DNA from: an uncultured Candidatus Saccharibacteria bacterium
Lineage (GTDB): Bacteria; Patescibacteriota; Minisyncoccia; Phycocordibacterales; UBA9973
Reading direction: 5' to 3'
Assembly: GCA_964419555.1 (NCBI GenBank)
Contig: CAYQPS010000001.1
Span: forward strand, 1 to 33,807
Length of the DNA: 33,807 bases
In this document: in pieces, positions 1-33,807 of the stretch
How the letters are laid out: the number at the start of each line of letters is the position of its first letter
Numbering within the stretch: the stretch's first letter is position 1
Notes under the pieces: model-generated
Database searches by the model: none
Told to the model about the DNA's origin: nothing
Seen by the model: the letters and a program-made list of their open reading frames with translations, nothing else
Position numbers and translations under genes: made by a program

Positions 1-36
1 ATATAGTCCACACTTCTAGTAATAGAAGACAAAGTG

Positions 37-77
37 TAAGCGATTGGTCGTAGGTTCGATCCCTACCCCCGGAGCCC
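37..77 (+). tRNA. Orphan 3' half of a tRNA (Asn-like); the 5' half is absent, so this is probably an att-site remnant
   Basis: The fragment reads anticodon-stem 3' strand GCGAT (40-44), variable loop TGGTC (45-49), T-stem GTAGG (50-54), T-loop TTCGATC (55-61), CCTAC (62-66), acceptor 3' strand CCCCGGA (67-73), discriminator G74, then CCC. Nt 1-36 cannot form D or anticodon arms. A72 + G73 and the GGTCGTAGGTTCGA string resemble bacterial tRNA-Asn as I remember it. Confidence 0.55.
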
Positions 78-1610
78 AATTGGAGAGACAGGCGTCAAAT
101 CGCCTGTTTTCTCTTGTGCAGTAAACATTTTATCTAGTTCGTAATCTTGATTTAGCTTTGGCATCCAGTTTGTTAAGTATTCAGCGGCTAAAGTAAATTT
201 AGGCTTTATTTTATAACCATCCTGTGTAAGGTTCGTAAAAATTTGTGAAAGTAGTAGCCGTTTGTCATCTACGCTTGCTTGCTGATATATTTCTCGAGCA
301 TAGAACGCTAGGCGATGCATGGCTATCCGTAATTCTTTATATGAATCACTCTGCTCACTTACATTAGCTAACGCGGTTTTCAAACTTTCTTCTTCTTCCA
401 AACACTCGTCAATTTTTCTATCACAAAAATCTAATGGCACAGTCTGGTCAATTTTAGCTTCATAATATTTATCTTTGCTCTGGCGAACTTTAGCAAGCAA
501 AGTGTTTAGTCGGGCTGTTTCTACTTCTCTAGTTTTATTATCTTCTTCGAATTCGCTTTTTATAACCCCTTCTATCCAAGAGAGCATTCCGTGACTTTTA
601 GGAGCTATTTGTGCGAAATAGTCTAATATCTGCTCTTCCACTAATTCCTCACGAATGTAGGTCTTTTTGGAGCATTTGCGGGATATTCCGTGGTTATGGC
701 AATGGCCATACCAATGACCTTTTTGTGTTTCCCATGTCAGGGTTCCATTACAATGTTCACAGCGTATTTTACCCTTAAAGATTGAATTGTGTTTCGTAAG
801 ATACGGCTTATTCATTTGTCTTTTCAAATTTACCTGAACCTTATCAAATAAATCCTTAGAAATTATCGCCTCATGTGATGCATCATAAATAACTCCATTC
901 CAACGCATCTTCCCGTAATAAAAAGGGTCGGTGAGCAAAGAGTGAATCCGATTACCCATCAACCTTTTTCCGCTCCGAGTGCGCAATCCCAAGTTATACA
1001 TTTCAATTTCTAAACGAGACAAAGAAGAGTTTCCGGTAGCGTACATTTCAAACATTCTGCGAAGAAGTCCTGCGTCTGAAGTTTGTTTGTGAACTTTGTG
1101 TCCTTTTTCTCCCTTCGATTCATATCCTAGCGGTGGCTTAGTTGGTAACTGCCCTTGAGCAATTTTTTCTTTTTGACCTTTTTTCACTTCTTCGGATAAA
1201 TTATTTATATATTTCCTTGCAATAACTATCTCGATATCCCATCGGAATTTTTCATCTGATTTTGAATTTTTATGCATTATCAGATTGTTTTTAACAAAGT
1301 GTATTTGCCGGTCAGGTAATTCGTCTATCCAATCATTTGCAATAACTGCATCTTTTAAATTCCTTGTGAGTCTATCGACTTTTTCACAGAGTAAAATATT
1401 TATATTATTCTTTTTCATAAACAACATCATCTCATCAAAAATTTTTCTCTGTTTCGTTCCACTAGAAGATTCAGCAATTGAAAAAACTTTTACAATGTGT
1501 AATTCCTTTCTCTGTGCATATTCTTTAAGTAGCTTCTCTTGAGAGGGTAAAGAATATCCTGTTTCTTCTTGCTCTCTTGAGGAAACTCTCGCATAGATTA
1601 CTGCTTTCAT
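63..1610 (-). CDS. Large serine recombinase (integrase)
   Basis: The N-terminus MKAVIYARVSSREQ is the resolvase catalytic-Ser motif. A recombinase domain, a Zn-ribbon (CEHCNGTLTWETQKGHWYGHCHNH) and a C-terminal coiled-coil region follow. Length 515 aa. The start overlaps the upstream ORF stop (ATGA). Confidence 0.9.
   Translation of the reverse strand: MKAVIYARVSSREQEETGYSLPSQEKLLKEYAQRKELHIVKVFSIAESSSGTKQRKIFDEMMLFMKKNNINILLCEKVDRLTRNLKDAVIANDWIDELPDRQIHFVKNNLIMHKNSKSDEKFRWDIEIVIARKYINNLSEEVKKGQKEKIAQGQLPTKPPLGYESKGEKGHKVHKQTSDAGLLRRMFEMYATGNSSLSRLEIEMYNLGLRTRSGKRLMGNRIHSLLTDPFYYGKMRWNGVIYDASHEAIISKDLFDKVQVNLKRQMNKPYLTKHNSIFKGKIRCEHCNGTLTWETQKGHWYGHCHNHGISRKCSKKTYIREELVEEQILDYFAQIAPKSHGMLSWIEGVIKSEFEEDNKTREVETARLNTLLAKVRQSKDKYYEAKIDQTVPLDFCDRKIDECLEEEESLKTALANVSEQSDSYKELRIAMHRLAFYAREIYQQASVDDKRLLLSQIFTNLTQDGYKIKPKFTLAAEYLTNWMPKLNQDYELDKMFTAQEKTGDLTPVSPIGLRG
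88..115 (+). terminator. Rho-independent terminator downstream of the tRNA fragment
   Basis: Stem ACAGGCG (88-94) / CGCCTGT (101-107) with loop TCAAAT, followed by TTTCTCTT. It lies inside the last ~18 codons of the opposite-strand recombinase ORF. Confidence 0.6.
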
Positions 1611-2032
1611 ATATAGATATCTAACAATAAACCCATTAAAATAATAATTATAATTACAAGAGCAGTTATATATTTTCCTCTCTCTTTATAGAGTTCTTTA
1701 TAAAGGATTAAGTTCTGCGCTAAAATTAATTCCAATGACTCATTACTGCTCAGCTTTTCTCTTTTTTGTTTTTCGCCTTCAATCAAAAGTTCCGCTTGAA
1801 CTTTATATTTTAGGTTTTCTAATCTAGCTCGCTCTCTTTGTTGTTCTTGAAAACTTAATTTTTCCATACATTTCTTAATTAAATAATAAAAAGGGACAGC
1901 ATACCTGCAGTCCATAGTACCGGTAGCACAAGGCTTCCGATTATGGAGGCATGCTGCCCCTTTCTGCCCACAATCGGGCTCAAGAAGCGCAAAACCTCGT
2001 GCATATTCCGTTACTATAGACTGCGTTATCAT
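1607..2032 (-). CDS. Hypothetical protein with a Cys-rich N-terminus, a charged coiled-coil and a C-terminal TM helix
   Basis: 141-aa ORF, 8 nt downstream of the RHH stop and overlapping the recombinase start by 4 nt. C-terminal ALVIIIIILMGLLLDIYI is a TM helix. An alternative start at M56 (1867) is possible. Confidence 0.5.
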   Translation of the reverse strand: MITQSIVTEYARGFALLEPDCGQKGAACLHNRKPCATGTMDCRYAVPFYYLIKKCMEKLSFQEQQRERARLENLKYKVQAELLIEGEKQKREKLSSNESLELILAQNLILYKELYKERGKYITALVIIIIILMGLLLDIYI

Positions 2033-2040
2033 TATATCAT

Positions 2041-2184
2041 TTATTTAAGAGTAAAAAACTGCTCTAGAATTTCATTAAGTAAATCGGCCATTTTCTTTCC
2101 TGATTCGACAGCGAAAACCTTCAAAGCCTTGTGATTTGTCTTAGATATTCTTACTTGTTTTGTTGTTTCTTTAATTTGTCTCAT
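2041..2184 (-). CDS. Ribbon-helix-helix (CopG/Arc/MetJ-like) small DNA-binding protein, 47 aa (not in the ORF track)
   Basis: My own translation is MRQIKETTKQVRISKTNHKALKVFAVESGKKMADLLNEILEQFFTLK, a beta-strand (VRISK) plus two helices typical of RHH. TAAAAT (2197-2192) lies 7 nt upstream of the ATG. An in-frame ATG at 2193 is an alternative start. Confidence 0.55.
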   Translation of the reverse strand: MRQIKETTKQVRISKTNHKALKVFAVESGKKMADLLNEILEQFFTLK

Positions 2185-2194
2185 TTGTGACATT

Positions 2195-2590
2195 TTACAT
2201 TTTTGCTCGACCTTTCCCCTTGACCCCCTGTATTCCCGTGATGGGAGGAGGGTTTGGAACTCTGGGAATTTCCCGCAAAAAACTTATTTTTTAATCCTGG
2301 CCATAGCGTTGCGATGCCCCTTAGAGTTAAAGATGCTTCCGTGTCCTCACTTCAACTCCGTATACCATCCAACCTATAACTGAAATATTTCCGGTGCTGT
2401 TCATATGGCTGGGCGACAGGTCGAACCGTCGTTTCCCCAGCTACTCGCAACAACACCTGAATATCCTTTGCAAACAAGTCCAGTTTGCGTTTAAGTAAAC
2501 AACTCGGACAAGTTATTTACTTTTTTACAGAGCAAGATTTTAGTTTTACTTGATAGCCCTGACTCGCAAGGTTCTGATTAAATTTTCAAT
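2195..2590 (-). ncRNA. Candidate structured non-coding RNA of unknown class (alternatively a degraded gene relic)
   Basis: About 400 nt with no ORF of 60 aa or more. Spot counts of single 60-nt lines give 53-57% G+C, against ~23-35% in neighbouring genes. Hairpins are at 2495-2520, 2470-2488, 2408-2441 (nested) and 2324-2358. Two of them carry a single mismatch that is A.C on the plus strand but G.U on the minus strand. Confidence 0.3.
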
Positions 2591-2648
2591 GGGTTATTAA
2601 TAACCCTAAAGTGTCTTAAACTTTCTAGGCAAAGCTAAGACACTTTAG
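2591..2648 (-). terminator. Tandem hairpins ending the 60-aa ORF transcript
   Basis: A 13-bp inverted repeat CTAAAGTGTCTTA (2606-2618) / TAAGACACTTTAG (2636-2648) overlaps the stop codon. The perfect 16-nt palindrome GGGTTATTAATAACCC (2591-2606) follows. Confidence 0.5.
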
Positions 2649-2817
2649 GAGTATCAATTCTTTTTTGATTTCGTTGATTCACTTCGAAGAAAGTTAGGTA
2701 ACATTTTCCTATTTCTTGAGAGAGTTTTCCCAATTTTTCTTCAGAAGAAACAGGAAGTGAATCATTTTCTCTGTGAAGTTTTTTAAAACTATTAATTTGT
2801 TTTTCTTTTAATTCCAT
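2635..2817 (-). CDS. Hypothetical small protein (60 aa)
   Basis: The ORF is divergent from the nuclease gene and is followed by strong hairpins. I recognise no motif. Confidence 0.3.
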   Translation of the reverse strand: MELKEKQINSFKKLHRENDSLPVSSEEKLGKLSQEIGKCYLTFFEVNQRNQKRIDTPKVS

Positions 2818-2924
2818 ATTTTTGTCGCTTATATTACCCTAATTTAACGATAGCATGTGTAAAATAGGGAATATGTGGAATGAATTGCATTACGACACAT
2901 AATGACTTAGTATCAATAGATAAC

Positions 2925-2952
2925 TGTATACATTGGTATATATCTGTATACA
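2925..2952 (+). promoter_or_regulatory. Two TGTATACA palindromes 20 bp apart, bracketing an extended -10 (TGgTATATA, 2934-2942); operator-like
   Basis: TGTATACA occurs at 2925-2932 and 2945-2952. The extended -10 TGgTATATA (2934-2942) lies between them, and the nuclease start follows at 2971. Confidence 0.5.
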
Positions 2953-2970
2953 ATAATGGGGGTAAATACT

Positions 2971-4905
2971 ATGAAGATTAAACGACTGGAAATAGAAAAT
3001 GCTAGAAGTTTCAAAGAAAAAACAATCTTGAATTTTCAAGATGGAATAAATATTTTCATTGGCTCAAACGGTGGTGGCAAGAGTAATTTAATGGATATAG
3101 TTAATATTATTGTTGGATACTTTTTCATATACCCATGGCGAGAAGATAGAAGAGAAAACAACGGTGGGTTATCATATAGCATTCGAGAGAGAAGAGATAT
3201 ATTTAACCCCCTTGAACAGCAACTAGATAAAAACACTGACCTAGAAGACAAAGACCAGAAAATATCAATAACTCTCGAGGTGACAAAAGAAGATGTGGAA
3301 AATCTTAAAATGATTTTCTCGTTTAAAGAGAAACTTACTACTTTTGAGGGCAGTCGCTACAAAGCATCACACTTAGTTAATCTTTTACAGTTTAACGAAC
3401 AACTTGAAGATTATTTAGGGAAAGAATATGTTTTTGATATTGTGAATTACTCACTTAATGTTTTAAATCGTGATAATTTTTCGACAATATTCCTACAATA
3501 TCTAAATTATTTTGAGTATATATCTTTGTTAATTGAGGAATATAATAAAGCTAACAGCCCGAAGATTGACAAGCAACTTTATCCGGTACTTCTTTATTTT
3601 TCTCCTTACAGAAACTCAACTATCCAAAGTTTGAGGGTAAAACTTGCCGGGCAAGATATTTTTAACTTGAGAGATAACTATAAGGGCAATAGCTCACGCA
3701 GTACTTCTACTATATTAGAGTATGCAAATTTTTATTTTGCAGCAAAATTAAGAAGATATAAAGATAATAAGGATATCTTTCTAAAAGATAGAGAGGTTTC
3801 TTTTATAAACAAATATATCAAGAAACTAGGATATGAATACTTCGATATAAGAGTTGTCGATGAAATTAACAACGAGTATGAAATTCTTTTACATAGAGAT
3901 GGGAAGGATATCGAGGTAAGAAAGGCAAGCTCAGGTGAAAAGGAAATCATAAACTTACTTCTAGGCATATTTGCATTCAAGGTGGAAAATGGACTTGTAA
4001 TAATTGATGAACCCGAACTCCATCTTCATCCAAGATGGCAAAAAATATTTTTAACTTTATTTACAGAACTATCTAAAGATTTCGGTATTCAATTCTTAGT
4101 CATAACTCATTCTCCTCAATTTATAAATTACGAAACAATCAAAAATACCCATCGAGTTTTTAAAGAAGATGGTATGAGTAAAATTTTCCGTCCTAGCGCT
4201 GAATTAGTAGAAAAAGACGAAACAAAAGATGTATTTCAAATCATCAACAGTTCTAATAATGAAAGAATGTTTTTTGCTGATAAAGTAGTTTTGGTTGAGG
4301 GTATCGTAGACAAAATAATCTTTGATAAAATTCTTAGATTACTCCAAGAACAAAAAAATAATGTGGAAACAATCGAAATTATTGAGGTGTATGGTAAACA
4401 CAATTTTGAAAGATTTAGAAATTTTCTTAATAATTGGAAAATAAAGAACTTCACAATTGCTGATGTAGACTACGCAAAAGAACTTGATAAAAAATCTACT
4501 CTTTCATCGTTATTTCAAACTAATTATAGAAAAATGAATCAGAAAGTGAAAGAAAAAGGTAGCACTGATAGGAGTGCTTTAATAGAAAAACTAGAGAATT
4601 CTCTTTTAAAAGACTCTACTCCGGTAAAAGAAAAACTAAAAGGGGTAAAAGAATTACTAGATTATATTAAAAATAGAAACTCCTCTCTGCGTAAAGAACT
4701 CACCACCAAAGAACAGAGTCTGCTTAACAGCTTTATTCGTGCCAGTTCAAGAAAAGGAATATTTCTTCTAAGTAAAGGAGAGCTTGAAGATTATTTCAAT
4801 ATATCTCATGCAAGCATTGACGACGCTTTAGCTGTGGGTGAAGATTTGAAAATAATTAAAGACATCCCCGCTGACTTAAAATCGATTTTTAAGAAGATAA
4901 TATAG
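2971..4905 (+). CDS. ABC-type ATPase fused to a Toprim nuclease domain (OLD-family / fused PARIS AriA-AriB-like anti-phage protein)
   Basis: Motifs present are Walker A GSNGGGKSN, signature-like ASSGEKE, Walker B LVIIDEPELHLHP, H-loop ITHSP, Toprim Glu motif VVLVEGIVDKIIF and DxD (ADVDYA). I prefer the start at MKIKRLEIEN (2971), with GGGGG 8 nt upstream, over the track start at 2956. Confidence 0.8.
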   Translation: MKIKRLEIENARSFKEKTILNFQDGINIFIGSNGGGKSNLMDIVNIIVGYFFIYPWREDRRENNGGLSYSIRERRDIFNPLEQQLDKNTDLEDKDQKISITLEVTKEDVENLKMIFSFKEKLTTFEGSRYKASHLVNLLQFNEQLEDYLGKEYVFDIVNYSLNVLNRDNFSTIFLQYLNYFEYISLLIEEYNKANSPKIDKQLYPVLLYFSPYRNSTIQSLRVKLAGQDIFNLRDNYKGNSSRSTSTILEYANFYFAAKLRRYKDNKDIFLKDREVSFINKYIKKLGYEYFDIRVVDEINNEYEILLHRDGKDIEVRKASSGEKEIINLLLGIFAFKVENGLVIIDEPELHLHPRWQKIFLTLFTELSKDFGIQFLVITHSPQFINYETIKNTHRVFKEDGMSKIFRPSAELVEKDETKDVFQIINSSNNERMFFADKVVLVEGIVDKIIFDKILRLLQEQKNNVETIEIIEVYGKHNFERFRNFLNNWKIKNFTIADVDYAKELDKKSTLSSLFQTNYRKMNQKVKEKGSTDRSALIEKLENSLLKDSTPVKEKLKGVKELLDYIKNRNSSLRKELTTKEQSLLNSFIRASSRKGIFLLSKGELEDYFNISHASIDDALAVGEDLKIIKDIPADLKSIFKKII

Positions 4906-5055
4906 CTCTTAGTTAGGTCATCCCTTCCATAGATTATTTAAGAGTTTTAGGAACTGGCACCACCTAAAATCCATTTTTCAAAAGACCAAGGAGGAGAGTA
5001 CTATACCCCTTTGAGTTTACAACTCTATATACTGATGCATACTTAAATATAAAGA

Positions 5056-5106
5056 TGTATACAAAAATATACTCCTGTATATTAGCTAATCGGTAAGTGT
5101 TATAAT
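5056..5106 (+). promoter_or_regulatory. Second TGTATACA-N12-TGTATATT pair plus an extended -10 (TGtTATAAT, 5098-5106) placed 6 nt before the ATG
   Basis: TGTATACA is at 5056-5063 and TGTATATT at 5076-5083, the same 20-bp spacing as at 2925/2945. TATAAT is at 5101-5106 and the ATG at 5113. Confidence 0.5.
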
Positions 5107-5112
5107 TAGCAT

Positions 5113-5814
5113 ATGAAAGTACATATCGTCATGCATGAGAGTTTTGAAGCTCCAGGAGCCATAGAGACATGGGCTAAGAATAAGAAACACGAAATATCAT
5201 ATACAAGATTATATGCCGGAGATACTTTCCCGGAAGAATGCAATTTTGATTTCCTTGTTGTTATGGGTGGGCCACAATCCCCGGAAACAACAATTGATGA
5301 ATGCCCACATTTTGATGCTAAAAAAGAAATAGCTTTTATAAAGAAGGCTGTTGAGCAAGATAAAATTTTGCTTGGAGCATGTCTTGGAGCACAGTTTATA
5401 GGTGAGGCTCTGGGTGCACATTTCGGACATAGCCCTAATAGAGAAATAGGAGTTTTCCCTATTACTCTGACCGAGGATGGAAAACAAGACTCGATATTCT
5501 CTACTTTCCCTGATAAGTTTATGGTGGGTCATTGGCATGGTGATATGCCAGGACTTACTCCTGAATCTAAGATTCTTGCAGTAAGCGAAGGATGTCCTCG
5601 ACAGATAGTTCGCTATGCTTCAAAGATTTACGGATTCCAATGTCATTTTGAGTTTACTCCAGAAGCTATCGAAGGAATGATAGAGAATAATGCTCACGAA
5701 TTAGAACAATATAAAGACTTACCATACATACAAACTGCGGAACAACTAAGAAAAAATGATTACTCGGGAATGAATGAATTGTTATTTACTTTCTTAGATA
5801 AAATTACTAGCTAA
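5113..5814 (+). CDS. Class I glutamine amidotransferase-like protein (GuaA-type GATase domain only)
   Basis: The nucleophile elbow GACLGAQ and the downstream HFEF His/Glu region are present. Length 233 aa. Confidence 0.75.
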   Translation: MKVHIVMHESFEAPGAIETWAKNKKHEISYTRLYAGDTFPEECNFDFLVVMGGPQSPETTIDECPHFDAKKEIAFIKKAVEQDKILLGACLGAQFIGEALGAHFGHSPNREIGVFPITLTEDGKQDSIFSTFPDKFMVGHWHGDMPGLTPESKILAVSEGCPRQIVRYASKIYGFQCHFEFTPEAIEGMIENNAHELEQYKDLPYIQTAEQLRKNDYSGMNELLFTFLDKITS

Positions 5815-5818
5815 TCAC

Positions 5819-6331
5819 ATGACTAACACTGTAAATCCACTTGAATATCACTACAAGACCGGCATTAAATTAGATTACTTCATCTTGAGTGTAGACATAG
5901 CGCTGTTGGGTTGGACTATAGTAAATACCGACTGGCTTCCCAGTGGAGAAGTTTTCATATGGCTTATTGGTGTCTTTTGGGTGCTTATAATTCTATCTAT
6001 AATTTGTGGTGTTATCAGACAATTATATAATGGCATGACTTTCGGGCTAAATCATCAATATTTACAGGCCGGAGAATTAGCAAGTGTTATTGAAAGGAGT
6101 ACTTTTCAGGGCAGTGGTAAATTTGTAAATCAACAAACTGAGGAAATTATAGAAGGCGCAGAATTCAAAGAATTAGCTAGGCCTCATAGAGAAAGCGAAA
6201 AGGAAGGGAAAGAGCTTTATACAAAAATGGCCAGGAAATCAACAGTGTTCGCAAATCTTGCACTGGGTTTCTTAGTATTAGCTTTATGCTTACTTGCAGG
6301 AATAAAGATTTATATATTAACTATTAGCTAA
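5819..6331 (+). CDS. Hypothetical membrane protein (two N-terminal TM helices and one C-terminal TM helix)
   Basis: The ORF starts 4 nt after the GATase stop. Hydrophobic segments are ILSVDIALLGWTIV, FIWLIGVFWVLIILSIICGVI and ANLALGFLVLALCLLAGI. Confidence 0.6.
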   Translation: MTNTVNPLEYHYKTGIKLDYFILSVDIALLGWTIVNTDWLPSGEVFIWLIGVFWVLIILSIICGVIRQLYNGMTFGLNHQYLQAGELASVIERSTFQGSGKFVNQQTEEIIEGAEFKELARPHRESEKEGKELYTKMARKSTVFANLALGFLVLALCLLAGIKIYILTIS

Positions 6332-6351
6332 TTATTGTTTCCAATAATTTT

Positions 6352-6942
6352 ATGGATATAAAAATAATTCTCGGAGCAATTGCAGTAATCTTGGCTTTTG
6401 TCAGTTCTTTTATTTACATCCGAGATATTTTTAGAGGAAATTCAAAACCTCATACCTATACTTGGCTTATTTGGGCTATCGTTACCTGGATAGCATTTGG
6501 AGGACAATGGGTATCCGGAGGAGGGCCTGGCGCTTGGGCGACTGGAGCATCTGCTCTTCTTACCACTTTTACACTCCTTCTTTCATTAAAAGGAAACTAC
6601 GGAACAAAGGACATTACAAATTTTGATAAAATATGTTTGGCTTTTGCGCTGGTCTCTATTTTACCTTGGCTTTTAGTTGATAGTGTTCTTTGGTCTGTGA
6701 TACTAGCATCTTTAATTGATGTTATAGGATTTTTCCCAACTATGCGAAAAACTTGGTATGCGCCTAAAAGCGAATCGCTCGCATCAATGTGGGTTGATTT
6801 CGTAAAACATACATTATCCATTATGTCGATGAGAAATTACTCTTTAATTACTTGGTTGTATCCTGCTGCGGTTTTACTGACGAAAGTGATTATTATAGGT
6901 GAAATAACTTTCTTGCGACAAATAAAGAAAATTAAAGACTAA
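6352..6942 (+). CDS. Hypothetical polytopic membrane protein (~6 TM helices)
   Basis: 196-aa ORF, hydrophobic throughout, with no family I can name confidently. Confidence 0.6.
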   Translation: MDIKIILGAIAVILAFVSSFIYIRDIFRGNSKPHTYTWLIWAIVTWIAFGGQWVSGGGPGAWATGASALLTTFTLLLSLKGNYGTKDITNFDKICLAFALVSILPWLLVDSVLWSVILASLIDVIGFFPTMRKTWYAPKSESLASMWVDFVKHTLSIMSMRNYSLITWLYPAAVLLTKVIIIGEITFLRQIKKIKD

Positions 6943-7007
6943 GTTTTGAGAGACAAGAATAACTGCTTAAATTGATTAGGTAGTACGGATGGATAAGGAA
7001 ATATTTC

Positions 7008-7036
7008 TTGCCATTTAATAGTTCGTAAGTTATACT
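7008..7036 (+). promoter_or_regulatory. Sigma70-like promoter with no obvious downstream gene
   Basis: TTGCCA (7008-7013), a 17-nt spacer, then TATACT (7031-7036). Only ORFs of 14 aa or fewer follow. Confidence 0.35.
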
Positions 7037-7189
7037 GCCAAGCGAGCCCAGTGAAAAAAATATGTGTTATATGGATTACCATATAGCAATGGCGCTCGGA
7101 CATTAAACAAATAAACTTGTTTATGCTCCTCGCTTATTGCTATAATAAGCTAAAGGTCGCTTATTATTAATTCTAATCACTCATATCCT

Positions 7190-7327
7190 ATGTCGCTATT
7201 TACTGTCGCAGAAGTTGTTTTCTTTCTCGTTTTCGGTATTAGTAGTTTTTTTCCTTTTAAATACTCGAAGGAAATTTGTGCAATTGCAGCAATTGTTATC
7301 GGAATTCTTTTAGTTGTTAAGTATTAA
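7190..7327 (+). CDS. Possible 45-aa two-TM micro-protein (not in the ORF track)
   Basis: My own translation is MSLFTVAEVVFFLVFGISSFFPFKYSKEICAIAAIVIGILLVVKY. TGcTATAAT lies upstream at 7138-7146. Confidence 0.3.
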   Translation: MSLFTVAEVVFFLVFGISSFFPFKYSKEICAIAAIVIGILLVVKY

Positions 7328-7530
7328 AAAAACGTTATCTAGAAAAACAAGTTCCAACATCCTCTATCCAGTGGAGCAATGGTTCCGTACCAGTTTTTCT
7401 ATGCTACGATAGGGGGTGGTGATTTTGTTGAAGATATTCAATTGGTATTAAAACATTGAGGGCATGCTTATCGGCGCCGGGTCTTTATTTTAAACACCAT
7501 ACATCAGCTCTGGAGGCTCTATTTCCCCCA

Positions 7531-7559
7531 TTGACTTTTAGTATAAAATATGCTATACT
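7531..7559 (+). promoter_or_regulatory. Promoter of the protease gene
   Basis: TTGACT (7531-7536), a 17-nt spacer, then TGcTATACT (-10 at 7554-7559). This places the track start at 7550 inside the promoter. Confidence 0.6.
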
Positions 7560-7576
7560 ATACATTAGTAGATAAT

Positions 7577-9964
7577 ATGAAAAAGAGTAGAAAATACAAC
7601 TTATTTTTCTCAGCGTTTTTAATTTTTTCCCTCCTTTTGGGTAGTTTGCCTGTTTCGGCATTTGAAGAAAATACAGTTAATATTGAGCAACCGGAGCAAC
7701 TTGTAGTTGAAATTTTACCTATTGCTGAAGAGTTTGAAATATTAACTCCTCCAGTCACCGAAGAAAATATAGAAGTAGTAGAGCCAATAGTTTCAGAAGA
7801 AATTATTGAACCAGAAAAATCTGAACAAATAGAAGAAATAGAAGGAGATTATGTAGAAGGCGAAGTTTTAGTTAAATACGCAGAGGAAAGTGAGATTTCA
7901 GTTTTAGAAATTACAGATGAGGATACAGTTGCAGAGAAAATCGCTGAACTAGAAAATGATCCGAATGTTGAATACGCAGAGCCAAACTATACTCGCGAGA
8001 TAACCAGTATTGTTACAAATGATACACACAGAGGTTTGCTGTGGGGGCTAGACAACACAGCTCAAATTATTGACGGGGTAACAGGCACGAATGATGCTGA
8101 CATAGATGCACCTGAGGCTTGGGCAATAAACGAGGGGACCAATGCTTCTGTGACAGTAGCGGTGATAGATACCGGTGTGTTGTATACTCATCCCGACTTG
8201 ACGGCAAATATGTGGGACGGGACAAATTGTAAAAATGAAAGTGGTGTTGCCATAGTGGGCGGCTGCAATCACGGCTATGACTATTTAAATAACGACAATA
8301 CGCCCCTGCCTTCCGTGCCGTCGACCCCTTCTACGTTTCATGGTACACATGTTGCAGGAATAATTGGCGGACAAAAAAATAATGATCAGGGTGTCATCGG
8401 AGTGGCTCCAAATGTAAAAATAATGGCTATCAAATTCGGACTTGATGTCTCTTCAGAAGTTAAAGCAATTGACTTTGCAACTCAAAACGGAGTAAAAGTT
8501 ATCAATGCTAGTTATGGAGGAGCTGGTTTTTCTCAACCTGAATTTGATGCTATAAGTCGCTTTAAAGACGCCGGAGGAATTTTCATCGCGGCTTCGGGAA
8601 ATAATAATGCTAACAACGATGCTACCGGATTTTATCCTGCAAGTTATGATTTAGATAATATTATTTCTGTAGCCGCTACCGACCAAAACGATTTATTGGC
8701 AAATTTTTCAAACTACGGCGCTACTTCTATCGATGTAGGTGCGCCCGGAACAAATATTTACAGTACAGTGCTTAGCAACGGTTATGATTATGCAGATGGC
8801 ACTTCTATGGCTACTCCGCATGTGACAGGTCTGGTGGCGCTACTTTGGGGTTATAGACCCAGCCTTACGGCAACAGAAGTAAAAGATTCAATTTTAGATA
8901 ATGGAGACAATCTCGCGTCTCTTGCCGGCAAAACAGTTACGGGTAAAAGAATAAATGCGTTCAATACTCTTAACGAAGATATCACTGCGCCAGTTATTAC
9001 TTTGCTTGGCGCCAGTCCGGTTGATTTTTTTGTTGGTGATCCGGCGTATATTGATGCTGGAGCCACTGCTCTCGACGACGTTGATGGAGACATTACAGCA
9101 AATATTGTTGTCGGAGGCGACGTCGTGGATATCAACCTAGCAGAAACTTATGTAATTACTTACAATGTTTCCGATACGGCAGGCAACACGGCGACGGAAG
9201 TCACTAGAACCATAAACGTTATTGTTCCAGATACCACAGCTCCCATCATTACTTTAAACGGTGCAAATCCAATGAACTTGACTGCGGGTGACACTTTTAC
9301 CGATCCGGGAGCAACGGCTCTTGACGATGTTGATGGCGCAGTCAGTGTAGTAGCTTCCGGAGTGGTTGATACTGCTGTCGTAGATACTTATACAATCTCT
9401 TACGCTGCTACTGATGTAGCTTTTAATACTGCCACAGCGACTCGTACTGTGAATGTAAATGCTGTGCCTACTCCTCCATCATCAAGTGGCGGCGGGGGCG
9501 GCGGGGGAGGTGGCGGTGGAAAAAAGAAAGTTGCTCCTTTGGTTATTTTGCCTTCGAGTCTGTCCGCAATTCCCAATGGATGCGTTTCCGGCAATTTGTT
9601 CAGCCCAATTACCGGAGCAAAGTGCCCGACAAGCTCGGCAACTATCTCTGGATGTGTTGTCGGTAATTTATTTAGCTCTGTCACTGGAGCGCCGTGTGGA
9701 AATAATTCCGCAGTTGTCGGTGGAGTCGGTGGAGTTTTGGGCGCAGAGGCATTTCAATTTACACTTTTGCTTAAACTTGGCTCACGCGGGCCGGAAGTAA
9801 TGGAGCTTCAAAAATTACTAAACAATAAAGGCTATGACTGCGGAGTGGCGGATGGCACTTTTGGTCAAAAAACTAAAAACTGTGTAGCCCTATTTCAAAT
9901 TTCAAATGGGCTTCCAGGCGTCGGCATCGTGGGTCCCATGACTCGCGCTACTTTGAATAAATAA
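7577..9964 (+). CDS. Secreted subtilisin-family (S8) serine protease with 2 Ig-like (DUF5011-type) repeats, a Gly/Lys linker, 2 Cys-bracketed short repeats and a C-terminal peptidoglycan-binding domain
   Basis: Signal peptide MKKSRKYNLFFSAFLIFSLLLGSLPVSAFE. Catalytic triad motifs VAVIDTGV, HGTHVAG and GTSMATPHV. Two ITLxGAxP...ATALDDVDG repeats. CVSGNLFSPITGAKC and CVVGNLFSSVTGAPC. PG_binding_1-like LGSRGPEVMELQKLLN...GxFGxxT. Confidence 0.85.
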   Translation: MKKSRKYNLFFSAFLIFSLLLGSLPVSAFEENTVNIEQPEQLVVEILPIAEEFEILTPPVTEENIEVVEPIVSEEIIEPEKSEQIEEIEGDYVEGEVLVKYAEESEISVLEITDEDTVAEKIAELENDPNVEYAEPNYTREITSIVTNDTHRGLLWGLDNTAQIIDGVTGTNDADIDAPEAWAINEGTNASVTVAVIDTGVLYTHPDLTANMWDGTNCKNESGVAIVGGCNHGYDYLNNDNTPLPSVPSTPSTFHGTHVAGIIGGQKNNDQGVIGVAPNVKIMAIKFGLDVSSEVKAIDFATQNGVKVINASYGGAGFSQPEFDAISRFKDAGGIFIAASGNNNANNDATGFYPASYDLDNIISVAATDQNDLLANFSNYGATSIDVGAPGTNIYSTVLSNGYDYADGTSMATPHVTGLVALLWGYRPSLTATEVKDSILDNGDNLASLAGKTVTGKRINAFNTLNEDITAPVITLLGASPVDFFVGDPAYIDAGATALDDVDGDITANIVVGGDVVDINLAETYVITYNVSDTAGNTATEVTRTINVIVPDTTAPIITLNGANPMNLTAGDTFTDPGATALDDVDGAVSVVASGVVDTAVVDTYTISYAATDVAFNTATATRTVNVNAVPTPPSSSGGGGGGGGGGGKKKVAPLVILPSSLSAIPNGCVSGNLFSPITGAKCPTSSATISGCVVGNLFSSVTGAPCGNNSAVVGGVGGVLGAEAFQFTLLLKLGSRGPEVMELQKLLNNKGYDCGVADGTFGQKTKNCVALFQISNGLPGVGIVGPMTRATLNK

Positions 9965-10000
9965 AAAACTTAAAAGTAGTAAAAAAACACGGTCAGAACA

Positions 10001-10029
10001 TTGACGCATTTTTATGGAAATGCTATTCT
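10001..10029 (+). promoter_or_regulatory. Promoter of the 103-aa ORF
   Basis: TTGACG (10001-10006), a 17-nt spacer, then TGcTATTCT (-10 at 10024-10029). GGAG (10054-10057) lies 9 nt before the ATG at 10067. Confidence 0.55.
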
Positions 10030-10066
10030 CCGGTTGGAATTTCACACACATACGGAGAAACGCACC

Positions 10067-10378
10067 ATGCAAGTTCCCAAGTTAAAGTGGAGGGAGAAAC
10101 GCGGAGATGGGTGGAGTAAAACTCGTTACTCCGGGTTGTATTTCTATATCGACGGCCGGCATCCAGTGTTGGTCTCAAGAATTTCTCCTCAAGCACTTCG
10201 AGTCGTGCAAAAAGGAGAAAATTCAGAGTATCGATTTATTTCACCGCTTGAGCGCGTCGAAGTCTCCAAGTCGTTCATCAATGCTGCGAAAGTAGCGCTT
10301 GAAGCAGGCGTTGCCATTACGTCTCGGGAGCAACTCGACGAATTTGAAAGGGCGATGTCACCTGTTGCTCGAGTGTGA
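10067..10378 (+). CDS. Hypothetical protein (103 aa) in the GC-rich islet
   Basis: The ORF has its own promoter, SD and terminator. The track start at 10001 is the -35 box read as TTG. No recognisable motif. Confidence 0.55.
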   Translation: MQVPKLKWREKRGDGWSKTRYSGLYFYIDGRHPVLVSRISPQALRVVQKGENSEYRFISPLERVEVSKSFINAAKVALEAGVAITSREQLDEFERAMSPVARV

Positions 10379-10404
10379 CTCGTCAACTATTGGTTCACAA
10401 CAAC

Positions 10405-10446
10405 GAGCGCACGACTTGAAAGTCGTGCGCTCGCTATCTTTTTTAT
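10405..10446 (+). terminator. Rho-independent terminator
   Basis: A 12-bp stem GAGCGCACGACT (10405-10416) / AGTCGTGCGCTC (10421-10432) with loop TGAA, then GCTATCTTTTTT. Confidence 0.8.
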
Positions 10447-10531
10447 TCTATAGCTCAAATGAGTGAATAAGCACAAACCTCCCAAAGCGTGCTATAATCA
10501 GCGAGTTACTTTATCAATAACATGAAATTAT

Positions 10532-10651
10532 ATGGCAAAACGAAGTACAACACTTAGTCCAAAGAAAAAATCAAGACGCTCAAAGAAGACCAAGAAACGT
10601 CTGGAAATAAAGAGACAGATGCTAGCTAAAAAAGCGGCTAGAAGAAAATAA
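10532..10651 (+). CDS. Possible 39-aa highly basic micro-protein (not in the ORF track)
   Basis: My own translation is MAKRSTTLSPKKKSRRSKKTKKRLEIKRQMLAKKAARRK. TGcTATAAT lies at 10490-10498 and a strong hairpin follows at 10680-10703. Confidence 0.4.
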   Translation: MAKRSTTLSPKKKSRRSKKTKKRLEIKRQMLAKKAARRK

Positions 10652-10679
10652 TATTAGATTCTGGACTCTAAACGAATCT

Positions 10680-10703
10680 GGGCTCTTCCGTTTGGAAGAG
10701 CCC
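10680..10703. terminator. Bidirectional hairpin between convergent ORFs
   Basis: A perfect 10-bp stem GGGCTCTTCC / GGAAGAGCCC with loop GTTT. Confidence 0.65.
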
Positions 10704-10727
10704 GTCGCTTTGATGTTACTATTCGTG

Positions 10728-11192
10728 TCAGTGGGGAAGCTGATGACCTTTTCCTCGATGAATCATGCGCCGCCGATCCCGGCTGGAAAGCTGGGCGAGT
10801 CTCCTTCTCAAGTATGAAAACTCCAGCGAATCTGCGAGGGCTTCAAGGTCCTCATTGACGAGACGCGTGTCTCCTCTCCTCGCCGAACTTCCGTTCGGCG
10901 CCCTAGTCTTCTTGGGAAGGACGTTGATCGGGGTCGTAGCTTGGAACGCTGAGAATCCATCTCCTGGGGTCTCGAGGTCGATCTCGATGTCCATGTCGTC
11001 GAACGGGGAGTCCGACGAAAGGAAGTGATGCATCTCCGTCAGCACCTCATTGGGATTTTTGAGGGCGGACCAATCGCCTTCAGCTCTGTCGAGCCTTTCC
11101 TCAGCGGAAAGGTAGGGGGTGACCCGGCGGGCTGTTGTGAGCGCCTTTTGTACAAGACGTTCAGTGGAGGGGGAAGGGATACCACGAGGCAT
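10728..11192 (-). CDS. Hypothetical protein (154 aa), GC-rich, low-complexity and charged
   Basis: AGGAA lies ~9 nt upstream of the ATG. No recognisable domain. Spot G+C of single lines is 50-62%. Confidence 0.5.
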   Translation of the reverse strand: MPRGIPSPSTERLVQKALTTARRVTPYLSAEERLDRAEGDWSALKNPNEVLTEMHHFLSSDSPFDDMDIEIDLETPGDGFSAFQATTPINVLPKKTRAPNGSSARRGDTRLVNEDLEALADSLEFSYLRRRLAQLSSRDRRRMIHRGKGHQLPH

Positions 11193-11339
11193 GTTGCTTA
11201 TTCCTGTAGTGTAGGGTGAAAGGACGAACTCAATTTAATTTTAATACTATCTTATGAGTTTCGCAAGGATTATACACAGATTTTGTGATATACTTAAACT
11301 GAAGGAGTAATAATTATTAGTTTAATATTAAAAATATTT

Positions 11340-11699
11340 ATGGCAGATGATAACAATAGTGCTGGTGCTGTAGGGAGTTCTTCAGATAGTAAAAAAAACA
11401 ATAGAACTTTGTTTGGTATTTTGGCGTATCTTTGGATATTAATCGCTATCCCTTTTGCGATGGCGAAAGGTGACCCTTTCGTTAAGTTTCATATCAAGCA
11501 GGGCCTTCTATTACTCATCATTGAACTAATCGTATATATTCTAGGGCCAATGCTTTTCCTTTCATCAGGTATGATGTTGATGAGGTTAATTCATTTAATA
11601 CTCTTTGTCTTTATTATATTTGGCATCATAAATGTTTTACAGGGTAAAGAAAAAGAACTTCCACTCATCGGGCATTTCGCGAAGTATTTCAAGTTTTAA
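11340..11699 (+). CDS. Small membrane protein, DUF4870-like
   Basis: Three TM helices and the FHIKQG motif after TM1, typical of this family as I recall it. TGaTATACT lies upstream at 11286-11294. Confidence 0.6.
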   Translation: MADDNNSAGAVGSSSDSKKNNRTLFGILAYLWILIAIPFAMAKGDPFVKFHIKQGLLLLIIELIVYILGPMLFLSSGMMLMRLIHLILFVFIIFGIINVLQGKEKELPLIGHFAKYFKF

Positions 11700-11703
11700 A
11701 ATT

Positions 11704-12366
11704 TTAAAAATCCTCGTCTTCTTTTTCCAGAAGGTCATTCCAGACTAGGAGTTTCCATTCGGGTTTCTGAAACCAACCGGTGATGTATTCACAGATAGTC
11801 ATACCAGCGTTGTCTATTGGATTAAAATAACTCAAAGTATTGTATTTAGAGGCGGTCAGACTCTCTCCATAGAGCAAGTAAGCGACGACCATTTTAAGAA
11901 AAATTCCATGGGTTACCATGATAAGTCTTTCTTCTTTTCTTTCGGCTATGTAAGCCAAAAGTTTTCTAGCTCTTTCTTTTAAGTCAACGAAGTTTTCTTC
12001 ATCGGAGTATCGAAAATTGTCGTCGTGAAATCTGTTGTCAATAAGACCGACAATTTGCGCTACATCTTTTTCCGTTCCAGAGCGTCCGACTATTTCTGTA
12101 GGATTTTTTCTTTCCACTAATAGGTCGCAATACTCGACAGGCATATTTAATTCCTTGGCGATGATGCCCGATGTCTCGCGAGTGCGCTGATATGGACTCG
12201 CAATTATTACCTGGGGTCGTCCTTTCTTCTTAGGAAACTTTTTTGCAGTTTCCATGGCTTGCGCGCGTCCTTTCTCGGTCAGTGGTCCCTCAGGTCCTTG
12301 TCGGATGCCTTTTGCATTGAGTACGGTCTCTCCATGTCGAACGAAATAAATTAATTTTACTGGCAT
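11704..12366 (-). CDS. Histidine phosphatase (phosphoglycerate-mutase-like) family protein
   Basis: The FVRHGET (RHG) motif and a later VTHG are present. I prefer the ATG at 12366 over the TTG at 12372. TGcTATAAA (12383-12375) lies 8 nt upstream. Confidence 0.8.
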   Translation of the reverse strand: MPVKLIYFVRHGETVLNAKGIRQGPEGPLTEKGRAQAMETAKKFPKKKGRPQVIIASPYQRTRETSGIIAKELNMPVEYCDLLVERKNPTEIVGRSGTEKDVAQIVGLIDNRFHDDNFRYSDEENFVDLKERARKLLAYIAERKEERLIMVTHGIFLKMVVAYLLYGESLTASKYNTLSYFNPIDNAGMTICEYITGWFQKPEWKLLVWNDLLEKEDEDF

Positions 12367-12423
12367 GCTCAATATTTATAGCATTTATTAGTTAAACTTT
12401 CTAGGGCAAATTTTCTGCAAAAC

Positions 12424-12432
12424 TGCTAGAAT
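12424..12432 (+). promoter_or_regulatory. Extended -10 (TGcTAGAAT) placed 6 nt before the DedA ATG
   Basis: TAGAAT is at 12427-12432 and the ATG at 12439. Confidence 0.5.
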
Positions 12433-12438
12433 ATATCC

Positions 12439-13050
12439 ATGGCCGAAATAATCGAATGGATACAGGCGCTTTTTTCTAATTATCCGCACTACCAATATTT
12501 GATTATTTTTTTAGGTGCGGGTTTCATAGGTGAGCCCGCTATTTTACTTTTCGGGTTTCTGGCCGCGACCGGTGTCTTGTCTATTGGGGCTGTAATTATC
12601 TTCGGAGTGCCGGGAGCTTTTTTGTCGGACTGTTTGTGGTTTTGGCTTGGCAAAACTCGCCCTATTCGAAAGTTAATTTCTCATCGCCACGCGACTACTT
12701 TTTTGGAAACTATTATAGAGACCATGAGACGGGCCAGTCGAGGGAATTATCCTCTGGCTCTAGTGTTTGCAAAATTTGTTACTGGCACTCGTATTCCGAT
12801 GATTTTACATATGAGTAATAACCAGTTCCCGTTTTTAAAGTTCATGCGCTTCAACACTATAGCAACTTCTTTTTGGGCTTCGGTTGTAATTTCTATAGGT
12901 TTTCTTTCTGGTCTTGGGTTTACACTTCTCTCCGGAGCTCTCAAGAGCGCCTATGCGGGTATCGGATTTATTTTCTTGATTGTTGTAGCCATAATTCTAT
13001 TCCAAAAATGGCTTAAAAAGAGATTTAGAGACAAAGAAGAAGTAAAATAA
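12439..13050 (+). CDS. DedA/VTT-family membrane protein
   Basis: A polytopic protein with GAGFIGEPA and FAKFVTGTRIP motifs resembling DedA signatures. Confidence 0.65.
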   Translation: MAEIIEWIQALFSNYPHYQYLIIFLGAGFIGEPAILLFGFLAATGVLSIGAVIIFGVPGAFLSDCLWFWLGKTRPIRKLISHRHATTFLETIIETMRRASRGNYPLALVFAKFVTGTRIPMILHMSNNQFPFLKFMRFNTIATSFWASVVISIGFLSGLGFTLLSGALKSAYAGIGFIFLIVVAIILFQKWLKKRFRDKEEVK

Positions 13051-13057
13051 CCACTAC

Positions 13058-13085
13058 TTGATTTTAGGCTTTTTTAATGTAAGAT
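13058..13085 (+). promoter_or_regulatory. Candidate promoter of the sRNA/leader
   Basis: TTGATT (13058-13063), a 16-nt spacer, then TAAGAT (13080-13085). Confidence 0.4.
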
Positions 13086-13091
13086 TCAGGA

Positions 13092-13325
13092 GAAGTTGAA
13101 TGGCCGAGGTGTGGGTAGATTCACGAGCGAAGTAGTTTTGCTCAATCTTCCATCGAGAGGAGAGAGTGAAAAAGGGGCTGTGTAAGTCAGCCCCAAACTG
13201 GCCACCCGGAGGCCAGACCCGAGCAGGCCTGTTGGGCTGCAAAGAACTTGCTATCTCACAAGGATAGTTTGAACACCGGGATCGAGGGTAGTCGTGATTT
13301 CTACGGCTACCCTCATCTATTTTTA
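13092..13325 (+). ncRNA. Candidate ~235-nt structured RNA (sRNA or riboswitch-like leader) ending in an intrinsic terminator
   Basis: Spot G+C is 50-63%. Hairpins are GGGGCTG (13174-80) / CAGCCCC (13188-94) and CTGGCC (13198-203) / GGCCAG (13211-16). The terminator is a 13-bp stem at 13284-13314 (including U.G pairs valid only on the plus strand) plus a T-run to 13325. The 62-aa antisense ORF in the track is judged spurious. Confidence 0.4.
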
Positions 13326-13378
13326 TACAAAATTAAATGTGAATATTTTATATTTTATCGTATAATAAAAACTCAATT

Positions 13379-13846
13379 ATGCGCAATGGAAAGTCCACAA
13401 TAAAAAAGAAAAAGAAGCTGGTCATGGTAAGTGGAGGTTTTGACCCGGTTCACATTGGCCATGTTCGCTTATTTAAAGAAGCTCGCAAATTGGGTGATAA
13501 GTTGGTTGTGTTGCTCAACAATGATAATTGGCTAATTTACAAAAAAGGTTTTGTCTTTATGCCGGAACATGAGCGCAAAGAAGTGATAGAAGCCTTTGAA
13601 GGAGTGGATGAGGTAATTGTAAGTAGTCATAAAAAGAATACAAAAGACATAAGTATCAGTAAAGAAATACGAGCCATTCGTCCCCATGTATTCGCTAAAG
13701 GCGGGGACCGCCATGTTGGTAATATCCCGACTCCCGAAGTCTTGGTTTGCCGAGAAATAGGATGTGTCATAGTAAATGACGTTGGGTTTGGGGGAAAAGT
13801 GCAAAGTTCATCGGAGTTGGTAAAGAAAGCCAAAAAGTTAAGATAA
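13379..13846 (+). CDS. Cytidylyltransferase-family nucleotidyltransferase (RfaE domain II / TagD-like)
   Basis: The motif is GGFDPVHIGHV (HxGH). Length 155 aa. Confidence 0.75.
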   Translation: MRNGKSTIKKKKKLVMVSGGFDPVHIGHVRLFKEARKLGDKLVVLLNNDNWLIYKKGFVFMPEHERKEVIEAFEGVDEVIVSSHKKNTKDISISKEIRAIRPHVFAKGGDRHVGNIPTPEVLVCREIGCVIVNDVGFGGKVQSSSELVKKAKKLR

Positions 13847-13869
13847 ATTTGCTTGTGGTCCCCGTTTGT

Positions 13870-13878
13870 TGATATAAT
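13870..13878 (+). promoter_or_regulatory. Extended -10 (TGaTATAAT) placed 6 nt before the cupin ATG
   Basis: TATAAT is at 13873-13878 and the ATG at 13885. Confidence 0.5.
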
Positions 13879-13884
13879 TGTTTC

Positions 13885-14235
13885 ATGAAGGAATTAGAAA
13901 TATTCCAAGTGGAGAGGCCTTGGGGCAACTTTAGGCAGTTTACGAAAAACACTCCCTCCACTGTTAAAGTTATTACAATTAAACCACTCGAGCAACTTAG
14001 TCTACAGAGTCACCAAAAGCGCTCAGAATTTTGGCGAATTATTTCCGGCAATGGTACTGTAGAGATAGGGGAAAACAAACACGACGCCAAGGCGGGGGAC
14101 GAGTTCAATACTTCTCTTGGTGCAAAACATCGTATAATAGCAGGTGAAGCAGGCATCGCAGTGCTCGAGATTTCAACTGGAGAATTTGATGAAGAAGACA
14201 TTATTCGTTACGAGGATAAATATGGTCGCTCTTAA
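13885..14235 (+). CDS. Cupin protein, mannose-6-phosphate isomerase type II C-terminal-domain-like
   Basis: RPWGNF...LSLQSHQKRSEFWRIISGNG is the typical PMI type II cupin motif. Confidence 0.7.
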   Translation: MKELEIFQVERPWGNFRQFTKNTPSTVKVITIKPLEQLSLQSHQKRSEFWRIISGNGTVEIGENKHDAKAGDEFNTSLGAKHRIIAGEAGIAVLEISTGEFDEEDIIRYEDKYGRS

Positions 14236-15364
14236 AAAGGTTAAAAAAAATACGGTCAAGAAAGTATCTTCTATAAAAAAGAAGGTGGTTAAAGCTAAGG
14301 TAGTGAAAAAAACCAAACCTTCTAGCGTAAAAAAAATTGTAAAGAAAAAAAAGGGAACCGAACTAACGAGATCTCTCAAGAACCCTATAATTGAGCCGAG
14401 ACCATATTACTGGGAATCAAAGGCAACTCTCAACCCCGCTGCTTTTCTCTCCGGTAGTAGAGTGCATCTAGTCTATCGAGCCATCGGAGACGATGATTCT
14501 TCTGTTTTAGGTTACGCTTCCTCTCCGGACGGATATAAAATTGACGAAAGACCCGCTTACTTTATTTACCGTAGAGATAATAATTTTTCGAAATCGGATT
14601 TCAATGTTGCCCCCATCGACTATGTTTCAGGAGGAGGATGGAGCGGGGGGTGCGAAGACCCGAGACTTACACTCCTAGGCGACAGAGTTTATATGCTCTA
14701 CACTGCTTTCGACGGATGGGGGTCGGTGCGGATAGCCCTGACTTCTATAAAGTTAGAAGATTTTGAGAACAAAAAATGGAATTGGAGAAATCCGGTTTTA
14801 ATTTCTCCGCCTGGTGAAATACACAAGAATTGGGTTCTTTTTCCAGAAAAAATAAATGGAAAGTTTGCGATACTTCATAGTATTTCGCCGGAAATCATGA
14901 TTGATTATTTCGATAGTTTGGATGAATTAAATGGTAGAAAATTTATTCATAGCATTCACCAGAGTGACCCTCGCTGGCAACGGAGAGAGAGAGGTATAAG
15001 GGGAGTCGGGCCTGTTCCAATCAAGACAGAATTAGGTTGGCTTGTTTTATATCACGCCATAGAAGAGCATGAGCCCAATCGTTACAAACTTTTCGCTATG
15101 ATTTTGGATATAGAAGACCCGACAAAAATCCTGTATCGTTCTGTGAGTCCGATTTTAGAGCCTGAAACGAAATACGAAAATGAGGGATATAAATGGGGTG
15201 TCATTTATGCCTGTGGAGCAGTGGTGAGGAGTGGAGAGCTACTTGTTTATTATGGAGGAGCCGATAAAGTCGTCGGGGTCGCATCCATCAAGCTCGCGGA
15301 CCTACTAGAGGACTTAAAGAAACACAAAGCGACAAGATTAAAAAAAGAAGCTACTAGGGTCTAA
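14222..15364 (+). CDS. GH130-family glycoside phosphorylase/hydrolase-like protein with a Lys-rich N-terminal tail
   Basis: GCEDPRLT, LYTAFDG and the LVYYGGAD beta-propeller motifs are present. The N-terminus is VKKNTVKKVSSIKKKVVKAKVVKKTKPSSVKKIVKKKKG. I chose the ATG at 14222 (GAGGA upstream), which overlaps the cupin stop by 14 nt. Confidence 0.75.
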   Translation: MVALKKVKKNTVKKVSSIKKKVVKAKVVKKTKPSSVKKIVKKKKGTELTRSLKNPIIEPRPYYWESKATLNPAAFLSGSRVHLVYRAIGDDDSSVLGYASSPDGYKIDERPAYFIYRRDNNFSKSDFNVAPIDYVSGGGWSGGCEDPRLTLLGDRVYMLYTAFDGWGSVRIALTSIKLEDFENKKWNWRNPVLISPPGEIHKNWVLFPEKINGKFAILHSISPEIMIDYFDSLDELNGRKFIHSIHQSDPRWQRRERGIRGVGPVPIKTELGWLVLYHAIEEHEPNRYKLFAMILDIEDPTKILYRSVSPILEPETKYENEGYKWGVIYACGAVVRSGELLVYYGGADKVVGVASIKLADLLEDLKKHKATRLKKEATRV

Positions 15365-15371
15365 AATTTAC

Positions 15372-17306
15372 ATGTTTGTCGCAAAACGTTCAATTCACAA
15401 TCCAATACTAGTGCCCGATAGAGACCATTATTGGGAAGCCTTCGCGACCTTCAACATGAGTGTCGTTAAAAAAGGTACAACATTTTATGGTATGTATCGT
15501 GCTATTTCGATGGTGGACGTTTTGAGGAATCCGCAACAGGTTTCAATCATAGGTATCGGAAAGGGGAAAGACGGAACTCATTTTGAAAATCGGACCCCCT
15601 TTATTATTCCAACCTTAGAATGGGAGAAATATGGATGCGAAGACCCGCGCGTTACTTTTTTTGAGGGGAAATATTATATTTTCTATACTGCACTCTCTTC
15701 ATATCCATTTGAGGCAAACGGTATCAAGGTGGCGGTGGCCGTGTCAGAGAATTTAAAAAAGGTTGATGAAAAACATTTGGTTACTCCGTTTAATGCTAAA
15801 GCCATGACTCTCTTTCCAGAGCGAATCAATGGCAAAATAACTGTAATTTTTTCAGCCCATACAGATTCACCTCCAGCCAAGATGGTGATCGCTCAAGTAA
15901 GTAAAATAGAGGAACTATGGTCTCAAAGTTTTTGGGAAAAGTGGCATGAGAAGATTGACGAGCATGTAATAGACCCGAGACGAAATGAATTTGACCACGT
16001 AGAAGTCGGAGCTCCGCCAATCAAAACAGAGCACGGTTGGTTGGTTATTTATTCCCACATTCAAAATTATTTTAAAACGTCGGATAACTTCGAAAGAATT
16101 TTCGGCATTGAAGCCCTTCTGCTTGATTTGGATGACCCGAGCAAAATAATCGGTAGAACTGGTGGTCCGATACTTGTACCGGAAGAGCCCTACGAACTCT
16201 CCGGCTATGTAGGCAATATAGTTTTTCCGAGTGGAGCGGTACTCGAAAAAAATATACTGACCGTATATTATGGTGCCGCTGATACCATCATTTGTTCGGC
16301 GCACGTGAATGTGCATGATCTGATTTCCAGCATGCGCCCGGAAACCAAAGAACGTTTTCATTTCAAAAGATTTTCGGGCAATCCTATTATTTCTCCTAGA
16401 AGTGAAAACAACTGGGAAGCCAAGGCAGCATTTAATCCGGCGGCAATATTTCTGAAAGGCAAAACGCATCTTCTTTATCGCGCCCTGTCTCCCGACAATA
16501 CTTCTACCTTTGGCTATGCCGCGATAGAGAATGGTACAGAAGTAGTGGAGCGTCTATCAGAACCTGTGTACGTGCCGAGGGAGGAATTTGAAAATAAGAA
16601 AATCGGTGGTGCAAACTCTGGGTGTGAGGACCCGCGATTGACTAAAATCGGAAAAAATATATACGTATGTTATACCGCTTTCGATTGTATTGGTCCTCCG
16701 CGAGTGGCTGTCTCTGTGATTTCTGAGAAAGATTTTTTGGCTCACAAATGGAATTGGGAAAAGCCTTTTCTCATCACCCCGCAGGACTTTGATGACAAAG
16801 ACACCTGCATCTTTCCTGAGAAGTTTCCTGAAGGATACCTAATATTGCATCGTGTCGGTAACGAAATTTGCGGAGATTACTTACACTCGCTTGATTTTAA
16901 AAATGAGAAAGTAAAAAAATGCATAAGAATTATCGGTCCGCGAACAAACATGTGGGACAACTTAAAAGTCGGTATTACGGCTCCGCCTATCAAAACAAAG
17001 TATGGCTGGCTACTTTTGTATCACGGAATATCTAGAAATCATCATACTTACCGCATCGGTTCAGTATTGCTTGACCTAAAGGACCCGGCGATAGTCATAG
17101 CTCGCAGTACGGACCCTATTTTTGAACCAGAAGAGCAGTATGAAAAAGAAGGAGTTGTGAACAATGTTGTTTTTCCCTGCGGTATGGTTGAAAAAGATGG
17201 TTTGCTGTACATTTACTACGGCGGAGCAGACCGAGTGGTCGGCGTCGCCACCATGGAAATGGAAGTCATTCTCGAAGCGCTTCTGCGCGGACATAAGCAT
17301 AAATAA
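15372..17306 (+). CDS. Tandem double GH130-like protein
   Basis: Two full copies of the module are present: GCEDPRVT...VYYGAAD and GCEDPRLT...IYYGGAD. Length 644 aa. Confidence 0.75.
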   Translation: MFVAKRSIHNPILVPDRDHYWEAFATFNMSVVKKGTTFYGMYRAISMVDVLRNPQQVSIIGIGKGKDGTHFENRTPFIIPTLEWEKYGCEDPRVTFFEGKYYIFYTALSSYPFEANGIKVAVAVSENLKKVDEKHLVTPFNAKAMTLFPERINGKITVIFSAHTDSPPAKMVIAQVSKIEELWSQSFWEKWHEKIDEHVIDPRRNEFDHVEVGAPPIKTEHGWLVIYSHIQNYFKTSDNFERIFGIEALLLDLDDPSKIIGRTGGPILVPEEPYELSGYVGNIVFPSGAVLEKNILTVYYGAADTIICSAHVNVHDLISSMRPETKERFHFKRFSGNPIISPRSENNWEAKAAFNPAAIFLKGKTHLLYRALSPDNTSTFGYAAIENGTEVVERLSEPVYVPREEFENKKIGGANSGCEDPRLTKIGKNIYVCYTAFDCIGPPRVAVSVISEKDFLAHKWNWEKPFLITPQDFDDKDTCIFPEKFPEGYLILHRVGNEICGDYLHSLDFKNEKVKKCIRIIGPRTNMWDNLKVGITAPPIKTKYGWLLLYHGISRNHHTYRIGSVLLDLKDPAIVIARSTDPIFEPEEQYEKEGVVNNVVFPCGMVEKDGLLYIYYGGADRVVGVATMEMEVILEALLRGHKHK

Positions 17307-17321
17307 AAATTTTTCAGTCTG

Positions 17322-17330
17322 TGCTATAAT
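17322..17330 (+). promoter_or_regulatory. Extended -10 (TGcTATAAT) placed 6 nt before the hpf ATG
   Basis: TATAAT is at 17325-17330 and the ATG at 17337. Confidence 0.55.
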
Positions 17331-17336
17331 AGTTAG

Positions 17337-17735
17337 ATGAAGATAAATTTGCTTGCCAAAAACATTGAGCTTACTCCAGAAATCAAAGACCACGCGCTAA
17401 AGAAAGTTACCAATCTGGAGAAGTTGCTTGCTAAGATGGAACAGCAGGGAAGCGAAGCCGTGGTGCGTTTTGAAGTGGGTAAAAGCAACAAACACCACAA
17501 GTCCGGCGAAGTTTTCCATTCTGATTGCCTAATAAAAATAAATGGAGATGAATTTTACTCTAGCGCAGACGGGCAAGACTTATATCAGACTATAGATGAA
17601 GTTACCAGCAGTCTTTTTAGTGAGATAGACAGAGAAAAGGACCTGAAGCAGACACTATTTCGCAGAGGAGCCAGGAGTGTCAAAAAAATGATGAAAGGAC
17701 TCTCCAAAAGAAATCCTTTTACTTCGAAATACTAA
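17337..17735 (+). CDS. hpf: Ribosome hibernation promoting factor / RaiA family
   Basis: The N-terminus is MKINLLAKNIELTPEIKDHALKKV. Length 132 aa, with the family-typical beta-alpha pattern. Confidence 0.75.
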   Translation: MKINLLAKNIELTPEIKDHALKKVTNLEKLLAKMEQQGSEAVVRFEVGKSNKHHKSGEVFHSDCLIKINGDEFYSSADGQDLYQTIDEVTSSLFSEIDREKDLKQTLFRRGARSVKKMMKGLSKRNPFTSKY

Positions 17736-18586
17736 CGGCTCAACGCCGTTGAGCCGTTGGCATTTCTCATTGGTCCTTTAAAATCAACCTCTTTTCCACC
17801 CTCGGGAATTACTCTTTTTATTACGAATTTTCCGTCTAAAAGTACAGCATCAGTTATAACGATTCTTTTACCGTCTTTAAAAAAGAAGCTTCTAGGCCAT
17901 GTGGCATAGGCGCGGAATTTGTTGTAATTTTTTACGGCATCTTCATTTAAATTTATCAAACCGTCTTCTTTACTGATTTTTCCACAGTGAGTTGCTTCAC
18001 TTTCATTTTGCGAAGTTGCTTTTATTTTTCCTTCCATTAAGTTCGGCAGAATTTTTACCAAAAGTTCTCCACCTATTTTAATCAGGCGTTTGCGTAACTC
18101 TGGAGCTGTCTCGTCCGGCAAGATTTCAACTTTTTCTTGAGCCAGGATAGGTCCAGAATCCATTTTGTATTCCATTTGTTGAATCGTTATTCCGGTTTCT
18201 GTTTCTCCGTTTAAAATAGCAGACTCGACAGGAGATGCACCGCGATATTTGGGCAACAGGGAGTAGTGAATATTTATAGAACCAAGTTTTGGTAAGTTTA
18301 ATACTTCTTTGGGCAAAATTTGTCCATAAGCTACGACGATGAAAACATCAAAATTCCCCTCAATCTCTTTTATTTTTTCTGGTTGAATAAATGGAATTTT
18401 ATTTTTTTCCGCCCAGACCTTTACCGACGGGGGAGTTAGAAGCATTTTGCGTCCTTGTTTCTTGTCAGGAGAAGTAATAACAAGCGAAGGGATGAATCCT
18501 GCTTCTTTTAAAATATCTAATGTCTCCGAAGCCACATCCGGAGTACCAAAAAATCCAAAATTAAATTCTTTTATTTTATTTTGCAT
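17732..18586 (-). CDS. fmt: Methionyl-tRNA formyltransferase
   Basis: FFGTPDVASETL, SINIHYSLLPKYRGASP and its position after def. Confidence 0.9.
   Translation of the reverse strand: MQNKIKEFNFGFFGTPDVASETLDILKEAGFIPSLVITSPDKKQGRKMLLTPPSVKVWAEKNKIPFIQPEKIKEIEGNFDVFIVVAYGQILPKEVLNLPKLGSINIHYSLLPKYRGASPVESAILNGETETGITIQQMEYKMDSGPILAQEKVEILPDETAPELRKRLIKIGGELLVKILPNLMEGKIKATSQNESEATHCGKISKEDGLINLNEDAVKNYNKFRAYATWPRSFFFKDGKRIVITDAVLLDGKFVIKRVIPEGGKEVDFKGPMRNANGSTALSR
17735..17757. terminator. Perfect palindrome acting as a bidirectional terminator at the overlapping hpf/fmt 3' ends
   Basis: ACGGCTCAACG, a central C, then CGTTGAGCCGT (11 + 1 + 11 nt). Confidence 0.55.
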
Positions 18587-18587
18587 T

Positions 18588-19115
18588 TTATTTAACTGGT
18601 TTCTCCTCTTTAAGGTCTTTGGCGTGGTCGATAAAAAGAATGCCGTTTAGGTGGTCAGTTTCATGCTGGAAAATTTGAGCTAGGAGCCCAGATGCGCCCC
18701 GAGTGAATTTCTTACCCTTTTCATCATAAGCAGTCACCAATGCCTTTTTTGAGCGGAAAGTTTTACCATACAGCCATCTGACGGAGAGACAGCCCTCTGG
18801 CACCCATTCCTTGTCTTTAGAGAGCTTGGAAATTTTAGGATTTATGAAAACTAAATCTTTTGGCGTTAATTTTTTGGGTTCTCCATCTTTTTTTTCAGAG
18901 AGTTCTGCCTGCAAGACTTTCCCAGAGACCACAAATATTCGCAAAGAGTATCCAATTTGGGGCGCCGCTATAGCCACTCCGTCGTCTTGGCTCTTGAGAG
19001 AGCTAGACATTTCTTTTAGGATTTTTTTTATTTTAGGCGTGGTGATATCTCGAACAGGGACTTCTTTCGCTTTTTGTCGCAAGAGTTTTTCTTTTGCTTG
19101 CAAGATACTTTTCAT
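18588..19115 (-). CDS. def: Peptide deformylase
   Basis: Motifs GVAIAAPQIG, EGCLSV and HETDHLNG. Confidence 0.92.
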   Translation of the reverse strand: MKSILQAKEKLLRQKAKEVPVRDITTPKIKKILKEMSSSLKSQDDGVAIAAPQIGYSLRIFVVSGKVLQAELSEKKDGEPKKLTPKDLVFINPKISKLSKDKEWVPEGCLSVRWLYGKTFRSKKALVTAYDEKGKKFTRGASGLLAQIFQHETDHLNGILFIDHAKDLKEEKPVK

Positions 19116-19116
19116 T

Positions 19117-20430
19117 TTATTTCAACTCTTTTAAGTATTCTAGAAGTTTGCTTAGCTTCACCGTATCTTGAGAACGATTGCTCATATTGCGTACGATTAC
19201 GGAGTTGTCTAGCGCTTCTTTCACGCCGAAAATGAGCGCGTAGGGGATGGCGAGTTTCTCTGCAATAGCTAGCTGTGAGCCTAGGCTATCTCTTGAGAGT
19301 GATTGAGCGATAGGTACGTGTGCTTTACGCAGGACTTCGATGATACCCAGGCTTTTTAGTTTTGCTTCGGAGCCAAGCTGAATGAAATAAATTTTCGGTT
19401 TTTTAATGATACGAGGAGAGAGATTTTTATACCATGGAGAGCCGACAACTCTGTCCACTCCCATAGAGAAGCCGACAGCCGGTACATCTCTTTTGCCTCC
19501 AATTTGGCGTGCTAGATAATCATATCGTCCTCCGGAAGCGACTTGTACTGGTGCGCCACCTTCTTCCGCATTTTTAGTATAAACTTCAAATACAGTGCGA
19601 GTGTAATAGGAGAGTCCGCGCACTAGATTTTTATTCAGGTTGTAGTCTATGCCAAGTTCTTCCAAATATTCCAAGACTTCCTTGAAATGTTTTTTACAAG
19701 AAGCGCAAAGGAACGAAATAGAATCAGGAGCTCCCTCATTTATTTCTTTGGTTTTTTCTTCTTTGGAGTCTAGTATGCGAAGGGGATTGGTTTTCAATCT
19801 TTCACGGTCTACAGGGGCCAGATTGCTGATATGTTTTCGATAATAACTCGTAAGCTCTCTGATGTATACGCCTCGACATTCTTTATCTCCAATAGAATTT
19901 ATATCAATAGAAAGGTTTTCTGCTCCAGCCTCGGCCAAGATGCTGAGGCCGACTTTGATGACAAACGCATCCATGATGCTCTTGTCGCTTCCAAGAGAGT
20001 CTAAGTCGAACTGGTAGAATTGTCGGTAACGTCCAGCTTGGGGATTGTCGTGTCTGAAGGTCGGGCCGTATTGATAAAACATTACCGGCTGAGGAATGGT
20101 GTGCATGCCGTGTTCTATATATGCGCGCATGAGCGGGGCAGTGTGCTCAGGACGAAGTGCTAGATGGTCTCCGCCCTTCGTGCGCAGAGTGTACATTTCT
20201 TTATCTACAATGTCTGTACCTTCTCCTATACCGGAAGTAAAAACTTCTTCGTGTTCTAGTATCGGAGTCTCAATGGGCTTGAAGCCATAGTATACCGCTA
20301 TCTCCTGAGCCTTTTCGAAAAATCCCTGAAAGGCATAATATTCTTCATTTGCAATATCCCTCATTCCCCTAGGAGAGGACAAGTCTCTGGTTTTATTCTT
20401 CACACTTTTTGTTGTTTTTACCTTTTTCAT
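19117..20430 (-). CDS. hisS: Histidyl-tRNA synthetase
   Basis: LRPEHTAP, FRHDNPQAGRYRQFYQFD and GGRYD (class II motifs). Confidence 0.92.
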   Translation of the reverse strand: MKKVKTTKSVKNKTRDLSSPRGMRDIANEEYYAFQGFFEKAQEIAVYYGFKPIETPILEHEEVFTSGIGEGTDIVDKEMYTLRTKGGDHLALRPEHTAPLMRAYIEHGMHTIPQPVMFYQYGPTFRHDNPQAGRYRQFYQFDLDSLGSDKSIMDAFVIKVGLSILAEAGAENLSIDINSIGDKECRGVYIRELTSYYRKHISNLAPVDRERLKTNPLRILDSKEEKTKEINEGAPDSISFLCASCKKHFKEVLEYLEELGIDYNLNKNLVRGLSYYTRTVFEVYTKNAEEGGAPVQVASGGRYDYLARQIGGKRDVPAVGFSMGVDRVVGSPWYKNLSPRIIKKPKIYFIQLGSEAKLKSLGIIEVLRKAHVPIAQSLSRDSLGSQLAIAEKLAIPYALIFGVKEALDNSVIVRNMSNRSQDTVKLSKLLEYLKELK

Positions 20431-20431
20431 T

Positions 20432-21031
20432 CTATTCGTTTTCTACTTCATAGCTGCCTGGGAAGATGTCCATGTATTTTAGAGGGAACAATCGGAGGAA
20501 CGCTCTACCCATCAAAAGTTTTCTGTCCACCGCGCCCCAATACCTAGAGTCCGAACTCGCGCCTCTGTTGTCGCCCAGTACAAAGTATTCGTTATCTCCA
20601 AGCTTGAATTGACCATCAACACCACCCTGATTTTTTACATAGGGTTGTTCAAATTCCAAGCCATCCGGATTTTCCTTATTGGTTATAGTAAGCTGTTTGC
20701 CTTTTACATCCACTGTCTCGTTCGGCAAGCCGATAATTCTTTTGATAAAAAATTTCTTTGGGTCTTTTGGATAGCGGAAAATTACCACATCAAATCTCTT
20801 TGGGTCTCCGAGGTGATAAGATATTTCATCTACAATTAAATATTGTTTGTCTAGAAAAGTAGGCACCATCGAAGAGCCGGAGACGATGAAAGGCTGGGCA
20901 ATGAATATGCGGATGGGGATGACAATAGCTACGGCGAGTATAGCAAAACGCAAAACTTCCCAGAATGATTGCGCGCCTGTTTTAGTAGTTTTCTCGATTT
21001 TTTCCTTAAATTCCGTAACTTCGTTTTCCAC
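20432..21031 (-). CDS. lepB: Signal peptidase I
   Basis: SGSSMVPTF (catalytic Ser), KRIIGLPNE (Lys box) and GDNRGASSDSRYWG. The track's TTG start at 21085 would include the promoter TGcTATATT (21046-21038). I prefer the GTG at 21031, 6 nt after that -10. Confidence 0.85.
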   Translation of the reverse strand: MENEVTEFKEKIEKTTKTGAQSFWEVLRFAILAVAIVIPIRIFIAQPFIVSGSSMVPTFLDKQYLIVDEISYHLGDPKRFDVVIFRYPKDPKKFFIKRIIGLPNETVDVKGKQLTITNKENPDGLEFEQPYVKNQGGVDGQFKLGDNEYFVLGDNRGASSDSRYWGAVDRKLLMGRAFLRLFPLKYMDIFPGSYEVENE

Positions 21032-21123
21032 GCTGATAATATAGCATAAAAAAGTATTGACAGGATGCAAGAAGTTGTTTCGCAATAATCTTTTTGATTA
21101 GTTTGCTTTCAAGGAATATTAGA

Positions 21124-21132
21124 TGTTATTAT
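21124..21132 (+). promoter_or_regulatory. Extended -10 (TGtTATTAT) placed 6 nt before the pth ATG
   Basis: TATTAT is at 21127-21132 and the ATG at 21139. Confidence 0.5.
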
Positions 21133-21138
21133 CTTCAT

Positions 21139-21669
21139 ATGAAACTAGTCGTTGGTCTAGGGAACCCGGGCGAGGAATATGAAAATACCAGGCACAATAC
21201 CGGGCGGATTTTAGTTGGTATGATTGAGAAAAAATTGGAAGACTCAAAGATTAAATTTCTCACCCCCGATACTTTCATGAATAAGTCAGGCAAAGCCGTC
21301 GCTCCACTTATCAAAACAAAAAAAGATTTAAAAGATCTTGTGGTAGTTTACGATGATATTGATCTTCCGCTTGGCAGAATGCGAATTGCTTTCAATCGGT
21401 CTTCCGGCGGACACAATGGCTTGGGTTCAATCATCAAAGCGCTCAAGAGCGAAGAATTTCTGCGCATCAGAATCGGCATTACTCCTGCTACTCCGTCTGG
21501 AAAAATCAAAAAACCGAAAGGGGACAAAGCTGTGCTCAATTTCTTGCTGGGTGAATTCAAAAAGCCGGAGCTAGAGCAACTCAAAAAACTTTCCAAAAAA
21601 GTCGCCGAAGCGGTGGAATGTATTTTTTCTGAGAGCAAAGAGAAGGCGATGAGTTTGTATAATAATTAA
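21139..21669 (+). CDS. pth: Peptidyl-tRNA hydrolase
   Basis: MKLVVGLGNPGEEYENTRHNTG. The track start at 21094 is an upstream TTG. Confidence 0.9.
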   Translation: MKLVVGLGNPGEEYENTRHNTGRILVGMIEKKLEDSKIKFLTPDTFMNKSGKAVAPLIKTKKDLKDLVVVYDDIDLPLGRMRIAFNRSSGGHNGLGSIIKALKSEEFLRIRIGITPATPSGKIKKPKGDKAVLNFLLGEFKKPELEQLKKLSKKVAEAVECIFSESKEKAMSLYNN

Positions 21670-24600
21670 ATCTCTTTCACTGCTTCAATAATAATACTCT
21701 TTTCGCCATTTCGGAGCGATACTTTGCCGGAAAAGGCGATGCATTTCTCCGATACTAAAATTTCCATTGATTCTTTAAATATAGAAGGAAAGGCCACTGC
21801 TTCTATAGAGCCAGTTAAGTCCGAGATTTTTAAGAATGCCATTCTTTCATTGCCTTTGGTGATGACCTGTCTTGCGGTATCTATGATGCCGGCGATAGTC
21901 ACTGGTAAGCCATTGCCGATTTCTTCTTTTATTTTTTTTATATTTACATTTCGGCTTTCCAATTTGTCGCGCAGTCGGTCCAGCGGGTGCCCAGAAATGT
22001 AGAGCCCCAAAAGTTCTTTTTCCCAAAGCAGTTTTTCTGCCATGGTTGCTTCTGTCCCAGATTTTAATTTGAAAGTAGGAGCTTCTACATTACTTCCTCC
22101 ACCGAAAAGGGAAGTCTGATTTTTAGATTGCTTTCCAGATTCATGATTGTAGAGAAGCATGTCTTCCATATTTGCCAAAAGTTTCCCACGCTCTTCTATC
22201 TCATCAAAACAACCGGACTTTATAAGTGCTTCCATAGACTTTTTGTTTAAATTTTTATGTTTTACTCTGTCGAGGAAGTCGGTGATTGATTTGAAGGCCG
22301 CATTTTGTTGTCTCTCCACAATGATGGCGTCTCCGATGTCCGTGCCTAAATTTTTTATGGTATAAAATCCGAATCTTATTTTCTCACTTTTATGTTCTTT
22401 ATCTATAAAGTATCCTTTCCCCTCGGGCAGACAGGTAAATCCGCCAAAACTCTCGTTGATATTCGGCGGAAGAACAGCGATTTTCATGTTTTTACATTCC
22501 GCAATTATTTCTGCAACTTTTTCCACGTCGCCGGATTCGGCGGTAAGAATAGCTGCCATGTATTCCACCGGGTAATTGGCTTTCATGTAGGCTGTCTGGT
22601 AAGCGACTTGGCCATAAGAAGCTGCATGCGCTTTATTGAAACCGTAAGCCTGAAAAGGCTCGAAAAGTTTCCAAAGTTTATCTGCAAATTCCTGGGTTTG
22701 TCCATTAGCGACGATTCCTTTCGTAAATTTTTCGTATTGTGCTGCCATTTCAGCTGGGATTTTTTTACCCACTGCTTTACGGAATTTATCTACCTCTTCC
22801 CAGTTGTAACCGGCAAGTTCCAGAGCGCAGAAAAGCAGGTCGTCCTGATAGACGATAAGTCCATAAGACTGGCCCAGGAATTTCTTCATTCGCGGGTCTA
22901 AGTATTTTACAAGTGCTGGGTTATGTTTGCGCTTGATATATTCCGGAATAGTTTCCATCGGTCCGGGGCGGTAGAGAGCCACCATGGCATTGATATCGTG
23001 AATAGATGTCGGCTTCAATTCTTTCAAATATCTAGTCATGCCGGAACCGTTTAATTGGAAAAGTCCCTCCGTTTCTCCTTTTGCCAAGAGCGAAAAAGTT
23101 TTTTTATCATTGAGTGGAATGCGCTCAATGTCAATGTCTATGTCGTAGAATTTTTTTACTAGACTTATGCTGTCAGCGAGGATAGACAAATTTCTAATTC
23201 CCAGAAAATCAAATTTCAAAAGCCCAGCATCCTCTATGCTGTACATGTCGTACTGAGTAATGACTTTTCCGCCCTTCGGGTCAAGCTGGAGAGGGACATA
23301 TTCTGAGAGAGGCAGGGGAGACATCACCACTCCGGCTGCATGTACAGAAATGTGCCTGACGCATCCTTCCAATTTTTTTGCTAAATCAATTATTTTTTTT
23401 GTGTCTTGTTCACTCTTATATGCATCTGTCAGCTCTGGGACTATCTCCATGGCGTGGTCTATCGTCATAGGCATTCCTTGAGAGCCCATCGGAATCATTT
23501 TTGAAAGTCTATCACCGACAGTGTAGGGATAGCCCAAAGAGCGTGCTACATCACGCACGGCCCCGCGAGCCATCATGGTACCGAAAGTTCCGATTTGTGC
23601 TACTTTATCTTCACCGTATTTTTTCTTTGCATATTCAATCATCTCGTCTCTTCTGTTGTCGGCGAAATCCATGTCGATATCCGGCGCTGAAGGACGAAAC
23701 GGGTTTAAAAATCTTTCAAACGGAAGTCCATATTCTATCGGGTTGATATTGGTAATACCGAGCAAGTAAGTAACCATCGAACCCGCCACCGAGCCTCGAA
23801 TAGTGGTCAGAATTCCATTTTCTTTTGCATAACGCAGGAGGTCACCAACCACCAAAAAGTATGGCGAAAAACCTTTATCCACAATAATTTTCAGCTCGTA
23901 TTCTACTCGCTCTTTTATCTCCGGCGTCTCTTTTATTTCTAAACGCTTAAAACCCCCATACGCAAGCTCACGCAGTTTCTCGTCATATGATATTCCTTTC
24001 TCAATTTTAAAATCAGGGAAGACCCATTTGCCGAGAGGAAGCTCGAGGTTGCACATGTCCGCGATAAGCATGGTGTTGGTTACAGCCTCGGGAGTGTCCT
24101 TAAAAACTTCTATGGCTTTTTCTGTGCTCAAAAAAGAAAAGTCATCTTCGGAAAACTCAAATTTGCCGGTATCTTTGCCGTCGCCTTGAGTGTTGATTTG
24201 AAGCAGAGTATGGTGCGCCTCGTGATCGTCCGTGCATGGATAATGTGAATCTTGCGTTGCTACCAGTTTCACATTGTGTTTTTTAGAAAGTGCTACGAGG
24301 GCTTCGCGGACAGTTTTGTCATTCTCTACATGTGGGTGGCACTGGATTTCAATAAAATAATTTTCTTTTCCGAAGATGTCTTTAAATTCGACTACAAGCT
24401 CATCTGCTTTTTTATTATCACCTCGCATTACCGCTTGCGACAGTTCTCCGCCGAGGCATCCGGAGAGCGCAATGATTCCACTAGAGTGTTGTCGCAAAAT
24501 TTCTCTGTCTATTCTCGGTTTATAATAATATCCTTCCAGGTTGGCGAGCGTGACCAGGCGAATCAGATTTTTGTAGCCCTCCATATTTTTTGCCAGGAGA

Positions 24601-24875
24601 GTGAGGTGATAATATCTTTTACTTCCACCAGCTTCCGCTGTGCGGTCTTTGCGATTTCCAGCGGTCATGTAGGCCTCCACTCCGATGATGGGTTTAATGC
24701 CTTCTTTTTTTGCTAGTTTGTAAAATTCAATAGCGCCATACATATTTCCATGGTCAGTGATAGCCATGGCGGGCATGCCGTCTTTCTTGGCAAGTTCTAC
24801 CAAATCTTCAAGCTTTGAAAGGCCGTCTAATAGCGAATAGTGGCTGTGTGTATGGAGGTGGACGAAGCTTGCCAT
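21666..24875 (-). CDS. dnaE: DNA polymerase III alpha subunit
   Basis: PHP domain FVHLHTHSHYSLLDG, a Pol III alpha core and a C-terminal OB fold. Length 1069 aa. Confidence 0.93.
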   Translation of the reverse strand: MASFVHLHTHSHYSLLDGLSKLEDLVELAKKDGMPAMAITDHGNMYGAIEFYKLAKKEGIKPIIGVEAYMTAGNRKDRTAEAGGSKRYYHLTLLAKNMEGYKNLIRLVTLANLEGYYYKPRIDREILRQHSSGIIALSGCLGGELSQAVMRGDNKKADELVVEFKDIFGKENYFIEIQCHPHVENDKTVREALVALSKKHNVKLVATQDSHYPCTDDHEAHHTLLQINTQGDGKDTGKFEFSEDDFSFLSTEKAIEVFKDTPEAVTNTMLIADMCNLELPLGKWVFPDFKIEKGISYDEKLRELAYGGFKRLEIKETPEIKERVEYELKIIVDKGFSPYFLVVGDLLRYAKENGILTTIRGSVAGSMVTYLLGITNINPIEYGLPFERFLNPFRPSAPDIDMDFADNRRDEMIEYAKKKYGEDKVAQIGTFGTMMARGAVRDVARSLGYPYTVGDRLSKMIPMGSQGMPMTIDHAMEIVPELTDAYKSEQDTKKIIDLAKKLEGCVRHISVHAAGVVMSPLPLSEYVPLQLDPKGGKVITQYDMYSIEDAGLLKFDFLGIRNLSILADSISLVKKFYDIDIDIERIPLNDKKTFSLLAKGETEGLFQLNGSGMTRYLKELKPTSIHDINAMVALYRPGPMETIPEYIKRKHNPALVKYLDPRMKKFLGQSYGLIVYQDDLLFCALELAGYNWEEVDKFRKAVGKKIPAEMAAQYEKFTKGIVANGQTQEFADKLWKLFEPFQAYGFNKAHAASYGQVAYQTAYMKANYPVEYMAAILTAESGDVEKVAEIIAECKNMKIAVLPPNINESFGGFTCLPEGKGYFIDKEHKSEKIRFGFYTIKNLGTDIGDAIIVERQQNAAFKSITDFLDRVKHKNLNKKSMEALIKSGCFDEIEERGKLLANMEDMLLYNHESGKQSKNQTSLFGGGSNVEAPTFKLKSGTEATMAEKLLWEKELLGLYISGHPLDRLRDKLESRNVNIKKIKEEIGNGLPVTIAGIIDTARQVITKGNERMAFLKISDLTGSIEAVAFPSIFKESMEILVSEKCIAFSGKVSLRNGEKSIIIEAVKEI

Positions 24876-24881
24876 GTTTTT

Positions 24882-24896
24882 ATGATAGCATATAAT
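24882..24896. promoter_or_regulatory. Back-to-back -10 boxes for dnaE (TGcTATCAT, minus strand, 24890-24882) and gap (TATAAT, 24891-24896)
   Basis: Each box ends exactly 6 nt before its own ATG (24875 and 24903). The intergenic spacer is only 27 bp. Confidence 0.5.
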
Positions 24897-24902
24897 ATAT
24901 CT

Positions 24903-25931
24903 ATGAAAAAAATTCGCGTTGGCATCAATGGTTTTGGTAGAATCGGGAGAGCATTTCTCAAAATTGCATGGGAGAGGCCGGAGATTGAAATCGTGGCGGT
25001 AAATGATTTAGGTAGTATCGACAACATGGCGTACTTGCTCAAATACGATACAGCTTATGGAAAATGGAAACACGAGAATATCAAACACGACGGAGAGTAT
25101 CTGATAATTGATGGCAAGAAAGTAAAATTTTTGGCAGAGAAAGACCCAAGCAAACTTCCTTGGAAAGATTTAGAGATTGATGTGGTTGTAGAATCAACGG
25201 GGATATTTATTACGTATGAAAGTTCCAAAGTTCACTTGGATGCTGGCGCGAAAAAAGTGGTAGTAACTGCGCCGATGAAAGACGAACCGCAAGCTGGGGT
25301 AGAGGGTGCCACGATATTACTCGGAGTAAATGAAGAAAAGTTTGATACATGCGTGATAACTTCCAACGCCTCATGTACCACGAACGCAGGCAGTCCACTC
25401 ATTGCAATTTTAGACGAGGGGCTCGGAGTAGAGAAGGCGCTTTTAAATACAGTTCATGCACTTACTAATAGTCAGCCCACTGTTGATAGTATAAACAAAC
25501 ACAATGTGCGCGAAGGACGAGCAGGTGGGCACAATATCGTACCGACATCTTCAGGTGCGGCCATTGCTGTGACCAAAGCATTTCCAAAACTCACTGGGCT
25601 GTTTGATGGTCTGGCTGTACGTGTGCCTATGATAACTGGTTCAATAGTGGATATCACTTTTATCTCAAAGAAAAATACAACAGCTGAAGAAGTAAACGAG
25701 ATTCTTAAAAAAGCGACAAGCGAACCACGCTGGAAAGGCATTTTTGCTGTAACCGAAGAGGAGCTCGTATCTAGCGACATTATCGGGAGCCCTTATGGTT
25801 CTATGGCAGATTTGGGGCTTACTCGCGTTGTCGGCGGAAATCTAGTGAAAGTTATGGCTTGGTATGACAACGAAATGGGGTACACTTATACACTTGTGGA
25901 CCATGTCATTAAAACAGCAAAAAAGTTATAA
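24903..25931 (+). CDS. gap: Glyceraldehyde-3-phosphate dehydrogenase
   Basis: MKKIRVGINGFGRIGR and the catalytic SNASCTTN. The track start at 24840 overlaps dnaE. Confidence 0.93.
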   Translation: MKKIRVGINGFGRIGRAFLKIAWERPEIEIVAVNDLGSIDNMAYLLKYDTAYGKWKHENIKHDGEYLIIDGKKVKFLAEKDPSKLPWKDLEIDVVVESTGIFITYESSKVHLDAGAKKVVVTAPMKDEPQAGVEGATILLGVNEEKFDTCVITSNASCTTNAGSPLIAILDEGLGVEKALLNTVHALTNSQPTVDSINKHNVREGRAGGHNIVPTSSGAAIAVTKAFPKLTGLFDGLAVRVPMITGSIVDITFISKKNTTAEEVNEILKKATSEPRWKGIFAVTEEELVSSDIIGSPYGSMADLGLTRVVGGNLVKVMAWYDNEMGYTYTLVDHVIKTAKKL

Positions 25932-25964
25932 TAGATTATATAATTAAATATAACTTTTTAATCT

Positions 25965-25988
25965 ATGAAAATTTTTATAGGGACAGAC
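25965..25988 (+). repeat. Relic copy of the first 8 codons of rpiB (left direct repeat)
   Basis: ATGAAAATTTTTATAGGGACAGAC matches 29720-29743 at 23 of 24 positions. It reads as a 9-codon mini-ORF MKIFIGTDS* (25965-25994). Confidence 0.8.
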
Positions 25989-26000
25989 AGCTAAGATATT

Positions 26001-29000
26001 ATGCCCAGTGAAAGTAAACTTGGAACATCTCCCATTAAACTTCCAGAGGCGAAACAACTCAAAGAAGATAGTATTTCTGACGCAGGCCAGGAAGCAATAA
26101 ATAAGAAAATTGAAGAACTGGAGCAGAGCATTGAAAAAACGCTCAAGATACTTGCTCCACTCGAAGAAGACGAAGAAGAATACGTTGATTCTCAATATGA
26201 TTCGCTAATTGAAGATGCGGAAGAATTTTTACGGCTTGGCAAAGCATCAGTAATTTCTGAACTTGAAATATTAGAGAAAGCCAAAAAAATTCTTACCGAA
26301 AGGCTTCATGCGGTGATAGATGACGTGTATGAATTTTCTCGTCCCAATCGACCTCCAGTTGACTCAGGACTTCTTCGTCGAACCAAGCTTGCATTGCTCC
26401 GTGAACACGATTTACATAACGGAGGAGGTCAGAGTTTAAAAGAGTTGAACATAAGGAAGTTATCTTCGTGGTTCAATAGTGATCCATATGGTCCTAACCG
26501 TTCACACCGAGATAGCCATCTCCTATCTACAAAAGAAGTAGATTCTCTTATCGAAGCGGGGTATGGAGATAATCTGTTAGATGGTTTTGATCTATATACA
26601 TTTAGAGATTATTTCGAAGATCTCTGCATGCCTGAATCTTTATTCAAGTTATATCTGGCAAAAGAATTCGATAATAATTCTTGGCATGTAGTTGTCCCGA
26701 CTCTTCAAGGAAAAATTAAAAGAGGAGAAAAATTTTCAAAAGAAATATTTAATAAACTTCTCCATAGTGGTCTGTCACATGAATGTTTGGAGCACTTCAA
26801 TGCTTTTGAAGGTGGAGATATTTTTGAAGTAATAAGAAAATATAATATTGGATATCCATATAATGCAAGCAGACAGATTGGCATAATTAAGAAACTTGGT
26901 TTGGATACTCCAGAACTTATTGATTATGTAGTAAAGAATAATTGGATAACGAATAACGACCAAAAAATTCTGGAAGAGTATGGTGATTATAATAAATTTT
27001 TTGGGAAAATTAATTCTGGGCCAGTATTTGCAAGTTCTGCGCCGCCAAACTCAGAAGATATGTCTTTTGCAAAAGGACTAATTTCTTCAGGGAAATTGGG
27101 ACTTTTTTATCGGGAGAAGGGATTTGTAGAATACTTACTTCAGAATGAAAGAGAATGGTTTATGAATGAGGTGATACGTCAAGATCAAGAATTTCTTATT
27201 CTACGGAATATGAACTCGGAAGAGGTCAGTACTTATTTAAATAAACTTTTAGATAATAAAGAATATGAAATGGTAAAAGATGTACTATCGTATGAAGGTA
27301 GGAATTTTCAAGCCCACGTTCTTGAGTCATCGCTATACGAAAGAATTGCAGTTACTTTACCCGAAGAGGTGATGCTTTCTTTGGTGCAGATTTTTAAAGA
27401 CCTTCCTTCCAAGATTTATACCGAACTATTAGAAACACTGCCTGATAATCAGCGCACTAATGACACTATTTTAAAAGTTATTGAAAGTTTTGATTTTGGA
27501 GACAATCCTGCCTTTAAAACACAAAAAGAATATCAATCGTTCGTCGCGCAGTTTCAGGAAACTGGAATTCCTCTTCCTTTTTCAGGAAGTGGGTGGGAGA
27601 ATACACCGATTTCCTTTTCAACATTTACTTTAGTGCCAGAGACAGAAAGAATGCACTGGATAAATACACTGAAAGATTTAAAAAATTCTGTAAATAATCC
27701 AATTCCAATTTCAGATATAATCAAAACTCTTTCCCTTAACCAACCATTGTTTTCTTTACCCGCTCCGGAAAGACAAGCACTGTTTGCTGACTTGGATACT
27801 ATTCGAAACCTTATAAAACGGGATACTTTTAGCCAAAAAGCATTACAAGAAGATTTTTCACCTAGCCAAATTTCGGAAACTAAGAATGTTTTACTTAGTA
27901 TCCAAGGCTTTCTTAGTAAAAGCGATTTTTCAGAGAAAAATATTGATAGCTATCTTCAGGAGGCAGCTGAGTCCAAAAGTGTTCAAGAACTTAAAGTCTT
28001 AAGTGATCGAACCCAACTATTACTTGGTGAGACATTTTCGTATTCCGAATCGACCCACCTCATATATTTGTCAGAATTTGCTAGAAAAGATAGCACACTA
28101 GAAGAGAGGAGAGCGTTTCTTAAGAGAGTAGAGGGAGGAGTAAACGCAGCGAGTCGTAATCAACCTGTCCTAGAAGATAATCAAGATGTGTATCGAGTAA
28201 TTTGCGAGGAAGTTTACCCAAAAAGAAATTATAATAGTTACAGTCATATTGAGCAATACAAAGATCGATCGAAAGATCTCGATGGGTTTAAATTTAATAA
28301 AGAAGGATATCGTATAAAACTCGACGGGGTGCAAGAGTATCGTGTGAAGGAGGGAGAAGAAATTGATCCTAGCATATTGGAAAAGTACTCAGGAAGAGTT
28401 CAGAAATTAGTTTCTCTTGCAAACCCTGAAGCCTTGGAACGTTTCATGACGAATAATATATCTGCTTCAGGGGCCGAAGATATCTCTATTCCTGAAACTC
28501 TTGAAGGAAAAATTTTGAAATATATTCAAGGCAAAACGGACGATGAAATTTCTGATGTCATGTTTGCTTACCAGCTTCGCGATGAGTACCAAGCTTTTCT
28601 GCAGGGAACCCGTGACCAGGCGGGAGAAGAAAGCACGCAAGTAGAAAAAGAATACATTATGCTCACCGAGCTGGCGGAAAGATATGGAGATAGGCTCAAG
28701 GAAACCATTAAGGAAATATTCGGAAAGGTAATGTCAGGACCAGATAAGGACGTATTCACAGAAAGCGGAGAAAAATTGGTATCAGAAGATGATGTTCGAG
28801 AACTGGCAGACAAAATATCTCTAGACCTAGCAAAGCTACCGCAAGAAAAAATTACTGACAAGGTAGTACAGAAGAAGATTATTGCAACTCTCAAAGCTCG
28901 TTTTCAAAAAATTTATCAGTTGAAAGACCAAGTGGAAAGTTTGGCTATGAAATTTGGCGCTGACTCGGTGTCTAACCTTCCCGAACAATTACCTATCGAG

Positions 29001-29681
29001 ATAGCTGAAGTCTTGCGTAATATAGCAGTGATAGGCAATCTAGATGGCAAACACATCGAGGCAATTCAAGATAAGTGCTATAGGGAGATTCAGATAGAAC
29101 TTGAAAAGTATGAAGAAGTAATGGAAGTCGATACTTTGAAAGAAAAGTTTGGCGCACAGGAGAAAACCATAAAGAAACGTTCGATTCATGGGTATTTTAG
29201 TAAAAACAGAGAGAATGCTCATGCGCGCATGGTGGCAGACGTGTGTATTGCGGCAGACCCAAAAATGCTCGAAAATCCTAATTACTTTGAGTTTGTGCTC
29301 TTTGACGAGGATAGAGAAAAAAATATAGGTACGGTGATGCTTCTTGTGATGGAAGAACCGAAGAGTAAAAAGAAATATCTTTTATATTGTCCGAACCCTT
29401 CGACTGATATTGTAAGCAAAGTTTCATCGGGGAAACTTTATCAATGGCTCACGAAACAGGTTACAGATTTTGCAGAAGCGAATGGCTTCGAGGGTGTACT
29501 CACTGACACACGCCATGGTCATGCTACAAACAGACCAGGTAAATTCTACGAATCCCTTACGTCATCTGTGGTTCGCGAAAAGGACGGCAGTTCCAAGAAG
29601 ATGAATTTAAAACAATCGCATAGCTTAGGTGGTTCGTATGCATACCAGAATGATTTATCAGTAATCTGGGAGAAGCCCTAA
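26001..29681 (+). CDS. Large hypothetical protein (1226 aa), acidic, predicted soluble, no recognisable domain
   Basis: An uninterrupted 3.7-kb ORF with no signal peptide or TM helix and no motif I can assign. An acidic stretch lies near the N-terminus (EEDEEEYVD). Confidence 0.7.
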   Translation: MPSESKLGTSPIKLPEAKQLKEDSISDAGQEAINKKIEELEQSIEKTLKILAPLEEDEEEYVDSQYDSLIEDAEEFLRLGKASVISELEILEKAKKILTERLHAVIDDVYEFSRPNRPPVDSGLLRRTKLALLREHDLHNGGGQSLKELNIRKLSSWFNSDPYGPNRSHRDSHLLSTKEVDSLIEAGYGDNLLDGFDLYTFRDYFEDLCMPESLFKLYLAKEFDNNSWHVVVPTLQGKIKRGEKFSKEIFNKLLHSGLSHECLEHFNAFEGGDIFEVIRKYNIGYPYNASRQIGIIKKLGLDTPELIDYVVKNNWITNNDQKILEEYGDYNKFFGKINSGPVFASSAPPNSEDMSFAKGLISSGKLGLFYREKGFVEYLLQNEREWFMNEVIRQDQEFLILRNMNSEEVSTYLNKLLDNKEYEMVKDVLSYEGRNFQAHVLESSLYERIAVTLPEEVMLSLVQIFKDLPSKIYTELLETLPDNQRTNDTILKVIESFDFGDNPAFKTQKEYQSFVAQFQETGIPLPFSGSGWENTPISFSTFTLVPETERMHWINTLKDLKNSVNNPIPISDIIKTLSLNQPLFSLPAPERQALFADLDTIRNLIKRDTFSQKALQEDFSPSQISETKNVLLSIQGFLSKSDFSEKNIDSYLQEAAESKSVQELKVLSDRTQLLLGETFSYSESTHLIYLSEFARKDSTLEERRAFLKRVEGGVNAASRNQPVLEDNQDVYRVICEEVYPKRNYNSYSHIEQYKDRSKDLDGFKFNKEGYRIKLDGVQEYRVKEGEEIDPSILEKYSGRVQKLVSLANPEALERFMTNNISASGAEDISIPETLEGKILKYIQGKTDDEISDVMFAYQLRDEYQAFLQGTRDQAGEESTQVEKEYIMLTELAERYGDRLKETIKEIFGKVMSGPDKDVFTESGEKLVSEDDVRELADKISLDLAKLPQEKITDKVVQKKIIATLKARFQKIYQLKDQVESLAMKFGADSVSNLPEQLPIEIAEVLRNIAVIGNLDGKHIEAIQDKCYREIQIELEKYEEVMEVDTLKEKFGAQEKTIKKRSIHGYFSKNRENAHARMVADVCIAADPKMLENPNYFEFVLFDEDREKNIGTVMLLVMEEPKSKKKYLLYCPNPSTDIVSKVSSGKLYQWLTKQVTDFAEANGFEGVLTDTRHGHATNRPGKFYESLTSSVVREKDGSSKKMNLKQSHSLGGSYAYQNDLSVIWEKP

Positions 29682-29719
29682 TTTGTTGTTGAAAAGTAAT
29701 TAAGGAGTATAATATACAT

Positions 29720-29743
29720 ATGAAAATATTTATAGGGACAGAC
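29720..29743 (+). repeat. Right direct repeat (the authentic rpiB 5' end)
   Basis: ATGAAAATATTTATAGGGACAGAC; see 25965-25988. Confidence 0.8.
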
Positions 29744-30193
29744 CATGCGGGCTTTGTACTTAAAGAGAAACTAGTAACTTTGCTCAAGGCTCAAGAGCAT
29801 GAAGTTGTGGATAAAGGAGCATACGACTACAACGAGGGAGATGATTATCCAGACTTCGTTGTTCCGGTTGCGCAAGAAGTCTCCCGTGACCCGGACAATT
29901 CGCGCGGAATTATTCTCGGAGCAACTGGTGAAGGCGAAGCTATCGCTGCGAACAAATTTCCGCATGTTCGAGCTATTGTTTATTACGGAGCTTCACAGTC
30001 AGTAGTGGACGATGAAGCAGACGTAATTGTTCGCTCTCGTGAACACAACAATTCCAATGTTCTATCTTTAGGGGCTAGGTATTTTACAGAAGATACGATG
30101 ATAATCGCGGTGAACCTTTGGCTCAAGACTCCTTATAGTCAAGGAGAACGGCACATTCGCAGGCTCGGGAAAATAGATGCCATTAAGATTTGA
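29720..30193 (+). CDS. rpiB: Ribose-5-phosphate isomerase B (Glu-base, actinobacterial-like variant)
   Basis: MKIFIGTDHAGF is the typical N-terminus. GIILGATGEGEAIAANK lacks the usual Cys and has Glu as in M. tuberculosis RpiB (from memory). TATAAT (29708-29713) lies 6 nt before the ATG. Confidence 0.85.
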   Translation: MKIFIGTDHAGFVLKEKLVTLLKAQEHEVVDKGAYDYNEGDDYPDFVVPVAQEVSRDPDNSRGIILGATGEGEAIAANKFPHVRAIVYYGASQSVVDDEADVIVRSREHNNSNVLSLGARYFTEDTMIIAVNLWLKTPYSQGERHIRRLGKIDAIKI

Positions 30194-30200
30194 AGATTTA

Positions 30201-30893
30201 ATGACAGAAATAATTCCGGCGATACTGCCGAAAAATTACGAAGACCTAAAAAATAAAATTGCGTTGGTGCGCTCTCGAGTGCCCATTGTGCAGGTGGATA
30301 TTTGCGACGGAGTTTTTGTAAAAAATACTACCTGGCCATTTATCGGAGGGGATTTCGATTATCACTTCACAAAGATTTTAAACGAAGAGGAAGGAATGCC
30401 TTTTTGGGAGGATATCGAATTCGAGTTGGATTTAATGGTGAGCGATAGCGTTTCCAACTTCGATGTTTACACCAAGCTCGGACCCAAAAGAATAGTTTTC
30501 CATATTGAAGCTGTAGGCAACCTAAATGAATTCAAAGATTTTCTTGAGGGTATCGATATGTATATCAAGGACAGTATTGATATGGGTATTGCCATAAGTC
30601 CCAATACTCCGATTGAAAATATTTTTCCGTTTGTGCCTCATGTTTCATTTGTACAGGTCATGGGTATAGACCACGTGGGTTTCCAAGGAGAGGACTTTGA
30701 TAAAAAATGTCTGGCAAGTATTAAAATTTTAAAAGAAAAATTCCCTGAGCTAATAGTTTCAGTTGACGGTGCCATTGACTTAAAAACCGCCCCGGAAGTA
30801 ATTGACGCAGGCGCGGAACGTCTAATTATAGGCTCAGCTATTTTCAATACAGATGATATAATTGATGCGATAGAGAAGTTCAAAAATATCTAA
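30201..30893 (+). CDS. rpe: Ribulose-phosphate 3-epimerase-family TIM-barrel protein (divergent)
   Basis: VQVDICDGVFV, FHIEA, GIAISPNTP, VDGAI and IIGSAIF line up with RPE motifs. I prefer the ATG at 30201 over the track start at 30177. Confidence 0.7.
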   Translation: MTEIIPAILPKNYEDLKNKIALVRSRVPIVQVDICDGVFVKNTTWPFIGGDFDYHFTKILNEEEGMPFWEDIEFELDLMVSDSVSNFDVYTKLGPKRIVFHIEAVGNLNEFKDFLEGIDMYIKDSIDMGIAISPNTPIENIFPFVPHVSFVQVMGIDHVGFQGEDFDKKCLASIKILKEKFPELIVSVDGAIDLKTAPEVIDAGAERLIIGSAIFNTDDIIDAIEKFKNI

Positions 30894-30915
30894 TTGATAT
30901 GTTAACCGAAGCCAA

Positions 30916-30945
30916 CCCCGAAGGAGAGCAGAGCTCCTTACGGGG
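30916..30945 (+). other. Strong hairpin in the rpe-tkt spacer
   Basis: CCCCGAAGGAG...CTCCTT(A)CGGGG forms an ~11-bp stem with one bulge and no T-tract. It could be an attenuator or an RNA-processing site. Confidence 0.4.
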
Positions 30946-30965
30946 CAGGAATAAAAGAGAAAACC

Positions 30966-31832
30966 ATGTCCTCACTAACTGAACAAAAAATTTTAGAATT
31001 AGAAATTAAGGCGAACGACATTCGCCAGTCTATAATTTCCATGTTGCTAGAAGCGGGAAGCGGACACACGGCCGGGCCTCTCGGTATGGCGGATATTTTT
31101 ACTCTTTTTTATTTTCATGTTTTGAAACACGATGCCAAAAATCCATCTTGGCCGGAGCGCGACAGATTGGTACTTTCAAACGGGCATATTTGCCCGGTGC
31201 TATACGCTACCATGGCGCATGCCGGATATTTCCCGATTGAAGAATTAAAAACTCTCCGTAAATTTGGTACCAGATTGCAAGGACATCCGCATAGGGAATA
31301 CATGCCTTGGTTAGAAAATTCTTCTGGGCCACTAGGTGCCGGGCTCTCTCAAGCTGTCGGCATGGCGCTCGCTGATAGAATTGATAAAAAAGATACAGAT
31401 AGATTTATTTACTGCTTTATGTCGGATGGGGAACACGATGAGGGAAATACTTGGGAGGCAATCATGCTGGCTGGCAAACATAAACTGAGAAATTTAATTG
31501 CGGTGGTGGATAGAAATAATATTCAGATAGATGGTTTTACAGAAAATATCATGCCACTTGAGCCACTCCGAAATAAGTGGGAATCTTTCAACTGGCATGT
31601 TATTGAGGCGTCGGGCCATGACTTCCGAGCTTTTCATGAAGCAGTCGTAGAGGCTCAAGCAATATTTGAGAAGCCAACGGTCATAATCGCGCACACAATT
31701 CCGGGTAAAGGTGTAAAAGAATTTGAAAGGGATTATAAGTGGCACGGTAAACCGCCAAACAAGGAGGAAGCAAAAATGGCTTTACATGAACTGCGAACTC
31801 TTGGCGGTAAAATAAAAAGCGAACATCAATAA
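30966..31832 (+). CDS. tkt: Transketolase, N-terminal (TPP-binding) subunit of a split enzyme
   Basis: GHTAGPLGMADI, GHPH and SDGEHDEGNTWEA. Confidence 0.9.
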   Translation: MSSLTEQKILELEIKANDIRQSIISMLLEAGSGHTAGPLGMADIFTLFYFHVLKHDAKNPSWPERDRLVLSNGHICPVLYATMAHAGYFPIEELKTLRKFGTRLQGHPHREYMPWLENSSGPLGAGLSQAVGMALADRIDKKDTDRFIYCFMSDGEHDEGNTWEAIMLAGKHKLRNLIAVVDRNNIQIDGFTENIMPLEPLRNKWESFNWHVIEASGHDFRAFHEAVVEAQAIFEKPTVIIAHTIPGKGVKEFERDYKWHGKPPNKEEAKMALHELRTLGGKIKSEHQ

Positions 31833-31833
31833 A

Positions 31834-32829
31834 ATGTTAAATCCTAATTTAAAATTAAATCCGAAATTATTTAACGAGGATGTTGAGCAGGTGCCGATTC
31901 GTAAGGGGTTCGGCGAAGGTCTTGTTGCCGCAGGAGAAGCTGATAAAAATATTGTTGGCCTTTGCGCGGATTTGACGGAATCGACTCAAATGAGCATGTT
32001 TGCAGAAAAGTTTCCGGAAAGATTTATTGAGATTGGTGTAGCGGAGCAGAATTTAGCCACTGTGGCTTCCGGCATGTCTGCGATGGGAAAAATTCCTTTC
32101 ATCTCGAGCTACGCGATGTTTTCTCCTGGAAGAAATTGGGAGCAGATAAGAACCACGATTGCTTACAACGACAGGAAAGTGGTGGTAGTCGGTTCGCATG
32201 CCGGCATTTCTGTCGGGCCCGATGGTGGTACACATCAAGCGCTCGAAGATATTGCACTGATGCGTGTGATGCCGAACATGGATGTGCTTAGTCCATGTGA
32301 TGCGATAGAAGCAAAAAAAATTACACTTGCTTTAGCAAAAACAAAAAGGCCCGCGTATTTACGTCTAGTGCGAGAAAAAACTCCGATAATCACTACGACT
32401 GAAACTCCTTTTAATTTAGGTAAAGCGGAAATTTTTTGGATGCCCGAGGGCATAGCATCTGTAGGAATAATAGTCACCGGTGGTCTTCTGCATCGAGCCC
32501 TACTTGCCGCCAAAGAACTGGAAGCCGAAGGAATTAAAACAAAAGTAATGAATCTCTCGAGCATCAAACCGATTGATGTAGATGCTGTAGTGGCGCTTGC
32601 CAAAGAAACGAAAGCAATAATAACAGTAGAAGAACACCAAATAGCAGGAGGTATGGGTTCCACGGTGGCGGAAGTGTTGGCGCAAAATTTCCCTGTGTCG
32701 ATAGAATTTATTGGAATTCCTAACAAATTTGGTCAATCTGGAAGCCCAGATGAGCTCGTAGAGCATTACGGGATGGGGAAGGATTCTATAAAAGAGGCGG
32801 TGAAAAAAGTCTTTAAAAGAAAGGCGTAA
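31834..32829 (+). CDS. tkt: Transketolase, C-terminal (pyrimidine-binding) subunit
   Basis: IGVAEQNLATVASGMS and the typical C-terminal domain. It starts 1 nt after the preceding stop. Confidence 0.9.
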   Translation: MLNPNLKLNPKLFNEDVEQVPIRKGFGEGLVAAGEADKNIVGLCADLTESTQMSMFAEKFPERFIEIGVAEQNLATVASGMSAMGKIPFISSYAMFSPGRNWEQIRTTIAYNDRKVVVVGSHAGISVGPDGGTHQALEDIALMRVMPNMDVLSPCDAIEAKKITLALAKTKRPAYLRLVREKTPIITTTETPFNLGKAEIFWMPEGIASVGIIVTGGLLHRALLAAKELEAEGIKTKVMNLSSIKPIDVDAVVALAKETKAIITVEEHQIAGGMGSTVAEVLAQNFPVSIEFIGIPNKFGQSGSPDELVEHYGMGKDSIKEAVKKVFKRKA

Positions 32830-32866
32830 TGTGGATAACTTGTATGTTTTTTATATTAAAAAATAG

Positions 32867-32875
32867 TGGTACAAT
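32867..32875 (+). promoter_or_regulatory. Extended -10 (TGgTACAAT) placed 6 nt before the ATG of the last gene
   Basis: TACAAT is at 32870-32875 and the ATG at 32882. Confidence 0.5.
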
Positions 32876-32881
32876 TGAAAT

Positions 32882-33807
32882 ATGAAAAAGTACATACTCG
32901 GCTTGTTGTCTTTTGGTATTTTGCTCCTAGCTCCTGTTTTTGTTTCTGCGCAGACACCGAAATTTTCCATAAGCACTGGGGTTATTACTACCGCTGTTCT
33001 AAACGTCAGAGCGACTGCTCCTGTAAACAATGTACTTGGTTCTATCATAGGACAACAAAACGCTGGTTCACCTGGTTCTGTTGTAGGAGGGCCAGTAACC
33101 GGCGGTGGATATACATGGTGGCAAATTGATTATGCTAGTGGTGTGGACGGCTGGAGCGCGGAAAATTACTTAGTCGCTTCGCTACCTTCACCATCAGCAA
33201 CACCTGAACAAGCCGCCCAGATAGCCTCTTATGAGCGTGCGCTCACTCTTTGCTGGAATTTAGGTCGCCTTTCTCCATTTCATATTGGCGGTGCATGGTA
33301 TATTTGTCTAAACGGTGCTAACGGCAATCATTTAAATCCAGAAACTGGTGAAGTAATTGCTATAGGGGGGTCTTATGATAGTTATCGTCAGCGACTCTCG
33401 GACCCAGGCACTGCGCCTTCAAGTAAATTTAAAGTAGGGGATAGAGTTGTAGTTAATGCTATAAACGCAAGAACTCGTTCCGGACCTTTTGGTATTCCAA
33501 TTAGAGTTTTGACTTTAGGTGAAACAGGAACAGTAACAACTTCGGGATATATTAACTCGCCATATCATGCCACCACAGTGAATACCGGTGGATACAGTTG
33601 GTGGAGAATTACTTGGGATGACGGCGACACTGCTTGGACTGAAGAAAATTATATAGAATTGGTAGGAACTTCCCCACTTCCACCTCCTCCTACTCTTCCA
33701 CCTCCACCCACAACTCCACCACCCACAACCCCTCCTCCACCACCTCCGCCGACAACTCCTCCGCCACCACCTCCTCCTACCACTCCACCTCCCGCAACTC
33801 CTCCTCC
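32882..33807 (+). CDS. Secreted protein with two SH3b-like domains and a Pro/Thr-rich tail (partial; runs off the window; not in the ORF track)
   Basis: My own translation has no stop: MKKYILGLLSFGILLLAPVFVSAQ (signal peptide), GGYTWWQIDYASGVDGWSAENYL and GGYSWWRITWDDGDTAWTEENYI (SH3b-like W...GW motifs), then PPPPTLPPPPTTPPPTTPPPPPPPTT... Confidence 0.7.
   Translation, partial: MKKYILGLLSFGILLLAPVFVSAQTPKFSISTGVITTAVLNVRATAPVNNVLGSIIGQQNAGSPGSVVGGPVTGGGYTWWQIDYASGVDGWSAENYLVASLPSPSATPEQAAQIASYERALTLCWNLGRLSPFHIGGAWYICLNGANGNHLNPETGEVIAIGGSYDSYRQRLSDPGTAPSSKFKVGDRVVVNAINARTRSGPFGIPIRVLTLGETGTVTTSGYINSPYHATTVNTGGYSWWRITWDDGDTAWTEENYIELVGTSPLPPPPTLPPPPTTPPPTTPPPPPPPTTPPPPPPPTTPPPATPP

Follow-up and report, generated by a model that had tools for sequence, protein, structure and literature searches.

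A large serine recombinase and an OLD-family nuclease at a candidate tRNA-Asn island in a Patescibacteria-like contig

Genomic islands in tRNA genes (Islander/TIGER type) usually encode tyrosine integrases (PMC4383910). We analyzed a locus at the left end of a 33.8-kb contig; "the window" below is this whole contig, and window position 1 is the contig's left end. Like tRNA-gene islands, the locus has its integrase gene in the terminal position beside an intact tRNA, the element would supply the tRNA 3' end, there is accessory or defense cargo, and in at least one relative (L003) a displaced fragment of the tRNA marks the far end. Unlike those islands, the family described here uses a large serine recombinase (LSR), and most of its members have no long direct repeat. 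The window copy has none.

The window LSR shares its Resolvase, Recombinase and zinc-ribbon domains with the recombinases of SCC (CcrA/B/C), the fdxN element (XisF) and Tn4451 (TnpX). These are small site-specific elements with few cargo genes, a further likeness to the window element; Tn4451 is about 6 kb. The best NCBIfam similarities of the LSR were to CcrB, CcrA and XisF, at 100 bits compared with equivalog cut-offs of 900 or 375. Because these scores are far below the cut-offs, we place the LSR outside the CcrA, CcrB and XisF families. Unlike the SCC and fdxN elements, the window element has a tRNA gene as its apparent target, not rlmH or fdxN, and it has no second recombinase or mobilization gene.

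OLD-family nucleases fall into four classes: Class 1 (single gene), Class 2 (Gabija), Class 3 (retron) and Class 4 (PARIS) (PMC10568477). The Class 1 nucleases P2 Old and Thermus scotoductus OLD (TsOLD; 6P74) have been reviewed, and Class 1 genes are described there as typically lying outside defense islands (PMC10568477, PMC7049728). A Class 1 OLD from Vibrio cholerae has also been reported (PMC12392090). [quoted passage not shown] Unlike TsOLD, it is about 120 aa longer and has a helical C-terminal extension (residues ~505-644); its identity to 6P74 in the structural alignment was about 14%.

Patescibacteria genomes are tiny, and the route by which these bacteria acquire phage defense is poorly understood. 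The relatives described below suggest that much defense-gene traffic passes the tRNA-Asn 3' end on serine-recombinase islets of a few kb, one system each. If its att sites were defined, such an LSR would offer a compact tRNA-targeting serine integrase for organisms without genetic tools, and a simple marker for new defense genes in candidate-phyla genomes. What the window itself adds is more modest: a further OLD nuclease that stands alone, on an islet that is probably immobilized. Our analysis supports a Patescibacteria-like host with a small genome. We lean, slightly beyond an even chance, toward the view that the locus is the tRNA-Asn-proximal part of a small genomic island that arose by LSR-type integration at the 3' end of tRNA-Asn(GUU). 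Its features are:

1..36, plus strand: 3'-terminal 36 nt of a putative group I intron, located in the tRNA-Asn anticodon loop (sequence identity to L098 and L132)
37..74, plus strand: tRNA-Asn(GUU) 3' exon (alignment with the ARAGORN-called tRNA-Asn of seven relatives)
63..1610, minus strand: large serine recombinase, 515 aa (Pfam, PHROG)
88..110, plus strand: hairpin ACAGGCG-TCAAAT-CGCCTGT followed by TTTT, inside the C-terminal codons of the LSR
1607..2032, minus strand: 141-aa ORF (overlaps the LSR start by 4 nt, ATGA; lies 8 nt from the RHH ORF)
2041..2193 (or 2041-2184), minus strand: small putative ribbon-helix-helix (RHH, Arc-like) protein (weak RHH_10 and Arc-like PHROG matches)
2194..2634, minus strand: ORF-free spacer, 441 nt, 42% G+C (folding)
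2635..2817, minus strand: 60-aa protein (orf60) of a small LSR-accompanying family, consensus MELKPEQI..F.ELH...ANGVANYYLTLF
2956..4905, plus strand: stand-alone OLD-family ABC-ATPase and Toprim nuclease, the putative cargo gene (Pfam, PADLOC, fold)
4906..5112, no strand: intergenic region, minimal candidate right limit of the island (no att-like repeat found here)

The tRNA-Asn gene and its recombinase family

We found that the left end of the window is the 3' part of an intron-split tRNA-Asn gene. Positions 1-45 are identical to the intron/exon junction in L098 and L132, and positions 1-36 are therefore the last 36 nt of the intron. This tail holds the S element ATATAGTCC (P7'), the P9 hairpin CTTCTA-GTAA-TAGAAG and the terminal G. 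The complete group I introns (Rfam RF00028) of L098 and L132 scored 68 and 79 bits, and full RF00028 introns were also found in L006, L011, L130 and L096. The P9 hairpin has compensatory changes across loci. L006 has the 5' exon together with an HNH ORF, and its splice sites read CTGT/...G/TAA. The exon at 37-74 spans the third anticodon base, the 3' strand of the anticodon stem, the variable loop, the T arm, the 3' strand of the acceptor and the discriminator. An earlier note on this DNA had described a tRNA 3' half here; the piece of tRNA-Asn(GTT) is real, but it is an exon of an intron-split tRNA and not an att scar. Within the window itself, neither ARAGORN nor Rfam called an RNA gene. Just downstream of the exon, the hairpin at 88-110 folds at -18.8 kcal/mol and has equivalents at a conserved position in relatives; it is likely the tRNA terminator.

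The LSR matched three Pfam domains, all above their cut-offs: Resolvase (PF00239, 1.4e-20, residues 3-154), Recombinase (PF07508, 2.6e-14) and Zn_ribbon_recom (PF13408, 8.7e-09). It also matched a PHROG integrase family (4e-75), and its N-terminus has a YARVSSREQ motif (residues 6-14) with the expected catalytic serine. The HMM search thus confirmed the 515-aa large serine recombinase of the earlier note; the ATGA overlap with the 141-aa ORF and the 8-nt gap from that ORF to the RHH gene were confirmed as well. An exact look-up of the LSR sequence returned no called gene on record, a PDB sequence search at 1e-5 gave no match, and a phage database search of positions 1-5200 gave none. The final 12 nt of the LSR gene overlap the tRNA 3' end. 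Because the gene ends inside the tRNA, the element would supply the tRNA-proximal arm of the att site.

We identified 2,097 homologs of the LSR, all at 68% identity or less; the protein could be aligned over its full length with more than 100 homologs of 515-555 aa. The close "short" type abuts tRNA-Asn. At 16 genome loci and on further metagenome contigs, every short-type homolog (46-63% identity) was convergent with tRNA-Asn, with the LSR stop codon overlapping or abutting the tRNA. The hosts include Yanofsky-, Nomura-, Morani-, Wolfe- and Saccharibacteria, and MAGs labeled Omnitrophota and Bdellovibrionales.

Occupancy of the site varied. The 30-mer at 46-75 is present in at least 120 metagenome loci. 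Among the 120 loci with an identical tRNA 3' 30-mer that we compared, 72 have informative downstream sequence; 7/72 contained a close LSR, 16/72 a distant serine recombinase, and 49/72 neither. The earlier note had proposed a check for presence/absence polymorphism among relatives. Such variation was found at the clade level (23 occupied loci versus 49 unoccupied), but a search for near relatives that keep the flanks, and so could give an empty site for this exact locus, found none. A comparison through the neighboring GATase gene yielded four relatives at 81-85% identity, in which the neighbors were not conserved. The presence of the intron was not significantly associated with recombinase occupancy (12/23 vs 13/49, Fisher p = 0.06).

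In the related islands, which are small, the defense cargo is encoded on the opposite strand from the LSR. The limits of L003 are set by a 19-nt tRNA-end direct repeat that starts in the T loop, and between them lie RHH, membrane ORF, LSR, HTH_17, Mrr_cat, DpnI-like and DUF5677 genes. The small size stressed in the earlier note ("very compact") is not exceptional, as L003 spans 7.4 kb. L028 carries Schlafen and DUF5677, and L008 (Saccharibacteria) a Gabija-like OLD+UvrD pair. In L017 and L021, Gabija is found on larger ICE-like elements with a TrwB-like coupling protein, ArdC and RadC. The mobile-island reading is supported for the LSR family. Family-wide adjacency to tRNA-Asn and variable occupancy of the site are indirect evidence for an LSR that would catalyze attP x attB integration at tRNA-Asn, and we infer that the window copy arrived by LSR integration.

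In L036, L084, L095 and L120, a 16-nt stretch of the tRNA end recurs downstream of the tRNA, and we considered these copies as candidates for attR. We set them aside because each is the 3'-terminal part of a tRNA-like element of ~150 nt.

The OLD-family nuclease

The gene at 2956-4905 encodes 649 aa from the first ATG (644 aa in the database gene). Its product matched Pfam AAA_15 (6e-29) and OLD-like_TOPRIM (PF20469, 3.5e-16), with matches to AAA_21 and SMC_N too, in agreement with the single-polypeptide Walker A/B and Toprim protein of the earlier note. PADLOC, which that note had recommended running, gave Old as the top model (1.2e-35). The motifs are Walker A GSNGGGKS36, Walker B LVIIDE347, and Toprim VLVEG445 and DVD503, and the catalytic motifs were invariant across 27 homologs in the family alignment. 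The gene is AT-rich, as had been claimed: its G+C content is 30.7%, compared with 37% for the LSR gene and 41% for the backbone.

An AlphaFold model (pLDDT 86) had 6P74, TsOLD, as its best PDB fold match. Retron Eco8 OLD and GajA came next, with similar E-values and TM ~0.4. Class 2 OLDs such as GajA, whose Toprim domain has a helical insert, and Class 3 OLDs such as that of retron Eco8 were thus not separated from the window protein by the fold search. The gene context is that of Class 1: the neighbors are the divergent orf60 and GATase, no UvrD-like helicase, RT or AriB gene is adjacent, and a Pfam scan of the ORFs from 63 to 30193 gave no helicase or RT domain. A retron (Class 3) reading of the spacer and OLD gene together was rejected because there is no reverse transcriptase. 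These results support a stand-alone OLD-family nuclease, as predicted from domains and motifs. By analogy with P2 Old and TsOLD, it would be a nuclease in which an ATP-dependent ABC-ATPase controls a two-metal Toprim DNase, and its most probable role would be that of a one-gene anti-phage defense.

The cargo genes of L008, L017 and L021 are similar in that an OLD-family nuclease occupies the same relative position next to the same recombinase family. Unlike these Gabija systems, the window OLD gene has no adjacent UvrD-like GajB. Its closest homolog, at 50% identity, sits in an RM/AbiE defense island with no LSR, unlike the typical Class 1 gene.

Extent of the island and alternative explanations

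The earlier note had proposed a ~5-kb integrative module that mobilizes a defense gene. Islands of this family do carry defense cargo, but no attR or displaced tRNA end is present in the contig, and therefore the ~5-kb size and present mobility are unproven. We searched for direct and inverted repeats of the tRNA end, exact, with up to 3 mismatches, and then with 4-18 mismatches using 12- to 38-nt probes, and obtained only chance-level matches, inside genes. A second copy of the tRNA 3' end was absent throughout the 33.8-kb contig, even with 4-6 mismatches, and there was no convincing inverted-repeat partner for the tRNA-side arm. Most relatives were likewise without a detectable repeat, which makes its absence from the window weak evidence either way. 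A 33-nt similarity flanking the OLD gene (2925-2957 and 5036-5068, 73%) was dropped, as we estimated it to be at chance level for AT-rich DNA.

Several genes of the relatives are missing. The window has no HTH_17/Xis excisionase (L030, L145 and L003 have one), and the ~470-aa gene that adjoins the closest LSRs in L145, L030 and L067 is not there. Unlike the closest relatives it has no replication gene, and unlike L017-L021 no relaxase or coupling protein. The RHH protein or orf60 could be an unrecognized recombination directionality factor (RDF). Because the window copy is without a detectable far att site, an excisionase and a replication gene, we think that it is now fixed in place, decayed or rearranged, and not an active minimal element. 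It would then be an ordinary, possibly stranded member of the small tRNA-Asn defense islands. A larger prophage extending to the left, which had been named as a refuting outcome, was rejected: the tRNA itself occupies that side, and the LSR takes the terminal gene position in every relative.

The right boundary could lie near 4.9 kb or as far out as about 10 kb. Across Patescibacteria, homologs of the GATase encoded next (5113-5814) share 75-89% identity with it, compared with at most 50% for OLD and 68% for the LSR. GC3 stays low through GATase to the S8 protease gene (~9964), and the ~5-kb limit is unmarked by composition. An island of about 10 kb (74 to ~10,000) would include GATase, two membrane ORFs, a 45-aa ORF and a secreted S8 protease, and would end before a conserved gene for a 39-aa basic protein. 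The composition fits, since GC3 of all genes in 63-9964 is 0.16-0.32 compared with 0.39-0.46 for most backbone genes. So do the locus L087, which has the same orientation, no LSR, and only 1.7 kb from the tRNA to the 39-aa gene and CTP_transf, and the loss of synteny around GATase in relatives. We nevertheless regard this larger island as improbable: GATase looks like a core gene, with hundreds of Patescibacteria proteins in the range of identity given above; the 45-aa ORF and the 39-aa gene belong to the host, being found near tRNA-Asn in LSR-free genomes; GC3 is low in Fmt and the 1226-aa ORF as well; and there is no att repeat near 10 kb. Alternatively, the OLD gene might not be recombinase cargo, and a decayed LSR remnant (tRNA to orf60, about 2.8 kb) might lie beside an independently acquired OLD gene. 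We consider this unlikely, though a serious contender. Defense genes hold exactly the same position and orientation relative to the core in L028, L008 and the repeat-bounded L003, and OLD-family genes recur in four islands of the LSR family, both of which argue for cargo. In favor of unrelated neighbors, OLD (G+C 0.31, with its closest homolog in a non-LSR defense island) and LSR (0.37) differ in composition and ancestry. The core also looks degraded: its 141-aa ORF is an orphan, orf60 has diverged, and neither attR nor genes for Xis or replication are present. The tRNA-Asn 3' flank, too, is variable in relatives even without an LSR.

It is also conceivable, and in our view very improbable, that the recombinase is domesticated or mainly an invertase, and that the two att sites came apart when it inverted the tRNA-Asn segment against the chromosome backbone. 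In most relatives, the CTP_transf-GH130-S30AE-Fmt-Def-HisRS block lies 5' of tRNA-Asn together with the 39-aa gene; in the window, L004, L087 and L095, both are 3' of it. How tRNA-Ala and tRNA-Asn are ordered and oriented relative to each other varies too, and an attR now left of the contig end would explain its absence. However, L087 has the same orientation without any LSR, and so the inversion need not involve the LSR element. Rearrangements are common at such divergence, no inverted att-like repeats were identified, and the contig stops at the tRNA.

Returning to the favored island reading, the family's conserved core runs from the 60-aa protein through the spacer, a probable RHH repressor and a small protein (membrane or orphan) to the LSR. 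Cargo lies beyond this core on the opposite strand; in the window it would be one stand-alone OLD-family ATPase-Toprim nuclease. A broader proposal is possible, and we regard it as less likely than not. In this proposal, an undescribed, phylum-spanning LSR family would use tRNA-Asn as attB, with the 3' flank a hot spot for swapping single-system defense islets (OLD, Gabija, Mrr/DpnI-like, Schlafen/DUF5677). The family's own 60-aa partner would be a possible new RDF, and in this genome a ~340-nt structured leader RNA would control the RHH-LSR operon. The window copy would be minimal or stranded, possibly flipped together with the tRNA by the recombinase.

Small genes and the spacer between recombinase and nuclease

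The 141-aa ORF has a Cys-rich N-terminus and a hydrophobic helix at its C-terminus. It had no match in Pfam, PHROG, NCBIfam or PADLOC, its sole match among 1.84 billion representatives was itself, and a metagenome scan gave no relatives. By these sequence searches it is an orphan; the relatives carry an unrelated 149-aa membrane protein at this position.

The RHH gene of the earlier note was upheld in part. The ORF is present and has homologs in the same position in L003, L008, L001, L028 and L015 (phmmer 4e-7 to 3e-5), but the domain score is below the cut-off (RHH_10, E = 0.007; Arc-like PHROG, 0.005). The protein is a probable repressor of the operon formed by the RHH gene, the 141-aa ORF and the LSR gene.

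The spacer at 2194-2634 is indeed free of ORFs. It had also been called GC-rich, but its 42% G+C equals the contig mean and is rich only beside its AT-rich neighbors. For the segment 2194-2530, folding of the minus strand gave -109.4 kcal/mol (z = -4.3; 0/100 shuffles as stable), and folding of the plus strand gave z = -2.3. There were no Rfam matches at E<=10, and no blastn or tblastx similarity in 155 loci. A conserved spacer of ~272 nt is at the equivalent place in L001, L003 and L028 and could not be aligned with that of the window. The suggestion of a possible regulatory RNA was not substantiated, as the signal is thermodynamic and no homologs were found; the spacer may be a structured leader, an ncRNA or decayed DNA.

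Members of the 60-aa family adjoin the LSR in L001-L004, L017-L021, L028, L030, L067 and L145. Searches with the family gave no match in Pfam, PHROG, NCBIfam or PDB profiles. The window copy has diverged and is missing most of the residues that are near-invariant in the alignment. The hairpins noted earlier at this ORF were confirmed, as a 23-nt-arm inverted repeat (2596-2618 and 2636-2658) and a nearby palindrome, GGGTTATTAATAACCC.

The tRNA-Asn gene at the contig end

We found that the window, a complete 33,807-nt contig, is chromosomal. Genes from 13 kb on encode a CTP-transferase, two GH130 enzymes, S30AE, Fmt, Def, HisRS, a signal peptidase, Pth, DnaE and GAPDH, and the best homologues of the window genes are from Patescibacteria (Paceibacteria-, Taylor-, Nomura- and Yanofskybacteria-like MAGs). 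All of the ORFs described in the earlier note are present.

Candidate element genes and spacer in the window
63-1610, minus strand: large serine recombinase (LSR); Resolvase, Recombinase and zinc-ribbon domains above Pfam thresholds; PHROG integrase family match (4e-75)
1607-2032, minus strand: 141-aa ORF; ATGA overlap with the LSR start
2041-2193, minus strand: 50-aa ORF; weak ribbon-helix-helix (RHH)/Arc-like similarity
2194-2634: ORF-free spacer of 441 nt between the RHH ORF and the 60-aa ORF
2635-2817, minus strand: 60-aa ORF; strong inverted repeat spanning the stop codon
2956-4905, plus strand: OLD-family gene (OLD); AAA_15 and OLD-like Toprim domains (Pfam); 644 aa in the database gene model

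The G+C content is 30.7% in the OLD gene, 36.7% in the LSR gene and ~41% in the chromosomal backbone. The spacer, described previously as GC-rich, has an average G+C content (42%). Another compositional outlier lies outside the island: a 154-aa ORF without a Pfam match (10728-11192, minus strand) has 57% G+C (GC3 0.63), compared with a contig mean of 40%.

The tRNA "half" at the end of the LSR gene looks like an attachment-site scar. Our results point instead to an exon. Positions 37-74 align with relatives' tRNA-Asn(GTT) genes, starting at the third anticodon base and reaching the discriminator (end sequence TCCCTACCCCCGGAGC), and positions 1-36 are not tRNA. The pattern at the junction (ATGATATAGTCCAC, a GNRA-loop hairpin, and GTG followed across the junction by TAA) recurs in several relatives and contains ATATAGTCC, the S element of group I introns. 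Among the loci fetched from genomes and metagenomes of relatives (L numbers; LSR homologues or tRNA-Asn neighbourhoods), complete group I introns lie exactly at this junction in L006 and L011 (Rfam, 72 and 81 bits) as well as in L098, L132, L130 and L096 (Rfam, 67-79 bits). L098 and L132 have the same sequence as window positions 1-45, and compensatory substitutions among loci are seen in the P9 hairpin. In L006 (2902-3586), the 5' exon ends in CTGT ~650 nt upstream, the intron carries an HNH endonuclease ORF, and its terminal G precedes TAA. Joining a relative's 5' exon to window positions 37-74 gave a 72-nt sequence with a GUU anticodon. Because of the introns found by Rfam in relatives, the identity of positions 1-45 and the splice layout of L006, we conclude from sequence comparison that the contig stops inside what appears to be the intron of an otherwise normal tRNA-Asn gene, with 1-36 as the intron end and 37-74 as the 3' exon. 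ARAGORN and Rfam reported no RNA gene in the window because it holds no more of the gene than this exon and the final 36 nt of the intron. One preprint reports group I introns in many bacterial tRNAs, frequently in metagenomic "unnamed phyla" (bioRxiv 10.1101/2020.01.27.920355).

The tRNA-Asn(GUU) of the clade is often split after the second anticodon base by a group I intron (~45 of the 120 listed loci with the same tRNA end). Several LSR contigs, the window included, end within the tRNA or intron, which suggests that assembly breaks there.

Recombinase relatives and occupancy of the tRNA-Asn site

Over 2,000 homologues of the LSR were found, and the fetched LSR loci split into two groups. 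LSRs of the long type (552 aa, 65-66% identity) are on larger elements with TrwB-like coupling protein, ArdC, RadC and Rep_O-like genes, and two of these elements have a Gabija-like OLD+UvrD pair; none of the fetched long-type loci had an adjacent tRNA. LSRs of the short type (515-547 aa, 46-63% identity) occur in Patescibacteria and in a small number of other MAGs. Without exception, the LSR gene of the fetched short-type loci ends within or beside the 3' end of a convergent tRNA-Asn, which is intact (L003-L005, L012-L015, L026, L028, L030), cut by the contig end (L001, L009) or intron-split (L006, L007, L008, L011). The overlap of LSR gene and tRNA is typically 9-15 nt, and beyond it is a conserved hairpin (88-110 in the window).

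The short-type locus L003 has clean limits: 19 nt of the tRNA 3' end, from within the T loop onward, are repeated directly 7.4 kb away. The crossover position, as judged from these sequences, appears ambiguous, because the far-end copy in L012, unlike that in L003, consists of the anticodon arm and the acceptor 3' strand. No tRNA-end repeat was found in most other relatives. Serine-integrase sites need little identity, and the repeat-poor relatives are compatible with such sites. To our knowledge, few serine integrases use a tRNA gene. Integration into tRNA genes is attributed to tyrosine integrases in the Islander work (PMC4383910). A literature search found no paper describing the LSR family of the window, and the family itself seems under-described.

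Two of the loci with the closest LSRs (L067 and L145) contain, 0.3-2.4 kb away on the 5' side of tRNA-Asn, a further serine recombinase of 546 aa that is distantly related to the window LSR (24-25% identity), and the tRNA is thus flanked by recombinases on both sides.

A metagenome scan for the 30-nt tRNA end gave at least 120 loci; among the 120 listed, 72 had informative downstream sequence. A close LSR (at least 40% identity) was present in 7 of the 72 and a distant serine recombinase (24-40% identity) in the same convergent position in 16; the remaining 49 had none. The locus L087 is laid out like the window, with the tRNA followed by a conserved 39-aa gene and the CTP-transferase, and the 1.7 kb between holds only two small P-loop ORFs. 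In L095, a 164-aa ORF directly after the tRNA resembles the LSR C-terminal coiled-coil by eye and had no tblastn match to the window LSR. The presence/absence polymorphism sought in the earlier note was found at the level of the clade (7 + 16 vs 49 loci) but not for this genome. The search for an empty site by flanking synteny gave none: four relatives of the neighbouring GATase (81-85% identity) have different neighbours.

A ~150-nt element lies directly after tRNA-Asn in three loci (L036, L084, L120) and at +2.0-2.2 kb in L095. Its ends mimic the acceptor and T stems of tRNA-Asn (TCCGGGG..hairpin..GTAGGG..~95 nt..CCCTACCCCCGGAGC), and Rfam gave no match to it. The element may be a small RNA derived from a tRNA, or a scar left by integration in the T loop.

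Core, spacer and the OLD nuclease

Members of a small conserved protein family, which includes the 60-aa protein, accompany LSRs of both the short and the long type; searches of Pfam, PHROG, NCBIfam and PDB gave no match to this family. L001, L003 and L028 share the order of the window: 60-aa gene, ~272-nt conserved spacer, RHH, ~149-aa membrane protein, LSR. Beside the 60-aa gene in the loci with the closest LSRs (L145, L030, L067) is an HTH_17 excisionase-like gene and/or a 466-478-aa gene. Genes resembling those for excision or replication are absent from the window. The window's 60-aa ORF has lost most of the near-invariant residues of the family alignment, and its 141-aa ORF had zero homologues among 1.84 billion representatives and in the metagenome scan.

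The window spacer is predicted to be structured. On the minus strand, 2194-2530 folds at -109 kcal/mol (z=-4.3; 0/100 shuffles as stable), with z=-2.3 on the plus strand, and it holds a minihelix-like hairpin (GCUGGG-GAAA-CGACGG-UUCGAC-CUGUCG-CCCAGC). It had no Rfam match and no homologue. Its location is that of the relatives' conserved spacer upstream of the RHH-LSR operon, and a leader/operator region or a small RNA would be plausible.

The ~272-nt spacer between the 60-aa gene and RHH in L001 (4665-4935), L028 (6803-7073) and L003 (9025-9299) is conserved in nucleotide sequence though the recombinases are quite divergent, which suggests a functional non-coding element in this subgroup. LOOT RNA (Rfam RF03000; 72 and 77 bits) is present in L008 (4943-5074, minus strand) and L096 (424-555, minus strand), 1-2 kb upstream of the serine recombinase gene; these are two unrelated recombinase islands beside tRNA-Asn. 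The window spacer is in a comparable position, yet had no LOOT match.

Beyond the core, the cargo of relatives is defence-like and mostly on the opposite strand: Mrr_cat, DpnI-like and DUF5677 genes in L003, Schlafen/AlbA_2 and DUF5677 in L028, a frameshifted Gabija-like OLD + UvrD in L008 (Saccharibacteria), and Gabija in L017 and L021. The OLD gene of the window matches this cargo in position and orientation.

Membership of the nuclease in the OLD family is firm. The best PADLOC model was Old (1.2e-35), ahead of those for AriA, PtuA and GajA, and TsOLD (6P74) is among the PDB sequence matches, aligned across the Walker B-Toprim region. The family alignment shows no variation in Walker A, Walker B, the Toprim Glu or DxD. 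An AlphaFold model from 27 homologues (mean pLDDT 86) had its best fold match to 6P74, and the OLD class cannot be read from the predicted fold because retron Eco8 OLD and GajA follow closely. By the definition based on gene context (PMC10568477), the protein is Class 1, because UvrD, RT and AriB genes are all absent next to it. The closest homologue (50% identity) is a solo gene closing an AbiEii/LexA/AlwI restriction-modification cluster. A defence function is likely by analogy, because of what is known of the OLD family; the ATPase and nuclease mechanism is the topic of PMC7049728 and a phage-defending Class 1 OLD that of PMC12392090.

Island limits and orientation of the locus

The right limit of the island is not defined, because there is no second tRNA end (no copy in the 33.8-kb contig at any stringency exceeding chance) and no empty site from GATase synteny. 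The minimal choice is the spacer at 4906-5112, because the GATase appears to be a core gene, with hundreds of Patescibacteria proteins at 75-89% identity, compared with best identities of at most 50% for OLD and at most 68% for LSR. An island of up to ~10 kb is conceivable, because low GC3 values (0.24-0.32) persist as far as ~9964, the S8 protease gene included, and the first firmly host-linked markers are a 45-aa ORF (7190-7327) and the 39-aa gene (10532-10651). For the most part, the sequence features described in the earlier note were correct. The kind of element proposed earlier, an island beside a tRNA with a serine recombinase and an OLD defence gene, was upheld, and the reading of the tRNA fragment was not; the ~5-kb size and present mobility are unproven. 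The copy in the window is an ordinary member of the LSR/tRNA-Asn island family and has probably been immobilised.

We compared window 74-17735 with L124, L141, L149 and L044, which have the majority arrangement, and with L004, L087 and L095. In most relatives, the CTP-transferase...HisRS block and the 39-aa gene are on the 5' side of tRNA-Asn. In contrast, the window, L004, L087 and L095 have them beyond the island, on the 3' side. Some lineages thus have tRNA-Asn and its attached DNA inverted with respect to the CTP_transf-GH130-S30AE-Fmt-Def-HisRS backbone. Loci also differ in how tRNA-Ala is ordered and oriented relative to tRNA-Asn, and the tRNA-Asn locus is a rearrangement hot spot. Inversion of the tRNA segment by the recombinase itself, which could have separated the att sites, is a minor alternative; however, L087 has the same orientation without an LSR.

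The 39-aa ORF (10532-10651, plus strand) is unannotated and very basic (MAKRSTTLSPKKKSRRSKKTKKRLEIKRQMLAKKAARRK), with no NCBIfam match. At least 18 loci carry it at 72-84% nucleotide identity, in most cases a few hundred nt away from tRNA-Asn. Short non-coding sequences around the 45-aa ORF (6985-7146 and 7335-7377) are 80-94% identical to sequences near tRNA-Asn in six other loci (L131, L140, L139, L040, L106 and L121).

Follow-up and report, generated by a model that had tools for sequence, protein, structure and literature searches.

A Large Gene of an Unnamed Patescibacteria Family between gap and rpiB in a Candidatus Nomurabacteria Genome, Preceded by a Duplicated rpiB Start

Results

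Organization of the gap–rpiB Locus

The window, i.e., the whole stretch of 33,807 nt analyzed in this study, belongs to a Candidatus Nomurabacteria genome and contains a sugar-phosphate cluster of gap, rpiB, rpe, and a split tkt (tktN and tktC), as confirmed by Pfam, with dnaE located upstream on the minus strand. As described in the initial annotation, the cluster is interrupted between gap and rpiB by a large open reading frame (ORF), which is bracketed by a direct repeat of the rpiB start. The features of the locus are as follows.

24903..25931, + strand: gap, glyceraldehyde-3-P dehydrogenase (Pfam Gp_dh_N and Gp_dh_C)
25932..25964, + strand: AT-rich spacer of 33 nt, from the gap stop to the stub
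25964..25988, + strand: left repeat copy, TATGAAAATTTTTATAGGGACAGAC, a T followed by the first 24 nt of rpiB
25965..25994, + strand: stub ORF MKIFIGTDS-stop, eight rpiB codons followed by AGC TAA, nine codons in total
26001..29681, + strand: large gene, 1226 aa
29682..29719, + strand: spacer of 38 nt from the large ORF to rpiB, with AAGGAG at 29702-29707 and TATAAT at 29708-29713, then N6 and the rpiB ATG
29719..29743, + strand: right repeat copy, TATGAAAATATTTATAGGGACAGAC, the true start of rpiB
29720..30193, + strand: rpiB, ribose-5-P isomerase B (Pfam LacAB_rpiB, PF02502, E = 1.9e-36)

The likely start of gap is the ATG at 24903, preceded by TTGCCA-16-TATAAT (24869-24896; 11/12 in the promoter scan) with the spacing TATAAT-N6-ATG. 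The longest gap ORF begins at GTG 24840, and relatives align from query residue ~11-22 on. An AT-rich palindrome (25920-25959) overlaps the 33-nt spacer.

The two repeat copies, 3755 nt apart, are identical at 24/25 positions (23/24 when counted from the ATG). With up to 3 mismatches allowed, the window contains no further copy, and none arose in 100 shuffles; for all other genes of the window, the best upstream copy of their own first 24 nt reached at most 17/24. When 1.85 Mb of related loci were searched for the rpiB-start 24-mer at up to 4 mismatches, 63 sites were obtained, 62 of which run on as rpiB (CAYGY), the left copy in the window being the sole exception. The 24-mer is thus not a dispersed repeat, and in the left copy the rpiB start is dead, the stop codon being separated from the ATG of the 1226-aa ORF by only 6 nt (GATATT). 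The similarity of the two copies starts at the start codon and is absent from the spacers upstream, which differ between the copies.

The Large Gene Belongs to a Widespread Unnamed Family

The large ORF is a real, expressed-type gene, and its product (140.5 kDa, pI 5.07) has no transmembrane or other hydrophobic segment, in agreement with the acidic, soluble protein noted at first. It had also been regarded as an orphan, which we reject: a full HMMER scan recovered 269 homologous representative clusters at E ≤ 1e-3, including 97 at E ≤ 1e-30. The orphan result was traced to a word-indexed search whose only match was the query itself. All clusters are unnamed and without a Pfam match, and they originate from Patescibacteria-type contigs, including those of UGA-recoded lineages; no member was detected in viral contigs. 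The family is large, unnamed, fast-evolving, and widespread in CPR/Patescibacteria.

Most clusters match only residues ~680-1226 of the query by HMMER. The protein has the following parts.

26034..27560, + strand: N-terminal module, residues ~12-520, common to only 13 of the best 150 family matches
28038..29678, + strand: C-terminal module, residues ~680-1226, conserved and made up of a helical domain and a GNAT-fold domain
29160..29678, + strand: predicted GNAT-fold domain, residues ~1054-1226 (AF2 model, Foldseek, BFVD)
29244..29246, + strand: codon of the invariant Cys1082, between helices α1 and α2 of the GNAT-fold domain

The C-terminal module occupies the C-terminus in every family member, whereas the N-terminal module gave no match in Pfam or PDB sequence searches. 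The GC3 of the gene is 0.31, as compared with 0.385-0.435 in its neighbors; it is lower over residues 1-650 (0.26) and reaches 0.37 in the C-terminal half, which is nearly native in composition. Other genes of the window have equally low values, and composition hints only weakly at a foreign origin.

A Predicted GNAT Fold at the C-Terminus

An AlphaFold (AF2) model of residues 650-1226, built on a 73-sequence alignment, showed a pLDDT of 93.2 and a pTM of 0.81, predicting that the C-terminal ~550 residues fold as a single unit in which the helical domain packs on the GNAT-fold domain. In a Foldseek search against the PDB, all of the best 50 matches were GNAT acetyltransferases, among them NatD (7kd7), AAC(3)-Ia (1bo4), and a RimI-like protein (7n1l). 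Probabilities were 0.82-1.00 (≥0.97 in 46/50) and target TM-scores reached 0.67; the E-values were weak (~2e-2), because only 130-190 of the 577 residues align. In BFVD, many of the better-aligned matches at probability ≥0.9 bore an acetyltransferase/GNAT annotation, and others were unnamed. Residues ~1054-1226, the sole region of the model to give structural matches, have the DSSP order β1-α1-α2-β2-β3-β4-α3-β5-α4-β6-β7, the topology of the GNAT superfamily, whose members include NatD/Naa40 (7kd7, 4u9v), AAC(3)-Ia (1bo4, 9mgu), and RimI-like proteins (7n1l). These data suggest that this region adopts a divergent GNAT acyltransferase fold. The earlier statement that the protein has no recognizable domain stands for sequence libraries and fails at the level of the predicted fold, as does the claim that it lacks any detectable motif.

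The domain differs from known GNATs in several respects. Neither Pfam, PDB profiles, nor hhalign against RimI linked it to GNATs at the sequence level, and GNAT Pfam models matched no family member. The canonical R/QxxGxG/A loop, which binds the pyrophosphate of CoA, is absent from the family alignment, and a conserved segment PNPSxxxxxxVS stands in its place, so that the use of acyl-CoA is not assured. Furthermore, the domain has an invariant Cys between α1 and α2, and is fused behind ~1050 unmatched, mostly helical residues. In the family alignments, N1132-P1133, N1161, T1176-N1177-R1178, and F1182 are invariant or nearly so, with C1082, P1133, N1161, and N1177 among the strictly invariant positions.

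In the large protein acetyltransferases of the Pat/PatZ/YfiQ type, a C-terminal GNAT domain follows an N-terminal region that Pfam recognizes as an NDP-forming acyl-CoA-synthetase-like domain. The protein studied here resembles them in layout only, as a soluble cytoplasmic protein with a long N-terminal region and a C-terminal GNAT-fold domain, and lacks the synthetase-like domain. On the basis of the model, it may be an acyl-transferase of the cytoplasm with a macromolecular substrate, for which the variable N-terminal module would provide specificity. A less probable reading, which we nevertheless take seriously, is that the domain has no role as an acyl-CoA acetyltransferase and either uses another donor, which may be aminoacyl-tRNA as in the GNAT-fold Fem and L/F-transferase enzymes, or does not catalyze a reaction, being the binding module of a structural or scaffold protein. 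The replaced CoA loop and the failure of the GNAT Pfam models are consistent with this, as is a FemAB-family protein at rank 16 of the BFVD matches. However, acetyl-CoA enzymes head the structural matches, and the strict conservation of C1082, N1132, N1161, and T1176-N1177-R1178 near the GNAT core suggests a catalytic or ligand site.

The gap–rpiB Junction in Relatives

Among 74 relatives in which the gap–rpiB junction could be measured, it was empty (-4 to 44 nt) in 34 and occupied (298-4343 nt) in 39. Gap directly followed by rpiB, the arrangement sought as a sign of insertion, is thus common, indicating that the large gene is an addition to a conserved operon. The cargo in relatives includes dapF, a PLP enzyme, Fic, a TrpR-like protein, HigB/HigA, and Y1-transposase-like ORFs. 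As in the window, most of the occupied sites have a promoter-type TATAAT-N6-ATG layout ahead of rpiB. Within the dnaE(-)-gap-rpiB-rpe-tktN-tktC block, which is itself conserved, this junction thus acts like a recombination hotspot for unrelated accessory genes. Integration hotspots between conserved core genes occur in bacterial chromosomes, and the present site is like them in that the same flanks are kept in >70 genomes around contents from empty to 4.3 kb, with toxin-antitoxin systems, Fic, and transposase-like genes as cargo. It is unlike them in lying inside a tightly packed central-metabolism operon, in its cargo, which is usually co-directional, with a TATAAT-N6-7-ATG promoter behind it that serves the next gene, and in involving no integrase or tRNA.

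The closest full-length relatives of the large protein, P0002 (L081) and P0003 (L082), share ~39-44% identity with it (39-43% over the full length) and are encoded in two other Nomurabacteria in the same dnaE-gap-X-rpiB-rpe-tkt context. With these orthologues at the same site, the gene is not a one-off arrival by an unknown mechanism. Neither L081 nor L082 has a stub: the highest score of any upstream sequence against the rpiB start of the same genome is 15/24, a background value, so these homologues are not flanked by a duplicated 5' end of the downstream gene. The large ORF without a repeat at this position, a pattern taken beforehand as the mark of an ancestral arrangement if common to all relatives, is found in both carriers but not in all relatives. 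In a crude NJ tree of concatenated dnaE, gap, and tkt, the three carriers fall into three different clades, and their sisters L058, L050, and L077 are without the gene; L050, the sister of the carrier L081, has a clean 13-nt gap–rpiB junction.

Duplicated 5' ends of a downstream gene, above shuffle maxima, were found at other loci, namely L001 rpe–tktN (24/24), L038 gap–rpiB (30 nt), and L016 tktN–tktC (29 nt). These bear on the notion that the stub is an artefact of assembly, in which reads of coexisting strains with and without the large gene were joined. A chimera would be favored by three points: the window makes up an entire MAG contig, metagenomes commonly contain mixed strains, and relatives hardly differ at the rpiB start. 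Against it, a de Bruijn mis-join requires a shared k-mer, while the junction GACAGAC/AGCTAAG has at most ~6 nt in common with any gap tail; the window contains no N and hence no scaffolding gap; and stubs of this kind are present in four assemblies that were produced independently, in different studies. We consider a chimera highly improbable.

Discussion

Taken together, the explanation that we prefer, with a probability slightly above even (roughly 0.55), is that a gene for a predicted acyl-transferase was swapped in by recombination between conserved flanks, and that the repeat is the scar of this event. The starting allele would have been gap-33 nt-rpiB in a recipient without the large gene; the 33-nt spacer would represent its original intergenic region, comparable with the spacers of empty-site relatives. 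Donor DNA of the type gap'-large gene-promoter-rpiB' from another Nomurabacteria strain would then have replaced this allele. The right crossover would be homologous, in rpiB or beyond; across relatives, the nucleotide sequence of the first 30 nt of rpiB shows high conservation, which makes it a good homologous anchor. The left join would be illegitimate, fusing nucleotide +24 of the recipient rpiB to donor sequence just upstream of the large gene. A repeat that starts exactly at the start codon is what is expected if two different upstream contexts were joined. The 5' stubs at operon junctions of L001, L038, and L016 agree with this reading, as does the scatter of the three carriers over different clades.

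Such an event would correspond to homology-facilitated illegitimate recombination (HFIR), by which foreign DNA is known to be integrated with one homologous anchor (PMC3240628), or to a one-sided event equivalent to it. The present locus is similar in having one side of the insert in a conserved anchor (rpiB and the downstream operon) and the other without homology, with foreign DNA and a short duplication of the anchor gene start as the outcome. It differs in that any junction microhomology is putative; no sampled relative has, at the end of its gap, the AGCTAA tail with ACAG(AC) microhomology that was proposed for the donor. The direction of the event, gain as opposed to local rearrangement, is inferred. 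Natural competence has been demonstrated in CPR Saccharibacteria (PMC10187176); in Nomurabacteria it would be putative.

An unlikely alternative is that the large gene already stood at this site in the common ancestor of these Nomurabacteria and was lost many times. The stub would be a later, unrelated duplication in this lineage, in which template switching or a gene-conversion patch copied ~24 nt of the rpiB start ectopically into the spacer between gap and the large gene; the stub would then be uninformative on how the gene arrived. The divergence of the three orthologues at one site argues for long residence, the near-native C-terminal half points the same way, and L016 is a start-region duplication without a bracketed insert. 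However, this would need many independent precise losses, each leaving a clean 1-17-nt junction as in L050, and it would be a coincidence that a non-tandem copy, at a distance of 3.7 kb, came to lie precisely where the accessory gene begins. The beginning of the repeat exactly at the start codon also speaks for the joining of two upstream contexts.

Even less probable, in our view, is a small mobile cassette integrated site-specifically at the rpiB 5' end by a recombinase acting in trans, with the repeat of 24-25 nt as the attL/attR core and a replacement start brought by the cassette. In its favor, att cores are typically direct repeats of ~20-30 nt, a large serine recombinase is encoded in the window (63-1610, minus strand), and HigBA cassettes are accompanied by similar stubs at different junctions in L001 and L038. 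This recombinase is the only one, however, and lies 24 kb from the insert, in or beside which no recombinase, terminal inverted repeat, or tRNA was found, as the initial annotation had stated. Serine recombinases make 2-bp crossovers and are not known to leave 24-nt repeats. In addition, both other carriers have the gene at the same site without a repeat, the family was not detected in viral contigs, and the stubs of L001, L038, and L016 copy different genes at different lengths, so that there is no common att sequence.

Returning to the preferred recombination event, the initiation region of the recipient rpiB would persist as the nine-codon stub, which may now act as an upstream cistron coupling translation of the large gene. 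This role, suggested earlier as a uORF, is plausible by analogy of spacing: the ATG of the large gene lies 3 and 12 nt past the gap stop in L081 and L082, respectively, and 6 nt past the stub stop in the window.

A Copy of the rpiB Start Precedes a Large Gene between gap and rpiB

The initial annotation had described a 1226-aa open reading frame between gap and rpiB, here called BIG, as bracketed by a direct repeat whose right copy is the start of rpiB. The elements concerned are as follows.

25964–25988: left copy of the direct repeat
25965–25994: nine-codon ORF MKIFIGTDS* opened by the left copy (the stub)
26001–29681, (+) strand: BIG, 1226 aa
29719–29743: right copy of the direct repeat, the true start of rpiB

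This arrangement was confirmed in the sequence. The two copies, 3755 nt apart, are 24/25 identical (23/24 from the ATG onward), and the left copy opens a dead stub, followed by GATATT and then by the ATG of BIG, the stub ending 6 nt before the gene as previously described. A search of the window at ≤3 mismatches returned these two copies alone, with 0 occurrences in 100 dinucleotide-preserving shuffles, and for the other ORFs of the window (≥100 aa) the best upstream copy of their own first 24 nt did not exceed 17/24. The repeat extends from −1 to +24 of rpiB, the similarity beginning at the start codon, and the spacers upstream of the two copies are unrelated (33 nt after gap vs. 38 nt after BIG). 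The first ~30 nt of rpiB are strongly conserved at the nucleotide level across relatives, and the stub is matched equally well by the window's own rpiB and by the rpiB start of one related locus, L028. When the 24-mer was checked as a possible dispersed repeat, 62 of 63 near-matches in 1.85 Mb of related loci proved to be genuine rpiB starts. Pfam confirmed gap, rpiB, rpe and a split transketolase as the sugar-phosphate cluster flanking BIG, as first proposed, with dnaE upstream on the opposite strand. An assembly chimera was considered and rejected; the window contains no N. Neither tRNA or tmRNA genes nor any Rfam match were found in the window. An AT-rich palindrome with perfectly abutting 20-nt arms (25920–25959; 85% complementary) overlaps the gap stop just 5′ of the stub; a classical terminator would have a less AT-rich stem.

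The gap–rpiB Junction Is Variably Occupied in Relatives

Searching species-representative genomes with RpiB gave 80 loci (best RpiB identity 82%), labelled Candidatus Nomurabacteria, Paceibacterota or Patescibacteria; many metagenome-assembled entries instead bear the label "uncultured Candidatus Saccharibacteria". The block dnaE(−)-gap-rpiB-rpe-tktN-tktC is conserved in these 80 loci. The spacing between the gap stop codon and the start of rpiB could be measured in 74 loci. Of these, 34 are empty (−4 to 44 nt), so that the expected empty site with gap followed directly by rpiB does exist, while 39 are occupied (298–4343 nt) and 1 is anomalous. All the other operon junctions are also variably occupied, and the following gene families recur as inserts.

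Gene families recurrently inserted at operon junctions of the related loci
Diaminopimelate epimerase: opposite strand
PLP-dependent enzyme
Fic/DOC
TrpR-like protein
Inositol monophosphatase
HigB(Gp49)/HigA(HTH_3) pair: L001, L034, L035, L038, L042, L066 and L069; junctions gap–rpiB, rpe–tktN and tktN–tktC
IS200-like Y1-transposase-like ORFs (~210 aa, weak match): 14 loci, three junction types, mostly opposite strand; examples L071 1217–1864 and L001 13823–14449 (−)

Neither tblastn nor a profile HMM detected a relative of BIG in any of these 80 loci. Since the operon is conserved and these loci carry no such relative, BIG is an addition at a junction that behaves as a general hotspot for accessory genes, and it can be described as an accessory gene specific to this site, within a recombination hotspot of the sugar-phosphate operon. 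We also considered the HigBA cassette as a discrete element and rejected this, as its copies are 65–79% identical, the toxin–antitoxin pair and a 125-aa membrane ORF occur in different order in L035 and L038, and no clean boundary was found.

Orthologs of BIG Occupy the Same Site in Two Other Genomes

The closest full-length relatives of BIG, P0002 and P0003, are 41% and 39% identical to it over the whole length by BLASTP (44% and 41% in the HMMER table), and P0002 and P0003 are 43% identical to each other. Their genes, in a metagenome-assembled genome from NCBI (L081) and a Logan assembly (L082), respectively, likewise lie between gap and rpiB, in the context dnaE(−)-gap-X-rpiB-rpe-tkt. The N-terminal modules (residues ~12–520 in BIG) of these two proteins are far nearer to that of BIG than any other family member's, and the three proteins form an orthologous group tied to the gap–rpiB site. 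In L081 and L082 the gap stop and the ATG of the gene are separated by 3 or 12 nt, and no copy of their own rpiB start was found between gap and rpiB, the best match being 15/24, which is background. Duplicated 5′ ends of the downstream gene, which the initial annotation proposed to look for at homologs elsewhere, are thus absent from these two loci.

The three carriers are no closer to one another than to non-carriers. In a crude neighbor-joining tree of concatenated DnaE, Gap, TktN and TktC from 40 loci, they fall in three clades, and their nearest sampled neighbors (L058, L050 and L077) all lack BIG, L050 showing a clean 13-nt gap–rpiB junction. The RpiB of L081 (13777–14265) is only 44% identical to that of the window and the flanking proteins are 65–83% identical, suggesting that the L081 rpiB allele may itself have been replaced. 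L081 also has a Y1-transposase-like ORF downstream of tktC. Further large ORFs without a Pfam match lie a few kb downstream of the tkt genes in both loci (>1587 aa at 20131–23735+ in L081; 960 aa at 13989–16871 in L082), and neither matched the HMMs of the family's C- or N-terminal module.

The Repeat Resembles a Scar of Illegitimate Recombination

A scan for copies of the downstream gene's start at 95 insert-bearing junctions, with the threshold set above the shuffle maxima, revealed three such junctions besides that of the window.

L001, rpe–tktN junction: ~11686–11718 vs. 12914–12950, 24/24 copy
L038, gap–rpiB junction: 8917–8946 vs. 10000–10029, 30-nt copy
L016, tktN–tktC junction: 13562–13590 vs. 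13638–13666, 29-nt copy, 76 nt upstream of the real start

In L001 the stub continues in frame into a 180-aa membrane ORF, with a HigBA pair after it. The L038 copy stands behind its own GGTATAAT, with a HigBA pair and a 125-aa ORF downstream, and the L016 copy gives rise to a 24-codon ORF that stops 1 nt short of the real tktC start. These stubs copy different genes at different lengths, a pattern that favors a generic origin by recombination over a shared att site.

We rejected site-specific integration at an att site, as no integrase or tRNA is present at the insert, L081 and L082 lack the repeat, and the stubs have no common sequence. A target-site duplication made by a transposon was rejected since the insert carries neither a transposase nor terminal inverted repeats at its ends. 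The insert consists of BIG alone, flanked by gap and rpiB, and the initial annotation was correct in finding no recombinase, IS end or tRNA associated with it. The nearest and only recombinase in the window lies 24 kb away, at the same contig end as a nuclease gene.

63–1610, (−) strand: large serine recombinase (Resolvase + Recombinase + Zn_ribbon_recom), GC 0.37
2956–4905, (+) strand: OLD-family nuclease (AAA_15 + OLD-like TOPRIM), GC 0.31

These two genes at the left contig end are low in GC and may represent the edge of a mobile or defence island; they have no connection with the present finding.

The 24-nt scar is best explained by one-sided illegitimate recombination, and the assumption of an unknown delivery mechanism is not supported. 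In the simplest model, a recipient without BIG (gap-33 nt-rpiB) would have recombined with a BIG-carrying donor (gap′-BIG-38 nt-rpiB′). The right crossover would have been homologous, in rpiB or beyond, and the left junction illegitimate, joining position +24 of the recipient rpiB to donor DNA located a few nucleotides 5′ of BIG. Homology-facilitated illegitimate recombination yields this kind of outcome (PMC3240628), and CPR Saccharibacteria have been shown to be naturally competent (PMC10187176). As in scars of that type, the insert is polymorphic between conserved flanks and discordant with the phylogeny (34 empty and 39 occupied sites; crude neighbor-joining tree), and the duplication of the anchor gene is limited to the stretch from the start to the junction (−1 to +24 of rpiB). 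Two parents of this kind would account for a duplicated stretch that begins exactly at the start codon, for the other carriers being stubless, the gene having been gained or inherited there via two homologous crossovers, and for the phylogenetically patchy presence and absence of the gene.

The tetranucleotide ACAG is common to rpiB +18–21 and to conserved K-T codons near the 3′ ends of gap genes. We conjecture that AGCTAA is the tail of the donor gap, with ACAG(AC) microhomology, in which case the donor form would be a gap ending in ...ACAGACAGCTAA, followed by GATATT and the ATG of BIG; no gap gene ending in AGCTAA was found among the sampled relatives. The GC3 of BIG is 0.31 as a whole (0.26 in the N-terminal half and 0.37 in the C-terminal half), and that of the neighboring operon genes is 0.385–0.435, a composition that points weakly to a foreign origin.

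The locus documents, base by base, how accessory genes enter or leave a central-metabolism operon in genomes almost without classical mobile elements. At times, recombination across such conserved flanks leaves behind a 5′-stub scar, perhaps reused for translation.

Possible Expression Signals of BIG and rpiB

In the 60 nt upstream of rpiB in the 80 related loci, most occupied sites show (G)GTATAAT-N6-7-ATG, and at empty sites rpiB directly follows the gap stop, with no such promoter-like element. The window's rpiB is preceded by AAGGAG-TATAAT-N6-ATG (29702–29722), and gap shows the same TATAAT-N6-ATG arrangement (24869–24905), which is of the leaderless-transcript type at both genes. In a promoter and terminator scan of the window the counts were not above those of shuffles, and no terminator-like site was found between gap and rpiB. 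In L081 and L082 the gene starts so soon after the gap stop that the layout is the usual one for translational coupling, and in the window the stub stop stands at a similar distance from BIG. The stub would also retain what had been the initiation region of the recipient's rpiB. Since coupling-type spacing is combined with a retained initiation region, the proposal that the stub may act as a uORF for BIG is reasonable.

BIG Belongs to a Sizeable Uncharacterized CPR Protein Family

A word-indexed protein search with BIG returned the query itself as the sole match, a misleading result that was superseded by exhaustive HMMER searching. With residues 27–1226 as the query against 1.84 billion cluster representatives, HMMER found 269 homologous proteins at E ≤ 1e-3, of which 97 reached E ≤ 1e-30, and 42 BIG-family loci were found in metagenomes. 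The earlier designation of BIG as an orphan is therefore withdrawn, given these clusters and the orthologs in L081 and L082; fast-evolving CPR proteins can appear to be orphans from the search method alone. Most matches are 800–3100 aa long and share only query residues ~680–1226 (the C-module), always at the extreme C-terminus, and the N-module is present in 13 of the 150 best matches. BIG relatives were not detected in IMG/VR viral contigs.

Searches of domain libraries were negative throughout. Neither Pfam domains nor informative names were found in any family member examined: Pfam gave nothing on five other full-length members (up to 3135 aa), scattered noise only on 20 C-modules at E ≤ 1, and noise only on 11 N-modules. 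BIG itself had no meaningful match in Pfam, NCBIfam, PADLOC or PHROGs (one 15-bit DcuS and one 15.7-bit PHROG match only), and PDB profile searches with the C-module, its GNAT-like part and the N-module gave no credible match. BIG has an acidic pI of 5.07 and lacks both a hydrophobic segment and a signal-like N-terminus.

Across 45 family loci no conserved operon partner was found, and the members lie co-directionally inside various housekeeping operons, such as P0004 inside a MacB-type ABC operon, and P0005 and P0018 between mreC and tgt. Trp stands at conserved Gly columns in ~12 of 108 family representatives, and two family loci from metagenomes carry in-frame TGA codons at such columns (16 in L092 6231–7730 and 20 in L097 4160–5647), where the database proteins show Trp; the family therefore reaches UGA-recoded CPR lineages. 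Standing outside Pfam, restricted to CPR/Patescibacteria as far as sampled, fast-evolving and situated in housekeeping operons, it is a reasonable target for studies of symbiont-specific biology.

The C-Terminus of BIG Is Predicted to Adopt a Divergent GNAT Fold

A single-sequence AF2 model of residues 901–1226 was unusable (pLDDT 47). With a 73-sequence alignment, AF2 modelled residues 650–1226 with a mean pLDDT of 93.2 and a pTM of 0.81. The first ~400 residues of this model are mostly helical and had no structural match, and model residues ~405–577 (protein residues ~1054–1226) are GNAT-like. When this predicted structure was compared with the PDB using Foldseek, GNATs accounted for 50 of the 50 best matches, with probabilities of 0.82–1.00 (≥0.97 in 46 of 50) and target-normalized TM-scores up to 0.67; the E-values reached only ~2e-2 because just 130–190 of the 577 residues align. 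The matches include NatD, AAC(3)-Ia, RimI-like proteins, GNA1, Hat1, Gcn5 and the GmvT toxin, and many better-aligned matches in BFVD are likewise annotated as acetyltransferases. DSSP assigned the following elements to the model (E, strand; H, helix; model numbering).

First half: E411–418, H422–429, H439–442, E446–453, E458–469
Second half: E476–484, H494–511, E516–519, H532–539, E558–575

Their order in the predicted model is the canonical β1-α1-α2-β2-β3-β4-α3-β5-α4-β6-β7 of GNATs, so that the core fold and topology are those of the superfamily. In contrast, what BIG does not share with the superfamily is a sequence profile match and motif A. GNAT Pfam families did not match BIG, the five other full-length members or the 20 C-modules even at E ≤ 1, and hhalign of the GNAT-like part against E. 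coli RimI gave a probability of 0.07 with an approximate RimI sequence. The motif A loop of GNATs, R/Q-x-x-G-x-G/A, lies between β4 and α3, whereas the corresponding segment of BIG is YLLYCPNPSTDIVSKVSSGK (family consensus PNPSxxxLxxVS), without GxG/A. Since the fold is matched but the profile and motif A are missing, we term residues ~1054–1226 of the predicted structure a divergent GNAT-fold domain. The original statement that BIG has no detectable motif thus needs revision as regards the alignment-backed model; the sequence libraries remain without a match.

In alignments of 20 to 116 sequences, C1082, P1133, N1161 and N1177 are invariant, and A1075-R1076, N1132, T1176, R1178 and F1182 are near-invariant. 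C1082 is located between α1 and α2 of the predicted domain, where known GNATs have their acceptor site. From the model we infer that the C-module may carry out acyl transfer; a different donor or a non-catalytic role would be the alternatives. For a 140-kDa protein without recognizable domains, alignment-backed AlphaFold has thus supplied a hypothesis open to testing, that of a GNAT-fold acyltransferase with an invariant Cys. BIG is thus a member of a sizeable uncharacterized CPR family with a divergent, predicted GNAT-fold C-terminus. What is new here is this family; the type of recombination scar is already known.

A broader reading would take the 24–30-nt 5′-end duplications not as chance scars but as the signature of recurrent accessory-gene insertion into densely packed operons in Nomurabacteria, perhaps in CPR generally, with the cargo representing a new CPR-wide class of Cys-dependent GNAT-fold enzymes. 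An incoming gene would land just past the start of the downstream gene and capture the initiation region there, using it as a coupling uORF or in an N-terminal fusion; from the cassette the displaced gene would obtain both a TATAAT-N6-ATG promoter and a new 5′ end. We consider this combined reading improbable, at roughly one chance in eight, and none of the present findings overturns current understanding.

Elsewhere in the window (7550–9964; 14144–17306) are genes for a subtilase that bears Ig-like and peptidoglycan-binding domains and for a pair of neighboring GH130 (mannoside phosphorylase-type) paralogs.
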